Shown here piece by piece: positions 1 through 64,000 of a stretch of DNA of 64,000 bases. The stretch spans positions 1 through 64,000 of the IMG/VR virus record IMGVR_UViG_3300031867_004305, one strand, 5' to 3'. A model generated the notes under the pieces. That model saw only the letters and a program-made list of their open reading frames with translations. It ran no database searches and had not been told where the DNA came from. The number at the start of each line of letters is the position of its first letter. Position 1 is the stretch's first letter. The stretch is from a virus (lineage: Duplodnaviria > Caudoviricetes). The translations under genes were made by a program, and so were the position numbers.

Positions 1-2
1 TT

Positions 3-2360
3 CAAAAACAAATTGAAGGAGCTTTCTTGACTTACGCCGCTTCGGTGGCACAGGAACGTGCAATACCGGATGCTAGGGATTTTCTAAAGATTGGCTTACG
101 TCAAGGATTGTACGCTCAATTTTCTAACAAGATAACGCACAAAGATAAGTTTCAAAAAGCACAAAAGTCTGTTGCCGCTGCGATGGCTCAGTCTTATGTC
201 CATGGCGATGTAGCAATGTATGACACTTTCATACGAACCGCTCGTCCTTGGTCATATCGCTACCCCATTGAAGAAGTCCAGGGCAACTATGGCAATCCAT
301 CATCTCCTGATAGTCATGCGGCCGCACGTTATGTTGAAATGCGTGCTGGTGAAATGGCAGATTATTTCTTTGCTGGTTTAAAGAAAAATGCTATTGGAGA
401 ACAATGGTATTCTAATTATGATGATACAGAAATGATTCCTTCTGTATTGCCTTCAATTGGATTTTGGAATATTGTAAATGGGTGTTCTGGTATTGCGGTT
501 GCTATGGCGACCTCTGTTCCGCAATTCAACTTACGTGAAGTCAATGAAGCACTAATTAAAATTATTCAAAATCCAAATGTAAGTTTCAATGAAATCTATT
601 GTGCTCCTGACTTCGCAACTGGTGGAACAATCACAAATGCCAAGGCTGTTAAAGAAAGTTTGAAAAATGGTAAGGGAGAATCTATTCGTTTAAAGGCGAA
701 GTTAGAATATTTTCCAGACCAGAATATGATCCAGGCTACCGAACTTCCATATGGTGTTTTCACCAATACAATTATCGACCAGCTGGCTACACTTACAAAT
801 GAAAATGAAAGTTATGGAATAGAACGAGTAGTTGACCACACGAAGAAAATAGCTGATATTCGTATCTACTTATCCAAGGGAGTAAATCCCAAGAAAATGA
901 TAGCAAAATTATATAAAGATACAAGCCTTGAAAATTGGTATGCTATTAATATGATTTTGCTTGATAATGGTCGTTTTCCAAAAGTGTTTGGCTGGCGTGA
1001 AGCGTGTGATGCTTATATTACTCACATCAGAGAATGTAAGCGTAATATGATCCAATTTGATCTAGATAAAGCACTAGCACGTGAAAATGTAGTAGAAGGG
1101 CTTATTCTCGCGGCGGCATCTATTGATGAAGTTGTAGCAATTATTCGTTCTTCTCAAAACCCAGCAGAAGCTTCGACTAAGTTAATTGCTCGTTTTAAAT
1201 TTAATGAAGAACAAACCAAAGCAATTCTCGCCATGAAACTTTCTTCATTAACAAAAATAGACGCTATTAAATTAAATGATGAACTAGAAGAACTTAAAAG
1301 AAAAATAGAGGAGTATCGCCACTTATTATTTGATACTACCGCTTTGAACAATGAACTAATAAAAATACTACAAATAGTTGCTGATAAATATGGTGACGCT
1401 CGTCGCACAAAAATTTTAAACATTGTAGAAAATGAAAGTGATGAAGAACAGCAAATTCAAGAAGAAGAAGTTGGCATAATGTTATTTGATAACAACATGC
1501 TACGACTTGTTAAAAAAGAAGATTTACAAGGTGGAAAACGAGGCCGAAAAGGTGTAAATATTAAACCACCTAAAAACGCGAATCTAATTAATACTTTATA
1601 TACAACTAATCTTGGAGTTGTCGCCGCGTTCACAGATACTGGTCGTATGTATAATTTTTCTTTGGCTGATTTAGATTATGGAAAGGATTATTCAGTGTAC
1701 GAACTTATTGTTCTACAAGATAACGAAAAAGTCCTGCTACTAATAGATACGACTTCCTTCAACGCATATCATAATTTAGTAACCATAAGCAAGAAAGGTT
1801 ATATTAAAAAGACAGCAACTCGTGAATATAACGTGCGGGCAAAAAAGGGTACTGCCGTGATGAAGTTAGATACTGATGATAGACTTGTTGGTGTATATCT
1901 TTCTATGAGTGATGAAGATAAGATTTTCATTACTGGTAGTGCCGGTAATTATAACTTCTATGAAATTGGAGAAGTTTCTGCTACTGGAAGAATGACCAAG
2001 GGTGTTAAAGCAATTAAATTAGGAACAAATGAAACAATTTGTGCGGCAACACTGGTTAAAAAAGATATTGAATATCGTGGTCTTTTAACTATCACTACAA
2101 CCGGTAAGGGTAAGATTACTAAGATAAATGATTTCAATATGACTAATCGTGCCATCAAAGGCCCACAAGTAATGGATCTAAAAACAGAAACATTAGCTAC
2201 TGTTTTTGCTGTGCCAGAATCACAAGAAAAAATTTTTATTACAACAAATAATAAAGCGGTTCTATTAAATACCGACTCCATTCCGATTCAAAATCGTGTA
2301 ACTAGTGGTATTCGCATTATTGATGCACGTGGAGTTGAAGGCGGAATCGAAATTATGTAA
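3..2360 (+). CDS. gyrA: Type IIA topoisomerase subunit A (GyrA/ParC-like), 5'-partial
   Basis: RAIPDARD, YVHGD, QGNYG, catalytic AAARY, NGCSGIAVAMAT and APDFATGG motifs; C-terminal beta-pinwheel repeats with a GyrA-box-like QGGKRGRKG. The frame is open back to the window start. Confidence 0.9.
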   Translation, partial: QKQIEGAFLTYAASVAQERAIPDARDFLKIGLRQGLYAQFSNKITHKDKFQKAQKSVAAAMAQSYVHGDVAMYDTFIRTARPWSYRYPIEEVQGNYGNPSSPDSHAAARYVEMRAGEMADYFFAGLKKNAIGEQWYSNYDDTEMIPSVLPSIGFWNIVNGCSGIAVAMATSVPQFNLREVNEALIKIIQNPNVSFNEIYCAPDFATGGTITNAKAVKESLKNGKGESIRLKAKLEYFPDQNMIQATELPYGVFTNTIIDQLATLTNENESYGIERVVDHTKKIADIRIYLSKGVNPKKMIAKLYKDTSLENWYAINMILLDNGRFPKVFGWREACDAYITHIRECKRNMIQFDLDKALARENVVEGLILAAASIDEVVAIIRSSQNPAEASTKLIARFKFNEEQTKAILAMKLSSLTKIDAIKLNDELEELKRKIEEYRHLLFDTTALNNELIKILQIVADKYGDARRTKILNIVENESDEEQQIQEEEVGIMLFDNNMLRLVKKEDLQGGKRGRKGVNIKPPKNANLINTLYTTNLGVVAAFTDTGRMYNFSLADLDYGKDYSVYELIVLQDNEKVLLLIDTTSFNAYHNLVTISKKGYIKKTATREYNVRAKKGTAVMKLDTDDRLVGVYLSMSDEDKIFITGSAGNYNFYEIGEVSATGRMTKGVKAIKLGTNETICAATLVKKDIEYRGLLTITTTGKGKITKINDFNMTNRAIKGPQVMDLKTETLATVFAVPESQEKIFITTNNKAVLLNTDSIPIQNRVTSGIRIIDARGVEGGIEIM

Positions 2361-2373
2361 TGGAGAATAAAAT

Positions 2374-2775
2374 ATGGATAAAGGCTACATAGAATTATTT
2401 ACTTTGATTACTCAAGTTTCTGCTAATTTGGCTGAACAAGTAATGGAAGAACATAAAAAAAAGAATGAAGAAAAAGGATACAAAACCGCAGAAATGATGC
2501 GTGATGATTTCCTTAATCTACATGACAAACTAGGTACGAATGAAACACTAGATAAAGCTGATTATGCTCGTTTACTTGTAGGTACAATTATTTTTACTAA
2601 TCAATTAGAGGCTCGTATTAAGAAAGAGCAAAGTGCCTTACAAAGTTATAAACTAGATATTATTCCAAAATTAGATCAAATTAATAACGCTGAATCTTCC
2701 GAAGTTCTGGAATTGGCAGAAAGTTTATTTGTAGTAAAAGAAAATATAGAATCAAATAATGAAGATTCTGAATAA
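2374..2775 (+). CDS. Hypothetical helical protein
   Basis: 133-aa ORF with GGAG RBS; no recognisable motif. Confidence 0.7.
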   Translation: MDKGYIELFTLITQVSANLAEQVMEEHKKKNEEKGYKTAEMMRDDFLNLHDKLGTNETLDKADYARLLVGTIIFTNQLEARIKKEQSALQSYKLDIIPKLDQINNAESSEVLELAESLFVVKENIESNNEDSE

Positions 2776-2776
2776 T

Positions 2777-2805
2777 TTGACTTTTTTCTAAAATTATAAT
2801 ATAAT
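2777..2805 (+). promoter_or_regulatory. SigA-type promoter
   Basis: TTGACT-17 bp-TATAAT. Confidence 0.75.
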
Positions 2806-2877
2806 ATAAATACAGAAAAGGAAAGGAAAGGAAAATAGCCCAGCTTGAAAATATAACAAGAAAAAATTATTTATTAT

Positions 2878-2906
2878 TTGACTTTCATTGAAAATTCTGT
2901 TATAAT
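2878..2906 (+). promoter_or_regulatory. SigA-type promoter (tandem, upstream of the wHTH gene)
   Basis: TTGACT-17 bp-TATAAT with extended -10 TG. Confidence 0.8.
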
Positions 2907-2993
2907 AAGATTGTAAAGAGGAAAAGGAGTAAAATTCCTGCCGCTTACAAAATAAATAAATAAAACATATATAAAAAAGGAGACTGATGTATT

Positions 2994-3353
2994 ATGATTA
3001 CCCCAAACAGTGAGCTAGTTCTAAATTTTCTAAAGAAGCATTTTGGTCAGGAATTCACCAAGAATGAGATTGCAGAGGCCCTAGGTATTTCCATTCCCGC
3101 AGTTACTGGTTCTATTAATGGTCTAGTTAAGAAGCACTATGTTACTGAGCGTCTAGAGGAAGTTGAAGTAGAGCCCGCGACTGACACTCGTAAGGCGAAG
3201 GTAAAGACTATTCGTCATGAGACTCTAACTGAGGCTGGTCTAGCCTATGATCCAGTAGCTGAGGAAGAGGCCAAGCAGGCCGCAAAGGCTGCTGAGAAGG
3301 AGCGTAAGGCTGCTGAGCGTGCGGCTGCTAAGGCTGCTAAAGAGAACGCCTAA
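2994..3353 (+). CDS. Winged-helix DNA-binding protein with Ala/Lys-rich tail
   Basis: FTKNEIAEALGISIPAVTGSINGLVKKHYV helix-turn-helix; AAGGAG RBS. Confidence 0.8.
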   Translation: MITPNSELVLNFLKKHFGQEFTKNEIAEALGISIPAVTGSINGLVKKHYVTERLEEVEVEPATDTRKAKVKTIRHETLTEAGLAYDPVAEEEAKQAAKAAEKERKAAERAAAKAAKENA

Positions 3354-3400
3354 TAGAATAAATGAGGGCGATTCCCTCGTGGAATCGCCTTAGTTTTATC

Positions 3401-3429
3401 TTGACAACATATAAAAATTATGATATAAT
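3401..3429 (+). promoter_or_regulatory. SigA-type promoter for ssb
   Basis: TTGACA-17 bp-TATAAT with TG. Confidence 0.85.
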
Positions 3430-3461
3430 AAATGTAAAGAAAAGATAAGGAGAAATGTAAT

Positions 3462-4370
3462 ATGAGCAAGGATATTATGACACAAGCAAATAACAAGATT
3501 AATGTTGTTGGCAAGCTACTAGACGCAGTAATTAACGATGGTACTTTAAGTGATGGCCGCAAGTATAAGCGTGCGAATATTACAATTCGCGTAACGCAGA
3601 CTTATGGTGGACGTGAAGAGACTAGTGAAATTCCAGTTAGCATGTTCGCCGCACAGTACACTCAGCAGAATAAGCCAAATCCCGGATATGCTCAGATTGA
3701 AAATCTAGCCGAGATGAAGACTGCCCAGATGGTTGGTATTGATAATGCTGATACAGTTCGTGTTTCTGGTGCGAATCTACGCGAGAATAACTTCGTTTCT
3801 CGTAATAGTGGCCAGCTAATTCATGGTTGGCAGATTAATACTAGTTTTATCAATTCTGGTGCAACTGCTGATGTAGCTTCTTTCATTATTGATATTTATA
3901 TCATGGATATGAAGCCAGAAGTTGATCGTGAAGGCGAAGAGACTGGTAAGCTAATCATCAAGGGTGCGATTGTTCAGTATCAGGGTAAGCTAGATGTAGT
4001 TGAGTTTATCGTTGAAAATCCTGATACTATTGATTACATTGAGCGTAATTGGAATATTGATGACACCGTAGAGGTTCGTGGCCGTATTCGTGTTACCGCA
4101 ATTGAAGATAAGCCAAAGGCTACTGAAAGCTCTTGGGGCGAGGATGTACCCGAGACCACGACTCGCACGGTACGTCAGCTAGTCATTACTAAGGGTAGTG
4201 ATGAGCCTTATGAGGAAGAGTTTGCCTATGATAAGACTGACATCAAGAAGGCTTTCAATGTCCGCAAGGCAATGATTGAACAGCTACAGATTGATGCCAA
4301 GAAGGGTGCCGCTCCAAAGGCTGCCAAGGAACCCACTGCCAAGGGTGAAAAGAAGTGGGATTGGGAATAA
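3462..4370 (+). CDS. Single-stranded DNA-binding protein (tandem OB-fold-like)
   Basis: NKINVVGKL and TVEVRGRI OB-type strands, aromatic/acidic C-terminus (KWDWE), adjacent to a Sak4-like ATPase. Confidence 0.65.
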   Translation: MSKDIMTQANNKINVVGKLLDAVINDGTLSDGRKYKRANITIRVTQTYGGREETSEIPVSMFAAQYTQQNKPNPGYAQIENLAEMKTAQMVGIDNADTVRVSGANLRENNFVSRNSGQLIHGWQINTSFINSGATADVASFIIDIYIMDMKPEVDREGEETGKLIIKGAIVQYQGKLDVVEFIVENPDTIDYIERNWNIDDTVEVRGRIRVTAIEDKPKATESSWGEDVPETTTRTVRQLVITKGSDEPYEEEFAYDKTDIKKAFNVRKAMIEQLQIDAKKGAAPKAAKEPTAKGEKKWDWE

Positions 4371-4393
4371 GGCGTAAGCCTTATTCTCATTTT
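4361..4393 (+). terminator. Hairpin after ssb
   Basis: TGGGAATAAGGC-GTAA-GCCTTATTCTCA followed by TTTT. Confidence 0.65.
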
Positions 4394-4410
4394 CTAAGGA
4401 GGGATAACAT

Positions 4411-5415
4411 ATGGCAAATGATATTGATATTTTCTCTCTTGAACCAAGTAAGATTTCCCGTGATCTAAAGGGAAAATTTTTGCTTATTTATGGGCAGCCT
4501 AAAACTGGCAAGTCTACATTTGGTTCCCAATTGCCTCGTTCATTATTCCTAAATTTTGAACAAGGTACTAACGCTCTAGCTGGTATTCGTAGTGTTCCTA
4601 TTCTTCGTTGGAGTGATTTTCGCAAGGTTCTCACACAACTACGTAAGCCACAAGCACGCGAAATGTATGATAGTATTGTAGTAGATACCGCTTCTATCGC
4701 CTGGCAACTTTGCGAGAAATATATTTGTCAGCGTGAAAGCGTTGATTCTATTCGAGAAATTCCTTGGGGTCAAGGCTGGGGCATGCTACGAAATGAATTC
4801 TCTGAATGTTGGCGTGAAATTACACTTTTAGGTTTTGGTATTCTTTTTATTGCACATAGTAGGGAGAAGCCAACTGAAATGCGTGATGAAGAAGGAAATG
4901 AAATTACAGCTGTTGCCCCTGATCTTCCAAACCAGTGTTATCAGATTGTAAATAGTATTGTAGATATTATTGGATATTTACAGGTTCAGATGAATAACGA
5001 TGGTACTTCTGAACGTTATCTATATACTCGTTCTACACCAACAGTATTCGCGGGCAGCCGCTATCAATATTTAGCACCAAAGATTAAGTTTGGTTATCAA
5101 GAATTAGTTGATGCGATTGGCGACGCAATTGACCAAGCTGTTGAAAAGGATGGAGCAGAAGTAACCGACCATACAGTTATCGCACAAATTAAGGCTCGTC
5201 CATTTAATGAAATTATGGAAGAAGCCAAAGCAATCTGGCAAGCTTATATTAACGAAGCTGAAACAGATGAAACAAAAGAGCAACATTTTAACATTGCTAA
5301 AGATGTTATTAAGCGTGTCTTTGGTACGGAAACATTTAAGCTTAGCCAAGCAGTTCCCTCGCAAAGCGACCTTGTTGAATTATTCATAGATGAAATGAAA
5401 GAAATTATGGAATAA
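4411..5415 (+). CDS. AAA_24/Sak4-like ATPase (single-strand annealing recombinase family)
   Basis: Walker A LIYGQPKTGKST, Walker B IVVDT, LFIAH motif. Confidence 0.8.
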   Translation: MANDIDIFSLEPSKISRDLKGKFLLIYGQPKTGKSTFGSQLPRSLFLNFEQGTNALAGIRSVPILRWSDFRKVLTQLRKPQAREMYDSIVVDTASIAWQLCEKYICQRESVDSIREIPWGQGWGMLRNEFSECWREITLLGFGILFIAHSREKPTEMRDEEGNEITAVAPDLPNQCYQIVNSIVDIIGYLQVQMNNDGTSERYLYTRSTPTVFAGSRYQYLAPKIKFGYQELVDAIGDAIDQAVEKDGAEVTDHTVIAQIKARPFNEIMEEAKAIWQAYINEAETDETKEQHFNIAKDVIKRVFGTETFKLSQAVPSQSDLVELFIDEMKEIME

Positions 5416-5441
5416 GAAAAGACCTATATAGGTCTTTTTTT
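5416..5441 (+). terminator. Intrinsic terminator
   Basis: AAAAGACCTA-TA-TAGGTCTTTTTTT. Confidence 0.7.
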
Positions 5442-5442
5442 A

Positions 5443-5471
5443 TTGACTTTTTTTCAAATCTGTGATATACT
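5443..5471 (+). promoter_or_regulatory. SigA-type promoter for the helicase-primase operon
   Basis: TTGACT-17 bp-TATACT with TG. Confidence 0.8.
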
Positions 5472-5492
5472 AAATAATAGGAGGGATGATAT

Positions 5493-5996
5493 ATGGCAAA
5501 AGCAACATTACAGTGTTTTAAATGTAAGCAACAATTTTTACGAAATGAACTAGTAGAATATGCTACTCCACGTTCTACTACTTTTCACAAGTATTGTCCA
5601 GAATGTTTAAAAGAACAACAATCCAGAGATAAATTTTCTGAAAGCGTGTGTAATATCTTTGGATTAAAAGCTCCGGGTCCTCGTATTTGGAATGAGCGTA
5701 AGCGTCTTATGGACACTTATGGATATACCGATCAAACTATTATTGATTGTCTAAATTATATTTATTTAGTAGAAAAAAGACAAAAATTATCTGAATCTTT
5801 GTGTCTTGTTAATCCACCAACAGTTGAAAAAATGATGAAGTATAAGCGGCGTCAAGAGTACGAACAAAATAAATTAGCCAGTGCTTTTGCAGAAAGTATG
5901 AGTTCTGAAATTAAACCACGACAAATAAAGATTAAAGAAAACACTACAACGGTAGGAAAAAATAATTGGAGTCTTGATGATTTTTTTGATGATTAA
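5493..5996 (+). CDS. Zn-finger protein upstream of the helicase (possible loader or initiator)
   Basis: CFKC...CPEC; function inferred from position only. Confidence 0.55.
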   Translation: MAKATLQCFKCKQQFLRNELVEYATPRSTTFHKYCPECLKEQQSRDKFSESVCNIFGLKAPGPRIWNERKRLMDTYGYTDQTIIDCLNYIYLVEKRQKLSESLCLVNPPTVEKMMKYKRRQEYEQNKLASAFAESMSSEIKPRQIKIKENTTTVGKNNWSLDDFFDD

Positions 5997-6008
5997 GGAG
6001 AGATGTAA

Positions 6009-7268
6009 ATGACACTATCAGATAAGACGGCATATCGTCAGATAGTAGGAAGTTTAATGCATAATCTTCTTTTGTTTATAGAATATCCAGATATAAATCC
6101 TTATGACTTTGTAGAAGCAAAAGTAGATAGAGCCTGCTTTCTAATAATAAGAAATCTATATGAAGCGGGAGCAAAAAGTTTAAGTGTATATGAAGTAGAT
6201 AAGGAATTTGAAAATCAAAAAGGAACTGCGGCCGCAACACAATATTTTAGTAACGGTGGCTTAGAATATTTAAAGAATGCATATGAATTTGCTGAACCAA
6301 GCAACTTTCAAATGTATTACAACCGATTAAAAAAGTATTCATTACTTTATCAATTAAAAAAAGCACATTATGATATTAGTAATTTTTATATAGAAGATAA
6401 AGACGCGGATGACCCATTAAAAGCAAGCGAAGTTCAAAAACATTGTGAAGAATCTAGTCTTGATGATATTCTTGCGGAAGTAGAAGGAAAATTTAATGAA
6501 ATTAGAAATGATTTTGTTAATGGTATAAAAAGAAATGGTGACCCTGCAAATAGTATCTTTGAACTTATTGATAATTTACAAAAGACGCCAAATGTAGGGC
6601 CAGATCTTGAAGGAGAAATTTTTAGTTCTGCGTGTCGTGGAGCAAGAGAAGGATGTTTCTTTTTGAAATCTGCTAGTACAAACGCTGGTAAAAGTAGAAC
6701 ATCGGTTTTTGATGCTTGTCATTTAGCATATCCTAAAAGATGGTCACATGAAAAAGGAACTTTCATTCATGAAATAAATTTTGATGAACCGCGGCAACCT
6801 CGTAAAGTTTTATTCATTGTCACAGAGATGGATGTGGAAGAAATTCAAACTATGATGCTGGCATATCTTTCAGGTGTAGATGAAGCACATATTTTGACTG
6901 GTAGATATGAACCGGGAGAATTACAACGAGTAAAATTTGCGGCGACAATAATGCAAGAATATCAGGGTTACTTTTTAATTGAAGAAATTAGTGAACCTAA
7001 TCTTGTAAATATTCAATCCGTTATAAAAAAATATGCAACTGTAGACCAAGTAAAATATATATTCTTTGATTATATTCATACAACTGCAAGTCTTGTAGGA
7101 CAATTTGCAAAAAATAATTTAAGAGAAGATACTGTATTAATGTTAATGGCAAACCAGCTAAAACAATTAGCTAAAGATTATAATGTATTTATTTTTTCAG
7201 CAACACAAGTCAATGCAAAAGGAATGGAAGGCGACGGCGAATTTAAAGACGAGTCTTGCATCCGGGGT
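6009..7268 (+). CDS. dnaB: Replicative DnaB-like helicase, exon 1 (420 codons)
   Basis: Walker A SASTNAGKS, IVTEM, IFFDYIH, SATQVN, ending SCIRG at the 5' splice site. Confidence 0.85.
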
Positions 7269-8227
7269 TCCTGTAGTTGTGCCCGTAAAACCCTAACCGC
7301 TCACCAGCGGGGTCACTTAATGTGGCTAACGAGGAAGTCCTATTAGGATAATCTCGTGTCATGGAAGATTTTATTGAAGAATTATTATCAATAAAGTACT
7401 TATCTAATGGAGGTGAGACTTTATGGATAAAGTTTCTGGAATATATGTTATCACAAACGAAATAAATCAAAAGCAATATGTTGGATTATCAAAAAATTGT
7501 TGGAAACGATGGGCAGATCATTATTCTAAATCTTATAATTCTAATAAAAAAGATGATTTAGAAAAAGCCTTATACATGGCAATGAGAAAATATGGACGAG
7601 ATAATTTCTCTTTCAAAATTATTGAAGAATGCCCAGAAGAACAACTAAGTGAACGTGAAGTATATTGGATAAAAAAATTAAATACTTATCATGGCGGTTA
7701 CAATGAAACTGAAGGTGGCGAAAAGCCAGGGCCTAATAGTGTTCATTTAGGAGAAGCACATGGAATGGCAAAATTAACTGAGAAAGAAGTCATTCAATGC
7801 CGCAAGTGGTACAAAGAAGGAAAAAAAAGTCATGATATTTGGGAAAAGTACTTCCAAGATAAAATAACTTATGCCGGTTTTCAAAGAATGTGGCATGGAA
7901 AAACTTGGAAACATGTAATGCCAGAAGTATTTAAAAATAATCCGCATCCACGTTGTAAATACTCAGAAGAAATAATTCAACAAATAAAACATATGTATGA
8001 TGAAGAAAAGAAAAGTTGTGCAGAAATTTATCATTATTTTGATGAAAAAATTAGCCGCACAACAATAAATAATATTTGTAATAATAAACGATAAAATCTT
8101 CAGCGATGTAACGACTATCCCGGCAGGGAGTACAATAGCTATTGGTACGCTATTGGAAAAGGGTTTTCTTATTATATAAATAATAAGTAAGAAATAGTCT
8201 GTGCCATCAGTAATGATGGAATAAATG
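7269..8227 (+). mobile_element. Group I intron (959 nt) in the helicase gene
   Basis: Exon 1 ends in U and the intron ends in G. Internal guide UUGUGCCC pairs with exon-1 GGGU (P1) and exon-2 GCAA (P10). P7 GACTAT (~8113) pairs with ATAGTC (~8194). Stem GAAGATTTTAT/ATAAAATCTTC encloses the endonuclease ORF. Splicing restores in-frame IRG|AKAVADK. Confidence 0.9.
7423..8094 (+). CDS. Intron-encoded GIY-YIG homing endonuclease
   Basis: GIYVITNEINQKQYVG, conserved R, E (EREVYWI) and GYN; C-terminal HTH-like DNA-binding segments; GGAGG RBS. Confidence 0.9.
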   Translation: MDKVSGIYVITNEINQKQYVGLSKNCWKRWADHYSKSYNSNKKDDLEKALYMAMRKYGRDNFSFKIIEECPEEQLSEREVYWIKKLNTYHGGYNETEGGEKPGPNSVHLGEAHGMAKLTEKEVIQCRKWYKEGKKSHDIWEKYFQDKITYAGFQRMWHGKTWKHVMPEVFKNNPHPRCKYSEEIIQQIKHMYDEEKKSCAEIYHYFDEKISRTTINNICNNKR

Positions 8228-8587
8228 GCAAAAGCAGTTGCTGATAAATGCGATATGGGGTGCGTAATGAGTAGAGTAGATAATAAAATGTGGGATGATT
8301 TAATTCCAAAGTTACGCCCATATGTAAGAGAAGGTATTATTGATGCTACATATTTAGAAAATCCTGATTATCGTCCTACTCATATTATAGATATTTATAA
8401 AATGCGTCGTGGTCGTTATCGTGGTATAAGAATTTGGTCACATATTCATCTCGGTACAGGAAGAAGAGTTGATTTATTTATGACTTCTTCAAATAATTCT
8501 CCAATAGAATGGAAAGCTGATACTTTTCAAACTGTAATTGAAGAAATGATAGGTAATTGGCGTGAAATGATAAAGGAGGAAACATAA
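8228..8587 (+). CDS. dnaB: DnaB-like helicase, exon 2 (spliced product about 539 aa)
   Basis: AKAVADKCD continues the conserved motif; IYKMRRG arginine finger. Confidence 0.85.
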   Translation, partial: AKAVADKCDMGCVMSRVDNKMWDDLIPKLRPYVREGIIDATYLENPDYRPTHIIDIYKMRRGRYRGIRIWSHIHLGTGRRVDLFMTSSNNSPIEWKADTFQTVIEEMIGNWREMIKEET

Positions 8588-9712
8588 TTGCTAACGACAT
8601 TACAAAATCAAGATAATGAGCTTGATTTAGCAATAGCAAGCAAAAAAGATATTGTAGATTCCATTACACTTAATGATGTAAAGAATTTTCTTGAAAGTTT
8701 AGGGGTAACACAAATTATGGTTAATGAGGAAAAACAATATCTTATATGTCCTACAATTTGCCATAATCCTATCAATGAAGCTGAATCTATGAAATTATAT
8801 TGGTATCAAAACAATAAAATATTTAGATGCTATACTGAATGTAATGAAGCAATGTCTATATTCAAATTATATCAAAAATATATGGCATTAAATCATTATC
8901 CTGTTACAATAGAAGAAGCTGAAGATTATGTAAAACAATGTCTAAAACATATTGTTATAAATACAAATAAAGTATCTTATAACTATGAATTGGATTTAAA
9001 TAAATATCAATATAATAGTAACATTCCGGTTCTTGATGAATATCCAAAAGAAGTTTTATCATATTTCACACATTATTATCATCCAACTTGGTTACGAGAT
9101 GGAATAACACCAGAAGCAATGGATAAATTTCATATTGGTTTTTCATTAGGACAAAATAAAATTATTATTCCTCATTTTGATATAAATGGAAGATTAATTG
9201 GTATTCGCGGCCGTGCGTTAGATAAAAAAGAAGCTGAAAGTTATGGAAAATATCGTCCATTACAAATTGGAAAAATAACTTATGCTCATCCATTACAATT
9301 TAATTTATACGGTGTACATGAACATCAAAGTGGTATTAAAATGCGGCGACAAGCTATTATAGCAGAAGCTGAAAAATCTGTATTACTAGATGATGGATAT
9401 TATGAAGATTTAAGTAATTGTGTCGCATGTTGTGGCTCAAGTTTTAATAAATATCATATTAGTCTATTAACTAATATTTTAGGTGCCAATGAAATTATAA
9501 TTGCTTTAGATAAAGAATATACTGATTGGCGAACGGAAAAGGCCCGCAAATATAAGGAGAGAATAATCTCAATGTGTCATAAATATAGTAATCAAGCCAT
9601 CTTTTCTTATATATGGGATTATGATAATGTTTTGGAGGAAAAAGACTCTCCATTTGATAAAGGAAAAGAAGTTTTTGAACATTTATATAAAACAAGAGTA
9701 AAAGTAAGATAG
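8588..9712 (+). CDS. dnaG: DNA primase (Zn-binding and TOPRIM domains)
   Basis: TICHN...CYTEC Zn site, IIIPH..GRLIGIRGR, IIAEAEKS, IIIALD. Confidence 0.85.
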   Translation: MLTTLQNQDNELDLAIASKKDIVDSITLNDVKNFLESLGVTQIMVNEEKQYLICPTICHNPINEAESMKLYWYQNNKIFRCYTECNEAMSIFKLYQKYMALNHYPVTIEEAEDYVKQCLKHIVINTNKVSYNYELDLNKYQYNSNIPVLDEYPKEVLSYFTHYYHPTWLRDGITPEAMDKFHIGFSLGQNKIIIPHFDINGRLIGIRGRALDKKEAESYGKYRPLQIGKITYAHPLQFNLYGVHEHQSGIKMRRQAIIAEAEKSVLLDDGYYEDLSNCVACCGSSFNKYHISLLTNILGANEIIIALDKEYTDWRTEKARKYKERIISMCHKYSNQAIFSYIWDYDNVLEEKDSPFDKGKEVFEHLYKTRVKVR

Positions 9713-9717
9713 GAGTA

Positions 9718-11496
9718 ATGTTTATGATTTATAGACTAAGAAATTATTATACAATGAATCCAGAATACGCTCTGCAAGAAATTCTAATTGATCGCGGCGT
9801 AAAAGATATTGAGAATTTTTTATATCCTACTTCAAACTGTGAGTTAGACCCGTACGGGCTTGAAAATATAGATTTAGCTGCGGATATGCTTCTACGGCAT
9901 TTGCGTGCAGATAGTAAAATTATGTTTGTAGTAGATTCAGATTGTGATGGGTTTACTTCATCATCAATTCTTTGGCTTTATATTAAACATATTTTTCCAA
10001 AGGCCAATTTAAATTTTACATTACATGAACATAAACAGCATGGTCTTGATGATAAGATTGATTGGTTAGAAACATTAAATGATATTAACCTAGTGATTTG
10101 TCCTGATTCCGCGAGTTATGACGTAGAAGAACACCAGCGACTTGCTGACTTAGGAATAGATTGTCTTGTGCTAGATCACCATGAACAATTATATGATGCT
10201 AATGGCAATCCAGTTGTATCTACTGTGCCAAATACAATAGTAGTAAATAATCAACTTTCGCCGCTATATGAAAATAAATCTCTTTGTGGTGCGGGCGTAG
10301 TATATAAGTTTTGTGAAGTATTGGATGAAATTTTAGGTATCCATCAGGCCCAAGAATATATGGATTTAGTTGCTCTTGGAGAAATTGCTGATGTTATGGA
10401 TAGAACAACACCTGAGACTAATTATCTCATGTTGGAGGGGCTTTCTAATATTCAAAATAAAGGGTTTAGTACCTTACTTGCTTCTCAATCTTATTCTCTA
10501 AAAGAAAAGGCAACCTATCCATGGGATGGTTTAACTCCTATTGACATTGCCTTTTATATCGCTCCTTTAATTAATGCTCTTACTCGTGTTGGGTCAATGA
10601 AAGAAAAAGAAGCAATGTTTTATTGTTTTGTAGAGCCAGATAGAGTTCTTCCTAGTACAAAGCGTGGAGCAAAACTAGGGGATACAGAAACTGCCGCAGA
10701 ACAAACTGCACGCGTAGGTAAAAACGCAAAAGCCCGTCAAGATAAGCTAAAAGAAAAGGCCATTGATTTAATTGATTTCAAAATTCAAAAGAATGATTTA
10801 GCAAGTAATAATATTATTCTTGTAGAAATTGATCCAGAAGATAATATTCCGCCAGAACTAACCGGTTTAGTTGCGATGGCAATTGTAAATAAATATAATA
10901 AACCAGTTATGATTGGTCGTCGTAATGACAAAGGTGAAATTAATGGAAGTATTCGTAGTAGCGGAAACTTTGCCGGTTTACCCAGTTTTAAGCAATTTCT
11001 TGAAGAAAGTAATTTAATGAATTATGTCGCTGGACATGACGCGGCGGCTGGCTTTGGAATTAATAGTACACTTGATGAAAAATTATTAAATTATAGTAAC
11101 GTAGTTCTTAATGATGATGATTTTAAAAAGTGCTATACAGTAGATTATATTCTTGATGCCAATGATAATAATACTGAATTACTTACGGTGCTAGCTTCAC
11201 ATCCAGAATTTTTTGGTAATCATATAGATGAAATTAAATTTGTAATTAAAAACATTACACTATCAAATGTAATGGCAATGGGTGCTAACAAAGATAGTAT
11301 GAAAATTTCTTGTAATGGTATTGATTATGTAAGGTTCAAGGATATGGATTTTGTTGATACCGTTATGAATAATAGAATGGATAAACTTACTGTATATGGG
11401 CGTGCGAATTTAAATACATTTGCCGGCCGCACATCAATTCAAGTATTTATTGATGATTATGAACTTTTAAAGGATGAAAATAAATATGATTTCTAA
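9718..11496 (+). CDS. recJ: RecJ-like ssDNA exonuclease (DHH/DHHA1)
   Basis: DSDCDG, LDHH, LCGAGV, LGEIADVM, GSIRS, GHDAAAG. Confidence 0.9.
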   Translation: MFMIYRLRNYYTMNPEYALQEILIDRGVKDIENFLYPTSNCELDPYGLENIDLAADMLLRHLRADSKIMFVVDSDCDGFTSSSILWLYIKHIFPKANLNFTLHEHKQHGLDDKIDWLETLNDINLVICPDSASYDVEEHQRLADLGIDCLVLDHHEQLYDANGNPVVSTVPNTIVVNNQLSPLYENKSLCGAGVVYKFCEVLDEILGIHQAQEYMDLVALGEIADVMDRTTPETNYLMLEGLSNIQNKGFSTLLASQSYSLKEKATYPWDGLTPIDIAFYIAPLINALTRVGSMKEKEAMFYCFVEPDRVLPSTKRGAKLGDTETAAEQTARVGKNAKARQDKLKEKAIDLIDFKIQKNDLASNNIILVEIDPEDNIPPELTGLVAMAIVNKYNKPVMIGRRNDKGEINGSIRSSGNFAGLPSFKQFLEESNLMNYVAGHDAAAGFGINSTLDEKLLNYSNVVLNDDDFKKCYTVDYILDANDNNTELLTVLASHPEFFGNHIDEIKFVIKNITLSNVMAMGANKDSMKISCNGIDYVRFKDMDFVDTVMNNRMDKLTVYGRANLNTFAGRTSIQVFIDDYELLKDENKYDF

Positions 11497-11650
11497 AGAT
11501 ATTGAATGTTTTGAATGTAAGTATGGAGAAAATTGTCCTGTATTTTGGTCTAGACATAATGCTGCTTGTTTAACTATTCGTGAAGAAAATAATGAATATG
11601 AAGAACAGGTGGACTGGGATTATAAAGAGCATGAATATCCTTATAATTGA
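11486..11650 (+). CDS. Small Cys-containing protein (54 aa), absent from the ORF track
   Basis: MISKDIECFECKYGENCPVFWSRHNAACLTIREENNEYEEQVDWDYKEHEYPYN; fills the recJ-dnaE gap and overlaps the recJ stop. Confidence 0.55.
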   Translation: MISKDIECFECKYGENCPVFWSRHNAACLTIREENNEYEEQVDWDYKEHEYPYN

Positions 11651-11675
11651 CAAAAATAAAATTCTATGATATAAT
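11647..11675 (+). promoter_or_regulatory. SigA-type promoter for dnaE
   Basis: TTGACA-17 bp-TATAAT with TG. Confidence 0.8.
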
Positions 11676-11705
11676 AATTATAGAATAAAGAAAGGAAGTG
11701 ATTGT

Positions 11706-14700
11706 GTGAGTAAATACCCCGGTAGTCTTCATAATCACACAGATTATAGCAACGAGACCTTACGAGATTGTATTAATAAAGTAAATTCTCTGATTGATAC
11801 AGCAATTGAACTAGATCATGAATGTGTAGCAATCACAGATCATGAAACTATTTCAAGTTATATTAAGGCTGAAAAATATTACAATAAAATTAAAAAAGAG
11901 CATCCAGATTTTAAACTTATTCGCGGTAATGAGATTTATCTTACACGAAATGATTTAAACGCGACAAATTATGATAAGAATAAAGATAGGTATTTCCACT
12001 TTATTCTTCTTTGTCGTGATTTAGAAGGTTATCATCAGATTTGCGAGCTTTCAACTCGTGCGTGGCGTCGTTCTTATATTAGTCGTAGATTAAGGAGACG
12101 TCCAACTTATTATAGAGATTTAAAAGAAGTTGTTAAACCAAATAAAGGCCATCTAATTGCGTCATCCGCATGTCTTGGCTCACAATTAGATAAGTTTCTT
12201 TTAAGATATATGGATACTGGTGATGAAGAATTTTATAAAACAGCTAAACAGTGGTGTCTATATATAGAAGATATTTTTGGTCGCGGTAATTTTTATCTTG
12301 AATTACAGCCATCGAATAGTAAAGAGCAAATATTTGTAAATCAGCATCTTGTTAAGATTAGTAAAGAGTTAAAGCTTCCTTACATTATTACGACTGATAG
12401 CCATTATTTGCGGCCGGAAGATTCATTTATTCATGAGTCTTTTCTTAATGCGCAAGATGGTGAACGTGAGGTAAGAAGTTTCTATGAAACAACTTACATG
12501 ATGAGTGATGAAGAAATTCGTTCATTCTTTCCTTATCTTGAGCCAGAAGAAATTGAAGATGCGTATTATTATATTAGAGAAATTAAAGAAAAATGTGAAG
12601 ATTTCTCAATCTTAAAGCCGCTAGAAATTCCTAATCTTCCATGGCGTGATTATAGTGACCCTGGAGACGAAAGAATTTTATGGGGTATTAAGCAAATGCC
12701 AGCCATTGAAAAATTTGTATATTCTCAATATAATGCTGATAATATTTTATCATGGGCTGTATTAGATGGAATTGAGAGACATAGAGACTTGCAAAATGAA
12801 CGAGCATATAATGCGTTAAATGAATGTCTTGAAATGACATGGGAGTCAAGCGAAGTAAATAAAGCAAGATGGTCAGCCTACTTTCTAAATCTTCAAAAGA
12901 TTATTGATGAATGTTGGAACGCTGGAACGTTAGTTATGCCCGCACGTGGCTCTGGTGGTGGCTTCTTACTCCTATATGCGTTAGACATTATTCAAATTAA
13001 TGCTCTGCGTGAAAAAACTGCTATGTATCCTTGGCGTTTTCTTAATCCTGCACGTGTGTCTGTTCTTGATATTGATGTAGATATTTCTGGTATTAAGAGA
13101 GCACAAGTACTAGAACATTTAAGAAAATATTATGGTGAAAATCGAGTATCAAATGTTGCGACCTTCAAACTAGAAAAGTCAAAATCAGCAATTCTTACTG
13201 CGTGTCGTGGATTAGGAATTGATGTCGATAATGCACAGTATATTTCTTCTTTGGTTACACAAGAACGTGGACAGGCATATACATTACATCAAATGTATTA
13301 TGGCGATGAAGAAAATGGTATTAAACCAAACCCAACATTCGTTGAAGAAATAAATAAGTATGATAAGTTATGGGAAGTTGCCAGTAAAATTGAAGGACTA
13401 ATTTGTGGATATGGTATTCACGCTGGTGGTGTAGTATTTAAAGATAAAGACTTCACAGAGTCCAGTGCACTTATGCGTGCTCCTGATGGAACAATTATTA
13501 CTCAGTTTGAGCTTCACGATTTGGAAGATGTTTCAGAAATTAAAATGGATCTTCTATCGGTTGAAGCCGCGGATAAAATACAAACTTGTCTTGAAATGTT
13601 AATCAAAGATGGATATATTAAACAATATCCTACTTTACGTGAAACTTATGAAAATGCACTTGGTGTTTATAACATTCTTCGTGATGATGAAGAAATGTGG
13701 AAGTTAGTAGATGAACATAAGATTGTAAGTCTTTTTCAGATGGAAAAGGCTAGCGGTATTCGTGGCATTTCATTAACTCATCCAAAAAATGTTGATGACT
13801 TAGCAACTTTGAACTCAGTTATTCGCCTTATGGCATCAGAAAAAGGTGCAGAAGCGCCACTAGATAAATATGCTCGTTTCCGCAAACATCCAAATGATTG
13901 GGAAACTGAAATGATTCAATATGGTCTTTCAAATAAGGAACGAGAATTGCTTCATGAGCAATTAGATGTTTCAGATGGCCTATCAATCACGCAAGAGCAA
14001 TTTATGAAATTAGTCCAACTACCAGAATGCGGCGGTTGGGACTTACAATGGGCTGATAGACTTCGTAAGAGTATTGCGAAGAAGAACCCAAAAGAATATG
14101 AGCAATTGACTAAAGAATTTTACGAACGAGTAGAAGAGAAGAATCTTAGTAAAAGATTTTGTCATTATGTCTGGGATATTCAAATTGCATTAAGCCGTGG
14201 GTATGGTTTTAATGCGAGCCACACTTATGCTTATTCCATTATTGCTCTTCAAGAAATGAACTTAGCATATAGATACCCAATTGTGTATTGGAACACAGCA
14301 AATCTAATAGTAGATAGTGGTGGCGTTCAAACAGAAGATGTTGATGAAGAAGATGAAGATGAAATTGAAGCTATTTTAACTGAAAATAGCGTCGAATATG
14401 AAGAAGAATCTGATGAAGAAGAATGGGAAGAAGCAAATGAAGAAACAACAGAAGGAACAACCGTAGATAAGAAAAAGAAGAAAAACAAGGTTGTTGATTA
14501 TGGACGCATCGCCTCGATTATTGGTAAAATGGGTGATTATGGAATTAAAGTATCTCCACCTGACATCAACCAGTCTTCTTTTACATTTACGCCTGTCGCA
14601 AAAGATAATGTTATTCTTTACGGGTTACGTGGCATCACTCGTGTCTCCACAGACAAGATTAATGAAATCATGACTATGCGACCATATGAGTCGTTAAAAG

Positions 14701-15680
14701 ATTTCTTAATGAAAATTAAAGTAAATAAACTTCAAATGATAAATTTAATTAAGTCGGGAGCATTTGATAATATTGAAAATATTCCGCGAGAACAAATCAT
14801 GGCAAAATATATTGACATGATTGCAGATAAAAAGCAAAGATTGACTCTTCAAAATATGTCAATGTTGATTGCGAAAAATCAGATACCGGATGACATGCAA
14901 TTTTATGCGAAATTATTTTCATTTAATAAATTTTTAAAGACCTGTAAGGATGGAATTTATTATGAATTAAATGAAGCGGCGATTAGCTTTATTGATAATC
15001 ATTTTGATATAGATATTGTTGAGGATGGTACGAGAGTCTTACAAAAAACTTGGGATAATATCTATAAAAAAGCTATGGAACCAATGCGTCAGTATTTAAA
15101 AGATAATAAAGAAGAAGCATTGGCAAAGTTAAATAAGGCTTTATATGATGAAATTGCTGATAAATATGCTGACGGTAATATAAGTAAATGGGAAATGGAT
15201 AGTATCTCATTCTACTATCATGAGCATGAATTAGCAAAAGCCAAGAATGATTTTGATGATTTCTTCAAATTATCAGAAGAACCTGAAATTGAATATAGTT
15301 TCCCTGGAAGTAATGGACAAGAAATCAAAGTATATAAGTTATTCAAAATTATCGGGACTGTAATTGATAAGGATAAAAATCGTAATACAGTTACGCTTCT
15401 AACTCCAACTGGTGTTGTAAATGTAAAAATTTATAAAAATCAGTACGCGATTTATGATAAACAGTTAAGCCAGCGTGGAGATGATGGTAAGAAGCATGTT
15501 ATTGAAAAGAGCTGGTTCGCACGCGGAACAAAACTTATGGTTCAAGGTATTCGCCGCGGAAACGATTTTATTCCAAAGAAAAAGAAACAGTCAATCTATC
15601 CCATTATTTCAAAAATAACAAATGTGGATGAATATGGAAATTTAACTTTCCAGTATGAACGTGCGGAGGTAGAAGAATGA
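11706..15680 (+). CDS. dnaE: DNA polymerase III alpha subunit (family C) with an apparently intact PHP domain
   Basis: LHNHTDYS, AITDH, TTDSH, RGSGGG, DIDVD, GIHAGG, KMDLL, YGFNASH. Confidence 0.95.
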   Translation: MSKYPGSLHNHTDYSNETLRDCINKVNSLIDTAIELDHECVAITDHETISSYIKAEKYYNKIKKEHPDFKLIRGNEIYLTRNDLNATNYDKNKDRYFHFILLCRDLEGYHQICELSTRAWRRSYISRRLRRRPTYYRDLKEVVKPNKGHLIASSACLGSQLDKFLLRYMDTGDEEFYKTAKQWCLYIEDIFGRGNFYLELQPSNSKEQIFVNQHLVKISKELKLPYIITTDSHYLRPEDSFIHESFLNAQDGEREVRSFYETTYMMSDEEIRSFFPYLEPEEIEDAYYYIREIKEKCEDFSILKPLEIPNLPWRDYSDPGDERILWGIKQMPAIEKFVYSQYNADNILSWAVLDGIERHRDLQNERAYNALNECLEMTWESSEVNKARWSAYFLNLQKIIDECWNAGTLVMPARGSGGGFLLLYALDIIQINALREKTAMYPWRFLNPARVSVLDIDVDISGIKRAQVLEHLRKYYGENRVSNVATFKLEKSKSAILTACRGLGIDVDNAQYISSLVTQERGQAYTLHQMYYGDEENGIKPNPTFVEEINKYDKLWEVASKIEGLICGYGIHAGGVVFKDKDFTESSALMRAPDGTIITQFELHDLEDVSEIKMDLLSVEAADKIQTCLEMLIKDGYIKQYPTLRETYENALGVYNILRDDEEMWKLVDEHKIVSLFQMEKASGIRGISLTHPKNVDDLATLNSVIRLMASEKGAEAPLDKYARFRKHPNDWETEMIQYGLSNKERELLHEQLDVSDGLSITQEQFMKLVQLPECGGWDLQWADRLRKSIAKKNPKEYEQLTKEFYERVEEKNLSKRFCHYVWDIQIALSRGYGFNASHTYAYSIIALQEMNLAYRYPIVYWNTANLIVDSGGVQTEDVDEEDEDEIEAILTENSVEYEEESDEEEWEEANEETTEGTTVDKKKKKNKVVDYGRIASIIGKMGDYGIKVSPPDINQSSFTFTPVAKDNVILYGLRGITRVSTDKINEIMTMRPYESLKDFLMKIKVNKLQMINLIKSGAFDNIENIPREQIMAKYIDMIADKKQRLTLQNMSMLIAKNQIPDDMQFYAKLFSFNKFLKTCKDGIYYELNEAAISFIDNHFDIDIVEDGTRVLQKTWDNIYKKAMEPMRQYLKDNKEEALAKLNKALYDEIADKYADGNISKWEMDSISFYYHEHELAKAKNDFDDFFKLSEEPEIEYSFPGSNGQEIKVYKLFKIIGTVIDKDKNRNTVTLLTPTGVVNVKIYKNQYAIYDKQLSQRGDDGKKHVIEKSWFARGTKLMVQGIRRGNDFIPKKKKQSIYPIISKITNVDEYGNLTFQYERAEVEE

Positions 15681-16756
15681 TAGGATTAGTTGATTATGAC
15701 ATATCTAATTTTTCCTCCTCCAAATTCATTATTCCTAATCTTGAAATAATGAAATTAGCGACTTACTACAAAACCGAAGAAAATCGGTTTTGTAGATTGT
15801 TATCTTTGGATGAAGAAGATTTATCTGGATATGAGAAGATTTATTTTTTTAGCGAAGGACATGCGGTTCCAAAAATACCAGAACAGTTCTTACGCTCACC
15901 CGTTGTGGAATATGGCGGTACCGCTTTTACAAATGGAAAATATATCCCATTTAAAAATTCAATTATAGACTTTACTATTCCGCGGCCTGCAATTTATAAA
16001 GAATATCTTAAAGGAAAATATGATGATGGTATCAAAGCAAAAGTTATATCTAATGTATTAGATAATAGTTATTATCGTTGTTATGCGGGCGAAGAGAAAT
16101 TACCAGTTCCGCCTATTATGTCAAATAAACGATTAATAATGTATGACCGCGAATTTTTCTATCCAAATTGGCGCGACATATTAGAGGATATTAGTAATAG
16201 AAAGCCATCTTCTATTGTAAGAATACATCCTATTGTTTGTAAAAAGTTATCTGAGTTTTTTGAAATAAGAAATTATCCAAAGATGACACGTTCAAATACT
16301 ATTATATTTGATTTAGATATACCATTGGATGAAGTATATTACATGACAAATAAATATAAAAATTATTTGAAAGCTGATATTACTCCTTATTCCAATGTTT
16401 ATATACAGCTTGGTGGGAACTTTGCTACAAACTTTCAATACTTTAAAGATATGATTTATAAAATGAATTTATTATACTGTCTATGGAGTGTTGATATACC
16501 AATAAAGATACTATATGAACCCCCATTTATAGGTTATAAAAATCCATTAGCGAATTTATCTATTCGTATTGAACGGTGGGCGGATGTTACTAGAAAAGAT
16601 AACTATTCAATAATTCTAAATGATAGAATAAATACTAAAAAGAAAAATCCAGCAATGGATGAACGTGAATTATTATTAAAATTTTATCCATCGGCAAAAG
16701 ACCTGTTTACACAGTCTCACGAGATGGTTGCGAAAGGAGGAAGGTGGAGAATATGA
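15677..16756 (+). CDS. Hypothetical protein whose N-terminus resembles phage radical-SAM-like proteins but lacks CxxxCxxC
   Basis: MIGLVDYD...PNLEIMKLATYYK...GGTAF recalled by eye; no Fe-S motif. Confidence 0.45.
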   Translation: MIGLVDYDISNFSSSKFIIPNLEIMKLATYYKTEENRFCRLLSLDEEDLSGYEKIYFFSEGHAVPKIPEQFLRSPVVEYGGTAFTNGKYIPFKNSIIDFTIPRPAIYKEYLKGKYDDGIKAKVISNVLDNSYYRCYAGEEKLPVPPIMSNKRLIMYDREFFYPNWRDILEDISNRKPSSIVRIHPIVCKKLSEFFEIRNYPKMTRSNTIIFDLDIPLDEVYYMTNKYKNYLKADITPYSNVYIQLGGNFATNFQYFKDMIYKMNLLYCLWSVDIPIKILYEPPFIGYKNPLANLSIRIERWADVTRKDNYSIILNDRINTKKKNPAMDERELLLKFYPSAKDLFTQSHEMVAKGGRWRI

Positions 16757-17001
16757 GGATTGATGATATTATTCAAACTCGTGAACAGCTCAACAAAGAA
16801 TTAAAAATGGCTCTTTCCACTATGGAGCGAAAAGATACCATACAAAAAATAAAGCTTGCCATTATTGACAATCAAAAGCATTGCCCGCACACAAGCACCA
16901 AGTATAATTGGGAAATTACAAATGATACCTGCCCTTACTGCGGTTTTCATTTTAGTACCGGCGGTATTTGGAGGGAGAATATAAATGATAAAAGTTATTA
17001 A
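16753..17001 (+). CDS. Small Zn-ribbon protein
   Basis: CPH...CPYCG. Confidence 0.6.
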   Translation: MRIDDIIQTREQLNKELKMALSTMERKDTIQKIKLAIIDNQKHCPHTSTKYNWEITNDTCPYCGFHFSTGGIWRENINDKSY

Positions 17002-19267
17002 GAGAAATGGTACGGAAGTAGAATTTGATAAATCTAAAATTGTAAATGCTATTAGAAAAGCTTGGATTCAAGTATATAATGATCCATTAAATCCAGAACC
17101 AGAATATTTTAATACAATTGCTGATAGTATTGAACGAGTAGCGAACCAAACTTTTACAGATAGCGGAAAATATCTTACAGTAGAAAATATTCAGGAATTA
17201 GTTGAAGATGATTTAGCGGCTTTTGACCGCCTTGTAGAAAAAGCATATATTCGTTATCGTTACAAGAGAGGCGTAATGCGTTCTTGCTCTGATGAATTTA
17301 TTCGTTCTATCAGTGAAAAGCTGAATGCTTCTAATGTTCAAAATCAGAATGCCAATATTGACGAACATTCATTTGGTGGCCGTGTAGGCGAAGCATCGGA
17401 TGAAATGATGAAGCAATATGCACTTGATTTCTGTATGTCAGAAATGGCAAAGAATAATCACTTAAACAATGAAATTTATATTCATGATTTAAGTGCGTAT
17501 GCGGTTGGCATGCATAATTGTTTATCTATTCCTTTTGATAAGTTATTGGCAGAAGGTTTTAATACGCGTCAGACTGATGTGCGGCCGGCTAATTCCATTA
17601 ATACTGCTTTCCAGCTTGTTGCTGTTATTTTCCAGCTTCAATCACTTATGCAATTTGGTGGTGTTTCTGCCACTCATTTGGATTGGACTATGGTACCTTA
17701 TGTTAGAAAGAGCTTTTGGAAGCATTTTAAAGACGGATTAAAATGGTTTGGAGAGGGTGATGCAAATCATTATTTCTTCAATGTAGATATTTCTAAAATG
17801 CCTATTGAACCTTATCATAATTTAACAGTTGATGAAGATGTGCTTCCTTTAGTGCAAACTGCAAAAGTAACAAAAGCTTATAAATATGCAATGGAAATGA
17901 CAGAACGCGAACTTCAACAAGCTGTAGAAGGAATGTATCATAATTTAAATACACTTCAATCTCGTAGTGGCAACCAACTTCCATTTACTTCTATTAACTA
18001 TGGAACCTGTACTTTACCAGAAGGTCGTATGGTAATTCGCGCGTTACTTGAAGGTTCTATTAAGGGTGTAGGTAAATTACATAAAACTCCTATTTTCCCT
18101 TGCGGTATTTTCCAGCTTGGAAAAGGTATTAACCGCGAGCCTGGCGACCCAAATTATGACTTATATCAACTCGCTTTAAAATCAACTGCGCAACGCATTT
18201 ATCCTAATTACGCAAATATTGATTGGTCTGGTAATGCTGGGTATGATAAGAATGATCCAAAGACTTATTTTTCTACAATGGGTTGCCGCACAGCAAATGG
18301 CGCAGATATAAATGCGGAAGAAGGAACCAATCCTCAAACTAAAGATGGCCGTGGTAATATTTGCCCAGTTACAATTATTATGCCTACACTTGCTATGGAA
18401 GCGGCAGAATGGAAAGAAAAAACTGAACTTGCTAATCCAAATATTATAGAGTATTTTATGCTATTACTTGATCAGAAAATCCACGAAGCCAAAGATATGC
18501 TACTTGAACGCTTTAATTGGATTTGTTCTCAATCTCCTGCTTCTGCAAAATTTATGTATGAAAATGGAACTATGCTTGGTTATCATCCAGAAGAAGGTAT
18601 TCGTTCAGCTTTAAAGCATGGAACTATTGTCATCGGACAGCTTGGTTTAGCTGAAACTTTACAAATTTTAATTGGCTGCGATCATACCACCGAAAAAGGA
18701 ATGGAATTAGCAAAGCAAATTGAACAACTATTTAAAGATAGATGTGCTGAATTTAAGAAAGAGTATAAGTTAAACTTTGGTGTATATTATACTCCCGCAG
18801 AGAATCTTTGCTACACCGCTATGAAGAAGTTCCAAAAAAAGTATGGCGAAATTGAAAAGGTTTCCGACCACGAATATTTTACCAATAGTATCCACGTTCC
18901 TGTATGGCATAATATTTCTGTATTTGATAAAATTGATATTGAAAGTCAATTGACAGGGTATTCTAGTGCTGGATGTATTACTTATGTTGAACTACCGTCT
19001 GGTGTAAAAAATAATCTTGAAGCACTAGAAACGATAGTAAATTATGCGATGGACCACGACATCCCATATTTCGCTGTAAATGTACCCCTTGATACATGTA
19101 TGGATTGTGGTTATGCTGATGAAATTAATGATACCTGTCCGCAATGCGGAAGTCATAATATTCAGCATTTACGTCGTGTAACGGGCTATTTGACAGGCGA
19201 TTATAAAACTGCGTTTAACTGGGGCAAGCAGAAAGAAACTGAAGCACGTGTAAAACACGTTCATTAA
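16985..19267 (+). CDS. nrdD: Anaerobic (class III) ribonucleoside-triphosphate reductase
   Basis: ATP cone VIKRNG..FDKSKI, IYIHDL, HNC, MGCRT, TPAENL, CxxC..CxxC, glycyl-radical loop RRVTGYL. Confidence 0.97.
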   Translation: MIKVIKRNGTEVEFDKSKIVNAIRKAWIQVYNDPLNPEPEYFNTIADSIERVANQTFTDSGKYLTVENIQELVEDDLAAFDRLVEKAYIRYRYKRGVMRSCSDEFIRSISEKLNASNVQNQNANIDEHSFGGRVGEASDEMMKQYALDFCMSEMAKNNHLNNEIYIHDLSAYAVGMHNCLSIPFDKLLAEGFNTRQTDVRPANSINTAFQLVAVIFQLQSLMQFGGVSATHLDWTMVPYVRKSFWKHFKDGLKWFGEGDANHYFFNVDISKMPIEPYHNLTVDEDVLPLVQTAKVTKAYKYAMEMTERELQQAVEGMYHNLNTLQSRSGNQLPFTSINYGTCTLPEGRMVIRALLEGSIKGVGKLHKTPIFPCGIFQLGKGINREPGDPNYDLYQLALKSTAQRIYPNYANIDWSGNAGYDKNDPKTYFSTMGCRTANGADINAEEGTNPQTKDGRGNICPVTIIMPTLAMEAAEWKEKTELANPNIIEYFMLLLDQKIHEAKDMLLERFNWICSQSPASAKFMYENGTMLGYHPEEGIRSALKHGTIVIGQLGLAETLQILIGCDHTTEKGMELAKQIEQLFKDRCAEFKKEYKLNFGVYYTPAENLCYTAMKKFQKKYGEIEKVSDHEYFTNSIHVPVWHNISVFDKIDIESQLTGYSSAGCITYVELPSGVKNNLEALETIVNYAMDHDIPYFAVNVPLDTCMDCGYADEINDTCPQCGSHNIQHLRRVTGYLTGDYKTAFNWGKQKETEARVKHVH

Positions 19268-19268
19268 T

Positions 19269-19754
19269 ATGAGTAAAATTGCTGGAATTTATTGGGATGA
19301 TACCGCGGCCGCACCCGGTATCTCCCTCTCGGTATATTTTTCTGGATGTCACTTCCATTGCCCCGGTTGTCATAATCCAGAAGCACAAGATTTTAATTTT
19401 GGAGAAGAATTTACTCCGGAAACAATTCGTGAGATACTAACTAAGTTAAGAAAAAATGGAGTTGAACGTAGACTTTCCATTCTTGGCGGCGAACCGCTAT
19501 GTCCCGAAAATCGTAAAACAGTATATGATTTAATTAGTATTTGCCGCAAAGTTTATCCACGAATGAAAATATATATTTGGACTGGATATACTATTGAAGA
19601 ATTATTTAAAGAAGGAGACGAAATTATTAATATGATTTTTAAACACGCAGATTGTATTATTGATGGACGTTTTGAACTAGATAAGCGTGACATTACTCTT
19701 CCCCTTCGTGGTTCTTCTAATCAAAGAATTATTTATTTACATGAGCAGGCGTAA
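19269..19754 (+). CDS. nrdG: Anaerobic RNR activating radical SAM enzyme
   Basis: GCHFHCPGCHN, LGGEPL, WTGY, DGRF, RGSSNQR. Confidence 0.95.
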   Translation: MSKIAGIYWDDTAAAPGISLSVYFSGCHFHCPGCHNPEAQDFNFGEEFTPETIREILTKLRKNGVERRLSILGGEPLCPENRKTVYDLISICRKVYPRMKIYIWTGYTIEELFKEGDEIINMIFKHADCIIDGRFELDKRDITLPLRGSSNQRIIYLHEQA

Positions 19755-19772
19755 GCCTGCTCTTTTCTTTTT
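19743..19772 (+). terminator. Intrinsic terminator with the nrdG stop codon in its loop
   Basis: GAGCAGGC-GTAA-GCCTGCTC followed by TTTTCTTTTT. Confidence 0.8.
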
Positions 19773-19774
19773 AC

Positions 19775-19803
19775 TTGACTTTTTCAAAAAACCATGATAT
19801 AAT
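19775..19803 (+). promoter_or_regulatory. SigA-type promoter
   Basis: TTGACT-17 bp-TATAAT with TG. Confidence 0.8.
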
Positions 19804-19836
19804 TAATTATAAAGTAAAGGAGTGGTCGTGATGTAG

Positions 19837-20850
19837 ATGCTATATGGAATAATAGGAATACTTATAATTATTATAATTGTATTATGTGTAAAACTAGGGC
19901 AAAAGATTCCGATTGATAATAAGCAATTAGAAGTTTATAAAAAAGAAATCTCTGAGGCGGAAGGAAAAGTCGAAAAACTTCGATTCCAAAAAGATGAGTT
20001 AACAAAAGATATCAAAACACAAACTGATTTAGTCAGTGAATATAATGATAAAATACTAGAAATCCAAAACAAATATAAAAAAGAACTAAATAAAAAAACA
20101 ACAGATTTAGATTCATATTTTGAAAATCAGAAAACTACACGCCAATCTGAAATGGATACGAACTTTGAAAGGCTATGGCGTGAAAAAGAAGAAAACTTAC
20201 AAGCAAAATATAATCAATTTGAACGCGAAGAATTAGAAAAAGAACATAAATTTCGTCAAGAAATCCAATCTATTATTGACTCCGCCCGCAAAAGTCAAGA
20301 AGATATTTTAGCAGAAACGCAAGCACAACAAGAACGTTTTGAAGGATTATTATTACCTTTAAAACAATATGAAATGGAACAACAGGAACGCCTATTCTAT
20401 ACAATACAAGTCCCTGATGAATATAAAGATGACATCAACTTTTTGATTACCACTGTTTCTCAAAAAGTTCAGCATCCAGATATTATAAATAAATTAGTTT
20501 GGGCTGAATATGTGAAGCCCTATATAGATGGTACTTTCAAACGGGTTGGCATAGAAGATAAACCCGGTATTTATAAAATTACTAATTTAGATAGCGGCAA
20601 ATGCTATATTGGTAAAAGTACTAATGTAAAGAAACGAATCGCTGACCATTTTAAAAGTTCTATTGGTATAAAAACAATTGCTGACCAAGCTGTACATCAT
20701 GAAATATGGAAAACTGGATTTTGGAACTGGACAATTGAAGTAATTATTTATTGTGAGAAAGAACAATTAAATGAATTAGAAAAGTATTATATAGACTTCT
20801 TTAAAAGTCAAGAATTTGGATATAATAAGAATGTTGGTGGTGGCGGATAA
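19837..20850 (+). CDS. Membrane-anchored coiled-coil protein with C-terminal GIY-YIG nuclease domain
   Basis: N-terminal hydrophobic helix, about 160-aa coiled coil, then GIYKITN...CYIGKS...KRIADH...LEKYYI...GYN. Confidence 0.8.
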   Translation: MLYGIIGILIIIIIVLCVKLGQKIPIDNKQLEVYKKEISEAEGKVEKLRFQKDELTKDIKTQTDLVSEYNDKILEIQNKYKKELNKKTTDLDSYFENQKTTRQSEMDTNFERLWREKEENLQAKYNQFEREELEKEHKFRQEIQSIIDSARKSQEDILAETQAQQERFEGLLLPLKQYEMEQQERLFYTIQVPDEYKDDINFLITTVSQKVQHPDIINKLVWAEYVKPYIDGTFKRVGIEDKPGIYKITNLDSGKCYIGKSTNVKKRIADHFKSSIGIKTIADQAVHHEIWKTGFWNWTIEVIIYCEKEQLNELEKYYIDFFKSQEFGYNKNVGGGG

Positions 20851-21143
20851 TGGAAATTATTAAATATGAAGGTAATTTAAAGTATATAGTTATTCTATAT
20901 AAAGAAAAAGATAAATTATATGTTTTATATGCTCTTACAAATGCGTTATTTATAGATAGCGAAAATGAGGAAGTAGATATAGACGATTGCTTTTCTCGTA
21001 TTACAAAATTTGTTTTAAATCGTCATGTTACTGTGCATATTCCTCTTATTGAAAGAGAAAATAATAAAGTATTTTCTATCATTCAAGTAGATAATGAAAA
21101 AGCATATGATTTGATTAAAACAGTAGTGGAGGATTTACTATGA
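20850..21143 (+). CDS. Hypothetical protein
   Basis: 97-aa ORF overlapping both neighbours (translational coupling). Confidence 0.6.
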   Translation: MEIIKYEGNLKYIVILYKEKDKLYVLYALTNALFIDSENEEVDIDDCFSRITKFVLNRHVTVHIPLIERENNKVFSIIQVDNEKAYDLIKTVVEDLL

Positions 21144-21424
21144 CCGAAAAAATTTTTGCTACTGGTTTAACTACAGAGCATGATAATCTAGAATCAATTG
21201 AAGCTGAAACTACAACAGCTATTGAAAACAAATCACAAGAACTACAATTCCATAATCGTGCACAACGCCGTGCATTCGCAAAGAAACTCGGTAAGTCTGG
21301 TCGTGCGAAAATGGGAACTATTTCAGAGACAGCTAAAAAGCTTAATTATATAAATCTAATTGAACAACTACGAGAATTAAATGAAAAGAAGGAGAATGAA
21401 AATTATGAAGCAACTGAAGACTGA
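21140..21424 (+). CDS. Hypothetical protein (NRAQRR motif)
   Basis: GGAGG RBS; overlapping start. Confidence 0.65.
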   Translation: MTEKIFATGLTTEHDNLESIEAETTTAIENKSQELQFHNRAQRRAFAKKLGKSGRAKMGTISETAKKLNYINLIEQLRELNEKKENENYEATED

Positions 21425-21620
21425 AACTCTAATTTTTAAGGTGGATAGCGAACAGCTGGCAATGGATACTATCGAAAAGTATAAGAATGAGCAATCAACA
21501 GAAGGTTATACTCTAACAAAATATAACACCACTTACAAGAGTAAGAAAGATCGCAAGACAGGCGAGATTGTTGATGAATACTGGCTAGTATCAGTAACTA
21601 AAGAATACGAGGTAATGTAA
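21405..21620 (+). CDS. Hypothetical protein
   Basis: AAGGAG RBS about 10 nt before MKQLKTE. Confidence 0.65.
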   Translation: MKQLKTETLIFKVDSEQLAMDTIEKYKNEQSTEGYTLTKYNTTYKSKKDRKTGEIVDEYWLVSVTKEYEVM

Positions 21621-21621
21621 T

Positions 21622-22437
21622 ATGGCAGATATAAATATGAATGACTTTGCAGACATGATATCTAATGATAAAAACTTACAGCCTTTAATGGAAGCTTTAG
21701 AGCAAATTATGTCTATTCCAGAAGAGGCATTAAACGATACTAACATTGAAATTATGTTGGGTATGGTTAATGGTGCTTTTACTGAAAATTTACGTAATGA
21801 GTCAATTGATTCCATTGTTGAAGAATTTGAACGACAAGGACTAACTCGTGCACAAGCGAAGGAAGATATTGAAAACTCTAAGCAGGCTATCAGTGATAGT
21901 ATTGATGAACTACAACCTTCCGCACGCAAGAGACAAATCTTGGATGGTATTTTTTCTGTATTTTACGATGTCTTTGATACAGCTTTAGAAAAGTATCATA
22001 ACTATAACATTGTACTTCCTATCAAGCTGGACGATGGAGCAACAGTTCCTACTTATGCTCATGATACTGATGCGTGTGCTGACCTTTACGCTGCGGATGA
22101 TATGGTTCTTCCCGCCCATACTTTTAGTAATATGGTACGTACTGGGGTACACATTGCTCTTCCAGAAGGTTGGATGGCAATGATTTTCCCACGTTCTAGC
22201 ATTGGTGCTAAGACACAAAATCGTCTATCTAATAGTGTAGGTATTATTGATAGTGAATATCGTGGTCAACTTGGCGTGCTGTATGACAATCTTTCTGATT
22301 CTGACTATGCAATCAAAACTGGAGACCGTGTAGCTCAAATGCTTGTTATGCCTTCTTATAAGTTCAAGGCGAATGTCGTTGATATTCTACCCGCGAGCGA
22401 ACGTGGAGAGGGCGGATTTGGTAGCACGGGAAAGTAA
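21622..22437 (+). CDS. dut: Trimeric dUTPase with an N-terminal acidic extension of about 130 aa
   Basis: ACADL, PRSSIG, GIIDSEYRG, GDRVAQ, RGEGGFGSTG. Confidence 0.92.
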   Translation: MADINMNDFADMISNDKNLQPLMEALEQIMSIPEEALNDTNIEIMLGMVNGAFTENLRNESIDSIVEEFERQGLTRAQAKEDIENSKQAISDSIDELQPSARKRQILDGIFSVFYDVFDTALEKYHNYNIVLPIKLDDGATVPTYAHDTDACADLYAADDMVLPAHTFSNMVRTGVHIALPEGWMAMIFPRSSIGAKTQNRLSNSVGIIDSEYRGQLGVLYDNLSDSDYAIKTGDRVAQMLVMPSYKFKANVVDILPASERGEGGFGSTGK

Positions 22438-22440
22438 AGC

Positions 22441-23184
22441 ATGGCAATAAATCTCTATTCAGTTCAAAACCACCTCTCGGAAGAGGGGTGGCAACTGATT
22501 AGTGATAGTTATAAAAATCTAAATACAGAATTAGAAATGAGGTGTCCAGAAGGTCATACGCAATTTATTAGTTACGGACAATGGAGAAAGCATCCAGTTT
22601 GTGAAGAATGTCTTGCTGGCGACCCTTATAAAGTCAAAAAAAATAAAGTGCCAATCAAAAAGATTGACACATATAGAATACTCGCACTTGACGCCGCGAC
22701 AAAAATCAGTGGCTACTCCATCTATGATGATGGTACTTTGGTAAGTTATGGCACCTACCATGCGGATGAAAGTAAAGAAGCTACTGATAGAATAAATGAA
22801 ATAAAGCACTGGCTTGAAGCCGCGATAGATGCTTGGGAACCTGATTTCGTCGGAGTGGAAAATATACAACTTCAGTCTTTTGGCAGCAATGGAAAATATC
22901 AGGTTGAAATGTATCGTGTGCTTGCTAATTTACAAGGTGTAGTGCTAGATACTTTGTTTGAGAAAGGAATAGAACACGATTTATGCTATTCTAGTGAGTG
23001 GAGAAAATATTGCGGCGTAGGCGATGGAAAAGGACGCGAAAATAAAAAGCGTCAAGCACAAGAAAAAGTTGAATTGTGGTACAAACAAAAATGTACACAA
23101 GATGAAGCCGATGCTATTTGTATCGGTAAGTATTTTTGTAATTATGTGAAAAATAAAAACTCTAGTTGGGGTGAGGATATATGA
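22441..23184 (+). CDS. ruvC: RuvC-like Holliday junction resolvase with N-terminal Zn ribbon
   Basis: ILALDAAT..SGYS, VGVE, WRK, DEADAICIG; CPEGH...CEEC. Confidence 0.8.
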   Translation: MAINLYSVQNHLSEEGWQLISDSYKNLNTELEMRCPEGHTQFISYGQWRKHPVCEECLAGDPYKVKKNKVPIKKIDTYRILALDAATKISGYSIYDDGTLVSYGTYHADESKEATDRINEIKHWLEAAIDAWEPDFVGVENIQLQSFGSNGKYQVEMYRVLANLQGVVLDTLFEKGIEHDLCYSSEWRKYCGVGDGKGRENKKRQAQEKVELWYKQKCTQDEADAICIGKYFCNYVKNKNSSWGEDI

Positions 23185-23570
23185 TTGAACTTACCGTCAA
23201 AGAGGTTATGGAAAGTGTAGGTGTTTTGAATGAAATTATGGAACAACCTTTCCATGGTGCTCTGGCTTTCAAGATTTCCCGTATTATCAGGGAATTGAGA
23301 AAGGAAGTTGAAAGTTTTAACACGGAAAGAGATAAGATTATTCGAGTATTTAGCGAAAAGGATGAAAATGGAAAACCTGTTTTGCTGGAGAATGGAAATA
23401 TAAAGATACGTTCTGATTTAGTAAAGGAATGTAATGATGAATTTGAGAAGTTGCTAAGAACTAGTATCGAGATAAATGCGGAGAAGTTGGATTTGGATGA
23501 ATTGGATGAAATTGAAATTACTCCTAAGAAGATGGAAAGCATTTTGGTATTAGTAGATAATGAAGAATAA
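23181..23570 (+). CDS. Hypothetical phage protein (DUF1617-like)
   Basis: Acidic helical 129-aa ORF; resemblance judged by eye. Confidence 0.55.
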   Translation: MIELTVKEVMESVGVLNEIMEQPFHGALAFKISRIIRELRKEVESFNTERDKIIRVFSEKDENGKPVLLENGNIKIRSDLVKECNDEFEKLLRTSIEINAEKLDLDELDEIEITPKKMESILVLVDNEE

Positions 23571-23612
23571 AAGAAAACCCCTCTTGCGTAAGCAAGAGGG
23601 GTTTCTTTATTT
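23568..23612. terminator. Bidirectional terminator between the convergent replication and morphogenesis arms
   Basis: AAACCCCTCTTGC-GTAA-GCAAGAGGGGTTT flanked by A- and T-rich tracts. Confidence 0.9.
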
Positions 23613-26600
23613 TACGTAGTTTTCCATTTTCTATAACGAACTGTACAATCATGCCAAGAGGTATTGCTATTAGTTTTAAACCATAATACACCATATTCAC
23701 CAGCACGAGACTTAGTTGGCTTTCGTGATCCTATATGTATCTGGAAACGGTTATTATAATTATTATTACCTCGAACAACTAAAAAAGGAGCATCTAAACA
23801 TATAAAACTATCTTTAATGTTGCTAGAACGAGAAACTTCTGGTATCCCACCAGTTTCATCTTCTCCTCCTTCTCCGCCTCCGCCATTTTCTTCTGCTATT
23901 TCAGGGATGCCTACATCTGCGGTTGGTGTAGAACCACTGTTATATGAACTGATAGTCACGCTACCATTGGTACTTAAAGTTATATTATTACTATTATAAA
24001 TGGAGCCTGCGACTCCGCCATTATGTAAAACAACTTGAGGACTATAATCATCTGCATCTTTCGCACTTACAATAACAGCAGCTTCTACTTGTCGAGAATC
24101 AATAGGATAACGCAGACTTATATAACCAGCTACACTCTGTATTTTACCACTAGAATTCAAAGTAATAGAACTAGGAGTTAAATGAATACCGCTAGATTTA
24201 CCTAATTCAAAATCATTAGAACCATTTTTTATATATTCATTTGATTCAATAGAGATTTCACCATTGGCATTTACTTGTATATTAGCAGTACGTGCTAAAA
24301 TTGTTTCTACAGATTCAGTGCCATGATTAGTTGAAGTAATATATCCTAACGCACTCATGCTAATATGTCCATTATCTTGTAAAAGTTGAGTTTTAGAGTT
24401 CAATTTATACAATGCTCCACCAGAAGTTGGATTGCTTGCGGTTCCACCATTACCAAATAAATCATATCCTAATTGTTCCAAACTATCACTGAAATCTTCT
24501 ATATTAGACTCATAATCTTCAAAAAAATCATCAAAATCTAATTCTATATCACTACCATCATCAGGATTTTTAGTGACGATATTCAGACCAGTAGCAGTAA
24601 TATTACCGGTAATATTCAAATCCCCAGTGTCCGCATCAGCATAGAATACTTCCTCATTATCATAATTTCTCAGCGTCAAACCATTCCAACTAATAGAAAC
24701 ACGCTCAACACGCTCTTCAAGAACCTTATAATCAGTACATTCATTATTCAGTATCATCGCACCTACATCCGCAATCAAAAATAATCCATCTTCATTTAAA
24801 GTAACATACTGTGCCGGGTCTACTTCAAAACCTACACCTTCTTCTGTACCATATGCGGCCCAGTCTTGTTTTACTACTTCATAATCTTCTCCCTCTCCGA
24901 ATAAATCAAAATCACTCTTCCAATTCTTATACGCAAATATACCATTATTATTCATCTGGAAACGTAAATCATCCCCAGCAAATAATCTCAAATTATTTGT
25001 ATCTAACTGTCCGGCCGCTAAAGCACTAGTATTCAATCCCGCTGGAGTAAGAATAGACTGCCACTTCCAGTTGCCATCTTCATCTTTTTCAGTAGCACTA
25101 AATAATCCGCCGCCACGCAAAGCAATTACGCCTTCGCTACTAGTAGCTAAAATACCATTAGACTGGTCTATGGTAAGTTTACCACTATTGAACGCATAAT
25201 TTACATTTGACTTATCTATTGATGCCTGGACCACAGTAGGCTTTAATTCACCTGTAGAAGTAAATGCCTGCGAAACAATACCAGAAACATAGGAACTCTT
25301 TTTCATTTGTTCAGTAGAAGCGATAATTTTGGTAAATAAATCTTCAAACTTAGTCTTATAGTTCTTACTTTCTATACTGTCTTCCCAAGGTCTGTCTAAA
25401 TCTAAAACAACTTTTGAAATATAGCCCTGAACATTTCTAAACTTCAATTCAGGGTCATTTATATGCACTATGCGGTTTAGCATCTTATACACTGTTTTTA
25501 TATAGTCTTTCTGAACCAAACCGACATTTAAGTTATAAGAAACTTGTGGTTGAGAACTTTCTTTTAGCACTTCCACCGCATCCAAATAAATCGCAGTATC
25601 GGCATTAGAAATAGTAAATAAAACATCTAATGTACCGCCAATATTTCCTGTTGCATGTTTCGCAGCTTCAGTACTATATTTTACGAAACTTTCCGGTTTG
25701 ATAGTAATGTAGTAGCTATCTGTAGTAGGAATAATGCCGCTATTTCCCAATCCTTCCTTATTTTCCTCAATCTTCGTAAGAATATAATAGTCCTCGTATA
25801 TCTTTAATTCATTACCATCTAAGTTAAGAGAAAACTGATCAGTACTAGTTTTCATAGATAATGACTTTACCATTACACGAGGATATACTATACGATAATT
25901 CTCATTTAATAGAATTGGTTGAACATCTCCAACTAATATATTTTCATTATAAACAATATTACTACCATCCACAGTATGAGTATATCGTGCAATTTTTGCC
26001 TCGTGATTCTGAGCCGAATTCACCATACAATCCAGTTCAGTTGAACTTAATTTTTCCATGCCTGTCAAAAGCAAACCAAACCTTACTTTACTACCGTTTT
26101 GAACAAAAACAGGAAAACATTCTGAATTGATAGTGAATTTACGCAGATTAGCAATGCTAGGGACTTTATTAGTTGTTTCAAGAGTTCCATGTACAAAATC
26201 AAAAAAAGCAAAACTAATATTATCGAGGTCATAAAAAGAACTATCAGTTTTTATAAAATTGTTCATTTTATCTGTCAAATCAACGAAATAATAATACTGT
26301 CGTTGCTGGTTCGATCCGACCTCATAATATAATTTTTGTTCATCATCAAATAAACCGCTATCCCAAATAAAATAATCCAAGCCAGTATTACCATCAACAA
26401 AAAAATCTTGCCCTCCGTTTGGAGCCCTATTTAGAGTAATAGCACTACTAGAAAAACTATCAGTATGTGTATCACCATAATCAGTATAATCATCCGGTTG
26501 CCAATAACCTTCGCGTAGTGCCGGCCCCATCATACGTTGAAAGTTTTCTATTTCTTCTTCTTTTTTAGCAATAAGCTTTTTTTGCTTATCTTCTAAGTTT

Positions 26601-28375
26601 TTGATTTCAAGCTTAATATCCTCAACCGCGGCTTTCGCTCGCACAAGCTCAGCTTCGTCTTTCACTACCCTTTGTTCCCAAACACGGCGAACATTTTCGT
26701 AATAAAGTCTTGGTTGATAGTCGTAAGTTAAATATACGCTATGTCCTCTATTTGGATCATTAGAAGGAAAATAAATTCCTGATATTTTTACTATATTATT
26801 AAATTCATCTCTTATAATCCCATTTGGATGAATAGCAATTAAATCGGTTAAATTATAGCCATCATCAGTATTAATATTATATTCTACATTGCGGTAAATT
26901 TTAATCGTACCATTTACTATACCTTTTTCAGTAAGATTAATATAAAATTTATCTTTACCTATTTCATCAGATGTTTCCTGATATAAAGTCGCTGGTTTAG
27001 GATTAGCATTAGTTACATGTATTACTCCATCTTTATCAACCAAACTATTATACAGCTGATTCGCTTTATCTCGTCTTTCTTTATCAAGCACTACCGCAGT
27101 TTCCGCAGTTGCCAACTTTGCTTCTTCTTCTGGTAGCATAACTGCGAGAGCAGTCAAACGTTCTCCAATAGGAATTAGTTCTTGATTCCATTCTCGCATT
27201 TTTCTTTCATAAGTAGAAACGTAGTTATATCTTTCATCATCAATTGCTCCAATAGAATACAAATAATCAAAATTTAGTACATAATCTTCTAAACTCTTAT
27301 TCGCACCCACATCCATAATAGTAATAAGCCCGCTTGCGGAAACATCACTATCTACCGGCCGCACATACATTTTAGTAACAATATCAGTGCCATCCATTTC
27401 ACGAGAAATAGAAGTTGTATTATATTTATAATTTATGTCAATAGGACCTTTGCCTTCTTCTATAAAGCTATTATAAAACACAATCTTGCGTGCGGTAATC
27501 CTATAATTTTCATCATGCTCATAAATATACTTACAATAAATACCAAAAGTTTCCGCTAAATCTTGCGTCAAATTATAAATATTACTTTCTTCTAAATCTA
27601 CTAAACGCTCTTTTTCTTTATATCCCTCAATATCACCAGGAATAAGACCGTCATTAGTCAATTCCCAAGAAACAACATATTCTTCTTCATATACTTTATC
27701 TCTTTCGCGTGCAACATTTATAACTTCTTGGCTATTTTTATCTCGTTTTGCCATTACAGTATAAGCACCCCAATCCATATCAACGACATAATACCAAATC
27801 GCAGGAGATACTGGGCTATTATTTGTAGGCCAAGGCTTCAAAAACTTATTTAGCCAATACTGCAATGTAGCATGTGGTTCATTTGGTACAAGTAGGTTTC
27901 CACCAACATCAGTAGTTTTATTAAACCACTTTAAATCCTCATCATAGAAATCATCGCTAACAAGAGAGATTTTATATCCTTGTTTACCTAATTCACTAAA
28001 CGCAAGCCCCTCACACTCTACATCACAATATAATTCATCTTTTTCATGACGTTCCGTAACCTTGGTAATAATATATTCAAAAACTTCTTCATCTTCCGTC
28101 CCTTTATTCAAAATCACCTTTATCTTTCGCATATTCACTAAAAGAACTCCATCTCTATAATCATACCAGATGGGGTTCTCTTTTTTTATGCCATCTACAT
28201 TCAAATACATAGGAATGGTAAAAGAAAACTCTTGGGTTCCATCTACATTTAGTTCTAAACTACCATCCTGTATTTGTCCTTTGAACTCTATATTGGCAGG
28301 CTTCAGGACGGTTATAAAATCGTCCTGAAGCGTCCAAACAGAGACTTCATAACTACGAACTTCTTGCTGTGTCAT
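23612..28375 (-). CDS. Large minor tail protein (Tal/tail-spike-like)
   Basis: 1587 aa; N-terminal tail-tip-like region, coiled coils and beta-rich C-terminus; follows the Dit-like gene. Confidence 0.7.
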   Translation of the reverse strand: MTQQEVRSYEVSVWTLQDDFITVLKPANIEFKGQIQDGSLELNVDGTQEFSFTIPMYLNVDGIKKENPIWYDYRDGVLLVNMRKIKVILNKGTEDEEVFEYIITKVTERHEKDELYCDVECEGLAFSELGKQGYKISLVSDDFYDEDLKWFNKTTDVGGNLLVPNEPHATLQYWLNKFLKPWPTNNSPVSPAIWYYVVDMDWGAYTVMAKRDKNSQEVINVARERDKVYEEEYVVSWELTNDGLIPGDIEGYKEKERLVDLEESNIYNLTQDLAETFGIYCKYIYEHDENYRITARKIVFYNSFIEEGKGPIDINYKYNTTSISREMDGTDIVTKMYVRPVDSDVSASGLITIMDVGANKSLEDYVLNFDYLYSIGAIDDERYNYVSTYERKMREWNQELIPIGERLTALAVMLPEEEAKLATAETAVVLDKERRDKANQLYNSLVDKDGVIHVTNANPKPATLYQETSDEIGKDKFYINLTEKGIVNGTIKIYRNVEYNINTDDGYNLTDLIAIHPNGIIRDEFNNIVKISGIYFPSNDPNRGHSVYLTYDYQPRLYYENVRRVWEQRVVKDEAELVRAKAAVEDIKLEIKNLEDKQKKLIAKKEEEIENFQRMMGPALREGYWQPDDYTDYGDTHTDSFSSSAITLNRAPNGGQDFFVDGNTGLDYFIWDSGLFDDEQKLYYEVGSNQQRQYYYFVDLTDKMNNFIKTDSSFYDLDNISFAFFDFVHGTLETTNKVPSIANLRKFTINSECFPVFVQNGSKVRFGLLLTGMEKLSSTELDCMVNSAQNHEAKIARYTHTVDGSNIVYNENILVGDVQPILLNENYRIVYPRVMVKSLSMKTSTDQFSLNLDGNELKIYEDYYILTKIEENKEGLGNSGIIPTTDSYYITIKPESFVKYSTEAAKHATGNIGGTLDVLFTISNADTAIYLDAVEVLKESSQPQVSYNLNVGLVQKDYIKTVYKMLNRIVHINDPELKFRNVQGYISKVVLDLDRPWEDSIESKNYKTKFEDLFTKIIASTEQMKKSSYVSGIVSQAFTSTGELKPTVVQASIDKSNVNYAFNSGKLTIDQSNGILATSSEGVIALRGGGLFSATEKDEDGNWKWQSILTPAGLNTSALAAGQLDTNNLRLFAGDDLRFQMNNNGIFAYKNWKSDFDLFGEGEDYEVVKQDWAAYGTEEGVGFEVDPAQYVTLNEDGLFLIADVGAMILNNECTDYKVLEERVERVSISWNGLTLRNYDNEEVFYADADTGDLNITGNITATGLNIVTKNPDDGSDIELDFDDFFEDYESNIEDFSDSLEQLGYDLFGNGGTASNPTSGGALYKLNSKTQLLQDNGHISMSALGYITSTNHGTESVETILARTANIQVNANGEISIESNEYIKNGSNDFELGKSSGIHLTPSSITLNSSGKIQSVAGYISLRYPIDSRQVEAAVIVSAKDADDYSPQVVLHNGGVAGSIYNSNNITLSTNGSVTISSYNSGSTPTADVGIPEIAEENGGGGEGGEDETGGIPEVSRSSNIKDSFICLDAPFLVVRGNNNYNNRFQIHIGSRKPTKSRAGEYGVLWFKTNSNTSWHDCTVRYRKWKTT

Positions 28376-28395
28376 ATAGTCTCCTCCTTTTACTC

Positions 28396-30126
28396 TTAAT
28401 AATACATATATTTATAGGTAATAAAAATATTAGATAATCCATTTATAGTATTGGTATAAACACGATGACTATAATTTGGATTTTCTTCACTCCAAGGAAG
28501 AATATAACCTTCTTCATTTGGATAATTTCTATCTTCTATTTTTAGGTACTCAGAAATTACCATATCTCCTACGCTTTCTTCTACTTCGGTTATCGTTCCC
28601 CAGCTTTCAAAATTTGTGCTTGTACTTATTGATGTTCCACGCAAACGATATTGCATAGTCCCGGTTGCTTTACCAGTTTTGCAGTCAAAAGTAAAATCAC
28701 TAGTAAGCAAAGTTTCTCCGTCTTCATCGCAAAGAAAATACTTCATTTTATTACAAGCAGTAGCTTGATTGCTAGTAGTATAAGTGCTCGCAGCTCCAAA
28801 AGAGTCTACAACAGCGATAGCCCATTCGCGTGCGGCCTTATGATTTACACCATCACGTATAAACTTTCGCAAATCTACATTACTTATATTAGAATATGAC
28901 TTGAAAATCTTAATAGCCTGATTATAACCATTCCACGCACCAGGAAGTGTATAGCAGAATTTCTGTATCTTATCACTTTCTATAAATAATGTGTCATAAT
29001 TTTCATTATCATTATTTGCTTCAAAATCATTCGCGGGACTATTTATGTAATGAGTTCTTTCATTTATAATGGGTTGAATAGTAAATTTAATAGTGGGATA
29101 TGTAGGTGCAGTACCAGGATAATATAAATGTAGAACCTTATCATTTGGTAAATCTACTGTTTTACCAGAACGCATCAAAGGCCCAACAAATCCATAGGTT
29201 TCATCTTCATTTTGATTTTCAGCATTAGTTTCTGCGTATTCTTCATTAGTACCACTACCGCCGCTGCCATGGCCTGTTCCTTCTGCTTCATCGCTACCTA
29301 CACGTGTAAAACTGGTTTGTGCGAAAACATCACTACCTAAGAAGCTATCAACTTGAAACATTCCACTAACAGGAATGCCATCTTCTAAAATAACTTTTAT
29401 CGCATCTTTATCCTCTAATGGAGACGCATCCTCATTATTTGAGTTAGTCCAAATCTCAGCCCAAGTAGTTCCATATTGTTGTTTTTCAGCCAAAGTTTGT
29501 GGAACACGACCTAATATGTTTGTTTTAGAATACCAAAAAGGTTCGTCCATAACAAATGTAACACTCATCTCACCCTTATATAAAGAAGTGCTGGTTTCAT
29601 ATTCTTCGCCCGCTATCATGGTTGTTGTTTTTTCTTCAAAAGGTAAAAGATAGATAATAGGTGGAGTTGCTACACGAGCCATAACCGCACGATTAGGATG
29701 CTCAGCAAGCACTAATTCACGCATATTTCCAGCAGAAAACCAATGCTTGAAGTCATCTAATTGTTGCTGCGTCATACCATCGGTAGCCAAAGATAGTTCT
29801 AATTGATTTGTAGTGAAATGTGTACCCCAATAAAATTGTCCATCTACAACATCATAGGTAGTAGTTAAATCTTCAAATTCAGCAGAACCAGCACGTTGTA
29901 ATCTGCCATCGGGGAATGTAGCAATTAAACTCCAATCTTCTATCCATCGGCCACCGAAGGAAAAACTGATAAAGGAGCGGTCCATAAAGGACTCACGCTC
30001 CCAATCAGTTCTAGTCACATCAGTTGGGGTGATGTGCGTCAAGCTATAAGTTTGACTGCGGGGCTTAAAAGCCCCGCTAAATTGTTCGTTACCGTATAAT
30101 TCAGTAGGTGTTTTTGGTCTTGGCAT
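28396..30126 (-). CDS. Distal tail (Dit-like) protein
   Basis: Directly after the TMP; ISFSFGG, LVLAEHP, VTFVMDEPFWYS pattern. Confidence 0.65.
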   Translation of the reverse strand: MPRPKTPTELYGNEQFSGAFKPRSQTYSLTHITPTDVTRTDWERESFMDRSFISFSFGGRWIEDWSLIATFPDGRLQRAGSAEFEDLTTTYDVVDGQFYWGTHFTTNQLELSLATDGMTQQQLDDFKHWFSAGNMRELVLAEHPNRAVMARVATPPIIYLLPFEEKTTTMIAGEEYETSTSLYKGEMSVTFVMDEPFWYSKTNILGRVPQTLAEKQQYGTTWAEIWTNSNNEDASPLEDKDAIKVILEDGIPVSGMFQVDSFLGSDVFAQTSFTRVGSDEAEGTGHGSGGSGTNEEYAETNAENQNEDETYGFVGPLMRSGKTVDLPNDKVLHLYYPGTAPTYPTIKFTIQPIINERTHYINSPANDFEANNDNENYDTLFIESDKIQKFCYTLPGAWNGYNQAIKIFKSYSNISNVDLRKFIRDGVNHKAAREWAIAVVDSFGAASTYTTSNQATACNKMKYFLCDEDGETLLTSDFTFDCKTGKATGTMQYRLRGTSISTSTNFESWGTITEVEESVGDMVISEYLKIEDRNYPNEEGYILPWSEENPNYSHRVYTNTINGLSNIFITYKYMYY

Positions 30127-30132
30127 ACTCCT

Positions 30133-33100
30133 TTACCTCCTTGATATACCCAAATTGCCAGATTTCTTAGCAATCTTAAGGATTTCATCTGTAATGTTGC
30201 TACCAGCACGACGAGCATCATAATCATTAGCGATAACACCAGATTCAATGGTTAGATTTACATTGTCGATAGAAACTGCGTTAGAATTGTTAGTGATAGG
30301 TGAAGTTGCGGTGTTGGAAATAGCGTCTTGTAGTGCAGATACGATAGAGACTAGTGAAGTCTTAGAATTACCGAGTAAGTCATTGCGTACAAACTGAGTC
30401 TGTGCTGCGTTAAGGAATGCTTCGGGTTTCTTAGGAGTACCATCAACCCAAGCAGGTCCAGTATAGTCAGCGAGACCGCCTTGTTTGTAGAAGAATGCTG
30501 CTTGCTTACCATATTTTTGAGCTTGGATTTTTTTCAAAATGCCTTTTCGATCTTTTGAGTTAAACTTAGAAAGATTAATTTCATCTGATTCTACTAAATC
30601 TTGACCATTTACACTTTTTATTCTTATTTTAGTTACTTTTTTTACATTACCCTTTTTATCAAAAGTCGCTCTTGCTCCGTCTATTTGTAATTTTGATTTT
30701 GCTTTTAAATCTATTGGATTTTCCTTGCCGCCTACACCATGTCCTTTAGGAACTCCTTTTTTTAATGAATAAGTTATTGGCTCTTTATCCGCAAGACTAA
30801 TATTTGTTTTATCAGCAGAAGTATCAATTGCAGCAGTAGCATCAGCAGCATGAATGTCCTGAGTAGCATCTTCAAAATCATTCGCCAAGAAATACTTAGT
30901 TTTTCCATCTACTTTACCTTGTAAATATAAAATATCTTTTCCTTTCTTTTTAATAGTTTTAGTTTTTCCTGTTAAAGTAATAGGAACGTTTTTACCAAAA
31001 CTTTTACTAGTCTTAACTTTTGATTTTTTAATGGTATAAGAAGTCACACCTTTGGTTGTCATATAAATACCTTTACGACTGCCATCGCTTTGTTCTTCAC
31101 CAAAAGCGTTTTCTTCTTTTAGAATCTCTGTAGCACTAGCAGTTGCAGTTTTAGCGGCTTCTTCTTTATCCCCACCTATCCATTTACCATCTTCGTCATA
31201 ATTACCCATCATTTCTCTGACAAATTTTTCTTCTACTTCATCAGCATATTCTGGATAATTTTTATTATAGACGAATGAATTCTTTTGGTATTTGGCATTT
31301 TCAACAATTTTATTCCAATCATCTAACGCTGCTTGACCTTGAGCAGTCTTATACAAACCATTACGTTCATTTATTTTTTCTTGATTTATTCTATCATTTT
31401 CTGTTCTATTATATTTTTCACTCTCAGAAGCCATTGTATCATCATATGCTTTTTGAGCAGCTCGCTTTGCTTCTTCACGAGTACCACCATCCTCTAATGT
31501 GGTACGATAAGCACCTTCAGCCGCGGACATAGCATTATCGCGAGCGGCTTTTAAAGCAGTAGAATCACTAGCCAATTTAGAATATTTACTCTCATCCTGT
31601 GAAGTGTCGATACCGGTTTTATCTTCTTTCCATGCCTTATCTTCATCACGTTTCGCCGCGAAAGTATCAAACTTGTCCATGAATTCAGTCGCGGTCTTGT
31701 CAATATCAAGAGCAGACTTACTCTTCATTTCAGAGTCCCAAGCTAAAATCTTATCCCAAGCACTTTGAGCACTTTCATTAGCCATTATGTCTCGAACATC
31801 TTTCCATAACAAGCCATTCTCTTTTTGATATTCAAGCGTCTCGGTCATGATATCAATTTCTCTTTCTAAGGCTTCAATCTCTTTATCGCTTGCCTCTTGA
31901 ATAGCATCAATTTGACCTTGACGTTCATCAAAGTAAACGTCTCTTTGTTTACCAGAAATCTGTTCTTGTAGAGAACGAATTTGAGAAGCGGAACCGCCAG
32001 AACGCTGTAAGATAGCTAATTGACGTTGTAATTTAGTTAATTCATCCTTGCCCTGATTCTGTTCATATTGCTTACGTTCCTTATCTAAAGCTTCACTTAA
32101 ACCACTAATATAAGCATCAGACGCATCTTTCAAAGCATCTTTTAATTCAGTTTTTTCATCAATCAATGCTTGTTGACGTGATTCAATAGCCTTTAGTAAT
32201 TCTTGCTCTATATCTAACTCATTATCTCTCAACTCTTGAAGTATCTCATTCTGCTTAGTCTGATTTTCTTCAATGTTAGTAAGAGTATCATTATAGCTAT
32301 CATATAGATTATCTAATTCATCACGCCATCCATCTATGTTATTCCAGAAATTCTCCATCATTTTAACATAGATGTCATTTTTCTTATCTTTAGAATTATT
32401 CTTCTTAACTGCTAAAGTATTTTGATTAATAGATTTCGCAGCTTTAGTACCATCGTCGTTATATAATAAATCACTTAGATTAAATCCTACACTACGTAAA
32501 TACTTTAACTGTGCTCTTGCACTCTTAGCATTATTGATTGGTTGACCATTAACATCACGTTCATTCAACTTCTCTAAAATATCTAAGCCACGGCCGCTGC
32601 CTGGAGCACCAGAACCTACATACTGTTGTAATCCATTTTCATCGTAAGTGAAAATTTTACCATAATCAGAAGCTTCTAATTCCTTACGCTTGGCATCATA
32701 CCAACTCTTTTGTAATTCAACTAGTTCTTTCTGATTTCTTACTTCTTTACGTAGAATGGCAAGTTCCTTCTGATAGGTAGCATAAATTTTATCGCCATTT
32801 ACTACAAAATCAGATTGATACTTACTACGCAATGCTTGCTGATAAGTAATGTCTTTTTCTGCTTTCGCAATCTGACGAGTTAAATTATACCAGCGTTGGA
32901 TTTCTGCGGTTACAGCTCTATTTTCGCCATTATCATCGGCACCGCCACCGCCTCCACCGCCGCCACCTTTATTGTGTGCGAGGATAGAATTATTACCAAC
33001 ATAGTAGTTGTGATTATTAGATACTTCAAAGTTATAAACTCGAATTGCCATTTCTTCAATATCAATTTCAGAAATAGCGTGTAGAGTTCCATCAGCAAAT

Positions 33101-36100
33101 CGTACTAAATTACCAGTTGCCAAAGCAGAAGCAGGAATCCATTCATTACCAATTAAGAAACGGTGAATACCAGTAACTACAAGTTCTTCATCTTCAATGT
33201 GAAGAGTGTAAATATCTTCTTCAACATCGTGAATCATGGTTTGTAGAACTTCACTATATTCATTCTTTCTAGTTTCTTCATTGTAGGAGAGTACAATGTC
33301 ACCTACTTCAATATCTTCGATATTCTTAAAGCCATTACGTGTAGCAATTGGAGTACCAGCAACGAAACATCCGCCGCCTCCTCCGCCACCTTTTCCGCCT
33401 CTACCTGCAAGAGCACCAAGGTCTTTAGCAGAAGCAGTTGCTAAAGATTCCCACATAGCACGTAATTGCTTCAATGCAGATAATGCCGCGGATGCAGAAG
33501 CCATAGCTGGACCGGAAGTTCCGCCAGCAAGAGCAACAGCATTCTTTTCAGAAGTTACTGCATCTCCACGAGAAGATGAACCGTGTTTTAGAAGTTCGCG
33601 AGTCTGTAAGTGATTAAATACTATGGCGTCAGGAGCCAAATCTACGAATTCAGCACCATTCTGCCCTACAACATAATACTTACCACCAGAAACTACAAGT
33701 TCAGGTCCAAGTTCTCCAACAAGTGTTCTGCGGCCGCCAGCTAATGCGGGACCTGTGCCTTTGGAGAGGGCTACGTTGCCTTTAGCTTTAGGAGGAAATT
33801 CAAATTTTTCGATTCCTCCGCCAGTACCAGCACCAGTAGCTTTTACATTCACAGTAACATCCATTGAGAAAGACTTACTAGTAGGTATCCTATTCAACGC
33901 ATCGGCAATTCCCTTTACACGAGAAGCAACATCAGGAATCTGCTTCATAGCAGAAGCTAAATTACTTACCAAAGAACTACGACTTGGAATATCCTTTATA
34001 GCACTAGCTAGGCTCTGTACCGCGGCAGCCTTATTAGGTATCTTAGTCGCAGCGGTAGCTAAGTTCTTGACTTTTGTCGCGGCGACTGTCAAAGAAGCAC
34101 CCATACTAGCGGCAGCAGTTGATAATGCCTTAGCCGAACCTTGGGCTCCGCTAGTATCAACATTTACTGTGGTATTTTGAGTTGTATTGACTGTCTTATT
34201 TTCTGTGGTTTCGGTATCAGTATTAGTCGTACCAGATTGTTGTTGTAAAGTAACGGTAAAAGTCTGATTAGCAAATTGCTTTACAGTATCCCAAATACTT
34301 TCAACCTGAGACTTAATAACTTCCAGCATTCCAGACAAATCGGAGAAATTACTGAAAGAAGCACGGCTAATTTTTCCTACTCCCTGCTGTACTCCTAGCA
34401 AAGAAGAAGAGGTAGTAGAGAAGTCCATTCCTTGAAGTGCGGCTAAACCACTATTAGCAGTCAAATTAGTTGCCCCAACAGTAAGGTTGGAAATATTACC
34501 TTGGCCCTCAGAAATATCTTCTGTCAATGTAAGAGTACCGTCATACGTAGCATTGTTTGCACCAGTAATTTCTAGATTATCAATAGTGGAAGTAGCAGTG
34601 GGAAGATTAATATCAATTAAACCAGCGGCTGACAAAGTTTGAATGTTAGTTAAGTCAATACTATTAAGTTGCTGTCCAGCATCTAATACTTCTTGTATTT
34701 TAGCTTTATATTGTTCTAAAGTAGAAATACCATTTTCCGCACCAGAAACTTGGATTTGTACAGACAAAGAATCAAAATCAGTAACATTTTTTAGTTCAGT
34801 AGCCAGAATAGGATCGGCTTCAACTTCTGTAGTTGCACCATCTACTGAAGCAGTTTTTACTTGAATTTGAACAACTTTATTAGCTGCCCAAGTATTTACT
34901 GCGGCTTCTGCTCCATCCATATTAGCGGTAGTTGTTAAATCAACATTGGTGTCATTAGGCTCAACATCAACATTATATTTACCTACATTAGTCAAATTGC
35001 CATTTGCATCGAAACCAACGCCGTATTGTGCTAAAGTTGCTACCAAGTTAGCAGTACCATTTACAACAACAGTATTAGAGGAACCATTCTCTCCTACAAA
35101 TGTTATTTGATAAGAAGTCGCGTTTATTTTTGCATCATTAGAAGTTCCTGTTATAGAACCAATTTGACCAACATCAGGATTTTCTTCGCTTAATTTCTTG
35201 TTTGTAGCTTCTATTGTTAGTTGCTCTGAATTACCAGTTGTATTACCAACCGAGCCAACATCAACATCGCCACTATGCTCTAATTCTCCATTTTGTCCTT
35301 CATTTAAAGTAATGGTTAAAGTACCAGCGGTGCCAGTGCTATCTATTGCCCCACTAATTTTTATAGGATTACCTTCAGCTAAAGTAGCCTCTATACCAGC
35401 CGCAGTAAGTTCTAGAGAACCAGCGGTTCCTTTTGCATTTACTGCATCAGTCAAATCAATTACAGTACCATCTGATAATTTAGAAGAAGTTACTGAAGTA
35501 ATTTCTAATGTTTCAACAGTTGCTTTTGCTGTAGCTAGTGGAATTTCTGGAACATCAGCATTAAGATCTTGTTCCGCAGCTTTGGAAATATTTTCAGTAT
35601 TAAAATTAATTTTATTAGGCTTAATTGTAATTTCTGGAATTAGAATCTCTTGAGTTTCTCCTTCTGCTCCAGCAAGAGCAGTTGTCAAACCTTCTGCTAT
35701 TTTTGCACCTATTTGTGCTCCCGCTTCTCCTTCAAAAGCTTTTCCAATTCCGTCCGCAATTTTAGAAACTACTCCTTCTGGATCATAAGATTTTTCAATA
35801 TTTTCTAAAACTTTATCAGTAGTTAATTCTTCTTCAAATCCAGTGACTTCTATACCGCCTGGTATTTCTGCTGTATATTGGCCTTGTTCGTCCGGTCCTT
35901 TTTTTAAAGCTTCTGTAATTGCATTTTCAATTTCAGTTCGACGTGTTTCTTCATCTTTTTGTAAATATTCACCAATTTGTTTTTGAGTACCATTAACTGT
36001 ATTATCTGTCTGATCAGAGAACTCATATTCAACTTGTGCTGTAATACGCTTTTTGATTTTTACTTCTTCCGCTTCACGCTCAGTTTCTGATAATGCTCCT

Positions 36101-39100
36101 AATTTATCGGATTGATTTTGTAGTTCTTTTTGATAACGTTCTTCTATCAATCCATCCTTTAATTCCTTAATAGAACCATATTCTTTTCCATTAGGACCTA
36201 TATATTTTACATTACCATTTTCATCTGCTAGTACGTCTATAGTGGTTTGGCCAATAGTAAGAGTACCGTGTGATTTAATTTCAGTTTTTTTACGTTCTGT
36301 TTCATCAGTACTCATTTCAGTTTCTATATTCTCTGCTCCAGCCGCTTTTAGACTTGCTTCTGCAATAGCTTTTTTCGCAGCGGGAGAATCTGCCTTATAG
36401 GTCTGGCCATCAACTGTGATATCACCAGTTTCGGGATCAACTTCTATTAAGCCTCTAGCAACCAAAACAGATTTTACTTGAATTTCTGTAGCTTTACCTT
36501 GACTATAAGCAGTAAATGCTTCTTCTAATTCCCTTTGTAATTCTTCTTGGTTTCCTGTCAATTCTGGGTGCTCTTTCGCTACTAAAGCTAAAGCATCTGA
36601 AACTTCTTCAGATTCCCAATCTATAACATAATGAGTCTTGCCAGAAACAACCACAGAACGCTGTCCTGTTTTTATAACTGTACCATCAGGTAATGTTTGT
36701 TCTAATATATCCCAAACACTTTCGGTTACATTTTCTAAGTTATAATCACCATTCCGTGCGGCTTGATAGAAAGAATTAATTACTTTGGCATATTGTTCCT
36801 CTGTCATTCCCAAATCTTTCCAAGCATCAGCAGCATTTTCAAGTCCACTACGAGCGGCATAAATCATATCTTTTAATGACGTACCGTTTATACTAAGATG
36901 ATCTAAGGCTTTAGCTAAATCTTCATTATAATTTTCAGCTTTTGGATCATGAGTTACTTTATATATACTATCAGCCCATTCTGTATAACCCTTAGTGAAA
37001 TCACCTGCGGCATCTGTTGTACCATTAAAAATCTCACCTAAGTTTAATAATCCATCGCTGTCAACATCAATATCGCCCAGCTTCTCCATCGCAACGACGG
37101 TTTCCATCACCTGAATCGCAGCATCCAGCATAGCAATTTGACTCTCTGCCATAGCCTTGATTCCATCTTGGAAATTATCTTGCATGTTATTCGCACCGGT
37201 AACAAAATTGACGCCCAAACGACTCAAATCTACCTTAACGCCTTCACCATCTACATTAGTTAGAGCATTAGCACCTTGCTCTATTAGATAAGAAGCCATT
37301 TCAGCAGAAGAAGCAAACTTTTGACCATCTACTTCAAGCTGCCCGCTCATAGCGGCAAGATTAGACATTTCATTAACTATGTTGTAGTAATCAGTCAAAT
37401 CTATAGTACCCGCACTCGCAGCTTCATTCATAGTCTTATAAGCTTTACCTACAGAATCCCAATAATTAGCAGGGCCTTGTAGATAGTCGGGCAATTTGCC
37501 ATTCATAAAGTTATAAGAGTCGGGATCGCCTGCTTGTTTATTAGCGATTTGATTATATAAGTCTAGTTGATTCTCAAGTTCAGCATTTTGTTGACGTAAA
37601 CGCTGGGCACGAGCATCACCGGGGTCTTCCGCTTCTAATTTTCTTATCTCATACCAATTTTCACGGATTTGTTTTTGAGTCTCAGCAATGGTAGCCATAG
37701 TATCAGACATACTATCAAAGCCGCCACCCAAATCACCAGTAAGTGAATCATACAAATCATCAAAGACTAGTTGAGCTTTTAGACTATCAATCTTTTGTAG
37801 TTCTTGATATAACTCAATCGCGGACTGTTTGGTTAATTTCATTCCTTCTGCGGTTTTAGTAAACTCTAAGTTTACATTCATATCAAGACTATCAACCATT
37901 TGCTGTAAATTAAAAGCATCAGAATTACTTAGTTTTCCACTAATTCCTTTACTAATAGCGTCAACATAGGATTGTAATACGCTATCTAAAGTGTCAGCTA
38001 ACTGAGCCATATCAGACTGGAGTAGACCGCCATACTGTTGTGCGTAAGAAGCGATAGTAGAAAGAATGCCAGGTATATTAGCTTCTGAATCTAACTTTAG
38101 AATACCATCTTGTAAATGGCCACCCATACTATTGAGTATATCAATAAAATTATCAAAAGCGGGTACATCATAAGCGCCCTTGTTAACTATTTTACCCTCT
38201 AAAGCTGTTTCAAGTCGCTCACTCAACTGCGTCAAATTCAGCCAGTCTCCGCCTTTCGCATCTCCAAGAGCATTTACTTCTTCAAGAATGTTATTTTCTG
38301 CCTTACGATTCATTTCAATCAAAGAATCATTATAAGTTTTAAAAGCAGAAACATATTCTTCACTATTCGCATCCCAACCCATTAAATCAGCAAAACGAGA
38401 GAAGTCAGCAATCCGCATCTTATTGCCACCCATTAGGTCAATAATACCGGATGTTTCTAAATCATTTATCATCGTTTCAGTTAACTGAATACCAGCATCA
38501 GCTAGTATCTCACCAAAACGAGTGAAAGTCATTCCAGTAGCATCGCCTAATGCGTCTATAGCGGCTTGTTCTCCGTCACGATTTTCTAAGGCTAAAGCTG
38601 CAACCTTATTCAAATCGGCTAGAGTTGCTTCACCGGTGGCTTCTAGTCTAGTCAATAAGTTGTTATAAGCCTCATATAAATTAGCAGCTGTCTCTACAAC
38701 GTACTGTCCACTTTCGCCCAATTCATTTACTTTACCGCCGCTAAGAGCTATTATTTCAGCCGTAGCAGAATCAATGATTTCACCAGGTTTAGCTATAACA
38801 GTATCAATAGCATTAACAAAATTAGCAACCTCATTACGATATGCAGCCTCTATATCACTGTCAGAAAGAGTTGTTCCTTGTGCTTTGGCAATTTCTTCCG
38901 CAGCTTTAACTGCATTTTCTCCACCATCTTTCAAAGCGGAAATTATATTATCAGCATTTAAACCCTCAGTTTCTCCCAAAGCAAATAATACAGCATTATA
39001 ATCTTCAATAGCTTTTTGTAATTCATCTATCTTTAATGCACGAGCAGGGTCACCGTTTGCCATACCTAAGAAGCCAGTTATATCAATAGCTTCGGCAAAT

Positions 39101-42100
39101 TGCCGCTTAGTATCATTAATTAGTTGCTCCGCAGCCCAGCGCTCATCACCAGACAAAGAGTTTAATTGCTGACTTAACGATTGAACCGACGCAATTAACC
39201 CAGTAGTGCTATAAACAAATCCATGTACCGTCTCATCATATTCAAATAATGCTGATATATCAAAACTAGTGCCTAATTGCTCATTAACACTGGATACACG
39301 TTTACGCATATCTTCTATACTAGTAGTGCCTTTGCCTTGTAGAGAACTTAAACCAGTTAAAGAAGAAATAATACCATCAATTTCATTAGCTATCATTTGT
39401 TTTAATTCTTCAGTAACTTTTATTTTGCCAGTTTGAATTAATCTATCCAATTCAGCAAGATTCATTTTATAAGTGCCGTCATCTTCTTTTTTAATTAGAT
39501 TACTTATAAAATCATAAGAAGTTCCAAAAATCTCTGCTAATGTAGCTACATTTTCTTCAGTTAACTTATCACGTTTACTTACTATATCAACAAACCTAGC
39601 AGTATTATCAATTTTAGCATTAGCAGATTCTAGTTTTCCACGTAATTCAAGATACTGTTTACTAGTTTTATCCAAAGCACTATTATTTAATATGTTTAAC
39701 ATATTTTCATAACTACTTGATAATTCACCAGTAACCGTATTTACATCGAAATCTTCTAAAGATACTCCATCAATAGAACGAGCTAATTTCTGTCCAGCTT
39801 CATAACTAAAATTATCAAAAGAATCAATAACATCTTTTAGAGCATCATAAGCATTATTTTCATAATCTTTTGCTCGTGCTTGGGCAATTAAAGCGTCTAT
39901 TTCTGTAGCATTTTTGCCAGTCAAATTAGCATAATTTCGTACAAAATCTTCATATGAATCTTGCCAGTCTTTAATTGCGGCAGACATTTCATTAAATGTT
40001 GAAGATTCAATACCAGTATTAGCATAATCTGTAATATTAAAATTATCTATGCCCTTGGATAATAGATCAGATAGGAGAGTGTCAACTCCACCGCGAGCTT
40101 TTTCAACCGCGACTTTTAGTTCGGGTTGATTCGCGGCGTCATATCTTTCTGTGCCAGATAGATATTTGTTAAAGGCTTCTGTGTCGAAAGTTTCTAAAGC
40201 TGGTATGCCAGTAATTCGTGCTTGTTTTCTAGATTTTTGATTAGGCTTTTTCATGAATTGGCCATTTAACAAAGAAGAATAATCACCTTTATTCCAATTT
40301 TCTTGCTGAAATATCATAGCTTGGATTTGTTCTACGGCCATACCATAATCTTCTAGACCATTAAATATATTTTCAAATAATAATTCAATAGTTTTTTGGC
40401 CAGCTTCTGTTAATTGATTCGCTTCATTTATAAGCACTTGACCATTAGAATCTAAATATTTTTTGGTGGTTTCATCATAATTAAATCCATTCGCACTAAG
40501 GAACTCTCTCATTTCTTCAGATAATACTTCCTCAACGTCAGGAATTGAAACTTGATTATTAGAATCTAATAATCCTGCACTTTGTGCCTTCTTTAGATTT
40601 TCTTGTACTTTTTCCGCAGCTTCATTTATATGTTCTCCGTATTTTTGCTGTATTTCGTTAAATGCCTGTTCAGAAAGAATTAATTTATCACCGTTAGATA
40701 TAATATCTGAGCCAATATCTAAATCTACTCCCCAACCTTTAGCTTTATTTACTAACTCATTAGCTTCTTTCATCGTCATTCCAGAAGTAGCCTTAGAAAG
40801 TATTTTAGTATCATCTTCAGCTTTTTCTAATAGTGAGTCAAGTTCTGATTGAATAGAAAGAGCAACATTATCTACTATTCTTTGCTTACGAGCTTCTAGC
40901 TGTTTTACTGTAGATTTAATAACGCTTTGATCTGCTCCTGAAGATTCTATTGATGAAATAGCTTCTTCAATACCTTCTGTAGTATTTAAATTGGATTGAT
41001 TTAAAATGTTTATTATAGAATTACGATCAAAAGCACTTATATTATCTTGATATAAAGCATTTATTAAATTAGAAGTATTATTACTTAGCTCCCCTGCGGC
41101 CTGGACAAAACCTTGTTTTTCTAATTCATCAATTTGCTTTACCTGTGCTGAAATAAAATCTAAAGCATTAGAAGATAAATCCCTTTTTTCCAATGAAGTT
41201 TTTAATTTTCCTAATGCTGTAGGTAAAGTTTCATCAATTTTTTCACCAGACGTTGTATCATAAATTGGCTCACTATAAGTATTAAAGATGTTATTTAATC
41301 TTTCTATAGAATCTTCTGTAGAAGTATATAAATTATCTATTGCTTCATTTATTGCTTTATTTGATTCGTCCAAATTTAATTCTTTTTTAACATCGTTTGC
41401 TGTAAAAGCGGAAGTATCATTTCCTATTTTTTCTAATATATCTTTTTGTTCTTTATTTAAATCATTATAGCCTTTATAATACTCATTTAAAGCATTTTTA
41501 AAATCATCTGTTTCTTTAAATTGTTCCCAAGTTTTATTATTATTTTTATCCTGTCCCCAAATAGAAGATAATTGTCGAGTAAGTAATAAAGCCCCTTGAG
41601 TATTTTCATTTAAAAACTTCCAATTTTCTTCTAAAGATTTATCAAGTAATAAATAAGAAGAAACAACTGAATTACGTAGCCCAGCATTTTCACCTGATAA
41701 ATTAGCTAATTCAACATTCAATTTATTTAATTGAGAGACATCAAAATTCTTATTAATTAATTCTTTAGTTTCTTCAGATAACGAATTATATGCTTCTAAA
41801 AATTCATTTAATTTTTGTTGTCCAAATTCAGAATTAAAATCATAATTATCTAAATGATTAATGAAATCTTTTACTATCGCTTGTGAAGTTTCAAGGCTTT
41901 GTTCAGTAGAAAAATCAGATGATAAAAGTAAATTGGCAAGTTCATTTAGCCCTTGTAATGAATCAGGAATCTTTTTTCCTGCTTCATTATAAGCTTGAAT
42001 TGACTTGTTAATTTCAGTAGAAAAAGAAGATATGTCTTTTATTTGGTCTAAATCTATTTTAGCCCCAGATCTTTCTACTATATCACGTAAATAATCCGCG

Positions 42101-45100
42101 GATGTATCTTGATTTAAAATACCTTCTAAATATTGTCCTACTTCATCAAAATTTAAAAATCCGCCCATAGCATTTCTTAACATGCCATACGCTCGATCTG
42201 CTAGACGTGTACTATTAGCAGTATCATCAAAAGAAAAACTATTATCAGTAATTTCGCCAGAACGATTATTAAGATTTTTAATTTCATTTGCAGTTGTCAA
42301 CATTTTTTGTTGATTTGCTTTTTGTTCACCTACAGCAGCATCATATGTAGCTTGTAGCGTTTTTTGACGTGCAGCCGCTAACATTTCCTCAGCATTTGCA
42401 GTTTCTATAATTATATTACCGCTACTATCAAAACCGCTAATTAATTGGGGAAAAGAATCTGCTAAATCATCAACTGCTTTTTGATATTCTTCAGCTGCTT
42501 CAGCACTTTCATACCTTTTTTCTTTTAATTCATTTACTTTATCTATACCAGTTTGTAAAGTTTTTTCATCTGCTTTAACTTGCTTTGCTGTATTAGAAAG
42601 TTCTTCCGCTTCTTTATTCAAACGCTCTAATTTTTCTTGAGGCGTCTCAATTGCCGTGGCAATTCCATTTATAGCTGTAATAGCTGCCATAGCTACTGTT
42701 ACCCAAGGGAATGGGCCTTTAGTTTCCATAGCTTTCATTACAGAAGATATACCTTTTATAGCTCCGCTTACAAACATTAAAGATCCTGCGAATATTCTAC
42801 TAGAATCTGTAGATTTATCCATAACATTAGCTACAATATTAAGAGCAGAACTAAAATCTAATAAACTATCATAAATCTTTTGGTTTTTAATTTGAGTTAA
42901 AGAACCAGCAAACTCTTTATTTGCTATAGCTAATTCTTTAATTTTTTCTAATGCTTTTTCTGGTCCCTCATTAGCTAATTCTCTTAAAGATTTAGCTTCC
43001 TCATCTGTTATCGCTTTTAAATCTTGTAATCTAGTAATAGCATTTGATATTACTTGAGGATTTATAATTTCACCATTAGAATCTCTCTTAAAAACAATGG
43101 TTTTTGATATATCAGAAAGATCATTTAAACGCTGTTTTGTAACTTCAATTTCTCTATTTATTTCAGAAAAAGAAGAAGAAGTACTTAGACCTTGCCGTAA
43201 TCCTTCATTAAAATCGTTACCAGCTTTTTGCCCTTTTCCTCTTAAATCCAAACTCTCTACATGTCCATCTAAATGACTCTTAAACTGCGTAGCAATAGCA
43301 GATAAACCATTTAATGCTACTGTTTTAATCAAAGAAATAGCATCAGCAATAACAGTCGCAGCACCAATAGGAATCTTTCCAAATAACTTCGGTAAACCAT
43401 TTAATGTATTAATAAAATTAGTAGTACCATCTAAGAGTCCTTTCCATAAATCTTCAGCGCCCAAAGTAGTATAAAACTGCTGATACGCAACTTGTACCTG
43501 ATTCAACTTAGACTCAATAGAATCCAAAGCCTTCAAAGCTTGTAAAGTACCAACATCTTCACTATCATTCGCAACTTCTAGGTTTTCACGCAATAAATCA
43601 CCGTTACTTACCAAAGCTAAGAAACGAGACTGCTGTCTATTACCAGCAAACTGTGTAGCAACATATCTCTGCTGTACTGAACTTAATTGATCCCATACGT
43701 CAGATAATTCAAGAATAACATCAGTAAAGTCTCTAAACTGTCCTTCAGTATCCTTCATAGAAATACCAACAGACTGTAATGCAGAATCTACTTTATTGAA
43801 AGCCATAACCTCGCCTTCAGCATCTACTAAAGTCAGAGGATCTTTGGTTAATTCACCATAACGGCTCGCAATTGACTTCATAGCAGAACCAATATTATTC
43901 GCAGATTCACGAGTAACAGCTACCATAGTAGCGATCATCGCAGAAGTTTCTTCAAATGTAGAACCTACAGATTCCATAGAAGAAGCTGTCCTTGTCATAG
44001 CTTCTGCCAATTCTTGCTGACTTACAGCTGTATTCGCGGCTAAATTAGAATAAACATCTACAACCGTAGAAGCCTCAGACATTTCCATTTTAAAACCACG
44101 AATGGCGGTTGTCATATAGTCAGTAGTTGTAGCATAATCTAATCCAGAAATCTTAGATAACTTTAATGTTTCATTTGTTAAATTTAAAACATCATTAGTT
44201 TCCAAACCTTGCTGATAGTAAATACGAGAAACTTCATAAGCACCTTTAATGGTAACACCATAATTCTGTGCCATAGCACTATAGGCATCTACTTGCTTCC
44301 ATAAATCAGCAGTAGTCATATCAGTAACTATAGCAATACCATTCATTACACTATCAAGTTCTTTGATATGATTCATCGCATCTCGTATAGCGGTTTTAGT
44401 TAAATTTAAAATCTGATTAAATCCCATAAAATTAGTAATAGCCATTTTTATGGAATTAAATGTTTGCTGTTGCTGCTGTAAACGCATAAAAGCAGCACTA
44501 GCTTGATCTAGTTGATTAGCAAATCCTTGTAATTGTCCTTGCATAGCACTTATGCTACCAACAAAAGCACTATTTGCACTTACATTCTGAACTGCTTCTC
44601 CACGTAATATTGCCAATGCTTGTGCAACACGCTCAATTTCTGCGTTATAATCTGACATTCCTTGACTTAAAGGAGTGCCATTAGCTTTCGCAGCATTCAT
44701 TTTATTATATAGATCTTCTACAGCTTTTTGTAAATTTTCATATTCCGCTACTTTTTGTTTAGCACCAGTTAAGTCTGAGCTATTCTTTTTAAAAGATTCA
44801 TCTAAATTTTTAAAAATATCATTAAAATTGCCCTTTTTAAACGCTTCATTAATTTTACCAAAACTTAGTTTTTGTAATGTAGCTATATCAGCATCGCTTA
44901 CTTCAAATTGTTCTTTTAATATTCGTAAAAATTCTTGTTTTCCACCTGACTTAAATCCAGTACCAGCTTTATTAAGCATTTCTCCCCAATCTTGTTGAGT
45001 AATGCCATTACTTAATAAATTTTTAGCTTTTCCAGTTGCTGTAGCTTGCTCAGTAACTGTATTATTTAATTCATCAAATTTAGCTTTAGCGTTTATTAAG

Positions 45101-45609
45101 TCTCCTTCAACTTTTTTAGTACCATTAGCAACAATAGCATCTATTTCATCAAAAGTTTTTCTTATACCATTTTTATCAAGTCTCTCTAAAGTAAGTACTG
45201 ACGCTGAATCTGCGAAAATACCTTGCTTAGTTTTTTCTTTAATACTATCTAATCTTTGCTCTGCTGTTACTATAGCTTGTTCTAAATCATTAAATGCTTT
45301 AGTCTGATTAGAATCAAGTTTAATATCAGAAAACTTTAAATTACCCATAGCTATTTGGGCTTTCATTAAAGTTTCTTCCATTTTCTCTATAGAACGTTCA
45401 GCTTGATCAAATTGTTTTCCAGAAGTAAATCCTTTAGAAGTTTGAACTTGAAATTTCTCCATTTCACGAGTCATTTCATTTATTATTTTAGATAAACCTT
45501 TAAATCCAGAACTATCTGGTTCTAAATGACTCAAAACTTTTTGCAATTCTGCTAAAGATGATTGCATAACATTTAATTTTACGCCAACATCTACAGTAAT
45601 TTGCGCCAT
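30133..45609 (-). CDS. Tape measure protein, 5158 aa, with internal Hint domain
   Basis: TP901-type core (ELDSVM...YYQQG...ESANNIGSAMKSIASR...FRDFTDVILEL...AGNRQQSRF), VGELGPE motif, C-terminal GGLADYTGPAWVDG..KPE motif, long coiled coils. Confidence 0.92.
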   Translation of the reverse strand: MAQITVDVGVKLNVMQSSLAELQKVLSHLEPDSSGFKGLSKIINEMTREMEKFQVQTSKGFTSGKQFDQAERSIEKMEETLMKAQIAMGNLKFSDIKLDSNQTKAFNDLEQAIVTAEQRLDSIKEKTKQGIFADSASVLTLERLDKNGIRKTFDEIDAIVANGTKKVEGDLINAKAKFDELNNTVTEQATATGKAKNLLSNGITQQDWGEMLNKAGTGFKSGGKQEFLRILKEQFEVSDADIATLQKLSFGKINEAFKKGNFNDIFKNLDESFKKNSSDLTGAKQKVAEYENLQKAVEDLYNKMNAAKANGTPLSQGMSDYNAEIERVAQALAILRGEAVQNVSANSAFVGSISAMQGQLQGFANQLDQASAAFMRLQQQQQTFNSIKMAITNFMGFNQILNLTKTAIRDAMNHIKELDSVMNGIAIVTDMTTADLWKQVDAYSAMAQNYGVTIKGAYEVSRIYYQQGLETNDVLNLTNETLKLSKISGLDYATTTDYMTTAIRGFKMEMSEASTVVDVYSNLAANTAVSQQELAEAMTRTASSMESVGSTFEETSAMIATMVAVTRESANNIGSAMKSIASRYGELTKDPLTLVDAEGEVMAFNKVDSALQSVGISMKDTEGQFRDFTDVILELSDVWDQLSSVQQRYVATQFAGNRQQSRFLALVSNGDLLRENLEVANDSEDVGTLQALKALDSIESKLNQVQVAYQQFYTTLGAEDLWKGLLDGTTNFINTLNGLPKLFGKIPIGAATVIADAISLIKTVALNGLSAIATQFKSHLDGHVESLDLRGKGQKAGNDFNEGLRQGLSTSSSFSEINREIEVTKQRLNDLSDISKTIVFKRDSNGEIINPQVISNAITRLQDLKAITDEEAKSLRELANEGPEKALEKIKELAIANKEFAGSLTQIKNQKIYDSLLDFSSALNIVANVMDKSTDSSRIFAGSLMFVSGAIKGISSVMKAMETKGPFPWVTVAMAAITAINGIATAIETPQEKLERLNKEAEELSNTAKQVKADEKTLQTGIDKVNELKEKRYESAEAAEEYQKAVDDLADSFPQLISGFDSSGNIIIETANAEEMLAAARQKTLQATYDAAVGEQKANQQKMLTTANEIKNLNNRSGEITDNSFSFDDTANSTRLADRAYGMLRNAMGGFLNFDEVGQYLEGILNQDTSADYLRDIVERSGAKIDLDQIKDISSFSTEINKSIQAYNEAGKKIPDSLQGLNELANLLLSSDFSTEQSLETSQAIVKDFINHLDNYDFNSEFGQQKLNEFLEAYNSLSEETKELINKNFDVSQLNKLNVELANLSGENAGLRNSVVSSYLLLDKSLEENWKFLNENTQGALLLTRQLSSIWGQDKNNNKTWEQFKETDDFKNALNEYYKGYNDLNKEQKDILEKIGNDTSAFTANDVKKELNLDESNKAINEAIDNLYTSTEDSIERLNNIFNTYSEPIYDTTSGEKIDETLPTALGKLKTSLEKRDLSSNALDFISAQVKQIDELEKQGFVQAAGELSNNTSNLINALYQDNISAFDRNSIINILNQSNLNTTEGIEEAISSIESSGADQSVIKSTVKQLEARKQRIVDNVALSIQSELDSLLEKAEDDTKILSKATSGMTMKEANELVNKAKGWGVDLDIGSDIISNGDKLILSEQAFNEIQQKYGEHINEAAEKVQENLKKAQSAGLLDSNNQVSIPDVEEVLSEEMREFLSANGFNYDETTKKYLDSNGQVLINEANQLTEAGQKTIELLFENIFNGLEDYGMAVEQIQAMIFQQENWNKGDYSSLLNGQFMKKPNQKSRKQARITGIPALETFDTEAFNKYLSGTERYDAANQPELKVAVEKARGGVDTLLSDLLSKGIDNFNITDYANTGIESSTFNEMSAAIKDWQDSYEDFVRNYANLTGKNATEIDALIAQARAKDYENNAYDALKDVIDSFDNFSYEAGQKLARSIDGVSLEDFDVNTVTGELSSSYENMLNILNNSALDKTSKQYLELRGKLESANAKIDNTARFVDIVSKRDKLTEENVATLAEIFGTSYDFISNLIKKEDDGTYKMNLAELDRLIQTGKIKVTEELKQMIANEIDGIISSLTGLSSLQGKGTTSIEDMRKRVSSVNEQLGTSFDISALFEYDETVHGFVYSTTGLIASVQSLSQQLNSLSGDERWAAEQLINDTKRQFAEAIDITGFLGMANGDPARALKIDELQKAIEDYNAVLFALGETEGLNADNIISALKDGGENAVKAAEEIAKAQGTTLSDSDIEAAYRNEVANFVNAIDTVIAKPGEIIDSATAEIIALSGGKVNELGESGQYVVETAANLYEAYNNLLTRLEATGEATLADLNKVAALALENRDGEQAAIDALGDATGMTFTRFGEILADAGIQLTETMINDLETSGIIDLMGGNKMRIADFSRFADLMGWDANSEEYVSAFKTYNDSLIEMNRKAENNILEEVNALGDAKGGDWLNLTQLSERLETALEGKIVNKGAYDVPAFDNFIDILNSMGGHLQDGILKLDSEANIPGILSTIASYAQQYGGLLQSDMAQLADTLDSVLQSYVDAISKGISGKLSNSDAFNLQQMVDSLDMNVNLEFTKTAEGMKLTKQSAIELYQELQKIDSLKAQLVFDDLYDSLTGDLGGGFDSMSDTMATIAETQKQIRENWYEIRKLEAEDPGDARAQRLRQQNAELENQLDLYNQIANKQAGDPDSYNFMNGKLPDYLQGPANYWDSVGKAYKTMNEAASAGTIDLTDYYNIVNEMSNLAAMSGQLEVDGQKFASSAEMASYLIEQGANALTNVDGEGVKVDLSRLGVNFVTGANNMQDNFQDGIKAMAESQIAMLDAAIQVMETVVAMEKLGDIDVDSDGLLNLGEIFNGTTDAAGDFTKGYTEWADSIYKVTHDPKAENYNEDLAKALDHLSINGTSLKDMIYAARSGLENAADAWKDLGMTEEQYAKVINSFYQAARNGDYNLENVTESVWDILEQTLPDGTVIKTGQRSVVVSGKTHYVIDWESEEVSDALALVAKEHPELTGNQEELQRELEEAFTAYSQGKATEIQVKSVLVARGLIEVDPETGDITVDGQTYKADSPAAKKAIAEASLKAAGAENIETEMSTDETERKKTEIKSHGTLTIGQTTIDVLADENGNVKYIGPNGKEYGSIKELKDGLIEERYQKELQNQSDKLGALSETEREAEEVKIKKRITAQVEYEFSDQTDNTVNGTQKQIGEYLQKDEETRRTEIENAITEALKKGPDEQGQYTAEIPGGIEVTGFEEELTTDKVLENIEKSYDPEGVVSKIADGIGKAFEGEAGAQIGAKIAEGLTTALAGAEGETQEILIPEITIKPNKINFNTENISKAAEQDLNADVPEIPLATAKATVETLEITSVTSSKLSDGTVIDLTDAVNAKGTAGSLELTAAGIEATLAEGNPIKISGAIDSTGTAGTLTITLNEGQNGELEHSGDVDVGSVGNTTGNSEQLTIEATNKKLSEENPDVGQIGSITGTSNDAKINATSYQITFVGENGSSNTVVVNGTANLVATLAQYGVGFDANGNLTNVGKYNVDVEPNDTNVDLTTTANMDGAEAAVNTWAANKVVQIQVKTASVDGATTEVEADPILATELKNVTDFDSLSVQIQVSGAENGISTLEQYKAKIQEVLDAGQQLNSIDLTNIQTLSAAGLIDINLPTATSTIDNLEITGANNATYDGTLTLTEDISEGQGNISNLTVGATNLTANSGLAALQGMDFSTTSSSLLGVQQGVGKISRASFSNFSDLSGMLEVIKSQVESIWDTVKQFANQTFTVTLQQQSGTTNTDTETTENKTVNTTQNTTVNVDTSGAQGSAKALSTAAASMGASLTVAATKVKNLATAATKIPNKAAAVQSLASAIKDIPSRSSLVSNLASAMKQIPDVASRVKGIADALNRIPTSKSFSMDVTVNVKATGAGTGGGIEKFEFPPKAKGNVALSKGTGPALAGGRRTLVGELGPELVVSGGKYYVVGQNGAEFVDLAPDAIVFNHLQTRELLKHGSSSRGDAVTSEKNAVALAGGTSGPAMASASAALSALKQLRAMWESLATASAKDLGALAGRGGKGGGGGGGCFVAGTPIATRNGFKNIEDIEVGDIVLSYNEETRKNEYSEVLQTMIHDVEEDIYTLHIEDEELVVTGIHRFLIGNEWIPASALATGNLVRFADGTLHAISEIDIEEMAIRVYNFEVSNNHNYYVGNNSILAHNKGGGGGGGGGADDNGENRAVTAEIQRWYNLTRQIAKAEKDITYQQALRSKYQSDFVVNGDKIYATYQKELAILRKEVRNQKELVELQKSWYDAKRKELEASDYGKIFTYDENGLQQYVGSGAPGSGRGLDILEKLNERDVNGQPINNAKSARAQLKYLRSVGFNLSDLLYNDDGTKAAKSINQNTLAVKKNNSKDKKNDIYVKMMENFWNNIDGWRDELDNLYDSYNDTLTNIEENQTKQNEILQELRDNELDIEQELLKAIESRQQALIDEKTELKDALKDASDAYISGLSEALDKERKQYEQNQGKDELTKLQRQLAILQRSGGSASQIRSLQEQISGKQRDVYFDERQGQIDAIQEASDKEIEALEREIDIMTETLEYQKENGLLWKDVRDIMANESAQSAWDKILAWDSEMKSKSALDIDKTATEFMDKFDTFAAKRDEDKAWKEDKTGIDTSQDESKYSKLASDSTALKAARDNAMSAAEGAYRTTLEDGGTREEAKRAAQKAYDDTMASESEKYNRTENDRINQEKINERNGLYKTAQGQAALDDWNKIVENAKYQKNSFVYNKNYPEYADEVEEKFVREMMGNYDEDGKWIGGDKEEAAKTATASATEILKEENAFGEEQSDGSRKGIYMTTKGVTSYTIKKSKVKTSKSFGKNVPITLTGKTKTIKKKGKDILYLQGKVDGKTKYFLANDFEDATQDIHAADATAAIDTSADKTNISLADKEPITYSLKKGVPKGHGVGGKENPIDLKAKSKLQIDGARATFDKKGNVKKVTKIRIKSVNGQDLVESDEINLSKFNSKDRKGILKKIQAQKYGKQAAFFYKQGGLADYTGPAWVDGTPKKPEAFLNAAQTQFVRNDLLGNSKTSLVSIVSALQDAISNTATSPITNNSNAVSIDNVNLTIESGVIANDYDARRAGSNITDEILKIAKKSGNLGISRR
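32971..33369 (-). other. Hint / bacterial intein-like domain (133 aa, TMP residues 4081-4213)
   Basis: Starts CFVAGTPI, block B VTGIHRF, ends VYNFEV..HNYYV....LAHN; +1 residue is Lys; no endonuclease domain; poly-Gly on both sides. Confidence 0.9.
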
Positions 45610-45636
45610 CTCTTCTCACTCTCCTTTTGCCACCAA

Positions 45637-45677
45637 AATAAAAAAGAGCCACTCCCTATACACTTAGGAAGTGGCTC
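45637..45677 (-). terminator. Intrinsic terminator between the second tube gene and the TMP gene
   Basis: GAGCCACTTCCTA...TAGGGAGTGGCTC followed by a T tract on the minus strand. Confidence 0.7.
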
Positions 45678-46533
45678 ATATATCAGCATCAATGTCTTGA
45701 TTGAGACGCGTTATTTTCACTATTAAATTTTTGCTATCATCCGTTTGCTCGGGCAAACCAATGATATTAAAAACAGACGTAGTTGGATCAGCCCTTTCTC
45801 CCAAGCGTAAGTTAATATCACTCACGACTCTTACTTTTGGCATATAAATTAAATTTGTATAATTTAAGCCTTCTTTTTCATCCTTAGAGTAAAACTTACC
45901 CTCAAGAGTGAATAATCCATTAAAGCGTTCTTTTTGAATCAAATAAATTAACGCTTCATCCTTATACTCATAATAATAATCAATTATGTATTGTTTTGTC
46001 GGGTCTGCCGCCGTTTTTAATTCTTTATCCTCATAAACCTCAATGAAAGGAAAACCGCTTTTGGTTTTTAACTTACCATAAACCTTCTTTTGCGCGACAT
46101 CGCGCTCATATTCATAAATAAAAACTTTTTTCTTTGTATATGGAGTTTGTTGAATATAAAATCCATTTTCTGAATCTAAATCAAATGGCCCTTCTCGTTT
46201 CTGTACTAATATAGATTCATTCGGTAGCACCTCTGCCATAGAGGAACTTAAAAGAATAGCCATACTAATAGAAGACATAACGCCTTCGGAAAGGGAGAAC
46301 TGGACTTCTGAACTATCCTCCCAAATAACACGAGGCATATTGGACCAACCGCCTCGCGCCATGACCGGAGTACGTCGTTCAGTTAACATTGAAATATTTA
46401 CATTTTCAAAATAAAGTACCGGTTCTCCTTCTTCCAAGCGTCGGGAACCAAATGTCATAGGAACTTTTGCTTTTAGCACAACTTCATATAATTCTTTTAC
46501 ACCAAAATATTGGTCAATCATTTGATTCACCAC
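45676..46533 (-). CDS. Tail-tube-like protein, paralog of the major tail protein
   Basis: FGVKEL..VLYFENV..ARGGWSN..IWED aligns by eye with YGIKEV..VLFLDTL..ATGGWGN..TWDY of 46580-47551. Confidence 0.65.
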   Translation of the reverse strand: MVNQMIDQYFGVKELYEVVLKAKVPMTFGSRRLEEGEPVLYFENVNISMLTERRTPVMARGGWSNMPRVIWEDSSEVQFSLSEGVMSSISMAILLSSSMAEVLPNESILVQKREGPFDLDSENGFYIQQTPYTKKKVFIYEYERDVAQKKVYGKLKTKSGFPFIEVYEDKELKTAADPTKQYIIDYYYEYKDEALIYLIQKERFNGLFTLEGKFYSKDEKEGLNYTNLIYMPKVRVVSDINLRLGERADPTTSVFNIIGLPEQTDDSKNLIVKITRLNQDIDADI

Positions 46534-46536
46534 CTA

Positions 46537-46566
46537 AAATAAAACTGGGGCTTTCGCCCCAGTTTT
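46537..46566 (-). terminator. Intrinsic terminator after the major tail gene
   Basis: AAAACTGGGGC-GAAA-GCCCCAGTTTTATTTT. Confidence 0.8.
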
Positions 46567-46579
46567 ATTTAATTATCTA

Positions 46580-47551
46580 TTAGAGAGAAGAAGTTAGAGA
46601 GCCCTGATCGTCACCAGTAGAAGTAGCATCAGCAGCAGCACCGCCGTAACGGATTAGCTTCATCATTTCCTTCTCGCCGCGCTCGTTGTCAGAACGTAGA
46701 ACGTTTAGGGTCATCTCGAAAGTAGAAGGATCGCCTTCAGCCTCTAGAGTGATAGTAACATCAGATAGTACCTTAGCCTTACCAATTACAAACTGGAAAG
46801 CTTCGTCCTTACCAGTAGCCTGAGAACGCATGAAGGTATCGCCAACTACACGATAAGTGCCTGGGAAAGTATCAGGAGAAATAGTTACTTCAACAGCAGC
46901 GTCGCTGTTAGCAGCGCCAGTAACTTCCTCTTCCCAGAAAATACGAATGTGGTCACCCTGAGCCGGAGCGGTCTCAGTAGCAACGCCCATAGCGTCGTTC
47001 TTGAACTTTAGAACCATATCAGCAGTCATGGTGACAGCCTGACTATTTTCTTCATCATAACTTACCTGAGTACGAACACCAGCTACAGTAGAACCAGTGC
47101 CGCCGCCATAGTTGATAAAGCGGATTGGGTGATTCTTAGTGGCTTTAGGAGTTAGAGTAGAACCAGTAATGTGATCCTTTGGTAGGGGTAGCTTACCATC
47201 AACACCAGCAATAACTTCCTCAGTACGACGTACAATTACAGTTTCAGTAGCAGCTGGCTTATGGATAGCACCGCCTAGCATGAAACGTAGAGACTCAAGA
47301 GAAATTAGAGCGTCTTCTAGAGTTAGGGTAATTTCCTTACCATAGTCCCAAGTGATTAGCTTAGGATTGCCCCAACCACCAGTAGCGTCGGTAGATTCAG
47401 CAGTAGTCTCGATAGTAGAAACCTTTAGGGTATCTAGGAATAGAACGATGTCACCCTTATAAACATTAGACTTAGGGTCATCTTCTAGAGCCTCAAAATA
47501 AACATTGGCAACTTCCTTAATACCATACTTATCAAAAATATTAACAGCCAT
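46580..47551 (-). CDS. Major tail tube protein
   Basis: Position; capsid-like codon bias; FPGTYRVVGDT...LEAEGDPSTFEM tube-like C-terminus. Confidence 0.75.
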   Translation of the reverse strand: MAVNIFDKYGIKEVANVYFEALEDDPKSNVYKGDIVLFLDTLKVSTIETTAESTDATGGWGNPKLITWDYGKEITLTLEDALISLESLRFMLGGAIHKPAATETVIVRRTEEVIAGVDGKLPLPKDHITGSTLTPKATKNHPIRFINYGGGTGSTVAGVRTQVSYDEENSQAVTMTADMVLKFKNDAMGVATETAPAQGDHIRIFWEEEVTGAANSDAAVEVTISPDTFPGTYRVVGDTFMRSQATGKDEAFQFVIGKAKVLSDVTITLEAEGDPSTFEMTLNVLRSDNERGEKEMMKLIRYGGAAADATSTGDDQGSLTSSL

Positions 47552-47571
47552 GTGAGTTACCTCCTATAAAA

Positions 47572-48351
47572 TCATGATTTTTCAGAGCTCGCAATGGAAC
47601 GCATCCAGTGCTTTAGTTGTGATTTTTTCAATTTAGCACCAGCCAGAGCGGCTTGATTGTTTATATTAAACTGATCACGCCACCCCATTCTTTTTAGCTG
47701 GTCGTGAAAAGCGTAATATGTAATGTTCCAAATATTTTCCATATTTAGACCGCAATTATTTATTGTAATACTACCGGTCAAATCGGAGAAGTTCAAATCT
47801 GATTTTTCCTTTTGTGCTTGTTTGGCTTTTGCCCTACGCACTTTTTCACGATTCGCACGCATTTGTTCTTTTAATTTTCTTACAGTTGGAGGGTCATCAG
47901 CATTTATGATTATTTCTTCCCCCTCTTGCTCTATAAAGCACATGCGTTTGATAATTCGCTGAAAATCATAAAACTTCTCTTCTGATAATAAGTGTTTTTC
48001 TTCAATAGGCCCTACTATGATTTGTGCTGGCTCCAAAGAAATAGTAATATTTTCATGAGTAAAAAAGAGAAAAGCTTCTTTTAATGTTTGATTTACTTCT
48101 GGATCAATCGCTGAAATCATTAGCAAATATTGAAAATCAGTAAGCTCTTCTAAAAGCTCTTTTAATTCTGTGTCCTCATTACTAACACTAGTAGGTTTTT
48201 CCGCTAACATAATACTTACATATTTTTGAAATATAGAATAACCTAAATCTATTACTTCACCCATTTTTGGTGGATATATAGCACATATGTCATCAAGTAA
48301 AATAGCACTGCCTCGTTGAAATTTAAGTATCTCGTCATCAGTTAAATTCAT
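47572..48351 (-). CDS. Hypothetical tail-module protein (possible assembly chaperone)
   Basis: IWNITYYAFHDQ motif; position. Confidence 0.55.
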   Translation of the reverse strand: MNLTDDEILKFQRGSAILLDDICAIYPPKMGEVIDLGYSIFQKYVSIMLAEKPTSVSNEDTELKELLEELTDFQYLLMISAIDPEVNQTLKEAFLFFTHENITISLEPAQIIVGPIEEKHLLSEEKFYDFQRIIKRMCFIEQEGEEIIINADDPPTVRKLKEQMRANREKVRRAKAKQAQKEKSDLNFSDLTGSITINNCGLNMENIWNITYYAFHDQLKRMGWRDQFNINNQAALAGAKLKKSQLKHWMRSIASSEKS

Positions 48352-48859
48352 TTATTTTATACCTCATTGAATATCCTCCAAGCCAAGGAGATAAAGTTAA
48401 ATTATCAGCTCTATAGAATTGTAAATTACCTATACCAGCTAATTTACCTCCATTGAACATTTTATCTATCTCTTCCATAATTAAGTATGGCCGCAAGGAA
48501 GTCTCATTCAAAATCCATTCATCATAAGGACAAGCTATATCAAAACGAATGGTTGATACTTTAAAATCAGGATTTAATTGATTTACAGTAAAATCATCAA
48601 ATACTGAAACTATATATGACATTTTTTCCGTGCTATCATCAAATACTTTTGGAACAATTAAAATTTGTTTGTGTATTAAATCAAGTCCATCCACATCGGG
48701 TTGTTCTTTGTTTGTTATTGGATCAACTTTTTCAAAAGGATCTTTTGTAGGATATTTTAATAAACGGCAAATACGCTGATTTTGCATTAGCTTATTTGCT
48801 ATTTTAAAAGTATTATTACCCATTACAGAAAAGCGTCTTTGTGTTTTATTTAAATCCAT
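48338..48859 (-). CDS. Neck/tail completion protein (putative)
   Basis: Position; RPYLIMEEIDKMFNG motif. Confidence 0.55.
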   Translation of the reverse strand: MDLNKTQRRFSVMGNNTFKIANKLMQNQRICRLLKYPTKDPFEKVDPITNKEQPDVDGLDLIHKQILIVPKVFDDSTEKMSYIVSVFDDFTVNQLNPDFKVSTIRFDIACPYDEWILNETSLRPYLIMEEIDKMFNGGKLAGIGNLQFYRADNLTLSPWLGGYSMRYKINEFN

Positions 48860-48868
48860 TCAAATCAC

Positions 48869-50074
48869 CTACCATAATGGAATAATTCTTATAGCTTTAC
48901 TATATTCTTGCCCTTTATAAGTAGCAGTCAATATAAAAGTTCCTAACTTATTTTTAGCATTACCATGAATAACACACTTATTATCATTTTGAGATACAAT
49001 AGTAGCAAAAGTTAAATCGTTTAATATATATACTACTTCTTCATTTATATCAGAAGTTCCTACTAACCTATATGTTGCTTCACGATCAAGACGAATAGTG
49101 TCTGGTCCTTCTATATAAGCAGAAAATTCTTGTTGTTCTTCATTTTCTCCAACAACAACCACAATAGAATTTACTATATCTGGAAATAATTTTAATTGAG
49201 CGGTAAGAGTGACTTCTCCCTTTCCTACAGCAATTAATTCTCCATCTATATTACGTACTATCTTTTTATCTCCACTTATCCATTCTATTTCTTCATTACA
49301 AGTTTGGCCATTTTTAGTCAAAGTGAAAGTAGGTTTAATATGATCTCCCAAATGAAAAATTTGAGTTAATGGAGGTATTAATAATTGATATTTAGCTAAC
49401 TTATCCATATCGGCTATATTTTCCTCCACATCATCATAAATCTTATTAATTTTACCTTCAGTCAAAGATAAATAAATAACTCCAGGCACACTAGTATGAT
49501 CGTATTCAACTACTGTCCAAGATTCTTCTTCTACAATAAAGTTAGTAGCTCTATCAATAGGATAACGCGGCATAAGTAATTCAGCATATTTATTTGGTTG
49601 TGGAGTTATTAATGAATTCCACGTTCTAAAATTAGCTTTTATTTTACTATCTAATGAACTTACAAAATATGCCCAAGATTGTTGTAAATGACCTTCCGCA
49701 TCTATCCACTTCATTAAATAATTACATCTTACTATCCAAAAAGTTCTAAACGTTCCATTAACCTTTTTTTCTTCTTGAATAATAATCCATTTTTCAATAG
49801 TGCCATCATCTAATGTCCAATTTAAAATATCGCCAACTACAATTTTTACATTATTAGCGACTTCAAGGAACATTATTTTCTCATATTCTTTATCTTTACT
49901 GGTAAGTATAATACCATCAAAATATAAACCACGCTCAACCGATAAATTTCTAATTGTATGCGGCGATTCAGCCAACCATTTTTCAAAAGAACGAATACCA
50001 CCATTGCGTATACGCTCAGCAGTTGTTTCGCCTAAATGATTGATGCGAGAAAAGTATACATCTAAATAATTCAT
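48869..50074 (-). CDS. Head-closure/neck protein with C-terminal Ig-like domains
   Basis: IVRCNY..KW; IEWIS...AVGKGEVTLTA and IEGPDTI Ig-like segments. Confidence 0.6.
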   Translation of the reverse strand: MNYLDVYFSRINHLGETTAERIRNGGIRSFEKWLAESPHTIRNLSVERGLYFDGIILTSKDKEYEKIMFLEVANNVKIVVGDILNWTLDDGTIEKWIIIQEEKKVNGTFRTFWIVRCNYLMKWIDAEGHLQQSWAYFVSSLDSKIKANFRTWNSLITPQPNKYAELLMPRYPIDRATNFIVEEESWTVVEYDHTSVPGVIYLSLTEGKINKIYDDVEENIADMDKLAKYQLLIPPLTQIFHLGDHIKPTFTLTKNGQTCNEEIEWISGDKKIVRNIDGELIAVGKGEVTLTAQLKLFPDIVNSIVVVVGENEEQQEFSAYIEGPDTIRLDREATYRLVGTSDINEEVVYILNDLTFATIVSQNDNKCVIHGNAKNKLGTFILTATYKGQEYSKAIRIIPLW

Positions 50075-50343
50075 TCATTATCTCGCAATTCTAACTCTCC
50101 TATCAAATTCATACATTCAAAAATAGTTTTTCTAAAGTATTCATAAGATAGGTGATGTAATGAATTGAGTTTTCCAAGTAAGGGCCAAAAATTAATACAA
50201 AAAGGCCCCAATCCTTCAAGCTCAATAATAATTGAATCTAAAAACTTTTCCCATTCACCATTTTTTTCTTTTTCACAAAGCACACCATAAAGACGACCCT
50301 TTAATTTATTCTTATAGCCGTCAAAAGTAACATCATAAGGCAT
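50071..50343 (-). CDS. Hypothetical protein (start placed at MPYDV)
   Basis: The 50343 start overlaps the upstream gene's end; a longer start would overlap it by about 100 nt. Confidence 0.6.
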   Translation of the reverse strand: MPYDVTFDGYKNKLKGRLYGVLCEKEKNGEWEKFLDSIIIELEGLGPFCINFWPLLGKLNSLHHLSYEYFRKTIFECMNLIGELELRDNE

Positions 50344-50827
50344 TTTTCTTACCCGCCAATTTTTTAAATAAAACTGCTGGGCGTTTTGCACGCGAACGGT
50401 CATAAATACCTTCCGCACGCCGCACATCATTAGCAATGGCGGCCTCCAGCTTATTTAATTTATCTAAATGATTTGCTTGTGAAAAATCTTTATCGGCATA
50501 AAGCTGTCGTATGTTCTCCCAACTAGCAATACAACGTTTTACCCACTCATGCTTCATATATAAAGCAAGTAATTGAATCTCATCATTAGTTAAATCTTCA
50601 ACAAATTGATAGTGCTTTAATTTATGTGTACTATCATCGTCGCTATCATCAAATTCAATTTCTTCTTTATCCAAACTAACTCGCGGATATTTGAACCTAA
50701 AAATTGCGATGTTAAGGAGTTCTTGCCAATCCCGCTCTACAATGGCGAGTTCTTCCTCAAGAGTCCATTCATCCGCGGTTATTCGTGCTAGAAAGGCATC
50801 ATACACCTTGAGAAAGGGCGTTGCCAT
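50333..50827 (-). CDS. Head-tail adaptor protein (putative)
   Basis: TPFLKVYDAFL...DLTNDEIQLLA...DFSQANHL; position after the capsid gene. Confidence 0.6.
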   Translation of the reverse strand: MATPFLKVYDAFLARITADEWTLEEELAIVERDWQELLNIAIFRFKYPRVSLDKEEIEFDDSDDDSTHKLKHYQFVEDLTNDEIQLLALYMKHEWVKRCIASWENIRQLYADKDFSQANHLDKLNKLEAAIANDVRRAEGIYDRSRAKRPAVLFKKLAGKKNAL

Positions 50828-50830
50828 AGA

Positions 50831-51280
50831 TTACTTCTCTTCGGCCTGATGTTTTACAGAAATAGCCTGAATTACATCAATGCCACAATAAGTTTTGATT
50901 AGAGCGGTAAAAGCATTATCAGTAATATTATTATCTACTACATACTGTACAATAGTATCTTTTGCAGCGGAAGGCGCAATTTTAATATATTTAGCAAAAG
51001 CTGTAATATCTCTATTATCAATAATCTTGATAATTTCGTCTTTATCCATGACGTTGGTAGGAGTTTCAATAACAGCACGCTCTTCTTGTACACCATCAAT
51101 CTTGATATAACCGCCGCGAATCATATTCTGAATACCTGGCTCATACATTAAATCTTCATACTCGCTAGGAGTCAAAGTAATAATGCGTCCGGGCGCAAGA
51201 CTACGCGAATGCATAGTACCGTTTGTAGAACCAACAACAACAGTAGCAGAACTAATATTCTTTAAAGTAATTTTTGCCAT
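50831..51280 (-). CDS. Hypothetical head-module protein
   Basis: AAGGAGG RBS; 149 aa. Confidence 0.7.
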   Translation of the reverse strand: MAKITLKNISSATVVVGSTNGTMHSRSLAPGRIITLTPSEYEDLMYEPGIQNMIRGGYIKIDGVQEERAVIETPTNVMDKDEIIKIIDNRDITAFAKYIKIAPSAAKDTIVQYVVDNNITDNAFTALIKTYCGIDVIQAISVKHQAEEK

Positions 51281-51301
51281 AATAATTTCCTCCTTTAACT
51301 C

Positions 51302-51342
51302 AAAAACAAAATGGGGCGGGCGAGATTCTCACCCACCCCATT
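51302..51342 (-). terminator. Intrinsic terminator after the major capsid gene
   Basis: AATGGGGTGGGTGAG-AAT-CTCGCCCGCCCCATT followed by TTTGTTTTT. Confidence 0.8.
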
Positions 51343-51364
51343 GAAGTGATTTTATATATATTGA

Positions 51365-52471
51365 TTAGCCGTTTGGATGTGCGGCAGTATAAGCACTGGC
51401 AATAGCAGAATCTAGATTATCATTATAATCCTTCCAACCATCGGCCTCAATACCAGCATTGTAATAGATGCCCCAATAATTAGGAGTACCAATCATGCCA
51501 ATACCAACCTTTAGATAGCCTTGTAGAACGATAGAATTATCGCCCTCATGGTCATCCCACTCACGGAAATAAGGAGAGCCCTCAAAGCCTAGCTTGATTA
51601 GCTTTTCCTTGCCAGCAGGAATTACATAAGCGAAAGAAGGATTCATAACTAACTTCTCATTCTTCTCATCAGTATAAGACTGTGGCATTACAACAACTGG
51701 GAAGCCACGGAAACGGCCAATATAGCCACGCTCGCGCACTTCAATCATATCCTGATCAGAAATCTTGGTAGTATTGTTATAAACAATAGCATTTACCATT
51801 TCAGCTGCAAACTCAGGAGTGCAGTAGATTACTGGAGAACCATAAGCAGCAACAACGTTGCAAAGCTTTACCATAGCGGCTGGATCAAAACTAGAAGCAA
51901 TGACCTTATTCTTGGCTGGACGACCAGCTAGATTCCAAGAACTTAGTAGGGTCTCCTGAACCATTTCAAAGATGCGGTCAACAATACCTTGCTGAATAAT
52001 ATCATAAATATCAGTCATGTTCTCAACGCCATCAAGATAACGCTCGAAATCAACATAACCGGCTCCGCCAATAGCCTGTGGATATACGTCAAAACGATCA
52101 CGGTCTAGACGGAAGGTCTCATAGTTACCAGACTCGGTGGCACGAGTAACAAACTGACGACCACGCTGCTTGCCACGAGTTACACGGAACTCTAGGCGAG
52201 AACCCTGTGGTACACGAATAACTTCGCAGAACATATCTAGTGCGTTCTGGATATTCTGTGGTAGAACCTCTTCTAGGTTCTGCTCTAATAGCTCAAATAG
52301 CTCAATCTTATTGCGACGATACTTGGCACGACTAAAACGACCCTTGTCATCGCATAGTAACTTGACTAGCTCATCATGTAGAGCAGCCTCATAGTCATAA
52401 TTCTCGGCAGCGAACTCGGCTGGAACCTTGCGGCCGAAAACACCATTCATTAGAATCTGTAGATTATTCAT
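51365..52471 (-). CDS. Major capsid protein
   Basis: About 368 aa, AGGAGG RBS, strong codon bias, GYIGRFRGFPVVVMP P-domain-like segment, followed by a terminator. Confidence 0.8.
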   Translation of the reverse strand: MNNLQILMNGVFGRKVPAEFAAENYDYEAALHDELVKLLCDDKGRFSRAKYRRNKIELFELLEQNLEEVLPQNIQNALDMFCEVIRVPQGSRLEFRVTRGKQRGRQFVTRATESGNYETFRLDRDRFDVYPQAIGGAGYVDFERYLDGVENMTDIYDIIQQGIVDRIFEMVQETLLSSWNLAGRPAKNKVIASSFDPAAMVKLCNVVAAYGSPVIYCTPEFAAEMVNAIVYNNTTKISDQDMIEVRERGYIGRFRGFPVVVMPQSYTDEKNEKLVMNPSFAYVIPAGKEKLIKLGFEGSPYFREWDDHEGDNSIVLQGYLKVGIGMIGTPNYWGIYYNAGIEADGWKDYNDNLDSAIASAYTAAHPNG

Positions 52472-52486
52472 AGTTCGCACCTCCTA

Positions 52487-53116
52487 TTATAGACTAATAA
52501 TCTGATACTTAACGCCGGGCTCGCCGTTAGGTACAGTATAGAACTTAACAACCTTAGCATAAATGCCAGAATTTGGCTTGGTAGCAGTAATCTTAGGAAC
52601 AGCAGAACCAGCAACGGGAACTACATATAGAGGAGTAGTGTCGATAGCTTTTAGAGCATCAAATAGAACTTCTTCAGAAGTCTTTTCACTACCAGTAGTA
52701 GTTACAGCTTTGAATTCGCTATCATCGTACTGTAAACAGTTTGTAGTTACAGTATCACCAATACCAAATAAACCAACACGAGGATAGTCGCCAGCAATCT
52801 TGCGACCAAAGGTCTGTAGACCATAATGGAAAATATCATATTCCTTTTCAGTAGTATAAACAATACCAATAGGCTTATCAGTAGCAGCAGCTGGAGAAGC
52901 AATAACGCCCGCGGCCTTATCTGCAACAACCCACATACCATTCTCACAAGGAGCGTTTAGAGTGAATTCTGCACCTAGTGGGGTCTGTGAAACTACCATA
53001 CCAGTCTTTGGGAAAGCTACCTGGTTTAGCTCTAGAGTAGCATATAGCTTCTCGCCTGGGCGATACTTGCTAGAATAGCTATTGGCACTTGTTAGTGGAA
53101 ATCTCTTCATAGCCAT
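52487..53116 (-). CDS. Abundant head protein (decoration-like)
   Basis: LELNQV...CENGM...PRVG...GDTVTTN; between scaffold and capsid; same codon bias as the capsid. Confidence 0.6.
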   Translation of the reverse strand: MAMKRFPLTSANSYSSKYRPGEKLYATLELNQVAFPKTGMVVSQTPLGAEFTLNAPCENGMWVVADKAAGVIASPAAATDKPIGIVYTTEKEYDIFHYGLQTFGRKIAGDYPRVGLFGIGDTVTTNCLQYDDSEFKAVTTTGSEKTSEEVLFDALKAIDTTPLYVVPVAGSAVPKITATKPNSGIYAKVVKFYTVPNGEPGVKYQIISL

Positions 53117-53130
53117 AATTGTTTCCCTCC

Positions 53131-54420
53131 TTAGTTTTTACGATACTTTTTCATAAATTGAGCGAATTGATCTTCTTCAGGATCTGGTAGTGGCACTTTC
53201 ATTTCTTTTTCTTCACTGCCAGCGATCTTTGAATTAGCAAAAGTGATTGCTAATTTAGATTCCAATTCATCATAAGAAAAGTCATTAGCCGCTTCTTTAA
53301 TTGGACTAATTTCTTCTTCACTCATTATTTTTTCATATTTTTCTACCAAATCATTCTTACGAGCATTTTCAGCTTCTACTGCTTGATTCTCATAAGTCTG
53401 TAGAGTAGTTTGTAATTGTTCGTTTTGCGCGCGTAAAGTTTCAAGTTCAGTATTTGCGCTGGTTTGGAACGCTTCAAGTTCGTTGATACGAGTTTGGGCG
53501 TTCTCATAGTTTGATTGTAATTCGTTGTAGGAGTTTTGTAAGTCGTTGAATTGCTGTTGGAGAGCTTCAAATTCAGAAGGTTCTTCATTTTCGGGTTCTT
53601 CAACAACTTCTTCCTCATTTTCAGTAGATTCTGTTGTTTCCTCAGTTGTAACTTCTGTTTCAACAACTTCCTCAGCCTGAAATGAATCAGGAGTTTCTTC
53701 TACTTGAGGATTTTCAACCTGATCTACAACTTCTTGATTTTCAAACTCATTCATTGGTTGTTCTCCTCCTTCATTATTTTTTTCTGCCTCTTCAACTTGT
53801 GTTTTGAGGTCAAACAGAAGTGAAGAGAACTTCTCATATTGAGAATTATAAGTATCATCATTCTTTGAGAAGAATGAGGACACGGAAAAACAAGGTTCAT
53901 GTTCGCCAATAATACAAAAACCTAACATACTAGCTTTAGTATAAACAAAGTATTCAATTCCGTCAATACGGGTCCAAGCCCCATCAATTGAATTAGGATC
54001 TAATTCCATACTTTGATTTTGCCCAAAAACTTTATTAGCTTCTTCAAAATAATTGGTGAATAAAATAATTGAAAATACAGCGTAGTCTCGAATAACACCA
54101 TCTGTGTCTTCAAAAGGTTCCCATCCTAAAAAACTTTCTACATAACCATAGGCATTTGCCAAAGTTGGGCCACTATGAGAAGCCCAACTTTGTGTTTCCG
54201 GGTCAAAAAAACCAACTACTGGTGTAGTTCCTTGTGTAGCAGAATTGATAAGTTGTTCCGCTACTTTTTCAGTAATGTAAGAGCCATTGCGGTTTCCATA
54301 CTTAGTAAAAACACGCACTTTGAGGCGGCCCAAGTTAGGATTTGACTCCGAAATTCTTTCGATGGGAGAAGAGACTACAACACTATCAAAATAAATAGGT
54401 ATTTGTCTATCCATAGTCAT
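53131..54420 (-). CDS. Prohead protease/scaffold protein
   Basis: GNRNGSYI, QSMEL, GFCIIG..EPCF N-domain plus acidic coiled-coil C-terminus. Confidence 0.7.
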   Translation of the reverse strand: MTMDRQIPIYFDSVVVSSPIERISESNPNLGRLKVRVFTKYGNRNGSYITEKVAEQLINSATQGTTPVVGFFDPETQSWASHSGPTLANAYGYVESFLGWEPFEDTDGVIRDYAVFSIILFTNYFEEANKVFGQNQSMELDPNSIDGAWTRIDGIEYFVYTKASMLGFCIIGEHEPCFSVSSFFSKNDDTYNSQYEKFSSLLFDLKTQVEEAEKNNEGGEQPMNEFENQEVVDQVENPQVEETPDSFQAEEVVETEVTTEETTESTENEEEVVEEPENEEPSEFEALQQQFNDLQNSYNELQSNYENAQTRINELEAFQTSANTELETLRAQNEQLQTTLQTYENQAVEAENARKNDLVEKYEKIMSEEEISPIKEAANDFSYDELESKLAITFANSKIAGSEEKEMKVPLPDPEEDQFAQFMKKYRKN

Positions 54421-54426
54421 TCTCCT

Positions 54427-55998
54427 TTATCCCGCGGCCGCAATATTGGCCTGAGTTTTCTCGGACTTTTCTTCATCGGGGAGTTCTGGACGACCTCCCT
54501 TATTATTTATGTCTTTGTTCTGCTGAGAACTTGTAGTATTTTGTGACGAATTTGTATTTTTTCCTTCATTAGCTACTGCCGTGCCAGAAGTAGTATAAGA
54601 GGACTGTAATGGAATCATTTTACTAGACATATCTAAGAATTCATTTTCAAAATTCATTAAAGATAATTGATCCATTTGTTTAATTCCCATTGCTACTCCC
54701 GCAAACATTTTAGAGTAACCATATTGAGCACCACTGAAATAAGCACCTTGTAGGTCTTTACGATTAAATACCGTAGTGGGAAGAATCTCAAAATCAAAAG
54801 TTAATCCAGTGCGAGAAAATTGGTCATTCAAATGAAATTTTATCCAAGTTTCATATACATTTAAGAAACCCTGCATAAGTGCTTCATCTTTTTTTATGGC
54901 ATACGCTAATGTAGAGCTACCATCCGCATTAAAAATTATAGAACTACGGCCTAATGCGTCATAAGCGTTTTTCTTATATTTTTCAATACGGTCAGCAGAT
55001 TGAGTCGCGGCGGAAGATTCTTGTAAACTTTCTAAATCTGTTTCACCAAATGTAGTAAGTACATCAACAGTGTCAATATCACCAAGCATATCCGCAACAG
55101 AAGAATGAATATCCGCTACTTCATCAAGCTGAAAAACTAGTTCGCCGTCAGAAGTAATAGGCATCCTTTCAATAAGTAATTTATACAATTCGTTTTCATC
55201 ACGTTTTTCTTCTCGTTTTACAGCATCTTTTAATTGTTTTAAATCAGGAATACTAGAAATTAAAAGAGGCGTTTGATCTCCAGAAAAACAAAAACATACC
55301 CCGCCCGCGGCAGCAGGTATTTCTACCCACGAGTCAAGCATACGGCGGCTACCTTCCCACGCATACCAAGCTTCTTGGACTTCTTCAGGAAAAGTAGAAA
55401 GCATTTCTAATTTTAATTCTCGTGTTTGAAATTTATCAAAATAAATTAAGTTAAATTCTAGAATATTAAGATTATTCATATCCTTAAAACGGGTACGACA
55501 ATACTCTAAAGGTAATTCATGAATTACTGCTTTATTACCATCTTTTCTTAAAATACCATTATATACCCCTGTTTTTAACCATTCAGTAGTAATTCGCATT
55601 AAAGTATTAGGTAAATCAAGTGCGTCAACAAAGTGACAAGCATTATAAAATGCTTTTAAAATTTGTGCCTTGGATCCCTTACCTTCTTCAAACACAGGAA
55701 TAACCATAGTATCATATAAAAATAAATGTGCTAAAAAGTCTATATTATTTCTATATTCGCCATTAGTACGATAATAATAACGAGATAATTCCCTTAAATC
55801 TTGTAGGTCTCCTTCACAAATAATTCGTTCTATTTGTTCTAAAGTGAAATCTTGATAACTAACTGGATCACTTCTGCGATATCCCCAACGAGAATATGCA
55901 CGATCTCCAATTGGTAAACGTGGACTACGATTTTTTATTGCAACTTTAAAATTAGTAAAATCATATTTTTCTCTATTATTGATGTTCACTTTATTCAC
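54427..55998 (-). CDS. Portal protein
   Basis: 523 aa directly after TerL; PLQSSYT...GGRP C-terminus typical of this portal type. Confidence 0.75.
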   Translation of the reverse strand: MNKVNINNREKYDFTNFKVAIKNRSPRLPIGDRAYSRWGYRRSDPVSYQDFTLEQIERIICEGDLQDLRELSRYYYRTNGEYRNNIDFLAHLFLYDTMVIPVFEEGKGSKAQILKAFYNACHFVDALDLPNTLMRITTEWLKTGVYNGILRKDGNKAVIHELPLEYCRTRFKDMNNLNILEFNLIYFDKFQTRELKLEMLSTFPEEVQEAWYAWEGSRRMLDSWVEIPAAAGGVCFCFSGDQTPLLISSIPDLKQLKDAVKREEKRDENELYKLLIERMPITSDGELVFQLDEVADIHSSVADMLGDIDTVDVLTTFGETDLESLQESSAATQSADRIEKYKKNAYDALGRSSIIFNADGSSTLAYAIKKDEALMQGFLNVYETWIKFHLNDQFSRTGLTFDFEILPTTVFNRKDLQGAYFSGAQYGYSKMFAGVAMGIKQMDQLSLMNFENEFLDMSSKMIPLQSSYTTSGTAVANEGKNTNSSQNTTSSQQNKDINNKGGRPELPDEEKSEKTQANIAAAG

Positions 55999-57773
55999 CC
56001 CCTTTTTCTAGGACTGAAAAAGGCATATTGCCCAAAGTTCTTTTTCTTTGCTTTTCGCGCAGCTTTATCTTCATAATACTTTACTCTATAAAGACAGTAT
56101 TCAAGTGCAGAAAAGCGGTCTTTAGGGGTAGAAGCTGAAATACGCTCTACTTTAAATTGATTTTGAACACCAGTAGGCTTCAGCTTTAAATTATTTAATT
56201 CATCCATAAGACGAGAAGTCATTTCATAAGGAAGTAAATAAACTCTGCGATCATATAATGACATTTTTTTGCCACGAATTGTTTTTAATAATTTATCTTT
56301 TACTATTCTTTCGCTTGCAAGAAAAGATACGGAACCATTATTTATTTGTGAGAAAAAATTAGAATGAATTAAATCATCATTAGAAGAGCCAGCTTTAATA
56401 TCATATATAATAGCATTAAGCTCCGGTAAAGGTTCATCCATTTCTTTCTTTTTATCAGGCGGTAAATGATTTTCGTCATTAAAAGTAAAATAAGCAGGAA
56501 ATTTTTCTCCTGTATCTTTATTAAAAGAAGGAAGTACCATCGCATCTAGCAAGCCAATACCTGGGCCATTACCGTCAATAACTATTTCGCGTGGATTATA
56601 TAATTGTATAAGTTTTTTAAGACGCGGTGCTTGCTCTGTAATATAATTCGCGCCATGAATAACTTCTGTATAAACGATATTCTTTTTAAAACCATTCGCA
56701 TTCGGCATAACTTTAGCTACCATAATTGCAGTATTAGCAGAATATCTGGCTACGTCTACCCCAATCATATAAAATGTATTTGGATTTGTAGGATTTTCTT
56801 GTGCTTTACGCTCACATTTTAATAAAGTTCTACGTTTGCTTAGACGTTTAGAATCAAGCCATGCTTCTTTACTATTTCCAGTCCAAATAGACAATGACTC
56901 ACGAGCGAATGAATCTTCATTCATCGTATTGGAATAACGTTGATCCATTAACGTAGCTTTATCAATTAAGCCATAACGTAAAGGAACTTCATATGAAAGA
57001 CCCCAAACAAAATATTCTTGCGGCCGCAAAACAGCATTTACAGCACACTCAATAAGTTTGCTATACATAAATACAGTTTTTTCGCGCGCAGTAGTAATGA
57101 AGATTTGGGCAGCTGTAGGTTCTTCTGGATTAAGAGATCCATCTACTTCACGGCGTGCTACGTTCATTTGAGGAAGTAATACTTCATTATAATCTTCTTC
57201 CTCAATTGTCGCACATTCCTCCAATATACCGGCGGTAGCGCGCAGACCACGGCTTGTATCCTTTGAGACAACAGTAATCATACTACCGTTGCGGAAACGA
57301 AGCTCATAGTAGTTACCACTCTTTTTCTCACCTTGCTGTCCGCCGCTTTCACGTGTCTGTAATTCTTTTTGTAGCATAGGCCAATGGCGCCAAATTTCAT
57401 TGAATTTGGCCTCAGCGATTTTTATTACTGTACCCTTTACATCAGAAGAAATGAAAATGTTGGAACCAGGTAGAAGGACCGCACGCACAACAGAACTTAA
57501 ATAAGCTGTGAAAGATTTAGAAGTAGCACGAGTAGCAGTCCAATAGTGATAACGGTATCGCATTGAAGCACGAAGTGCAATACGCTGATAGAAGAATAAA
57601 TGAAAATGTTTTTTATCATTTTCTGGTTGTATTGCGTCCAAAAATAAATCCGGATACAACAACCAATAATTTAAATAAGAAGTAAAAAGAGATTGATTAT
57701 CATCAAGAAATTGTTTAGTAAGTATTACACCTTTTTCTAGCGCAATACCATCACGAATAAATGTTTCCGCCAT
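55995..57773 (-). CDS. terL: Terminase large subunit
   Basis: FFYQRI, Walker A-like ATRATSKS, RGLRA, Walker B GILEE, ITTA; nuclease IGVDVAR, VIDGNG, KDRFSA. Confidence 0.88.
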   Translation of the reverse strand: MAETFIRDGIALEKGVILTKQFLDDNQSLFTSYLNYWLLYPDLFLDAIQPENDKKHFHLFFYQRIALRASMRYRYHYWTATRATSKSFTAYLSSVVRAVLLPGSNIFISSDVKGTVIKIAEAKFNEIWRHWPMLQKELQTRESGGQQGEKKSGNYYELRFRNGSMITVVSKDTSRGLRATAGILEECATIEEEDYNEVLLPQMNVARREVDGSLNPEEPTAAQIFITTAREKTVFMYSKLIECAVNAVLRPQEYFVWGLSYEVPLRYGLIDKATLMDQRYSNTMNEDSFARESLSIWTGNSKEAWLDSKRLSKRRTLLKCERKAQENPTNPNTFYMIGVDVARYSANTAIMVAKVMPNANGFKKNIVYTEVIHGANYITEQAPRLKKLIQLYNPREIVIDGNGPGIGLLDAMVLPSFNKDTGEKFPAYFTFNDENHLPPDKKKEMDEPLPELNAIIYDIKAGSSNDDLIHSNFFSQINNGSVSFLASERIVKDKLLKTIRGKKMSLYDRRVYLLPYEMTSRLMDELNNLKLKPTGVQNQFKVERISASTPKDRFSALEYCLYRVKYYEDKAARKAKKKNFGQYAFFSPRKRG

Positions 57774-58698
57774 TTAAATCACCAAGAAGAGCATCTTCAT
57801 CTTCATAAGCGATGTTTGCTGTTTCATCAAATTCTACTTCTTCATTTTCAATATTCTCTAGTCGTTCTGTGAGATTGAAACGTTCACGCTTGTCTTCTAC
57901 TTGTTCTGCGAAATTGCCTTCATTTACTACTAGGCGACGCAAGTAATTTTGAATGTTTTGCATACAGAAATCAACATCATCTTTTGGTTCTGTATGCCAT
58001 TTGGGATGCCAACCTTTTTTGCCGTAGTATACCATAAGTTCACCTACCGATTCGAAGTCTGCGGCATTTTTGGCATTAGAAGCTTCAAATTTGGCTATTT
58101 TAATTATGTTGTCGCGGGCGTCCATATCCTTTTTAATATCTAGGCCTTCGCGCAAACCTTTTTTAATGCGTAATTCAATTTCGCAGAGGTCGCGGGCGTA
58201 GTGCTCTAAGATAGGAGTGGAAACGTTTTGCGTAGCGATTATTTGGTTGTAGTATTCTTCAAGAAAGAGTAATTCATCTGGCGTGTAAGCGGGAGACCAA
58301 GTTTTTTTAAGTTTGCGCATTTTGGCTTCGCTTAATTCCTTGATTTCATCATCTATTGTTTGTTCTTCGCGCGCAATGCGCCATCTTTCATTTTCGTCAG
58401 ACCAAGATACGGAATTATATCTTTCATCTAAAAGTGTGTTAAAGTAAGCCGAAAGCGTGCGGTCGCCATGTATTTTATAAAGCGATGTCCATTTGTCCAT
58501 ATCAAAAGGCAAATCCAAGTATTGACAAAGTTTGTCAACTTCTTGGAAGTTGTCTTGACGCACCATTTTTTCAAGGCAAGAAGTACAAATAAGAGAGAGG
58601 TGACCCGGGAAGAATGGTGATTCAGTATGAGCAAAATCATATGATGGTTTTTCTTGTTTACATTTTAGGCAGCGTCGAGTCTTTATTGCGTCTGTCAT
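57751..58698 (-). CDS. Zn-finger protein upstream of TerL (candidate terminase small subunit)
   Basis: CLKC...CTSC; function inferred from position. Confidence 0.5.
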   Translation of the reverse strand: MTDAIKTRRCLKCKQEKPSYDFAHTESPFFPGHLSLICTSCLEKMVRQDNFQEVDKLCQYLDLPFDMDKWTSLYKIHGDRTLSAYFNTLLDERYNSVSWSDENERWRIAREEQTIDDEIKELSEAKMRKLKKTWSPAYTPDELLFLEEYYNQIIATQNVSTPILEHYARDLCEIELRIKKGLREGLDIKKDMDARDNIIKIAKFEASNAKNAADFESVGELMVYYGKKGWHPKWHTEPKDDVDFCMQNIQNYLRRLVVNEGNFAEQVEDKRERFNLTERLENIENEEVEFDETANIAYEDEDALLGDLNGGNIYS

Positions 58699-59968
58699 GT
58701 TCAGATTGACCTCCTTTTGCTATGCGTTTTTTGCGCTCACATTCTTTACAGTTGGAGGCGTATTTATCCTTGCGGCTGTTATTAGTAGCGAAAAAATAGT
58801 TGTTGCGTGGTAGCCATTGTTTACAGGTGAAGCATTGTTTTCGCTCCGATTGTGGAGTGGTTAAAAGCATACGATGCTTTGTGGCGGCTGCCGCGATTTT
58901 TTCTGGGATTTCTTTGGAGAGAATAGTACAGAGATGATTTTCGTTGTATTTTAATCCAAATTTTTCTTGTAGTTCAGCTACAATGACTGGATAAGGTGCT
59001 TTATCTATTTTTCGCGTAAGAATATATTCGCGCACAGGAGAAAATCCTACCATATCAAAATAGCGGTCAAAATCATACAGTAAGGTGCGGCCCCAACTGT
59101 CGAGTTTTTCGCCCAATTCCATATAGATGGCGCTATAGTGGTTAATGAGGGCTTTGATGTGTGCGGGATTCTCCCAATCAAATGAGTGTCGGCGCACAAC
59201 CCATTTTACTTCTTCTTCTCCTGTATCGGGATTTATTCTTGTTTCGTAGTCCGCGATGTTGCGGGAGATGGTATGGAGAAGAGCGTTGTCTACGCGCGTT
59301 TGCCATTGGTCGAGGGGCATCCAGTAACAAGCATCGGAGTCCCAATTGTAAGTTTGCGATTTTGGTGGAGTGACAGCAAGAAAGTGGAGAGTGGGTTTGT
59401 AGCTGTCTTTAAGGTAGTATTGGTGGCGCTTTATATCTATGAGGGCATGTTTGAATTGATAGAAGCGATAGGAGTCGGTGAATAGTTGGGTGTCTTCGTC
59501 GGGCGGGACTGTGCCTTCGTTTACTGCCTTGATGTGGTCTAGGCGGTCGATAGTTTCCCAGAGTTGGGTCATTCCGGGGACATCGCTATCGCCGGGGTCG
59601 ATGAGGTTGCCTTCTTTATCGTATTTGGGGCGGCGTATGGTAGGTTTTTTCTTTGTATAGATGTAGCGTGTTTCGAGTGTTTGGAGATTTTGTTGGTCGC
59701 TTAAGGGATTGTCGAGAATTTCGTCTAGTGAATGAACTTTGTCCGCGGCACGCTGAAATGATTTGTAGCGTTTGTCGGAATCGGTTGTTTCGCCTCGTTG
59801 GACGGAATTTTTACCTGTTTCATCTTTGCCATAAAGGATGTAAGAGGCCATTTGTTCTAATTCAGAGTTGGTAGGGTTGGTTTCGAGCGTGTCAAGAATG
59901 TCTTCTACTGCGCGAAGACGGTCTGTGTCGCGTTCGATGGAATAGTCGAGTGAGTACTTTTTTTTCAT
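58658..59968 (-). CDS. Hypothetical protein with HTH-like region and C-terminal CxxC...CxxC
   Basis: GGAG RBS before MKKKYS; CFTC...CKEC; first gene of the morphogenesis arm. Confidence 0.7.
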   Translation of the reverse strand: MKKKYSLDYSIERDTDRLRAVEDILDTLETNPTNSELEQMASYILYGKDETGKNSVQRGETTDSDKRYKSFQRAADKVHSLDEILDNPLSDQQNLQTLETRYIYTKKKPTIRRPKYDKEGNLIDPGDSDVPGMTQLWETIDRLDHIKAVNEGTVPPDEDTQLFTDSYRFYQFKHALIDIKRHQYYLKDSYKPTLHFLAVTPPKSQTYNWDSDACYWMPLDQWQTRVDNALLHTISRNIADYETRINPDTGEEEVKWVVRRHSFDWENPAHIKALINHYSAIYMELGEKLDSWGRTLLYDFDRYFDMVGFSPVREYILTRKIDKAPYPVIVAELQEKFGLKYNENHLCTILSKEIPEKIAAAATKHRMLLTTPQSERKQCFTCKQWLPRNNYFFATNNSRKDKYASNCKECERKKRIAKGGQSEHDRRNKDSTLPKM

Positions 59969-60012
59969 TTGCTTACATCTCCGTTTGGGAGATACAACTT
60001 CCTTCATTTTAC

Positions 60013-60041
60013 AGTTTAGCATATTTTGAGGATTTTGTCAA
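60013..60041 (-). promoter_or_regulatory. SigA-type promoter at the head of the morphogenesis arm
   Basis: TTGACA-17 bp-TAAACT with TG. Confidence 0.7.
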
Positions 60042-60104
60042 GTGTTTGGGTTTTAAAATTGGGCGGGATGGAATTTCAGGCCGGGTGTGGAATTTGGGCA
60101 GCCC

Positions 60105-60132
60105 TTAACATAAACTTAACATAAACTTAACA
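60105..60132 (+). repeat. Triple TTAACA direct repeat with 11-bp period
   Basis: TTAACA-TAAAC-TTAACA-TAAAC-TTAACA; another pair at 60228-60244. Confidence 0.9.
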
Positions 60133-60170
60133 TTTTCCTTAAATATAGCCCCGGGGTCGGCCGGGCGAGT

Positions 60171-60517
60171 CACTTTAGTCTGCTAAAGTGGTGTCGTGGC
60201 ATCACTTTACTATAGTAAAGTGACAATTTAACATAAATTTAACATTTTAATATCACACTTTAGCATATTAAAGCATGAAATTCTACCGCAGGGGTAGGAT
60301 TATTTCATATTCAAAAAACCCAGTAGTATGGTGGTATTTTATTTTATCAACGGCACACACGATAACCACCTGGCCCATCGTTTTAGTAGGAAAAGATGGT
60401 AGGGGCCCACTTTAGCATACTAAAGTGCTAAAGTGCTAAATCCTACTGTTTGGCAAGACTTTCATATAGTAAAGTGCTAAATCCTACCGTGAGAATACAC
60501 TTTCATATACTAAAGCG
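60171..60517. repeat. Cluster of six CACTTTA-N6-TAAAGTG palindromes (motif A)
   Basis: Copies at 60171, 60203, 60256, 60408, 60457 and 60498, each with 0-2 mismatches. Confidence 0.9.
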
Positions 60518-60523
60518 AGGGCT

Positions 60524-60964
60524 TTACGCCCTCGCCATCGCTTTTGCTATTGTGGTTTCATTCGCAAGACTTGCGGATTCAAATTTGATTTGGTATTTTG
60601 TACCGTTGATGGTGATATCGCCGTCGATGTAGTAGGGGATGGAATCTTTGTGCCACTCTTGCCCGGCGTTTTCGGTGATCCACTGTTCGAACGCTTCGCC
60701 TTTATTCTTCCGGCTTGCGAGGACTTCCGAGGCGGTACCGATGTAGGCGGCACCCATGTTAATCAGGCGGTGGCGGGCGATGGTGTTCATCCGAATGCGA
60801 AGCTTGCGAGCACCACCGTGGGAAGTGCTTTCCCTGTCCATGCCAACCAGCCACTCAGGCAGGTCGTTCAGGTAGATGGTGTAAACCTTGTCATTCATCA
60901 GGAAGCCGATGATGTAGGCCATCGCGGCGGTAGTGGCTTTGTAGGCGTTCAGCAGGTTCATCAT
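60524..60964 (-). CDS. Cassette protein, 146 aa, with a PD-(D/E)XK-like C-terminal motif
   Basis: GAGAGG RBS; NKGEAFE...DGD......YQIK; own promoter at 60999-61027. Confidence 0.75.
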   Translation of the reverse strand: MMNLLNAYKATTAAMAYIIGFLMNDKVYTIYLNDLPEWLVGMDRESTSHGGARKLRIRMNTIARHRLINMGAAYIGTASEVLASRKNKGEAFEQWITENAGQEWHKDSIPYYIDGDITINGTKYQIKFESASLANETTIAKAMARA

Positions 60965-61063
60965 GGTGGTTACCTCTCTTTCGTTGCTTTCTAGGTATAT
61001 TATACACCTTGACCGGGCAGATGTCAATAAGGTTTATGTTAACTGTGTGTTAAAGGTTGAGGC

Positions 61064-61231
61064 TTACGCCTCAACCTTCCAGTCGTGGCGGATGCGCTCC
61101 AGCGGCCACCCATCACGGTCGATGGTGTGCTCCCACACGTTGCCATTCTCATCAAGGTAGGCGATGTGCGTCAGGGTGATCGGCCAACCGTCGCGGTCGA
61201 TGGTGTGCTCGTAGGCGGTGATCTTCTTCAT
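61064..61231 (-). CDS. Cassette protein, 55 aa, with duplicated EHTIDRDGWP
   Basis: GAGAGG RBS, own promoter, hairpin overlapping the stop. Confidence 0.8.
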   Translation of the reverse strand: MKKITAYEHTIDRDGWPITLTHIAYLDENGNVWEHTIDRDGWPLERIRHDWKVEA

Positions 61232-61462
61232 TTTGTAGCACCTCTCTCTCATTTCTTGACTATATTATAGCACACTGGAATAGCAATGTCAATAGGTTTT
61301 TTGCGAATTAACAGACGCTTAACAATCGACGTCCGCAGGTCCAGGTCTTGGTTAGTCATACCTAACTCGTGCCTTCACTCCTCCCTGTCCTTCCTTTCCG
61401 GTGCAACTATATTATAGCAAAAAAGAAGGCTTTTGTCAAGCCCTCTTTGTGTTAAGTTGATA

Positions 61463-61627
61463 TTAAAGAATACCAGTTATTTTTGCCACCAGCGGAGACA
61501 AGATCAGCATTAACAGACCAGCGATCATGCCCCAATTTACCAACCAATGAGGATCATCAGCATGGGCGATGCCCACAAAGCAAGCAACTACAGCAATTAT
61601 CACATACACAGGAAGAATCCACATCAT
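61463..61627 (-). CDS. Cassette protein, 54 aa, two predicted TM helices (absent from the ORF track)
   Basis: MMWILPVYVIIAVVACFVGIAHADDPHWLVNWGMIAGLLMLILSPLVAKITGIL; AAGGAG RBS and own promoter. Confidence 0.8.
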   Translation of the reverse strand: MMWILPVYVIIAVVACFVGIAHADDPHWLVNWGMIAGLLMLILSPLVAKITGIL

Positions 61628-61833
61628 TGTTTTTCTCTCCTTTTTTTTCTCTCTTTCGTTGACACTATTATAGCATATAGCCGGGCGTTTGTCAATACTT
61701 TTTTATGTAAAGTATGTGTAAACTTCTCCGCCGGTCAAATATGATTAGTTAGTGAAAACTAACTCCACTGGCCGAGTTAGTTCAGACTAACTAACTCTCT
61801 AATATAAAAAATAAAGGGTTTGCACCCTTTATT

Positions 61834-62124
61834 TTAGAAATTGAAATTATCAATTGTACCACAATAGCGACAGGAAACAATCACATCGTCGTAAATAATT
61901 TCCGTGTTATTATCATCCATCAGACAAGCACACAAGTCATTAACATTCCAGTCCTCACAGCCGTAAAACTGCCAAATGTTCCCGTTCGCGTCAACCACGT
62001 CCACCAAATCAGTAGAATAGTCAACATTGACAACCTTAGTAACCATTGCGTAATCCTCAGCGAGAGCATTAACACCAACCACCATCAGCACGACCACCAT
62101 CAGCATCATAATCGTGTTCTTCAT
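61834..62124 (-). CDS. Cassette protein, 96 aa, with Sec signal peptide and acidic Cys-containing mature part
   Basis: MKN-hydrophobic-ALA|ED; AAGGAG RBS; terminator at about 61805-61833. Confidence 0.85.
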   Translation of the reverse strand: MKNTIMMLMVVVLMVVGVNALAEDYAMVTKVVNVDYSTDLVDVVDANGNIWQFYGCEDWNVNDLCACLMDDNNTEIIYDDVIVSCRYCGTIDNFNF

Positions 62125-62285
62125 TGTTGTTTATCTCCTTTGCTTTTGTTGTATATAGTATAACACACATCTATTCACTTGTCAATACCTTTTTGTGTTT
62201 TCTTTTGTAAAATCTATATTAAGCGTCTGGCCGGCCAGAAAGTTAGTTTAGACTAACTAACTGATCCAATAAAAAAAGATGGGGA

Positions 62286-62444
62286 TTATTCATCCCCATC
62301 AATCCAGCCCATCGCAAACTCATAGGCGATCTCAATGATCGTGTAATCGTTCGCGCGCTCGCACTCATTGAAGAAGTAGATCGTGGCAGGGTGTTCGAAA
62401 CCGAAAGCGCGAATCACGTTGTTTTTCATCTCATTGATCTTCAT
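62286..62444 (-). CDS. Cassette protein, 52 aa (absent from the ORF track)
   Basis: MKINEMKNNVIRAFGFEHPATIYFFNECERANDYTIIEIAYEFAMGWIDGDE; AAGGAGG RBS, promoter and terminator. Confidence 0.85.
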   Translation of the reverse strand: MKINEMKNNVIRAFGFEHPATIYFFNECERANDYTIIEIAYEFAMGWIDGDE

Positions 62445-62539
62445 TATGGGTTCCTCCTTGCTTTTGATGTAATTATTTTACCACACGCCAAGACCTTTGT
62501 CAAGAGGTTTTGAAAAAATTTTTTTGTTAAGATTCGGGA

Positions 62540-62710
62540 CTACTCGATGTAGTCCCGAACCTCGTCGTTCGTCAGGTCCAGTTCCTCAGCGATGACTTCC
62601 ACCGCCTCATCGATCCAGAACAACTGTTCCTCAGCGGTCAGGTCCTCCCACGCGCCCATCAGATTCTCGTTGATGTAGGCATCCATCATGGTATTGATCT
62701 TGTTAGTCAT
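62540..62710 (-). CDS. Cassette protein, 56 aa, highly acidic (absent from the ORF track)
   Basis: MTNKINTMMDAYINENLMGAWEDLTAEEQLFWIDEAVEVIAEELDLTNDEVRDYIE; AAGGAGG RBS, promoter and hairpin. Confidence 0.85.
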   Translation of the reverse strand: MTNKINTMMDAYINENLMGAWEDLTAEEQLFWIDEAVEVIAEELDLTNDEVRDYIE

Positions 62711-62884
62711 TGTGGTGTCCTCCTTGCTTTTGTTGTATTCATTATAACACCTATCCGGCTATTTGTCAATACCTTTTTTGTATTTTTCTTTGTAAAGTTT
62801 GTGTTAAGCCTCCGGCCGGCCCGCGCGAGTTAGTTTATGCTAACTAACTATTATATTAATAAAAAAAGAGGGCTTAAACCCTCT

Positions 62885-63031
62885 TTATGCTACATACCCT
62901 TCGATCATTGCGGCTACTTCATGTGCCCACATATAATCATTGTATGCGCCATAGAACCATTTTTCTCCATCAACAACACGGTAAACGATAAAGCGATAAT
63001 TGGTAGCGTAGGCAGGCATGTTGTTAATCAT
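62885..63031 (-). CDS. Cassette protein, 48 aa, paralog of 63202-63318 (absent from the ORF track)
   Basis: MINNMPAYATNYRFIVYRVVDGEKWFYGAYNDYMWAHEVAAMIEGYVA; GAGAGG RBS, promoter and terminator. Confidence 0.85.
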   Translation of the reverse strand: MINNMPAYATNYRFIVYRVVDGEKWFYGAYNDYMWAHEVAAMIEGYVA

Positions 63032-63201
63032 TTTGATTACCTCTCTCATTTGATGTATATATTATAGCATAAAGTATCGAGAATGTCAATACCCTTTTAA
63101 AAAATTTCTTTGTAAAATCTAAGTTAATGATCTGGCCGGCCAGAAAGTTAGTTATAACTAACTAACTATTAAAATATATAAAAAAGAAGGCTTTTCAGCC
63201 T

Positions 63202-63318
63202 TCAAGCAACTTTTCCGCCCACCATAGCAGCATATTCTTTAGCCCACTGCAGATCATCAAAAGCACCGTAAAAATACTTGATGCCCTTTTCCTCAACGTA
63301 TACGATGAACTTCTTCAT
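63202..63318 (-). CDS. Cassette protein, 38 aa, paralog of 62885-63031 (absent from the ORF track)
   Basis: MKKFIVYVEEKGIKYFYGAFDDLQWAKEYAAMVGGKVA; AAGGAGG RBS, promoter and terminator. Confidence 0.85.
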   Translation of the reverse strand: MKKFIVYVEEKGIKYFYGAFDDLQWAKEYAAMVGGKVA

Positions 63319-63489
63319 TGTTGTTTCCTCCTTGCTTTTGATGTATTTATTATAACATGCCTTTGTTATTTTGTCAATACCTTTTTGTGTTAATTGTGTA
63401 TTAACTTATTTATTTCCAGGATCGTGATTAGTTTAATTAAACTAACCGCTTTTCTGGCCTGCATAATGGGCCAGAACTTATTGATTCAT

Positions 63490-63629
63490 TACTTTATCAT
63501 AGTAAAGTGATTCAAATTTGCCCTACAGGCCAATTTTAGCGGGCCAGGCAACCGGCCGGTTTATTATTCGCGCGAAATCGCCTTAAAACGAAAATTTGAA
63601 TCACACTATCACTTTACCATAATAAAGTG
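63490..63629. repeat. Two further motif A palindromes on the right flank of the array
   Basis: TACTTTA-TCATAG-TAAAGTG at 63490 and CACTTTA-CCATAA-TAAAGTG at 63610. Confidence 0.85.
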
Positions 63630-64000
63630 ATAAATATAATGAACTGGCCGGACCAGTTAGTTTTGACTAACTAACTATTACAAAAATATTACAGCTTTAT
63701 GCGACTTTCTTTTGTGAGGGCGTTTTTAAGGGGTAAAACAACCGGCCGGTTTATTATACACGAAAAAAACGGCTCTACGCGGCGATACGAAAAAAATGCA
63801 CAAAAAGTTAAACCGAAATATTAATTCCAGGTTAAGAAACACTCTACGAAAACGATTTCCGCAGGCCAAATTAACATATCCATAACACTTTTTCTTAATC
63901 TTTTGTGCAATTTTTTTCAGTCGTAGGCCACGGGCATTTTGAACAAAAATTAAATATGAAATACTTTTGTAATAATTAAATAGTTTTGTAATAATCACTG

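Follow-up and report, generated by a model that had tools for sequence, protein, structure and literature searches.

BIL and Hint domains are known from secreted bacterial proteins and polymorphic toxins. Type-A BILs, including the domain solved as 2LWY, form a thioester and cyclise their Asn, which results in cleavage and in some splicing; the splicing proceeds by attack of the freed amine on the thioester and needs no nucleophile at the residue following the domain (+1) (PMC4031507). Test constructs of published type-A BILs yield mostly cleavage products (PMC4031507, PMC7664689). In the Tetrahymena thermophila BUBL domain BIL2, the thioester is resolved by the epsilon-amine of a lysine, giving an isopeptide (PMC8616854). 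Inteins have been reported in the tape measure proteins (TMPs) of actinobacteriophages (bioRxiv 10.1101/2025.01.02.630785). A literature search found no paper on BIL or Hint domains in TMPs, on a Gly-hinge cassette present in 0–3 copies, or on a strictly conserved Lys following the domain, and the pattern described below appears to be undescribed in searchable papers.

A cut TMP has precedent, as lambda gpH (processed to gpH*) and T5 pb2 undergo proteolytic trimming in their C-terminal part during or after tail assembly. In those proteins a short C-terminal segment is removed or trimmed, whereas the TMP studied here contains its own processing module, which some close relatives carry and others lack. 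We know of no Hint domain involved in the lambda gpH or T5 pb2 cleavages.

A Hint domain in a giant tape measure protein

The window, i.e., the whole 64-kb stretch of DNA analysed, comes from an uncultured phage of 181 kb, and all features described here lie on its minus strand. A gene at 30133..45609 (TAA stop, no in-frame TAG) encodes a protein of 5158 aa with a PhageMin_Tail core (PF10145; aa 444–656, 43642..44280; E = 2.1e-30). Fifteen of the 16 PHROG families matched by this protein are annotated as tail length tape measure protein, and a gene for a Dit-like distal tail protein (28396..30126, phrog_33) lies directly downstream. Together, these results identify the product as a TMP. A gene for a Tal-like tail protein of 1587 aa, with a weak Prophage_tail match, was found at 23612..28375. 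At about 1.5 Å per residue, the 5158 residues predict a tail of ~770 nm.

The TMP contains an insert of 133 aa (aa 4081–4213, 32971..33369), the surrounding sequence being ...AGRGGKGGGGGGG|CFVAGT...VTGIHRF...ILAHN|KGGGGGGGGGADD... The insert is a type-A BIL/PT-HINT domain with intact motifs. It matched Pfam PT-HINT (PF07591) with 72.1 bits (E = 7.2e-20, cut-off 27.7 bits) over model positions 2–136 of 137, and NCBIfam intein_Cterm (TIGR01443) above its cut-off. The nearest solved structure by sequence was the C. thermocellum BIL 2LWY (E = 5.6e-16). The AF2 model of the domain was all-beta (pLDDT 88.4) with disordered Gly flanks; its top Foldseek match was again 2LWY (E = 1.7e-12, TM 0.80/0.90, rmsd 1.3), followed by Tetrahymena BIL2 (6Y75/6TMM, TM 0.75–0.77).

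The domain begins with Cys1 (C4081, 33367..33369), the predicted nucleophile of the N–S acyl shift, contains the block B motif T-G-I-H (T4146 and H4149, 33163..33174), and ends in His-Asn (H4212 and N4213, 32971..32976), the predicted site of Asn cyclisation. The +1 residue is Lys (K4214, 32968..32970) rather than the Cys, Ser, or Thr of a canonical class-1 intein. No homing endonuclease is inserted between blocks B and F, so homing spread is not expected. With 2LWY, the domain shares a full-length sequence match, the fold, Cys1, the block B TxxH, the C-terminal His-Asn, and an Asn replacing Asp in block F; a +1 nucleophile and an endonuclease are missing from both. It differs from type-A BILs in residing in a phage TMP instead of a secreted bacterial protein or polymorphic toxin, and in its setting: a poly-Gly hinge with 0–3 tandem copies, always followed by Lys-Gly.

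The hinge on the N-side reads G-R-G-G-K-G7 (aa 4069–4080, 33370..33405), is disordered in the AF2 model, and carries a Gly run at residues 4074–4080; its last residue, Gly4080, occupies position −1 and would supply the thioester carbonyl. On the C-side there is a run of nine Gly (aa 4215–4223, 32941..32967). The original prediction had placed a Hint domain, with Cys1, TxxH, and His-Asn intact, a +1 Lys and no homing endonuclease, between poly-Gly linkers at these residues of a giant TMP, with 945 aa to follow. All of this was confirmed, and the profile matches bear out its assignment to the BIL/PT-HINT type.

The flank upstream of the N-side hinge (aa ~3901–4066, 33412..33909; GELGPELVV...AMASASAALSALKQLRAMWESL...DLGALAG) is conserved and common to about 100 giant TMPs (blastp). 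Exactly 945 residues (30136..32970) lie C-terminal of Asn4213 and comprise a conserved ERWYNL coiled-coil region, a variable K-rich beta region (aa 4845–5035), and a conserved tip-anchor end. The extreme C-terminus (30136..30477; GGL.DYTGPAW.DG..K.PEA...NDYD.R.A...SRR) is conserved and common to L010 and L011. Neither the 945-aa piece nor the 1000 aa preceding the Hint domain had a match in Pfam or PHROGs; the equivalent of the 945-aa piece bears PG_binding_1 or SH3_3 in relatives. An AF2 model of the K-rich beta region made without an alignment was unusable (pLDDT 46.9). In the ESM Atlas, the same region gave weak leads (score 0.82) to the cell-wall-binding domains SH3_5, SH3_3, and GW.

Distribution among related tape measure proteins

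We compared 104 giant TMP homologues possessing both flanks. Ninety-eight have a poly-Gly hinge without a Hint domain, and the remaining six carry one or two Hint domains there; the domain is thus indeed missing from this Gly linker in homologous TMPs, a point that the original prediction had left to be checked. The hinge of the Hint-less TMPs contains a run of at least four Gly in 86 of 98 cases, with a median longest run of 9. Other giant TMPs possess two to three tandem copies, and the copy number across giant TMPs ranges from 0 to 3. Four gain or loss changes are needed on the flank tree, at least three of them forced by well-supported branches. Of the sister TMPs P0002 and P0003, one has exactly one Hint domain more than the other, and in P0022, their Hint-less relative, the hinge retains a comparable K/G/P-rich linker. 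The closest copies to the Hint domain of the window belong to TMPs lying far away on the flank tree.

As most related phages lack the domain at exactly the same spot, it seems to be an optional cassette that has to excise itself rather than a regular tail component. Canonical class-1 mini-inteins share with it the HINT fold, Cys1, TxxH, His-Asn, the existence of intein-less alleles with an intact empty site (here 98/104), and a phage TMP as host. Unlike them, the TMP Hint domain sits in a low-complexity Gly linker instead of a conserved functional motif, occurs in tandem arrays, and is followed by a Lys that arrives with the element.

These data bear on the original prediction of a protease built into the TMP that would separate a ~4080-aa ruler from the 945-aa piece. 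This prediction is partly supported, and such a split is probably not the full account. If the Hint domain only cut, at either end or at both, and the halves were not re-ligated, the tip-proximal piece of 945 aa may become a separate tail-tip protein or an ejected, cell-wall-engaging one. The absence of Cys, Ser, or Thr at +1 and the PG_binding_1 or SH3_3 domains of relatives, which would suit a portion contacting the cell wall, agree with this reading, as does the self-processing of Tal proteins of lactococcal phages at glycine-rich sites. The predominance of cleaved products among BIL domains (PMC7664689, PMC4031507) points the same way. However, the 98 same-flank homologues without a Hint domain are unbroken chains, and cleavage at the hinge is therefore not a general requirement. 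A dedicated cleavage site would not need a copy number of 0–3, and if all chains were cut there before tube assembly, the tip anchor would be lost from the ruler. A search for a natural pair of genes divided at the hinge yielded 51 shorter homologues but no such pair: they have scattered start positions, as expected of truncated or recoding-split ORFs, and mostly come from short contigs or are probably split by stop codon recoding, and hence show no real split. Type-A BILs such as 2LWY can, moreover, join their flanks although they lack a +1 nucleophile (PMC4031507); the original prediction had itself named non-canonical ligation as a possibility. On balance, we regard cleavage alone as somewhat unlikely. 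If it did apply, it would show that a tail-length ruler can be severed at one specific hinge, with consequences for our understanding of how tails of great length are measured and of how the TMP's tip-proximal portion reaches the cell wall.

Conserved residues and candidate processing outcomes

The residues C1, T66, H69, H132, and N133 were invariant in all 44 Hint copies of the TMP clade, which are 43–100% identical. In tandem arrays, the copies group by array position, implying that the arrays are old and that each copy has been kept intact. The invariance of the catalytic residues across such diverged copies argues against an inert passenger, i.e., a Hint domain retained as a folded, unprocessed domain in the mature TMP. 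Moreover, three chains with one to three folded 15-kDa domains each would be unlikely to fit the tube lumen. We consider an inert passenger very improbable.

The −1 residue was Gly in 31 copies and Ser in 12 (43/44 together), and the +1 residue was Lys in 44/44. Lys was also found at +1 in all nine close copies on viral contigs, whereas the +1 residue varied among bacterial Hint relatives (25–42% identity) and was Lys in just 3 of 28. Many unrelated Hint domains in phage virion proteins also have Lys or Arg at +1, although the residue was called automatically across 150 representative hits, a crude procedure suited to qualitative use. Other virion proteins hold similar Lys/Arg-flanked arrays, and the pattern was seen in phages of three different genetic codes, which makes it a general feature of phage tail biology. 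In other phage proteins, distantly related Lys-flanked Hint domains form the very C-terminus, with only K-stop or K-x-P-stop after them. As ligation would be pointless there, the +1 Lys may aid the catalysis of the Hint domain itself and not ligation; these domains can act solely as cleavage modules, which favours a cleave-only reading of the TMP domain.

From the general architecture of siphovirus tails, a broken ruler would not be expected to measure the tail, and a folded Hint domain would be unlikely to fit inside the tail tube. The Gly or Ser at −1, the Lys at +1, the unbroken Hint-less chains, and the lack of a natural split among the shorter homologues make ligation plausible. We give about an even chance to the reading that the Hint domain and its Lys constitute a catalytically competent, optional type-A BIL cassette in the poly-Gly hinge that likely re-ligates the TMP halves. 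The hinge, conserved and disordered, would divide the long variable ruler from the conserved 945-aa tip-proximal part, and the Hint domain would fold independently once translated. Cys4081 would then convert the Gly4080–Cys4081 peptide bond into a thioester, and cyclisation of Asn4213 would break the Asn4213–Lys4214 bond. In what we judge the most likely outcome, the freed amine of Lys4214 would attack the unhindered Gly thioester and rejoin the halves. The attacking group would be the alpha-amine, in line with the proposal for type-A BILs, or perhaps the epsilon-amine. The expected product is a continuous ruler like that of the Hint-less relatives, with some cleaved by-product. If splicing does occur, these domains would be natural compact ligating domains that work without Cys, Ser, or Thr in a Gly/Lys context, and could be useful for protein ligation tools.

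The invariant Lys could also be read as the ligating nucleophile itself, with the Hint domain passing the upstream poly-Gly C-terminus either to the epsilon-amine of Lys+1 or to a lysine on an adjacent chain or tail protein, giving an isopeptide-spliced or cross-linked TMP junction and a phage counterpart of BUBL 'splicing-as-conjugation' that is widespread in virion proteins; we hold this to be improbable. A conjugation device in the manner of BIL2, with the epsilon-amine of a lysine attacking the Gly thioester, is in our estimate quite improbable. The lysine could be Lys+1, resulting in an isopeptide-spliced TMP, or belong to another chain or tail protein, resulting in a covalent cross-link. 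BIL2, the maker of a Lys-epsilon isopeptide (PMC8616854), is the second-best structural match, and its upstream segment likewise ends in Gly before Cys1; the constancy of the −1 and +1 residues and the recurrence of Lys or Arg at +1 in phage virion proteins, rare as Lys is in bacterial relatives, are also consistent with conjugation. Sequence similarity to BIL2 is weak, however (E ~1e-3), and BIL2 is eukaryotic and flanked by ubiquitin-like domains, with its nucleophilic Lys in a folded downstream domain and not at +1. The Lys of the TMP cassette could equally be catalytic, structural, or a mere supplier of the alpha-amine.

Origin of the cassette

IMG/VR scans with single-sequence queries recovered few loci, and an alignment-based scan did better. 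A tblastn search of 50,697 GenBank phage records with the Hint domain and its 100-aa flanks found no flank match, indicating that this TMP family is absent from cultured-phage databases; the matches were distant Hint domains or inteins, namely RNR inteins of Campylobacter phages and hits in hypothetical proteins from Ruminococcus phages. For now, we reject an origin of the close Hint clade from bacteria or a prophage, the best match in the genomes of 185,579 species being ~40% identical. A recent foreign origin was ruled out, since the GC content, GC3, and Leu codon use of the Hint domain match the rest of the gene. Its GC3 is at the 54th percentile of the gene and thus typical, indicating that the insertion is not recent.

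Gain, loss, and duplication of the cassette are probably driven by recombination inside the repetitive Lys/Gly-coding hinge. An 11-nt direct repeat, AAAGGTGGCGG, has just two copies within the window. They lie 423 nt apart and bracket the cassette, the left copy (33383..33393) beginning at the codon of K4073 and the right copy (32960..32970) at that of K4214.

The Hint domain and its tape measure protein

The gene at window 30133..45609 (minus strand) encodes a protein of 5158 aa by ORF translation. A PhageMin_Tail core (PF10145) was detected by Pfam match at aa 444-656 (E 2e-30), and the N-terminal third of the protein matched 15 PHROG families with the annotation "tail length tape measure protein". 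Portal and head genes lie upstream of the gene; downstream of it are genes for a Dit-like protein and for a Tal-like protein of 1587 aa. Judged from these sequence data, the protein is a tape measure protein (TMP). The source record, a 181,042-bp IMG/VR virus contig that is complete by CheckV, comes from an uncultured rumen or gut phage. Two adjacent paralogous genes located just 5' of the TMP gene (window 45676-46533 and 46580-47551, both minus strand) matched phrog_2729 (virion structural protein; E 6e-19 and 4e-52) and may encode the tail tube protein along with a diverged version of it or a chaperone.

The Hint domain (window 32971-33369, minus strand) is bordered by Gly7 on its N side and by Lys-Gly9 on its C side. 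ORF translation placed Cys1 at residue 4081, the terminal Asn at residue 4213 and 945 residues between this Asn and the TMP C-terminus, exactly as in the original prediction; its claim that a homing endonuclease is lacking was also borne out, as a Hint of only 133 aa has no space for one. The sequence right after Asn4213 begins KGGGGGGGGGADD. The whole Pfam PT-HINT model was matched (72.1 bits versus a cut-off of 27.7, E 7e-20), and the match to NCBIfam intein_Cterm exceeded that model's cut-off. [quoted passage not shown] An AF2 model based on an alignment of 31 Hint sequences (pLDDT 88.4) was all-beta in its core, with the Gly flanks disordered. In a Foldseek search with this model, 2LWY ranked top (TM 0.80/0.90, rmsd 1.3), followed by the Tetrahymena BUBL BIL2 domain (6Y75/6TMM, TM about 0.75-0.79) and, at lower ranks, by mini-inteins and Hedgehog. 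The Hint is a type-A BIL: it possesses Cys1, block-B TxxH and His-Asn without a +1 nucleophile, unlike the canonical inteins listed in actinophage TMPs in a 2025 preprint (bioRxiv 10.1101/2025.01.02.630785). Our literature search found no paper tying BIL/Hint domains to tape measure hinges.

Presence, absence and conservation of the Hint at the hinge

Using TMP residues 3850-4450 as a query, we collected 120 giant TMPs (query included), about 2900-7300 aa in length, and used blastp to map flanks and Hints on every one of them. Both flanks were found in 104 TMPs. The original prediction had raised the question of whether homologous TMPs lack the domain at the same hinge, and 98 of the 104 do, with a short linker between the flanks. 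A Gly run of at least four residues was present in 86 of these linkers (median longest run, 9), a typical hinge being ...DLGSQAGRGGGGGGGGGGGDD.... One or two Hints were found within the hinge of the other six: the window's TMP (P0001) and its homologues P0002, P0003, P0004, P0006 and P0050. The flanks of the remaining 16 TMPs were too diverged for blastp; in these proteins, Gly/Lys/Arg-rich sequence surrounded two or three Hints in tandem.

On the flank tree, Hint presence requires four changes, and well-supported branches force at least three. P0002 and P0003, which this tree places as sisters despite a full-length identity of only about 64-67%, differ by exactly one Hint: the hinge is ...SPKGKKGKS[Hint]KGGKGGGGGGGGDSEG... 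in P0002 and ...SPKGKGGKGGGGGGGDSEG... in P0003. A similarly K/G/P-rich linker, GKGKKPKKGGGG, is found at the hinge of the Hint-less relative P0022. On the Hint tree, the window copy is closest to P0004 copy 2 (73% identity) and to P0006, despite the window not being close to either on the flank tree. The pattern of presence and absence, the flank tree and its mismatch with the Hint tree indicate that the cassette is gained, lost and exchanged within one fixed, insertion-tolerant site.

A DNA-level route can be proposed. The 11-mer AAAGGTGGCGG, unremarkable in itself as a sequence common to two Gly-codon runs, has just two copies in the 64-kb window; these start at the Lys4073 and Lys4214 codons, 423 nt apart, and bracket the K-G7-Hint segment. 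Recombination or slippage between these Lys/Gly-coding repeats could delete the cassette precisely, and the predicted product, GRGG-K-G9-ADD, resembles the hinge of the Hint-less P0024, GRGGKGGGGGGGGGGKDD. Unequal exchange at these repeats would leave a second copy of the cassette. The GC3 of the Hint is typical of the TMP gene (54th percentile), and the Hint is therefore no recent arrival.

Conservation was assessed on 44 Hint copies from 22 proteins (pairwise identity 43-100%, median 58%). Cys1, Thr66, His69, His132 and Asn133 were invariant, as were the block-F VYNFEV..HNYY residues. The +1 residue was Lys in all 44 copies and the +2 residue Gly in 40, while Gly (31), Ser (12) and Lys (1) were found at -1. 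The shortest spacers separating tandem Hints were K-G; L013 and L015 are examples of loci whose hinge has a natural pair of copies. Tandem Hints grouped by position on the tree (first copies together, second copies together, etc.), and those within one protein shared only 54-71% identity; the arrays are thus old, with each copy kept intact. This is the pattern that would be expected if failed self-processing harmed the TMP.

Proposed processing of the TMP, and its C-terminal piece

Folded Hints would be expected not to fit within the tube lumen of siphovirus tails; that this Hint is an inert passenger, left in the TMP unprocessed, is hardly credible. Type-A BILs undergo N-terminal thioester formation and C-terminal Asn cyclisation (PMC4031507; PMC7664689); some splicing, with the freed amine attacking the thioester, is described as well (PMC4031507). 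We give about an even chance to excision of the Hint with re-ligation of the TMP halves, in which case the junction would read ...GGKGGGGGGG-KGGGGGGGGGADD.... We counted in favour of re-ligation the invariant +1 Lys, the unbroken chain of the Hint-less relatives and a search among TMP homologues that turned up no gene naturally split at this point; Gly at -1 would also leave the thioester unhindered. Cleavage only, with the halves staying apart, is less likely: were every chain severed before the tube grows, the ruler would be expected to lose its link to the tip anchor, although cleavage was the dominant outcome in published BIL assays (PMC4031507; PMC7664689) and other phage proteins end in Hint-K-stop modules, for which ligation would be meaningless. 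In Tetrahymena BIL2, the thioester is resolved by a lysine epsilon-amine (PMC8616854); a lysine isopeptide or cross-link in the TMP strikes us as improbable.

The 945-aa C-terminal piece starts with a conserved ...EIQRWYNL... segment and coiled-coil sequence, and closes with a segment of roughly 110 aa that is conserved in L010 and L011, two loci of related phages with this TMP/Hint. Relatives possess PG_binding_1 or SH3_3 about 540 aa past the hinge; in their place, the window's TMP has a Lys-rich, beta-strand-rich region (TMP aa 4845-5035; window 30505-31077, minus strand). AF2 run on this region without an alignment gave no usable fold (pLDDT 47), and the ESM Atlas yielded weak SH3_5/GW leads; the region probably represents an unrecognised kind of cell-wall-binding module. 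According to the original prediction, the Hint cuts off the C-terminal piece, which could be a separate tail-tip or ejected protein. The domains of the relatives fit a tip-proximal part meeting the cell wall but do not imply its release as a separate protein. A partial homologue of the piece with PG_binding_1 (P0122, 1454 aa) is labelled at NCBI as derived from a Methanobrevibacter MAG; the label probably reflects misbinning of a rumen phage contig, although it could be a host hint.

Hints in other proteins and recoded relatives

The +1 residue varied among 28 bacterial and archaeal genomic copies (25-42% identity): it was Ala in seven, Ile, Ser, Cys and Lys in three each, and others in the rest. 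By this comparison, +1 Lys is not general to PT-HINT domains. Close copies in IMG/VR contigs had Lys at +1 in nine of nine cases. Distant IMG/VR copies had Lys in 52 and Arg in four of 67, a set dominated by one abundant marine family; judged by eye, it comprised about nine Lys/Arg lineages versus about eight others. The distant copies resided in a gpJ-like tip protein, DUF4815 proteins and another TMP. Lys-flanked Hints were located at the N-terminus of the gpJ-like protein (Phage-tail_3 + FNIII-A_GpJ) and in DUF4815 proteins, and a Hint with +1 Ile in a Gly-rich stretch of the unrelated TMP (L075). These loci are L036:2426-5362, L065:2-4726, L070:2-3526 and L075:2-3211. Hint domains seem to recur as accessories of phage tail proteins.

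In other viral contigs, a protein ends in 2-3 tandem Hints, with nothing after them but K-stop or K-x-P-stop (L023:2051-3403; L030; L072; L079; L082; L083; L089). As read from sequence, such arrays can only be N-terminal self-cleavage modules, with +1 Lys nevertheless kept. An all-against-all search yielded Hint matches in 16,112 representative clusters at E<=1e-3 and in 47 at E<=1e-30, the largest arrays having seven copies. Some proteins of the 1.84-billion-protein library contained 4-7 tandem Hints (P0211, 1285 aa; P0221; P0193); the post-copy residues of P0211 were KKKKKRR, with Hint ends called roughly.

Stop codons are read as sense in related phages with this TMP/Hint. TAG aligned with Gln in L003/L013, L015, L010 and L012 (e.g., GS-stop-AGRGG with GSQAGRGG), and in-frame TAGs in L011 are known from counting alone. 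In L014, L016, L017 and L018, it was TGA that aligned, with the Hint's invariant Trp. The window's TMP has zero in-frame TAG codons and ends in TAA; one Hint clade therefore spans phages of three genetic codes.

Follow-up and report, generated by a model that had tools for sequence, protein, structure and literature searches.

Leucine codon choice differs between gene classes in an uncultured rumen phage

Virion genes and an array of early mini-genes

The window analyzed here is the first 64,000 nucleotides of the 181-kb genome of an uncultured rumen phage (IMG/VR record IMGVR_UViG_3300031867_004305). The major capsid protein gene (51365 to 52480, minus strand) belongs to phrog_4088, and its relatives carry Pfam YonB. 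Its leucines are encoded by CTA at 20 of 25 positions, with three TTA, two CTT, and no CTG codons, and all 17 of its lysines are encoded by AAG. Adjoining it upstream is a 209-amino-acid (aa) head-module gene (52487 to 53116, minus strand; CTA 11/13), which had no family match and which, by position, may encode a scaffold or decoration protein. A virion structural protein gene of phrog_2729, the "tail tube" of a first-pass annotation, lies at 46580 to 47551 on the minus strand (CTA 20/22). Two further CTA-rich genes are on the plus strand. One encodes a MarR-type winged-helix protein (2994 to 3353; CTA 8/8) and is preceded by promoters of a second sigma-A-like type (type 2) at 2777 and 2878; the other encodes a 302-aa protein of phrog_2367 (3462 to 4370; CTA 9/10, AAG 25/25) and is preceded by a type-2 promoter at 3401. 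The first-pass annotation had reported a CTA preference in these four genes, and all four have it, but the identity of the 302-aa protein as an SSB was not confirmed. Some genes of the phage tRNA cluster also belong to the CTA-rich class.

Between the virion module and an early gene array lies a sigma-factor-like gene (58658 to 60022, minus strand; phrog_5767) with intermediate codon use (GC content at third codon positions [GC3] 0.46; CTC for 15 of 37 leucines). In the part of the array that falls in the window (60999 to 63377, minus strand), nine sigma-A promoters come close to consensus, and their -10 element is of the extended kind (TGnTATAAT). Each promoter is followed by a Shine-Dalgarno site, a mini-gene, and a hairpin formed by AGTTAGTT..AACTAACT around a GGCCGGCC core, and the array continues to about 81 kb of the genome. 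On the minus strand, an immediate-early cassette gene for 146 aa (60524 to 60964) has a perfect TTGACA-17-TATAAT promoter (60999 to 61027) and uses CTG for 7 of 10 leucines and CTA for none (GC3 0.70). Next to it, on the same strand, are early cassette genes for 55 aa (61064 to 61231; GC3 0.87; promoter 61264 to 61292), for a hydrophobic protein of 54 aa (61463 to 61627; CTG 3/8; promoter 61667 to 61695), for 96 aa (61834 to 62124; CTG 3/6; promoter 62157 to 62185), for a protein of 52 aa without leucine (62286 to 62444; GC3 0.69; promoter 62475 to 62503), and for 56 aa (62540 to 62710; CTG 4/5, CTA 0, GC3 0.80; promoter 62741 to 62769). Two paralogous early mini-genes complete the set (62885 to 63031 and 63202 to 63318, minus strand; promoters at 63061 and 63349). 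GC3 varies among the cassettes from 0.24 to 0.87. The hand counts of the first-pass annotation for the 146-aa, 56-aa, and capsid genes were all reproduced, as was its remark that the two cassette genes are GC-richer (bulk GC3 is about 0.23). Its CTG-using cassette genes lie behind host-type promoters and were on that basis classed as immediate-early.

Three classes of synonymous codon use

The leucine codon of this genome depends on the kind of gene: CTG in immediate-early mini-genes, TTA in the ordinary run of genes, and nearly always CTA in genes for the presumably most abundant proteins. The early class was set by promoter and ribosome-binding site, independently of composition. In the 27 mini-genes so defined, each with a perfect sigma-A promoter, 65 of 147 leucine codons (44%) are CTG, compared with 118/3690 elsewhere (Fisher p=1.6e-50), and only 3 of 147 are CTA. 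Conversely, CTA makes up 68 of 78 leucine codons (87%) in the five genes named in the first-pass annotation, where CTG is absent, compared with 576/3690 in the other genes outside the array (Fisher p=7.5e-43). The leucine contrast first seen by eye therefore holds genome-wide, and synonymous codon use differs highly significantly between gene classes of a single phage. The GC3 values of the three classes are 0.23, 0.36, and 0.60, with about 0.23 for bulk genes and about 0.60 for early genes.

The classes extend beyond leucine. Across 108 genes, CTA use tracks the use of AAG, CGY, and GGY (Spearman rho 0.28 to 0.40) and is accompanied by avoidance of ATA (rho -0.30), so that CTA forms part of one axis of coherent bias and is no leucine oddity. 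The abundant class combines CTA, AAG, CGT/CGC, and GGT/GGC and goes without ATA; this bias across amino acids grows with expected abundance and is near absolute in the top five genes. In the early genes, GC1, GC2, and amino acid composition equal those of bulk genes, and intergenic GC within the array (0.35) equals that of the rest of the genome; the early genes thus differ in third positions only. A occupies 0.09 of their 4-fold sites, compared with 0.32 in bulk genes. Their G/C-ending choices are selective: CTG exceeds CTC, but GGC exceeds GGG, CGC exceeds CGG, and ACC exceeds ACG. The CTA-rich genes include virion genes without perfect sigma-A promoters and four genes behind the second, sigma-A-type promoter. 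The first-pass view that CTA marks later genes was not supported as it stood, since several of these genes, to judge by their promoters, are not late.

Phage tRNAs, relatives, and candidate hosts

The first-pass annotation had suggested that the phage might encode a tRNA with anticodon UAG, and one is predicted at 151229 to 151306 of the genome, outside the window. A type-2 promoter lies upstream of it at 151095, and promoters of this type also precede the CTA-rich genes at 2994, 3462, 134036, and 142265. Of the 19 to 21 phage tRNAs, almost every one has a wobble U; as a set they suit the A-ending codons that bulk genes favor, and tRNA(UAG) suits CTA. The abundant class avoids AAA, AGA, GGA, ACA, and GCA, which are most of the codons read by phage tRNAs, and this counts against the earlier proposal, as stated, that later genes are tuned to a tRNA-Leu(UAG) that is perhaps phage encoded. 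An RNA ligase gene (PF09414) in the tRNA cluster (145440 to 146090), together with interrupted tRNAs in the phage genome, makes tRNA cutting and joining plausible here. The tRNA(UAG) genes of this phage family have a truncated variable arm.

The codon classes are conserved in a large and diverse phage family. Early-gene orthologs in four distant relatives (G011, G009, G015, and G004) are only 30 to 57% identical, with GC3 of 0.5 to 0.8 and more CTG than CTA; the G011 ortholog of the 146-aa gene, for example, is 31% identical, with GC3 of 0.77 and 12 CTG codons. The arrays are GC3-rich in all four relatives, and CTG makes up 0.36 to 0.46 of leucine codons in three of them. The CTA bias of the capsid gene is retained in 80 relatives, with CTG near zero. 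Because the bias is confined to synonymous sites and is kept in diverged early orthologs, the contrast between early and abundant genes, as judged by sequence comparison, is held by selection and does not stem from recent acquisition, which had been the fallback explanation of the first-pass annotation.

Across their whole records, which are complete or near complete, G009, G011, and G015 lack tRNA(UAG), yet their capsid genes remain CTA-rich (16/22, 17/24, and 18/30, respectively). The phage tRNA is thus not required for the CTA bias. G011 has only three tRNAs, none for leucine, yet shows all three codon classes; any change of the decoding pool there cannot stem from phage tRNA genes. Enterococcus phage EF1, a distant relative that has been cultured and whose host is AT-rich, lacks a GC-rich early array, and its capsid gene uses TTA and AAA, which we take to be optimal codons of Enterococcus.

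The host is probably a member of the Oscillospirales. When early-gene codon use is compared with EF-Tu genes from GC-rich members of this candidate order, r reaches 0.83; against many Oscillospirales EF-Tu genes, r is 0.7 to 0.8. Phages tend to have a GC content a few percent lower than that of their hosts, and a host of 39 to 45% GC would fit. Among 87 sampled EF-Tu genes, about 35 are CTG-dominant and about 4 are CTA-rich (G149, G041, G383, and G056), the latter singletons that form no clade. CTA preference in highly expressed host genes, which the first-pass annotation regarded as contrary to its reading, is therefore present but rare in the candidate order. The G149 EF-Tu gene uses CTA for 19 of 29 leucines (CTT 9, CTG 0; AAG 16/1, CGT 19/4), and the 28 tRNA hits of that genome included no tRNA-Leu(CAG); G041, which carries two tRNA-Leu(UAG) genes, has CTA at 13 of 30 leucines in EF-Tu. 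Only one bacterial bin contains a member of this phage family; in this AT-rich bin, CTT is the preferred leucine codon of EF-Tu (CTA 0/29), while the capsid gene of the phage in that bin has CTA at 13 of 24 leucines. A search of 401 Oscillospirales genomes for early cassettes returned promoter look-alikes only.

Possible causes of the codon partition

The cause of the three-class pattern is explained only in part. The reading we favor, although it falls somewhat short of probable, is a codon partition timed to infection, in which three synonymous-codon regimes are tied to expression class and each is kept by selection. Some 30 immediate-early mini-genes, each with its own perfect host-type sigma-A promoter, use G/C-ending codons (CTG in particular) and avoid A-ending ones; their translation would draw on the naive tRNA pool of the host, at a stage when no phage tRNA has yet been made. 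Ordinary genes would drift toward A/T-ending codons such as TTA, read by the wobble-U tRNAs of the phage. Proteins made in bulk (the capsid, head and tail structural, winged-helix, and 302-aa proteins and some products of the tRNA cluster) would use CTA for its perfect pairing with tRNA-Leu(UAG), which the host would supply and to which the phage would add its own copy from a promoter type common to several CTA-rich genes. We infer that early genes are decoded under other conditions than later ones, CUG being read well at first and CUA favored afterward. The early genes would suit the tRNA pool of the host, and the phage tRNA would strengthen the choice of CTA without being its cause. In favor of this reading are the resemblance of early genes to EF-Tu genes of GC-rich Oscillospirales, the many CTG-dominant EF-Tu genes, and the lack of a GC-rich early array in EF1. 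Against a timed partition stand the four CTA-rich genes behind sigma-A-type promoters, which may be translated alongside the CTG genes, the CTT preference of EF-Tu in the AT-rich bin, and the presence of all three classes in G011 despite its few tRNAs.

The Escherichia coli jumbo phage Sharanji bears on several of the alternatives. CTG is the preferred leucine codon of E. coli. The Sharanji capsid gene (OR545507, Asteriusvirus) nevertheless uses CTA for 24 of 30 leucines and CTG for none, and two neighboring head genes have CTA at 21/37 and 14/18. Sharanji encodes seven tRNAs, none for leucine (PMC11895373). As in the rumen phage, CTA bias tracks protein abundance in an AT-rich genome; unlike it, Sharanji, which is unrelated, has a Gram-negative, CTG-preferring host and uses AAA rather than AAG. 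CTA in bulk proteins therefore need not copy a host optimum.

Since some Oscillospirales EF-Tu genes are CTA-rich, CTA could nevertheless simply be the host optimum: the abundant phage genes would copy a lineage in which CTA (with CTT) is optimal and CUG is poorly read, and the GC3-rich early genes would then need a separate, non-decoding cause. G149 and G041 would be models of such hosts, the persistence of the bias in relatives without the phage tRNA agrees with it, as does the usual offset between phage and host GC, and the EF1 capsid gene follows its presumed host optimum. We consider this unlikely, however, because CTA-rich EF-Tu genes are rare and scattered whereas the phage family is large and diverse, strongly promoted early genes would carry the host's worst leucine codon, the phage capsid gene in the AT-rich bin departs from the EF-Tu gene there, and the leucine choice of Sharanji goes against that of its host. 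A cause other than decoding, acting on the early mRNA or DNA itself, is another alternative: GC-rich third positions would shield the earliest transcripts, or the DNA that enters first, from hazards such as A/U-specific RNases, toxin endoribonucleases, spurious promoters or terminators, or AT-targeting silencers. Such selection would account for an early shift that is global rather than codon specific and is present in G011, which has almost no tRNAs. CTA would then be a separate, general trait of AT-rich large phages, in keeping with its recurrence in Sharanji, and sigma-A-type promoters are indeed common to CTA-rich and CTG-rich genes. The selective G/C-ending choices and their resemblance to real bacterial codon usage argue for decoding over plain base composition, which leaves this alternative rather improbable.

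T-even phages cleave host tRNA-Leu1. The strong form of the first-pass proposal was that infection destroys or sidelines host tRNA-Leu(CAG), turning off CUG-rich host translation, and that CTA genes escape through the phage tRNA-Leu(UAG). The absence of CTG from the five named genes against its frequency in immediate-early genes, the phage tRNA(UAG) itself, the RNA ligase with interrupted tRNAs, and the Sharanji parallel are consistent with it. We regard it as quite doubtful, given that no nuclease candidate was found, that the phage tRNA is dispensable in three relatives, that the shift spans all amino acids (GC3 0.60 versus 0.23 to 0.36), and that CTG is rare in bulk genes too, as AT mutational bias alone would predict. 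Recent horizontal acquisition of cassettes from a GC-richer source, not yet ameliorated, could draw on their heterogeneous GC3 and integron-like, repeat-bounded architecture; it is highly improbable and largely refuted by their typical amino acids, GC1, GC2, and flanking GC and by the diverged, still GC3-rich orthologs and shared array bias of the four relatives.

Extending the timed partition to AT-rich large phages of very different hosts, infection might make the host CUG reader unavailable or undesirable, with CUA serving as a "private" codon of bulk-made proteins read by tRNA-Leu(UAG), immediate-early genes written in the host dialect, and the tRNA(UAG) with its truncated variable arm acting as dedicated supplier. 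We consider this generalization improbable as it stands. CTA is normally a poor codon. If leucine decoding does change as infection proceeds and the dialects mirror that change, it would be clear why this codon recurs in the most abundant proteins of jumbo phages that are not related, and phage tRNA arsenals would be devices of timing and host takeover.

The partition is a sharp, conserved case of a known phage habit, that codons differ by expression class, and is of the same kind as the T4-type codon classes. Cowe and Sharp in 1991 and Kunisawa in 1992 reportedly described T4 codon-usage classes by expression time, complemented by T4 tRNAs. In most phages such classes show up as slight statistical tendencies, whereas here the contrast is almost switch-like, recurs throughout a large family of uncultured phages, and is tied to two types of promoter and to tRNA genes that the phage itself carries. 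Early-versus-late codon bias has been surveyed across 14 phages (PMC5683454). T4 and this phage are alike in that expression classes differ in synonymous codons and tRNAs are phage borne. In the classic T4-type case the host is AT-poorer than the phage. Unlike T4, this phage has three classes, not two, a far sharper contrast, and an abundant class that mostly avoids phage-tRNA codons. The pattern offers a sequence-only predictor of expression class and protein abundance, and the early-gene dialect may give a new clue to the hosts of uncultured phages.

In Streptomyces, TTA is a rare, regulatory codon that acts with bldA as a gate. The likeness is that a single leucine codon and a dedicated tRNA mark a gene class; unlike TTA there, CTA here is the prevailing codon of the proteins thought to be made in greatest amount, and relatives can do without the tRNA gene. 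The phAss-1-like gut phages recode TAG to glutamine and carry suppressor tRNAs (PMC10607447). They belong to the same broad family (capsid 37% identical), have many tRNAs and predicted Clostridia hosts, and likewise depend on phage tRNAs to translate part of the genome, whereas the partition here runs by synonymous codons with no reassigned stop. TAG recoding was rejected for this genome because open reading frames are intact in code 11, including one of 5158 aa, and tRNA prediction returned no suppressor with anticodon CUA. Relatives G002, G014, and G015 do carry CUA-anticodon tRNAs.

Three classes of codon use

The virus record is a single genome of 181,042 bp with 36.6% GC, and the window covers its first 64 kb. 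The first-pass annotation had counted leucine codons by hand, setting CTA-using virion and replication genes against CTG-using cassette genes. We reproduced every one of these counts and found that genes across the whole record sort into three groups by codon use. Bulk genes favor TTA (44% of leucine codons; CTA, 15%; CTG, 3%) and have a third-position GC content (GC3) of 0.23. In a small abundant-protein set, CTA makes up 66% of leucine codons overall and 87% (68/78) in the five genes originally named (the capsid gene at 51365-52480 and those at 52487-53116, 46580-47551, 2994-3353, and 3462-4370), which never use CTG. CTG is used in a 20-kb region at about 60 to 81 kb of the genome. Among 108 genes, higher CTA use goes with more AAG, CGT/CGC, and GGT/GGC and with less ATA, which makes it one axis of a broader codon bias; the five top CTA genes are also near-absolute in these preferences and in avoiding ATA.

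To avoid circularity, we defined the early group without reference to composition. We scanned for sigma-A promoters (TTGACA-17-TATAAT, at most one mismatch) and took the first ORF with a Shine-Dalgarno site downstream of each as an early mini-gene, which yielded about 30. Of the 82 promoter sites, about 40 crowd into 60 to 82 kb, and most of these match perfectly and have an extended −10 element. The 27 mini-genes that start before 79 kb have a GC3 of 0.60 and use CTG for 65 of 147 leucines and CTA for 3, compared with 118 CTG codons among 3,690 elsewhere (P = 1.6e-50). A sigma-factor-like gene at 58658-60022 (minus strand) differs from all three main classes, with CTC for 15 of 37 leucines and a GC3 of 0.46.

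Early genes equal bulk genes in GC1, GC2, and amino acid make-up, and intergenic DNA within the early array (GC, 0.35) is as AT-rich as intergenic DNA elsewhere. The difference is confined to third positions, with A occupying 0.09 of four-fold sites versus 0.32 in bulk genes, a pattern that neither regional mutation bias nor GC-biased conversion nor capture from a GC-rich genome can explain. We also assembled four whole relatives with capsids 73 to 76% identical (G011, G009, G015, and G004). Each has a promoter-dense array with a GC3 of 0.44 to 0.56, the CTG fraction of the array is 0.36 to 0.46 in three of the four, and homologs of the abundant genes are CTA-enriched in all four (0.28 to 0.55 versus 0.11 to 0.18 in bulk genes). 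Early-gene orthologs of just 30 to 57% identity retain a GC3 of 0.5 to 0.8 and more CTG than CTA. Collectively, these comparisons argue that the three-dialect structure is an old trait, maintained in the phage family.

Phage tRNA genes and promoter types

The phage has 19 standard tRNA genes and two interrupted ones, all at 134 to 157 kb, outside the window. Among them, at genome positions 151229-151306, is the tRNA with anticodon UAG that the first-pass annotation had anticipated. It is 78 nt long and lacks the long variable arm usual in bacterial tRNA-Leu, as do all UAG and CAG tRNAs and most AAG or CAA tRNAs of the sampled relatives (loci L087-L102; 75 to 79 nt); their UAA tRNAs are long-armed, except one in relative G005. 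The D-arm and anticodon arm of the phage tRNA(UAG) are similar to those of Oscillospirales tRNA-Leu(UAG), and it is likely charged with leucine.

The further proposal, that CTA genes are tuned to a perhaps phage-encoded tRNA-Leu(UAG), was not borne out as a dependence on the phage copy. Whole-record scans found no tRNA(UAG) in G009, G011, G015, G004, and G002, where the capsid CTA fraction is 0.73, 0.71, 0.60, 0.24, and 0.35, respectively; G011 has three tRNAs altogether. The fraction is 0.43 to 0.80 in nine genomes with this tRNA, and its presence shows no clear link to capsid CTA use across the 14. Because the bias is kept in relatives that lack it, the phage tRNA(UAG), judged by this comparison, is not the cause. 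Furthermore, the phage tRNAs mostly read codons that the abundant class avoids (AAA, AGA, GGA, ACA, GCA, and GAA); the tRNAs for these codons fit the bulk class.

A second sigma-A-type promoter (type 2), TTGACTTTT..AAAAWT..TGnTATAAT, occurs in 16 copies (window 2777-3429; genome 83431-155028). One lies immediately upstream of tRNA(UAG), and others precede further tRNAs and the CTA-rich genes starting at 2994, 3462, 134036, and 142265; since this promoter type is common to both, tRNA(UAG) and part of the CTA class are probably coregulated. Conservation of the type-2 spacer suggests that a phage regulator binds it. One of the CTA/AAG-rich genes, at 142265-143800 (CTA, 19; AAG, 29/3), encodes a Ro/TROVE-like protein (DUF2828 plus DUF7788). 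As for the early promoters, Oscillospirales chromosomes (loci L263-L268) carry promoters 78 to 97% identical over 29 to 77 nt to those at window 62455-63420, sharing the A/T-rich upstream (UP) element, the −35 element CTCTTGACA, and the extended −10. Judged by this likeness, the phage early promoters are copies of strong host promoters.

The interrupted tRNAs (138513-138661 and 149587-149721; ARAGORN, introns allowed) have inserts of 74 nt and 47 nt, respectively, in the anticodon loop. The latter is a long-arm tRNA-Leu, and relatives contain similar interrupted tRNAs. An RNA ligase (PF09414; 145440-146090) within the tRNA cluster and a protein with a PAPS-reductase-type domain (147549-148493) may each take part in tRNA repair, splicing, or modification.

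Candidate hosts and the recurrence of CTA

A capsid search of 185,579 species genomes gave a sole match, on a contig of 47 kb assigned by binning to an Acutalibacteraceae metagenome-assembled genome (MAG); such binning is weak evidence of a host. In the EF-Tu gene of this AT-rich MAG, 22 of 29 leucines are encoded by CTT and none by CTA. We surveyed 87 distinct EF-Tu genes from Acutalibacteraceae and its order: CTG dominates in about 35 and CTT in many others. Prominent use of CTA is confined to four, those of G149 (loci L226/L251; CTA 19/29, CTG 0, AAG 16/1, CGT 19/4), G041 (L122/L160; CTA 13/30, in a genome with two tRNA-Leu(UAG) genes), G383 (7/26), and G056 (6/29). CTA as the leading EF-Tu leucine codon, seen in G149 and G041, is unusual among bacteria and absent from their sampled relatives. 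Highly expressed genes that prefer CTA, the case the first-pass annotation had set against its own reading, thus occur in the candidate order as rare singletons only.

Codon use correlates with EF-Tu of low- and mid-GC Oscillospirales for the abundant class (r, 0.7 to 0.8) and of GC-rich Oscillospirales for the early class (r up to 0.83); across the 87 genes, the correlation does not single out any host. The 28 spacers of the G041 CRISPR array gave chance matches only (13 to 19 nt) against five whole phage genomes and 80 loci, and no Cas1 match was found in G149, G056, or G016. A comparison of 20 kb of phage DNA with 401 Oscillospirales genomes returned no spacers, only promoter look-alikes of 29 to 77 nt. 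An exact-protein look-up placed the capsid of locus L075 on metagenome contigs only.

A distant relative in culture, Enterococcus phage EF1, has an AT-rich host. It differs in being uniformly AT-rich without a GC-rich array, and its capsid relies on TTA and AAA, which we take to be the preferred codons of Enterococcus. The optimal leucine codon of Escherichia coli is CTG, and its rarest is CTA. The E. coli phage Sharanji uses CGT and AAA, the codons that E. coli prefers, and its capsid has CTA for 24 of 30 leucines and no CTG, with 21/37 and 14/18 CTA in two adjoining head genes. None of the seven tRNAs of Sharanji is for leucine (PMC11895373). Neither a phage tRNA nor a matching host optimum is therefore required for CTA to arise in bulk-made phage proteins.

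Two highly expressed classes make opposite choices among leucine codons, and this holds even for a relative without a leucine tRNA, so either decoding conditions differ over time or a non-decoding force shapes one class. We tentatively favor the former, whereby early genes would suit the tRNA pool of the naive host, and the proteins later made in bulk would be tuned to tRNA-Leu(UAG), with the phage copy reinforcing its supply. This reading accounts for both classes together. In its favor, the codons chosen by early genes resemble those actually used by Oscillospirales of higher GC content, and many candidate hosts are CTG-optimal and few CTA-optimal. EF1, whose host is AT-rich, lacks an early array, and Sharanji shows that the CTA rule does not depend on the host optimum. 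Counting against it, phage GC usually tracks host GC, and four CTA-rich genes have sigma-A-type promoters.

We consider it unlikely that CTA is plainly the optimum of the host, as in the EF-Tu singletons; Sharanji shows the same codon where the host prefers CTG. Selection on early mRNA or DNA for reasons other than decoding is equally unlikely in our estimation; it is compatible with the opposite leucine choices and would shape one class. The strong form of the first-pass reading, in which tRNA-Leu(CAG) is lost, is more doubtful still; it shares the switch to tRNA-Leu(UAG), and CTA is kept where the phage gene is missing. Recent acquisition of the CTG genes, to which the sharp contrast might point, is highly improbable, with the bias retained in deeply diverged orthologs.

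Codon usage by expression class in a tRNA-carrying phage has long been known from T4, and a 14-phage comparison describes it as well (PMC5683454). The codon usage of this phage is of that known kind, in an unusually sharp and well-conserved case. Its most interesting aspect is the recurrence of CTA.

Phage family and other features

In IMG/VR, about 80 relatives of the capsid protein share 68 to 100% identity with it, and their sample numbers resemble what we take to be a rumen metagenome series. More distant relatives (25 to 40%) include gut phage phAss-1 and large Enterococcus and Clostridioides phages, and the Pfam YonB family was found on the relatives' capsids. Relatives G002, G014, and G015 (loci L084 and L101-L103) carry tRNAs with the amber suppressor anticodon CUA, labeled "Pyl" by ARAGORN, and G009 and G015 show many more short ORFs when read in code 11. 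TAG is probably read as an amino acid in part of the family, as in phAss-1, and not in this genome.

No known RNA families were found in 57 to 64 kb. PDB sequence searches with the products of 3462-4370 and 52487-53116 were empty, leaving the label "SSB" given to the former unconfirmed. At 5,158 amino acids, the minus-strand ORF at 30133-45609 is a tail gene of exceptional length. It carries a minor-tail phage domain of the tape-measure type, and a Pretoxin-HINT domain lies near residue 2200 of its C-terminal 3,288 residues.

Follow-up and report, generated by a model that had tools for sequence, protein, structure and literature searches.

Small-gene cassettes behind repeated regulatory frames form one arm of a divergent, probably early region in an uncultured 181-kb phage

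Anatomy of the cassette arm and its cargo

The window, a whole stretch of 64,000 nt (positions 1–64,000 of IMG/VR record IMGVR_UViG_3300031867_004305), belongs to an uncultured 181-kb phage whose record is rated 100% complete by CheckV. Nine co-oriented cassette units (A–I) lie at window positions 60515–63480 on the minus strand. Their promoters, with −35 boxes starting at 63377, 63089, 62769, 62503, 62185, 61695, 61439, 61292 and 61027, match TTGACA-17-TATAAT at 12/12 positions in seven cases and at 11/12 in two, and TG precedes the −10 box in 8/9. The nine units with such promoters described in the original prediction were borne out, the exact pattern occurring nine times in the window against 0.05 expected. 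The features are listed below in descending order of position; L numbers denote members of the comparison set, 36 related IMG/VR phages.

63425–63672, no strand: distal edge of the arm, leading into the non-coding centre; degenerate TTAGTTTAATTAAACTAA palindrome, CTGGCC-loop-GGCCAG hairpin, ACTTTA-N6-TAAAGT palindromes (CACTTTA form at 63610) and AGTTAG palindrome at 63655
63349–63377, minus: unit A promoter, TG-extended TTGACA-17-TATAAT (12/12)
63202–63318, minus: unit A ORF, 38 aa, paralog of B; 100% aa identity to the L001 copy, dS 0.34
63186–63203, minus: unit A intrinsic terminator (predicted)
63146–63163, no strand: AGTTAG-N6-CTAACT upstream of unit B, 5′ edge of the repeated scaffold
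63131–63144, no strand: TCTGGCCGGCCAGA palindrome with GGCCGGCC core (unit B frame)
63061–63089, minus: unit B promoter (12/12)
62885–63031, minus: unit B ORF, 48 aa, A/B family; dN/dS 0.08
62865–62886, minus: unit B terminator (predicted)
62828–62845, no strand: AGTTAG palindrome upstream of unit C
62814–62821, no strand: GGCCGGCC upstream of unit C
62741–62769, minus: unit C promoter (12/12)
62540–62710, minus: unit C ORF, 56 aa, very acidic ORFan; database copies near-identical only
62475–62503, minus: unit D promoter, TAAAAT −10 box (11/12)
62286–62444, minus: unit D ORF, 52 aa, acidic tail; orthologs in L001, L003 and L007, dN/dS 0.09–0.20
62278–62300, minus: unit D terminator (predicted)
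62241–62258, no strand: AGTTAG palindrome upstream of unit E
62226–62239, no strand: TCTGGCCGGCCAGA palindrome (unit E frame)
62157–62185, minus: unit E promoter, TATACT −10 box (11/12)
61834–62124, minus: unit E ORF, 96 aa, Cys-rich, hydrophobic N-terminus
61808–61835, minus: unit E terminator (predicted)
61747–61792, no strand: two AGTTAG palindromes upstream of unit F
61667–61695, minus: unit F promoter (12/12)
61463–61627, minus: unit F ORF, 54 aa, hydrophobic (membrane-like); dN/dS 0.10–0.13
61422–61448, minus: unit F terminator (predicted), its loop containing the unit G −35 box
61411–61439, minus: unit G promoter (12/12)
61293–61404, minus: unit G, conserved purine-rich non-coding transcript (predicted) with an AGTTAG-type palindrome and without a terminator; continues into unit H
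61264–61292, minus: unit H promoter ('alpha' frame); four different ORFs follow alpha across relatives
61064–61231, minus: unit H ORF, 55 aa, internal repeat; within a 265-bp promoter-to-promoter insertion relative to L003
60999–61027, minus: unit I promoter ('beta' frame; 12/12), 97% identical to L003
60524–60964, minus: unit I ORF, 146 aa, conserved and anchor-proximal in the arm; E93, D116 and K127 invariant, Q125 near-invariant
60515–60535, minus: hairpin closing unit I

AGTTAG-N6-CTAACT occurs six times in the window (0.01 expected), always inside 61747–63672, and GGCCGGCC three times (0.14 expected). The scaffold identity proposed at 62226 and 63131 was confirmed as a 23-nt string identical between the two positions. 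The leader ends in CAAAAGCAAGGAGG, or close to it, in 4/9 units, and AAAAAGGTA or AAAAACCTA adjoins the −35 box in most. Terminator-like hairpins are predicted after units A, B, D, E and F, and weaker hairpins follow units C, H and I. The AGTTAG palindrome stands at only about five of the nine junctions and GGCCGGCC at three, so that the full repeat grammar is confined to a subset of units.

A small ORF of 38–146 aa is present in 8/9 units. The claim of one ORF per unit holds for these eight and fails for unit G (promoter 61411–61439), which is non-coding: no conserved ORF was found in it, and its 36-aa frame begins in a palindrome loop and is lost in relatives. The A and B ORFs are paralogs (E 1e-7), as the original prediction had stated. 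Purifying selection acts on five cargo families (dN/dS 0–0.22); the coding status of the C ORF is taken from its frame and signals alone because its database copies are all near-identical. No cargo ORF has a Pfam or PHROG match (E<0.01 for PHROG), and by this search no homology to SPO1 gp37-60 was found. These searches lent no support to the host-takeover or anti-defence roles originally proposed; the cargo may act on the host. Homologs of unit E lie in the opposite arm of other relatives and on the opposite strand in seven, and a paralog of unit F lies in the right arm of this genome (66213–66386); by sequence comparison, cargo shifts between the arms.

Genomic setting of the arm

The array is not free-standing. 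A promoter map of the whole genome places it as the left arm of a divergent early region of ~29 kb (60–89 kb) rather than as a self-contained array. Thirty-one of the 35 TTGACA-17-TAWAMT sites genome-wide fall within 60.0–88.9 kb; those left of ~64 kb are on the minus strand, and of those to the right most (23/26 sites) are on the plus strand. The same region contains every AGTTAG palindrome (12/12) and every GGCCGGCC site (10/10) of the genome. The two divergent arms flank an iteron-rich, non-coding centre. The units are probably transcribed early and by the RNA polymerase of the host.

The portal protein is ~30% identical to those of phages of Enterococcus, Lactococcus and Bacillus, and its matches are to Bacillota phages only (24–30% identity). 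The promoter and Shine-Dalgarno style and these portal relatives indicate that the host is probably a Bacillota (Firmicutes) bacterium.

Cassette turnover and probable recombination between frames

Among the 36 relatives, the arm ranges from 0 to ~20 cassettes, compared with nine here. L001, whose anchor gene is 95% identical at the amino-acid level, carries ~20 units, L003, L007, L010 and L030 carry 9–15, L015, L020 and L024 carry 2–4, and L002, L005, L006, L026 and others carry none. The structural part of the idea of a modular, shuffleable array is upheld by this variation in cassette number and content.

Promoter-leader frames and cargo ORFs assort independently, as judged from pairwise sequence comparison. 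When promoter and leader are at least 85% identical between two phages, different ORFs follow in 24/46 pairs; when the ORF is the same, promoter and leader are less than 70% identical in 51/87 pairs. Homology breaks at start codons, at −35 boxes and past terminators, and almost never within ORFs. Right ends of homology blocks fall at −5 to +20 of the ATG in 42/97 cases (5.9% of the sequence), left ends lie just past stop codons or in promoter-upstream frames in 96/103 (11/103 at the 5′ edge of an AGTTAG palindrome), and only 9/200 ends lie inside ORF bodies, which make up 41% of the sequence, although these end-point statistics overstate independence because the frames are repeats and many short blocks therefore end at cargo boundaries by construction. 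The alignment of relatives that had been proposed as a check thus gave breakpoints in the scaffold rather than in ORFs, with the same frame preceding different ORFs.

This genome has the unit order G-alpha-H-beta-I, whereas L003 has G-beta-I and L007 has G-alpha-I. Relative to L003, the insert of 265 bp is flanked by repeated CCT(T)ATTGACAT. At base level, junctions map to the −35/UP region and to the SD/ATG rather than to the palindrome, and a role of the palindromes themselves as recombination sites is unsupported.

With the anatomy, its statistical excess, the cassette turnover, the junctions in frames and the purifying selection on cargo established by sequence analysis, the arm is probably part of a PeSL-like (promoter-early stem-loop) hyperplastic early region that is reshuffled by homologous recombination between repeated regulatory frames. 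Each unit would be an autonomous transcription unit with an A-tract at the −35 box, TTGACA, a 17-bp spacer, a TG-extended TATAAT, a leader, an ORF and its own intrinsic terminator. The promoter would be of the maximal host sigma-A/sigma-70 type, and the leader of ~30 nt carries a strong Shine-Dalgarno sequence ahead of one small ORF. The dispersed repeat is a frame of ~150 nt that begins with the AGTTAG palindrome and ends at the ATG, with GGCCGGCC, the TTAACA-type direct repeats, the promoter and the leader in between; frame copies are 70–97% identical. General homologous recombination between these copies, the likely mechanism, would move, delete, insert or replace the cargo of ORF plus terminator, within one genome or between co-infecting relatives, and would leave genes and expression signals unbroken. 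It could be carried out by a phage Sak4-like protein or by host functions; the genome contains an AAA_24/Sak4-like recombinase gene, and profile searches of the complete genome found no Phage_integrase, Resolvase, RecA or RecT. Selection for promoter activity and ribosome binding, instead of a part in recombination, could account for some of the frame similarity.

A dedicated system is the first alternative. The 146-aa protein of unit I would cleave or bind DNA specifically at AGTTAG-N6-CTAACT, and by cutting or marking junctions it would stimulate exchange there. Perfect sites number 12, 12 and 14 in genomes with an I-family gene and zero in three complete relatives without it. This association is perfect over 19 loci, and 4/4 independent contrasts go in the same direction, but four pairs set the floor of the sign test at p 0.125, and co-inheritance alone could explain the association, as gene and sites are physically linked in one module. 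The palindrome arms lack covariation (6 compensated versus 50 uncompensated variants), which points to sequence-specific recognition of AGTTAG-N6-CTAACT as a putative protein site, possibly an operator for a phage protein. The site forms the 5′ edge of the repeated frame, and triplets of it adjoin an I paralog in L001 and L030. With 482 clusters at 50% identity, the I family is a large one. Across 112 sequences, E93, D116 and K127 are invariant and Q125 is near-invariant; these residues lie on a helix (88–99) and two strands (117–119 and 122–128) of the structural model (pLDDT 97.9), a helix-strand-strand order that resembles a PD-(D/E)xK active site. The nuclease-like character first attributed to this cargo extends to the E/D/QxK motif and not to a family or fold match (Foldseek E>0.08; best VIA Z 2.3). 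Moreover, the palindrome is absent from about half of the junctions, the base-level junctions lie outside it, and the phage would have to protect its own DNA at twelve cut sites. The dedicated system is considered unlikely.

A purely regulatory reading, to which little probability is assigned, takes the palindromes and the TTAACA/TGTTAA direct repeats phased at 11 bp as operators for a regulator of the phage or for an OmpR-family regulator of the host, WalR being one example. Relatives would then come to differ in their cassettes by ordinary deletion and illegitimate recombination, with the frames uninvolved. The WalR consensus is TGTWAH-N5-TGTWAH (PMC9210968), and 24 of its 25 matches in the genome lie at 60–89 kb against 0.4 expected. 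The boxes keep constant distances to the −35 box (−27, −38 or −32), and GGCCGGCC stands at −52 or −41, positions one helical turn apart that favour regulation. The fixed box offsets may, however, reflect common descent of the frames, and a strict box is present at only 7/33 promoters here and ~18% across relatives. Unrelated ORFs are preceded by frames that are identical even at non-consensus positions of spacer and leader, and inserts are flanked by repeated frame sequence; illegitimate recombination predicts neither.

An integron-like site-specific system with the palindromes as attC-like sites is very improbable. Single-gene units of variable content do stand in a row with imperfectly conserved inverted repeats between them, as integron cassettes do, but searches of the complete genome for a tyrosine or serine recombinase (PF00589, PF00239) gave no match, the cassettes do not share one promoter but have one each, palindromes are absent at many junctions, and junctions are not limited to the inverted repeat.

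Comparison with known systems and implications

Morons of lambdoid and other phages are reported (Juhala et al. 2000) to be autonomous promoter-gene-terminator inserts. They resemble the units here as self-contained units between other genes, but are isolated inserts with unrelated signals, in contrast to an array built on one frame. The closest parallels to the preferred reading, recombination between repeated frames, are the PeSL cassettes of the hyperplastic regions of T4-type phages (Arbiol et al. 2010, PMC2839356; Comeau et al. 2014, PMC4122927). In both, a strong early promoter of the sigma-70 consensus, preceded by A/T-rich sequence, makes up a repeat of ~100 nt together with a stem-loop terminator, SD and start codon. 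The repeats are concentrated in hypervariable regions adjoining small ORFans and bound the indels and replacements by which relatives differ, and neither has a dedicated recombinase. The overlap of the F terminator with the next −35 box in unit G corresponds to a described PeSL subclass. In contrast to PeSLs, each terminator here goes with its cargo and is not part of the repeat, the units lie in two divergent arms around an iteron-rich centre, and the repeat adds AGTTAG-N6-CTAACT, the GGCCGGCC palindrome and the 11-bp-phased TTAACA repeats, which have no counterpart in the PeSL descriptions. The phage lineage also differs: the portal matches are to Bacillota phages only and not to the T4 superfamily, and a Gram-positive-type host is probable, so the region would work like a PeSL region in a phage that falls outside the group for which PeSLs were first defined. 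The host-takeover module of SPO1 (Stewart et al. 1998, via PMC6873191) likewise groups small early genes with promoters and ribosome-binding sites typical of high expression in a large phage of a Gram-positive host. Its genes are arranged in operons within the terminal redundancy, whereas nearly every gene here is its own unit; the cargo here has no sequence relationship to known families, and cassette exchange does not appear in the summary of the module in PMC6873191.

Two candidate DNA-protein pairs emerge, AGTTAG-N6-CTAACT with the I family and the WalR-type boxes with a host regulator. The first, as a dedicated pairing of a widespread, nuclease-like, previously undescribed protein with sites at cassette edges, is doubtful; if true, it would give this phage clade a built-in, integrase-free device that marks or cuts junctions for early-gene reshuffling, or for joint switch-off. 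The region could also be a source of predicted maximal promoters and insulated frames for expression, ready for use. Small, strongly expressed early genes with fast turnover are the usual carriers of host-takeover and anti-defence functions, and the arm would be a natural catalogue of such genes, with strong expression predicted. Regulatory repeats that double as recombination handles would make accessory early genes exchangeable while their expression is kept, and this PeSL principle would extend beyond the T4-type phages of Gram-negative hosts to a large clade of uncultured 160–185-kb phages with Gram-positive-style signals.

Architecture and genome setting of the cassette array

The array is a real, highly non-random feature. 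Nine co-oriented promoters lie on the minus strand between positions 63480 and 60515. Seven match TTGACA-17-TATAAT at all 12 positions and the other two at all but one (11/12), and TG precedes the -10 box in eight. The exact pattern occurs nine times in the 64-kb window against an expected 0.05, in agreement with the nine co-oriented, promoter-led units of the original prediction. Downstream of every promoter comes a leader of ∼30 nt that includes a strong Shine-Dalgarno sequence, and in eight units a small ORF comes next.

Promoter-led units of the array, from the distal unit A to unit I next to the anchor gene, which lies just downstream (-35 starts from the pattern match; all minus strand)
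Unit A: -35 at 63377; 38-aa ORF; intrinsic terminator
Unit B: -35 at 63089; 48-aa ORF; intrinsic terminator
Unit C: -35 at 62769; 56-aa ORF; hairpin with a poorer T-run
Unit D: -35 at 62503; 52-aa ORF; intrinsic terminator
Unit E: -35 at 62185; 96-aa ORF; intrinsic terminator
Unit F: -35 at 61695; 54-aa ORF; intrinsic terminator
Unit G: -35 at 61439; no terminator
Unit H: -35 at 61292; 55-aa ORF; hairpin with a poorer T-run
Unit I: -35 at 61027; 146-aa ORF (60524–60964); hairpin with a poorer T-run

The claim of one ORF per unit holds for eight units and fails for unit G. The 36-aa frame of unit G starts at an ATG in the loop of a palindrome, and this ATG is missing from relatives; the conserved part of the unit is a purine-rich 5′ segment together with an AGTTAG-type palindrome. 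Because unit G lacks a terminator, its transcript would continue into unit H. A structured RNA was considered for unit G and rejected, as the palindrome hairpin alone is predicted and convincing covariation is absent. The unit (61293–61404, minus strand) is a promoter-driven, GGA/GGAG-rich non-coding element that is kept even where the anchor gene of a relative is only 60% identical, and its place is always immediately before the final one or two cassettes of the arm. The loop of the unit F terminator (61422–61448, minus strand) holds the -35 hexamer of the unit G promoter, and the terminator T-run forms the promoter spacer, a very compact overlap.

The window contains six copies of AGTTAG-N6-CTAACT (0.01 expected) and three of GGCCGGCC (0.14 expected), and a 23-nt string is identical at 62226 and 63131, as originally noted. 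The full proposed grammar (terminator, AGTTAG palindrome, GGCCGGCC, TTAACA boxes and promoter) is present at three junctions and incomplete at the others; the AGTTAG palindrome is found at approximately five of the nine. An Rfam search of 59.9–64.0 kb returned nothing above threshold.

The array does not stand free. The window forms bases 1–64000 of one phage record of 181,042 bp, in which 31 of the 35 TTGACA-17-TAWAMT sites fall between 60.0 and 88.9 kb. To the left of ∼64 kb, the sites use the minus strand; to the right, 23 of the 26 use the plus strand. A whole-genome scan places every AGTTAG palindrome (12) and every GGCCGGCC site (10) in the same region. This clustering of promoters, palindromes and GGCCGGCC sites identifies the array as one arm, the left, of a divergent ∼29-kb region. 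The arms are separated by a non-coding centre (63.4–64.6 kb) rich in CATAGTAAAGTG-type iterons of 8-bp period, which may be a replication origin or regulatory hub. The centre (window 63400–64000 and genome 64001–64650, the latter being L037:1–650) includes ∼280 bp of CATAGTAAAGTG-type iterons with periods of 8, 16 and 24 bp (genome 64035–64315), AGTTAG palindromes at 64331, 64355 and 64484, and AACCGGCCGGTT palindromes. The first right-arm ORF (genome 64661–65128) was rejected as a unit I paralog (hhalign probability 0.9%); the genome has one I-family gene.

The TTAACA-type boxes fit the WalR consensus TGTWAH-N5-TGTWAH (PMC9210968). The interval between 60 and 89 kb has 24 copies of this motif, where 0.4 would be expected, and the other 152 kb of the genome has one. 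The boxes stand at constant distances from the -35 box; a strict box accompanies only 7 of the 33 promoters here. A search for a phage-encoded OmpR-type winged helix able to bind direct repeats detected none. Any link of the boxes to a host response regulator is tentative.

Downstream of the arm follow, in order, a gene labelled ‘sigma factor’ by PHROG, a weakly terminase-like gene, the portal gene and other packaging or structural genes. The sigma label of the anchor gene comes from PHROG only, and a Pfam sigma domain is absent. The portal protein matches only phages of Enterococcus, Lactococcus, Bacillus and their relatives (24–30% identity). These matches, the extended -10 boxes of the promoters and the AAGGAGG ribosome sites jointly suggest a Bacillota host. 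The structural region also contains a single 5158-aa ORF (30133–45609, minus strand). A gene-free stretch of 480 bp (60040–60515), ∼78% conserved in relatives, separates unit I from the anchor gene. It has CACTTTA-N6-TAAAGTG palindromes at 60171, 60203 and 60408, 11-bp-phased TGTTAA triplets at 60105–60136 and 60228–60244, and a terminator-like hairpin near 60279–60301; it could contain a small RNA or an anchor-gene control region.

Cassette turnover among related phages

A blastn search with the region as query gave zero matches among 50,697 phage records, and the comparison set consists of 36 related IMG/VR loci found via the anchor gene (53–95% amino acid identity). As predicted, cassette number varies among them.

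Promoter-led units per arm in the present phage and related loci
Present phage: 9
L001 (anchor 95% identical): about 20
L003, L007, L010, L030: 9–15
L015, L020, L024: 2–4
L002, L005, L006, L009, L014, L017–19, L021, L025–28: 0

The armless L006-type relatives examined carry an opposite-strand, GC-rich operon in place of the arm. Every relative with an arm has unit I in the anchor-proximal position, usually preceded by G, and some relatives share F, D and the A/B family. A and B are the paralog pair that had been noted in the cargo. Unit C is an ORFan, homologs of unit E lie in the opposite arm of seven relatives, and unit F has a right-arm paralog within the same genome. Among the relatives, unit H recurs only in L040, where its promoter is different and two additional cassettes stand between it and G. 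For A, B, D, F and I, comparison of orthologs gives dN/dS values of 0–0.22 at dS 0.3–2, which argues that the ORFs are genes. None of the nine reading frames has a significant match in Pfam or PHROG, and the host-takeover or anti-defence roles proposed for the cargo therefore stay conjecture. The left arms of L001, L003, L007 and L010 contain a second promoter-driven, ORF-less element of ∼77 nt (GAGAGGAAAGGACGG...CGCGG-loop-CCGCG; e.g. L001:5490–5600) directly upstream of another promoter; none was seen in the present arm.

Frames (the repeated promoter and leader scaffold) and cargo (the ORF behind each frame) assort independently. Between phages, 24 of 46 promoter-leader pairs with at least 85% identity precede unrelated ORFs, and in 51 of 87 pairs with the same ORF, the promoter and leader are less than 70% identical. 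The frame of unit H (‘alpha’) leads to H in the present phage, a 133-aa ORF in L001, a 51-aa ORF in L024 and I in L007, L015 and L020. Its spacer and leader bases are near-identical, although no promoter consensus requires them. With the unit I frame termed ‘beta’, the cassette order is G-alpha-H-beta-I here, G-beta-I in L003 and G-alpha-I in L007. Compared with L003, the present phage has a 265-bp promoter-to-promoter insert with repeated CCT(T)ATTGACAT at its boundaries; in the comparison with L007, the join falls within a common GAGAGAGGT Shine-Dalgarno stretch.

Homology blocks (at least 80% identity over at least 80 nt) were collected among nine arms. Since the frames are themselves repeated, many of the short blocks will by construction stop at cargo. 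With this caveat, 42 of 97 right ends fall within -5 to +20 of an ATG (5.9% of the sequence). Of the 103 left ends, 96 fall immediately past a stop or in the frame upstream of a promoter (37% of the sequence), and 11 coincide with the 5′ boundary of the AGTTAG palindrome (1.6% expected). Only 9 of all 200 ends lie within ORF bodies, which make up 41% of the sequence, consistent with the proposed breakpoints in the scaffold. This distribution indicates that the repeat spans the AGTTAG palindrome to the ATG and that the movable cargo comprises the ORF and its own terminator.

AGTTAG sites and the unit I family

Perfect palindromes of the 6-N6-6 type were counted in 249 kb from 24 non-redundant early regions of relatives. 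The AGTTAG form, which can also be read as TTAGTT after a shift of 4 nt, far outnumbers all others (65 and 66 copies), and ACTTTA-N6-TAAAGT is second (27 copies). Covariation of the AGTTAG arms is nearly absent (6 compensated versus 50 uncompensated variants), and the loop is variable and A/T-rich. The lack of covariation and the variable loop argue that AGTTAG-N6-CTAACT behaves as a putative sequence-specific protein site rather than a hairpin. The centre of L029 carries twelve such palindromes in tandem with a 45-bp period (L029:4050–4700; IMGVR_UViG_3300028048_000059, record 16804–17435), where the present phage has CATAGTAAAGTG iterons.

Whole genomes with an I-family gene contain 12, 12 and 14 AGTTAG sites, and three complete relatives without the gene contain 0. 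Gene and sites are physically linked, and their association is perfect across 19 loci; independent contrasts agree in four of four cases, too few for significance. The family comprises at least 482 clusters at 50% identity, and a Pfam scan of 112 members found nothing consistent. E93, D116 and K127 are invariant, and Q125 is near-invariant. An AF2 model of unit I from nine sequences is poor (pLDDT 63). In the deep-alignment model (pLDDT 97.9), the four residues fall on a helix and two consecutive strands, a predicted layout that is PD-(D/E)xK-like. Foldseek searches against PDB and BFVD and a VIA-wide search gave no fold match for this model (best structural match Z 2.3), which may reflect either an unusual fold or a search artefact. 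A profile search of PDB sequences with unit I found nothing, and ESM Atlas returned only viral hypotheticals for units I and E. The possibility that the unit I protein works at the edges of cassettes as a dedicated nuclease or operator has a low probability.

Proposed recombination between frames and likeness to PeSLs

The genome is 100% complete by CheckV, and searches of it for tyrosine or serine recombinases, RecA and RecT found none. The sole match among the five recombination-type families searched is an AAA_24 (Sak4-like) protein (4411–5415, plus strand; E 7e-48), a family whose members are phage recombination proteins. The simplest account of cassette turnover is homologous recombination, which would act between dispersed frames to reshuffle the cassettes.

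The same mechanism has been proposed for the promoter-early stem-loop cassettes (PeSLs) of T4-type phages, which are ∼100-bp repeats composed of a sigma-70-consensus promoter, an A/T-rich upstream region, a stem-loop, a Shine-Dalgarno sequence and an ATG (PMC2839356; PMC4122927). PeSLs cluster beside ORFans in hyperplastic regions and delimit indels between relatives (PMC2839356; PMC4122927). The present region displays every PeSL feature that can be assessed from sequence, but it belongs to an unrelated phage lineage, and its repeat carries extra elements. A PeSL-like early-gene arm shuffled by recombination is the best explanation of the region.
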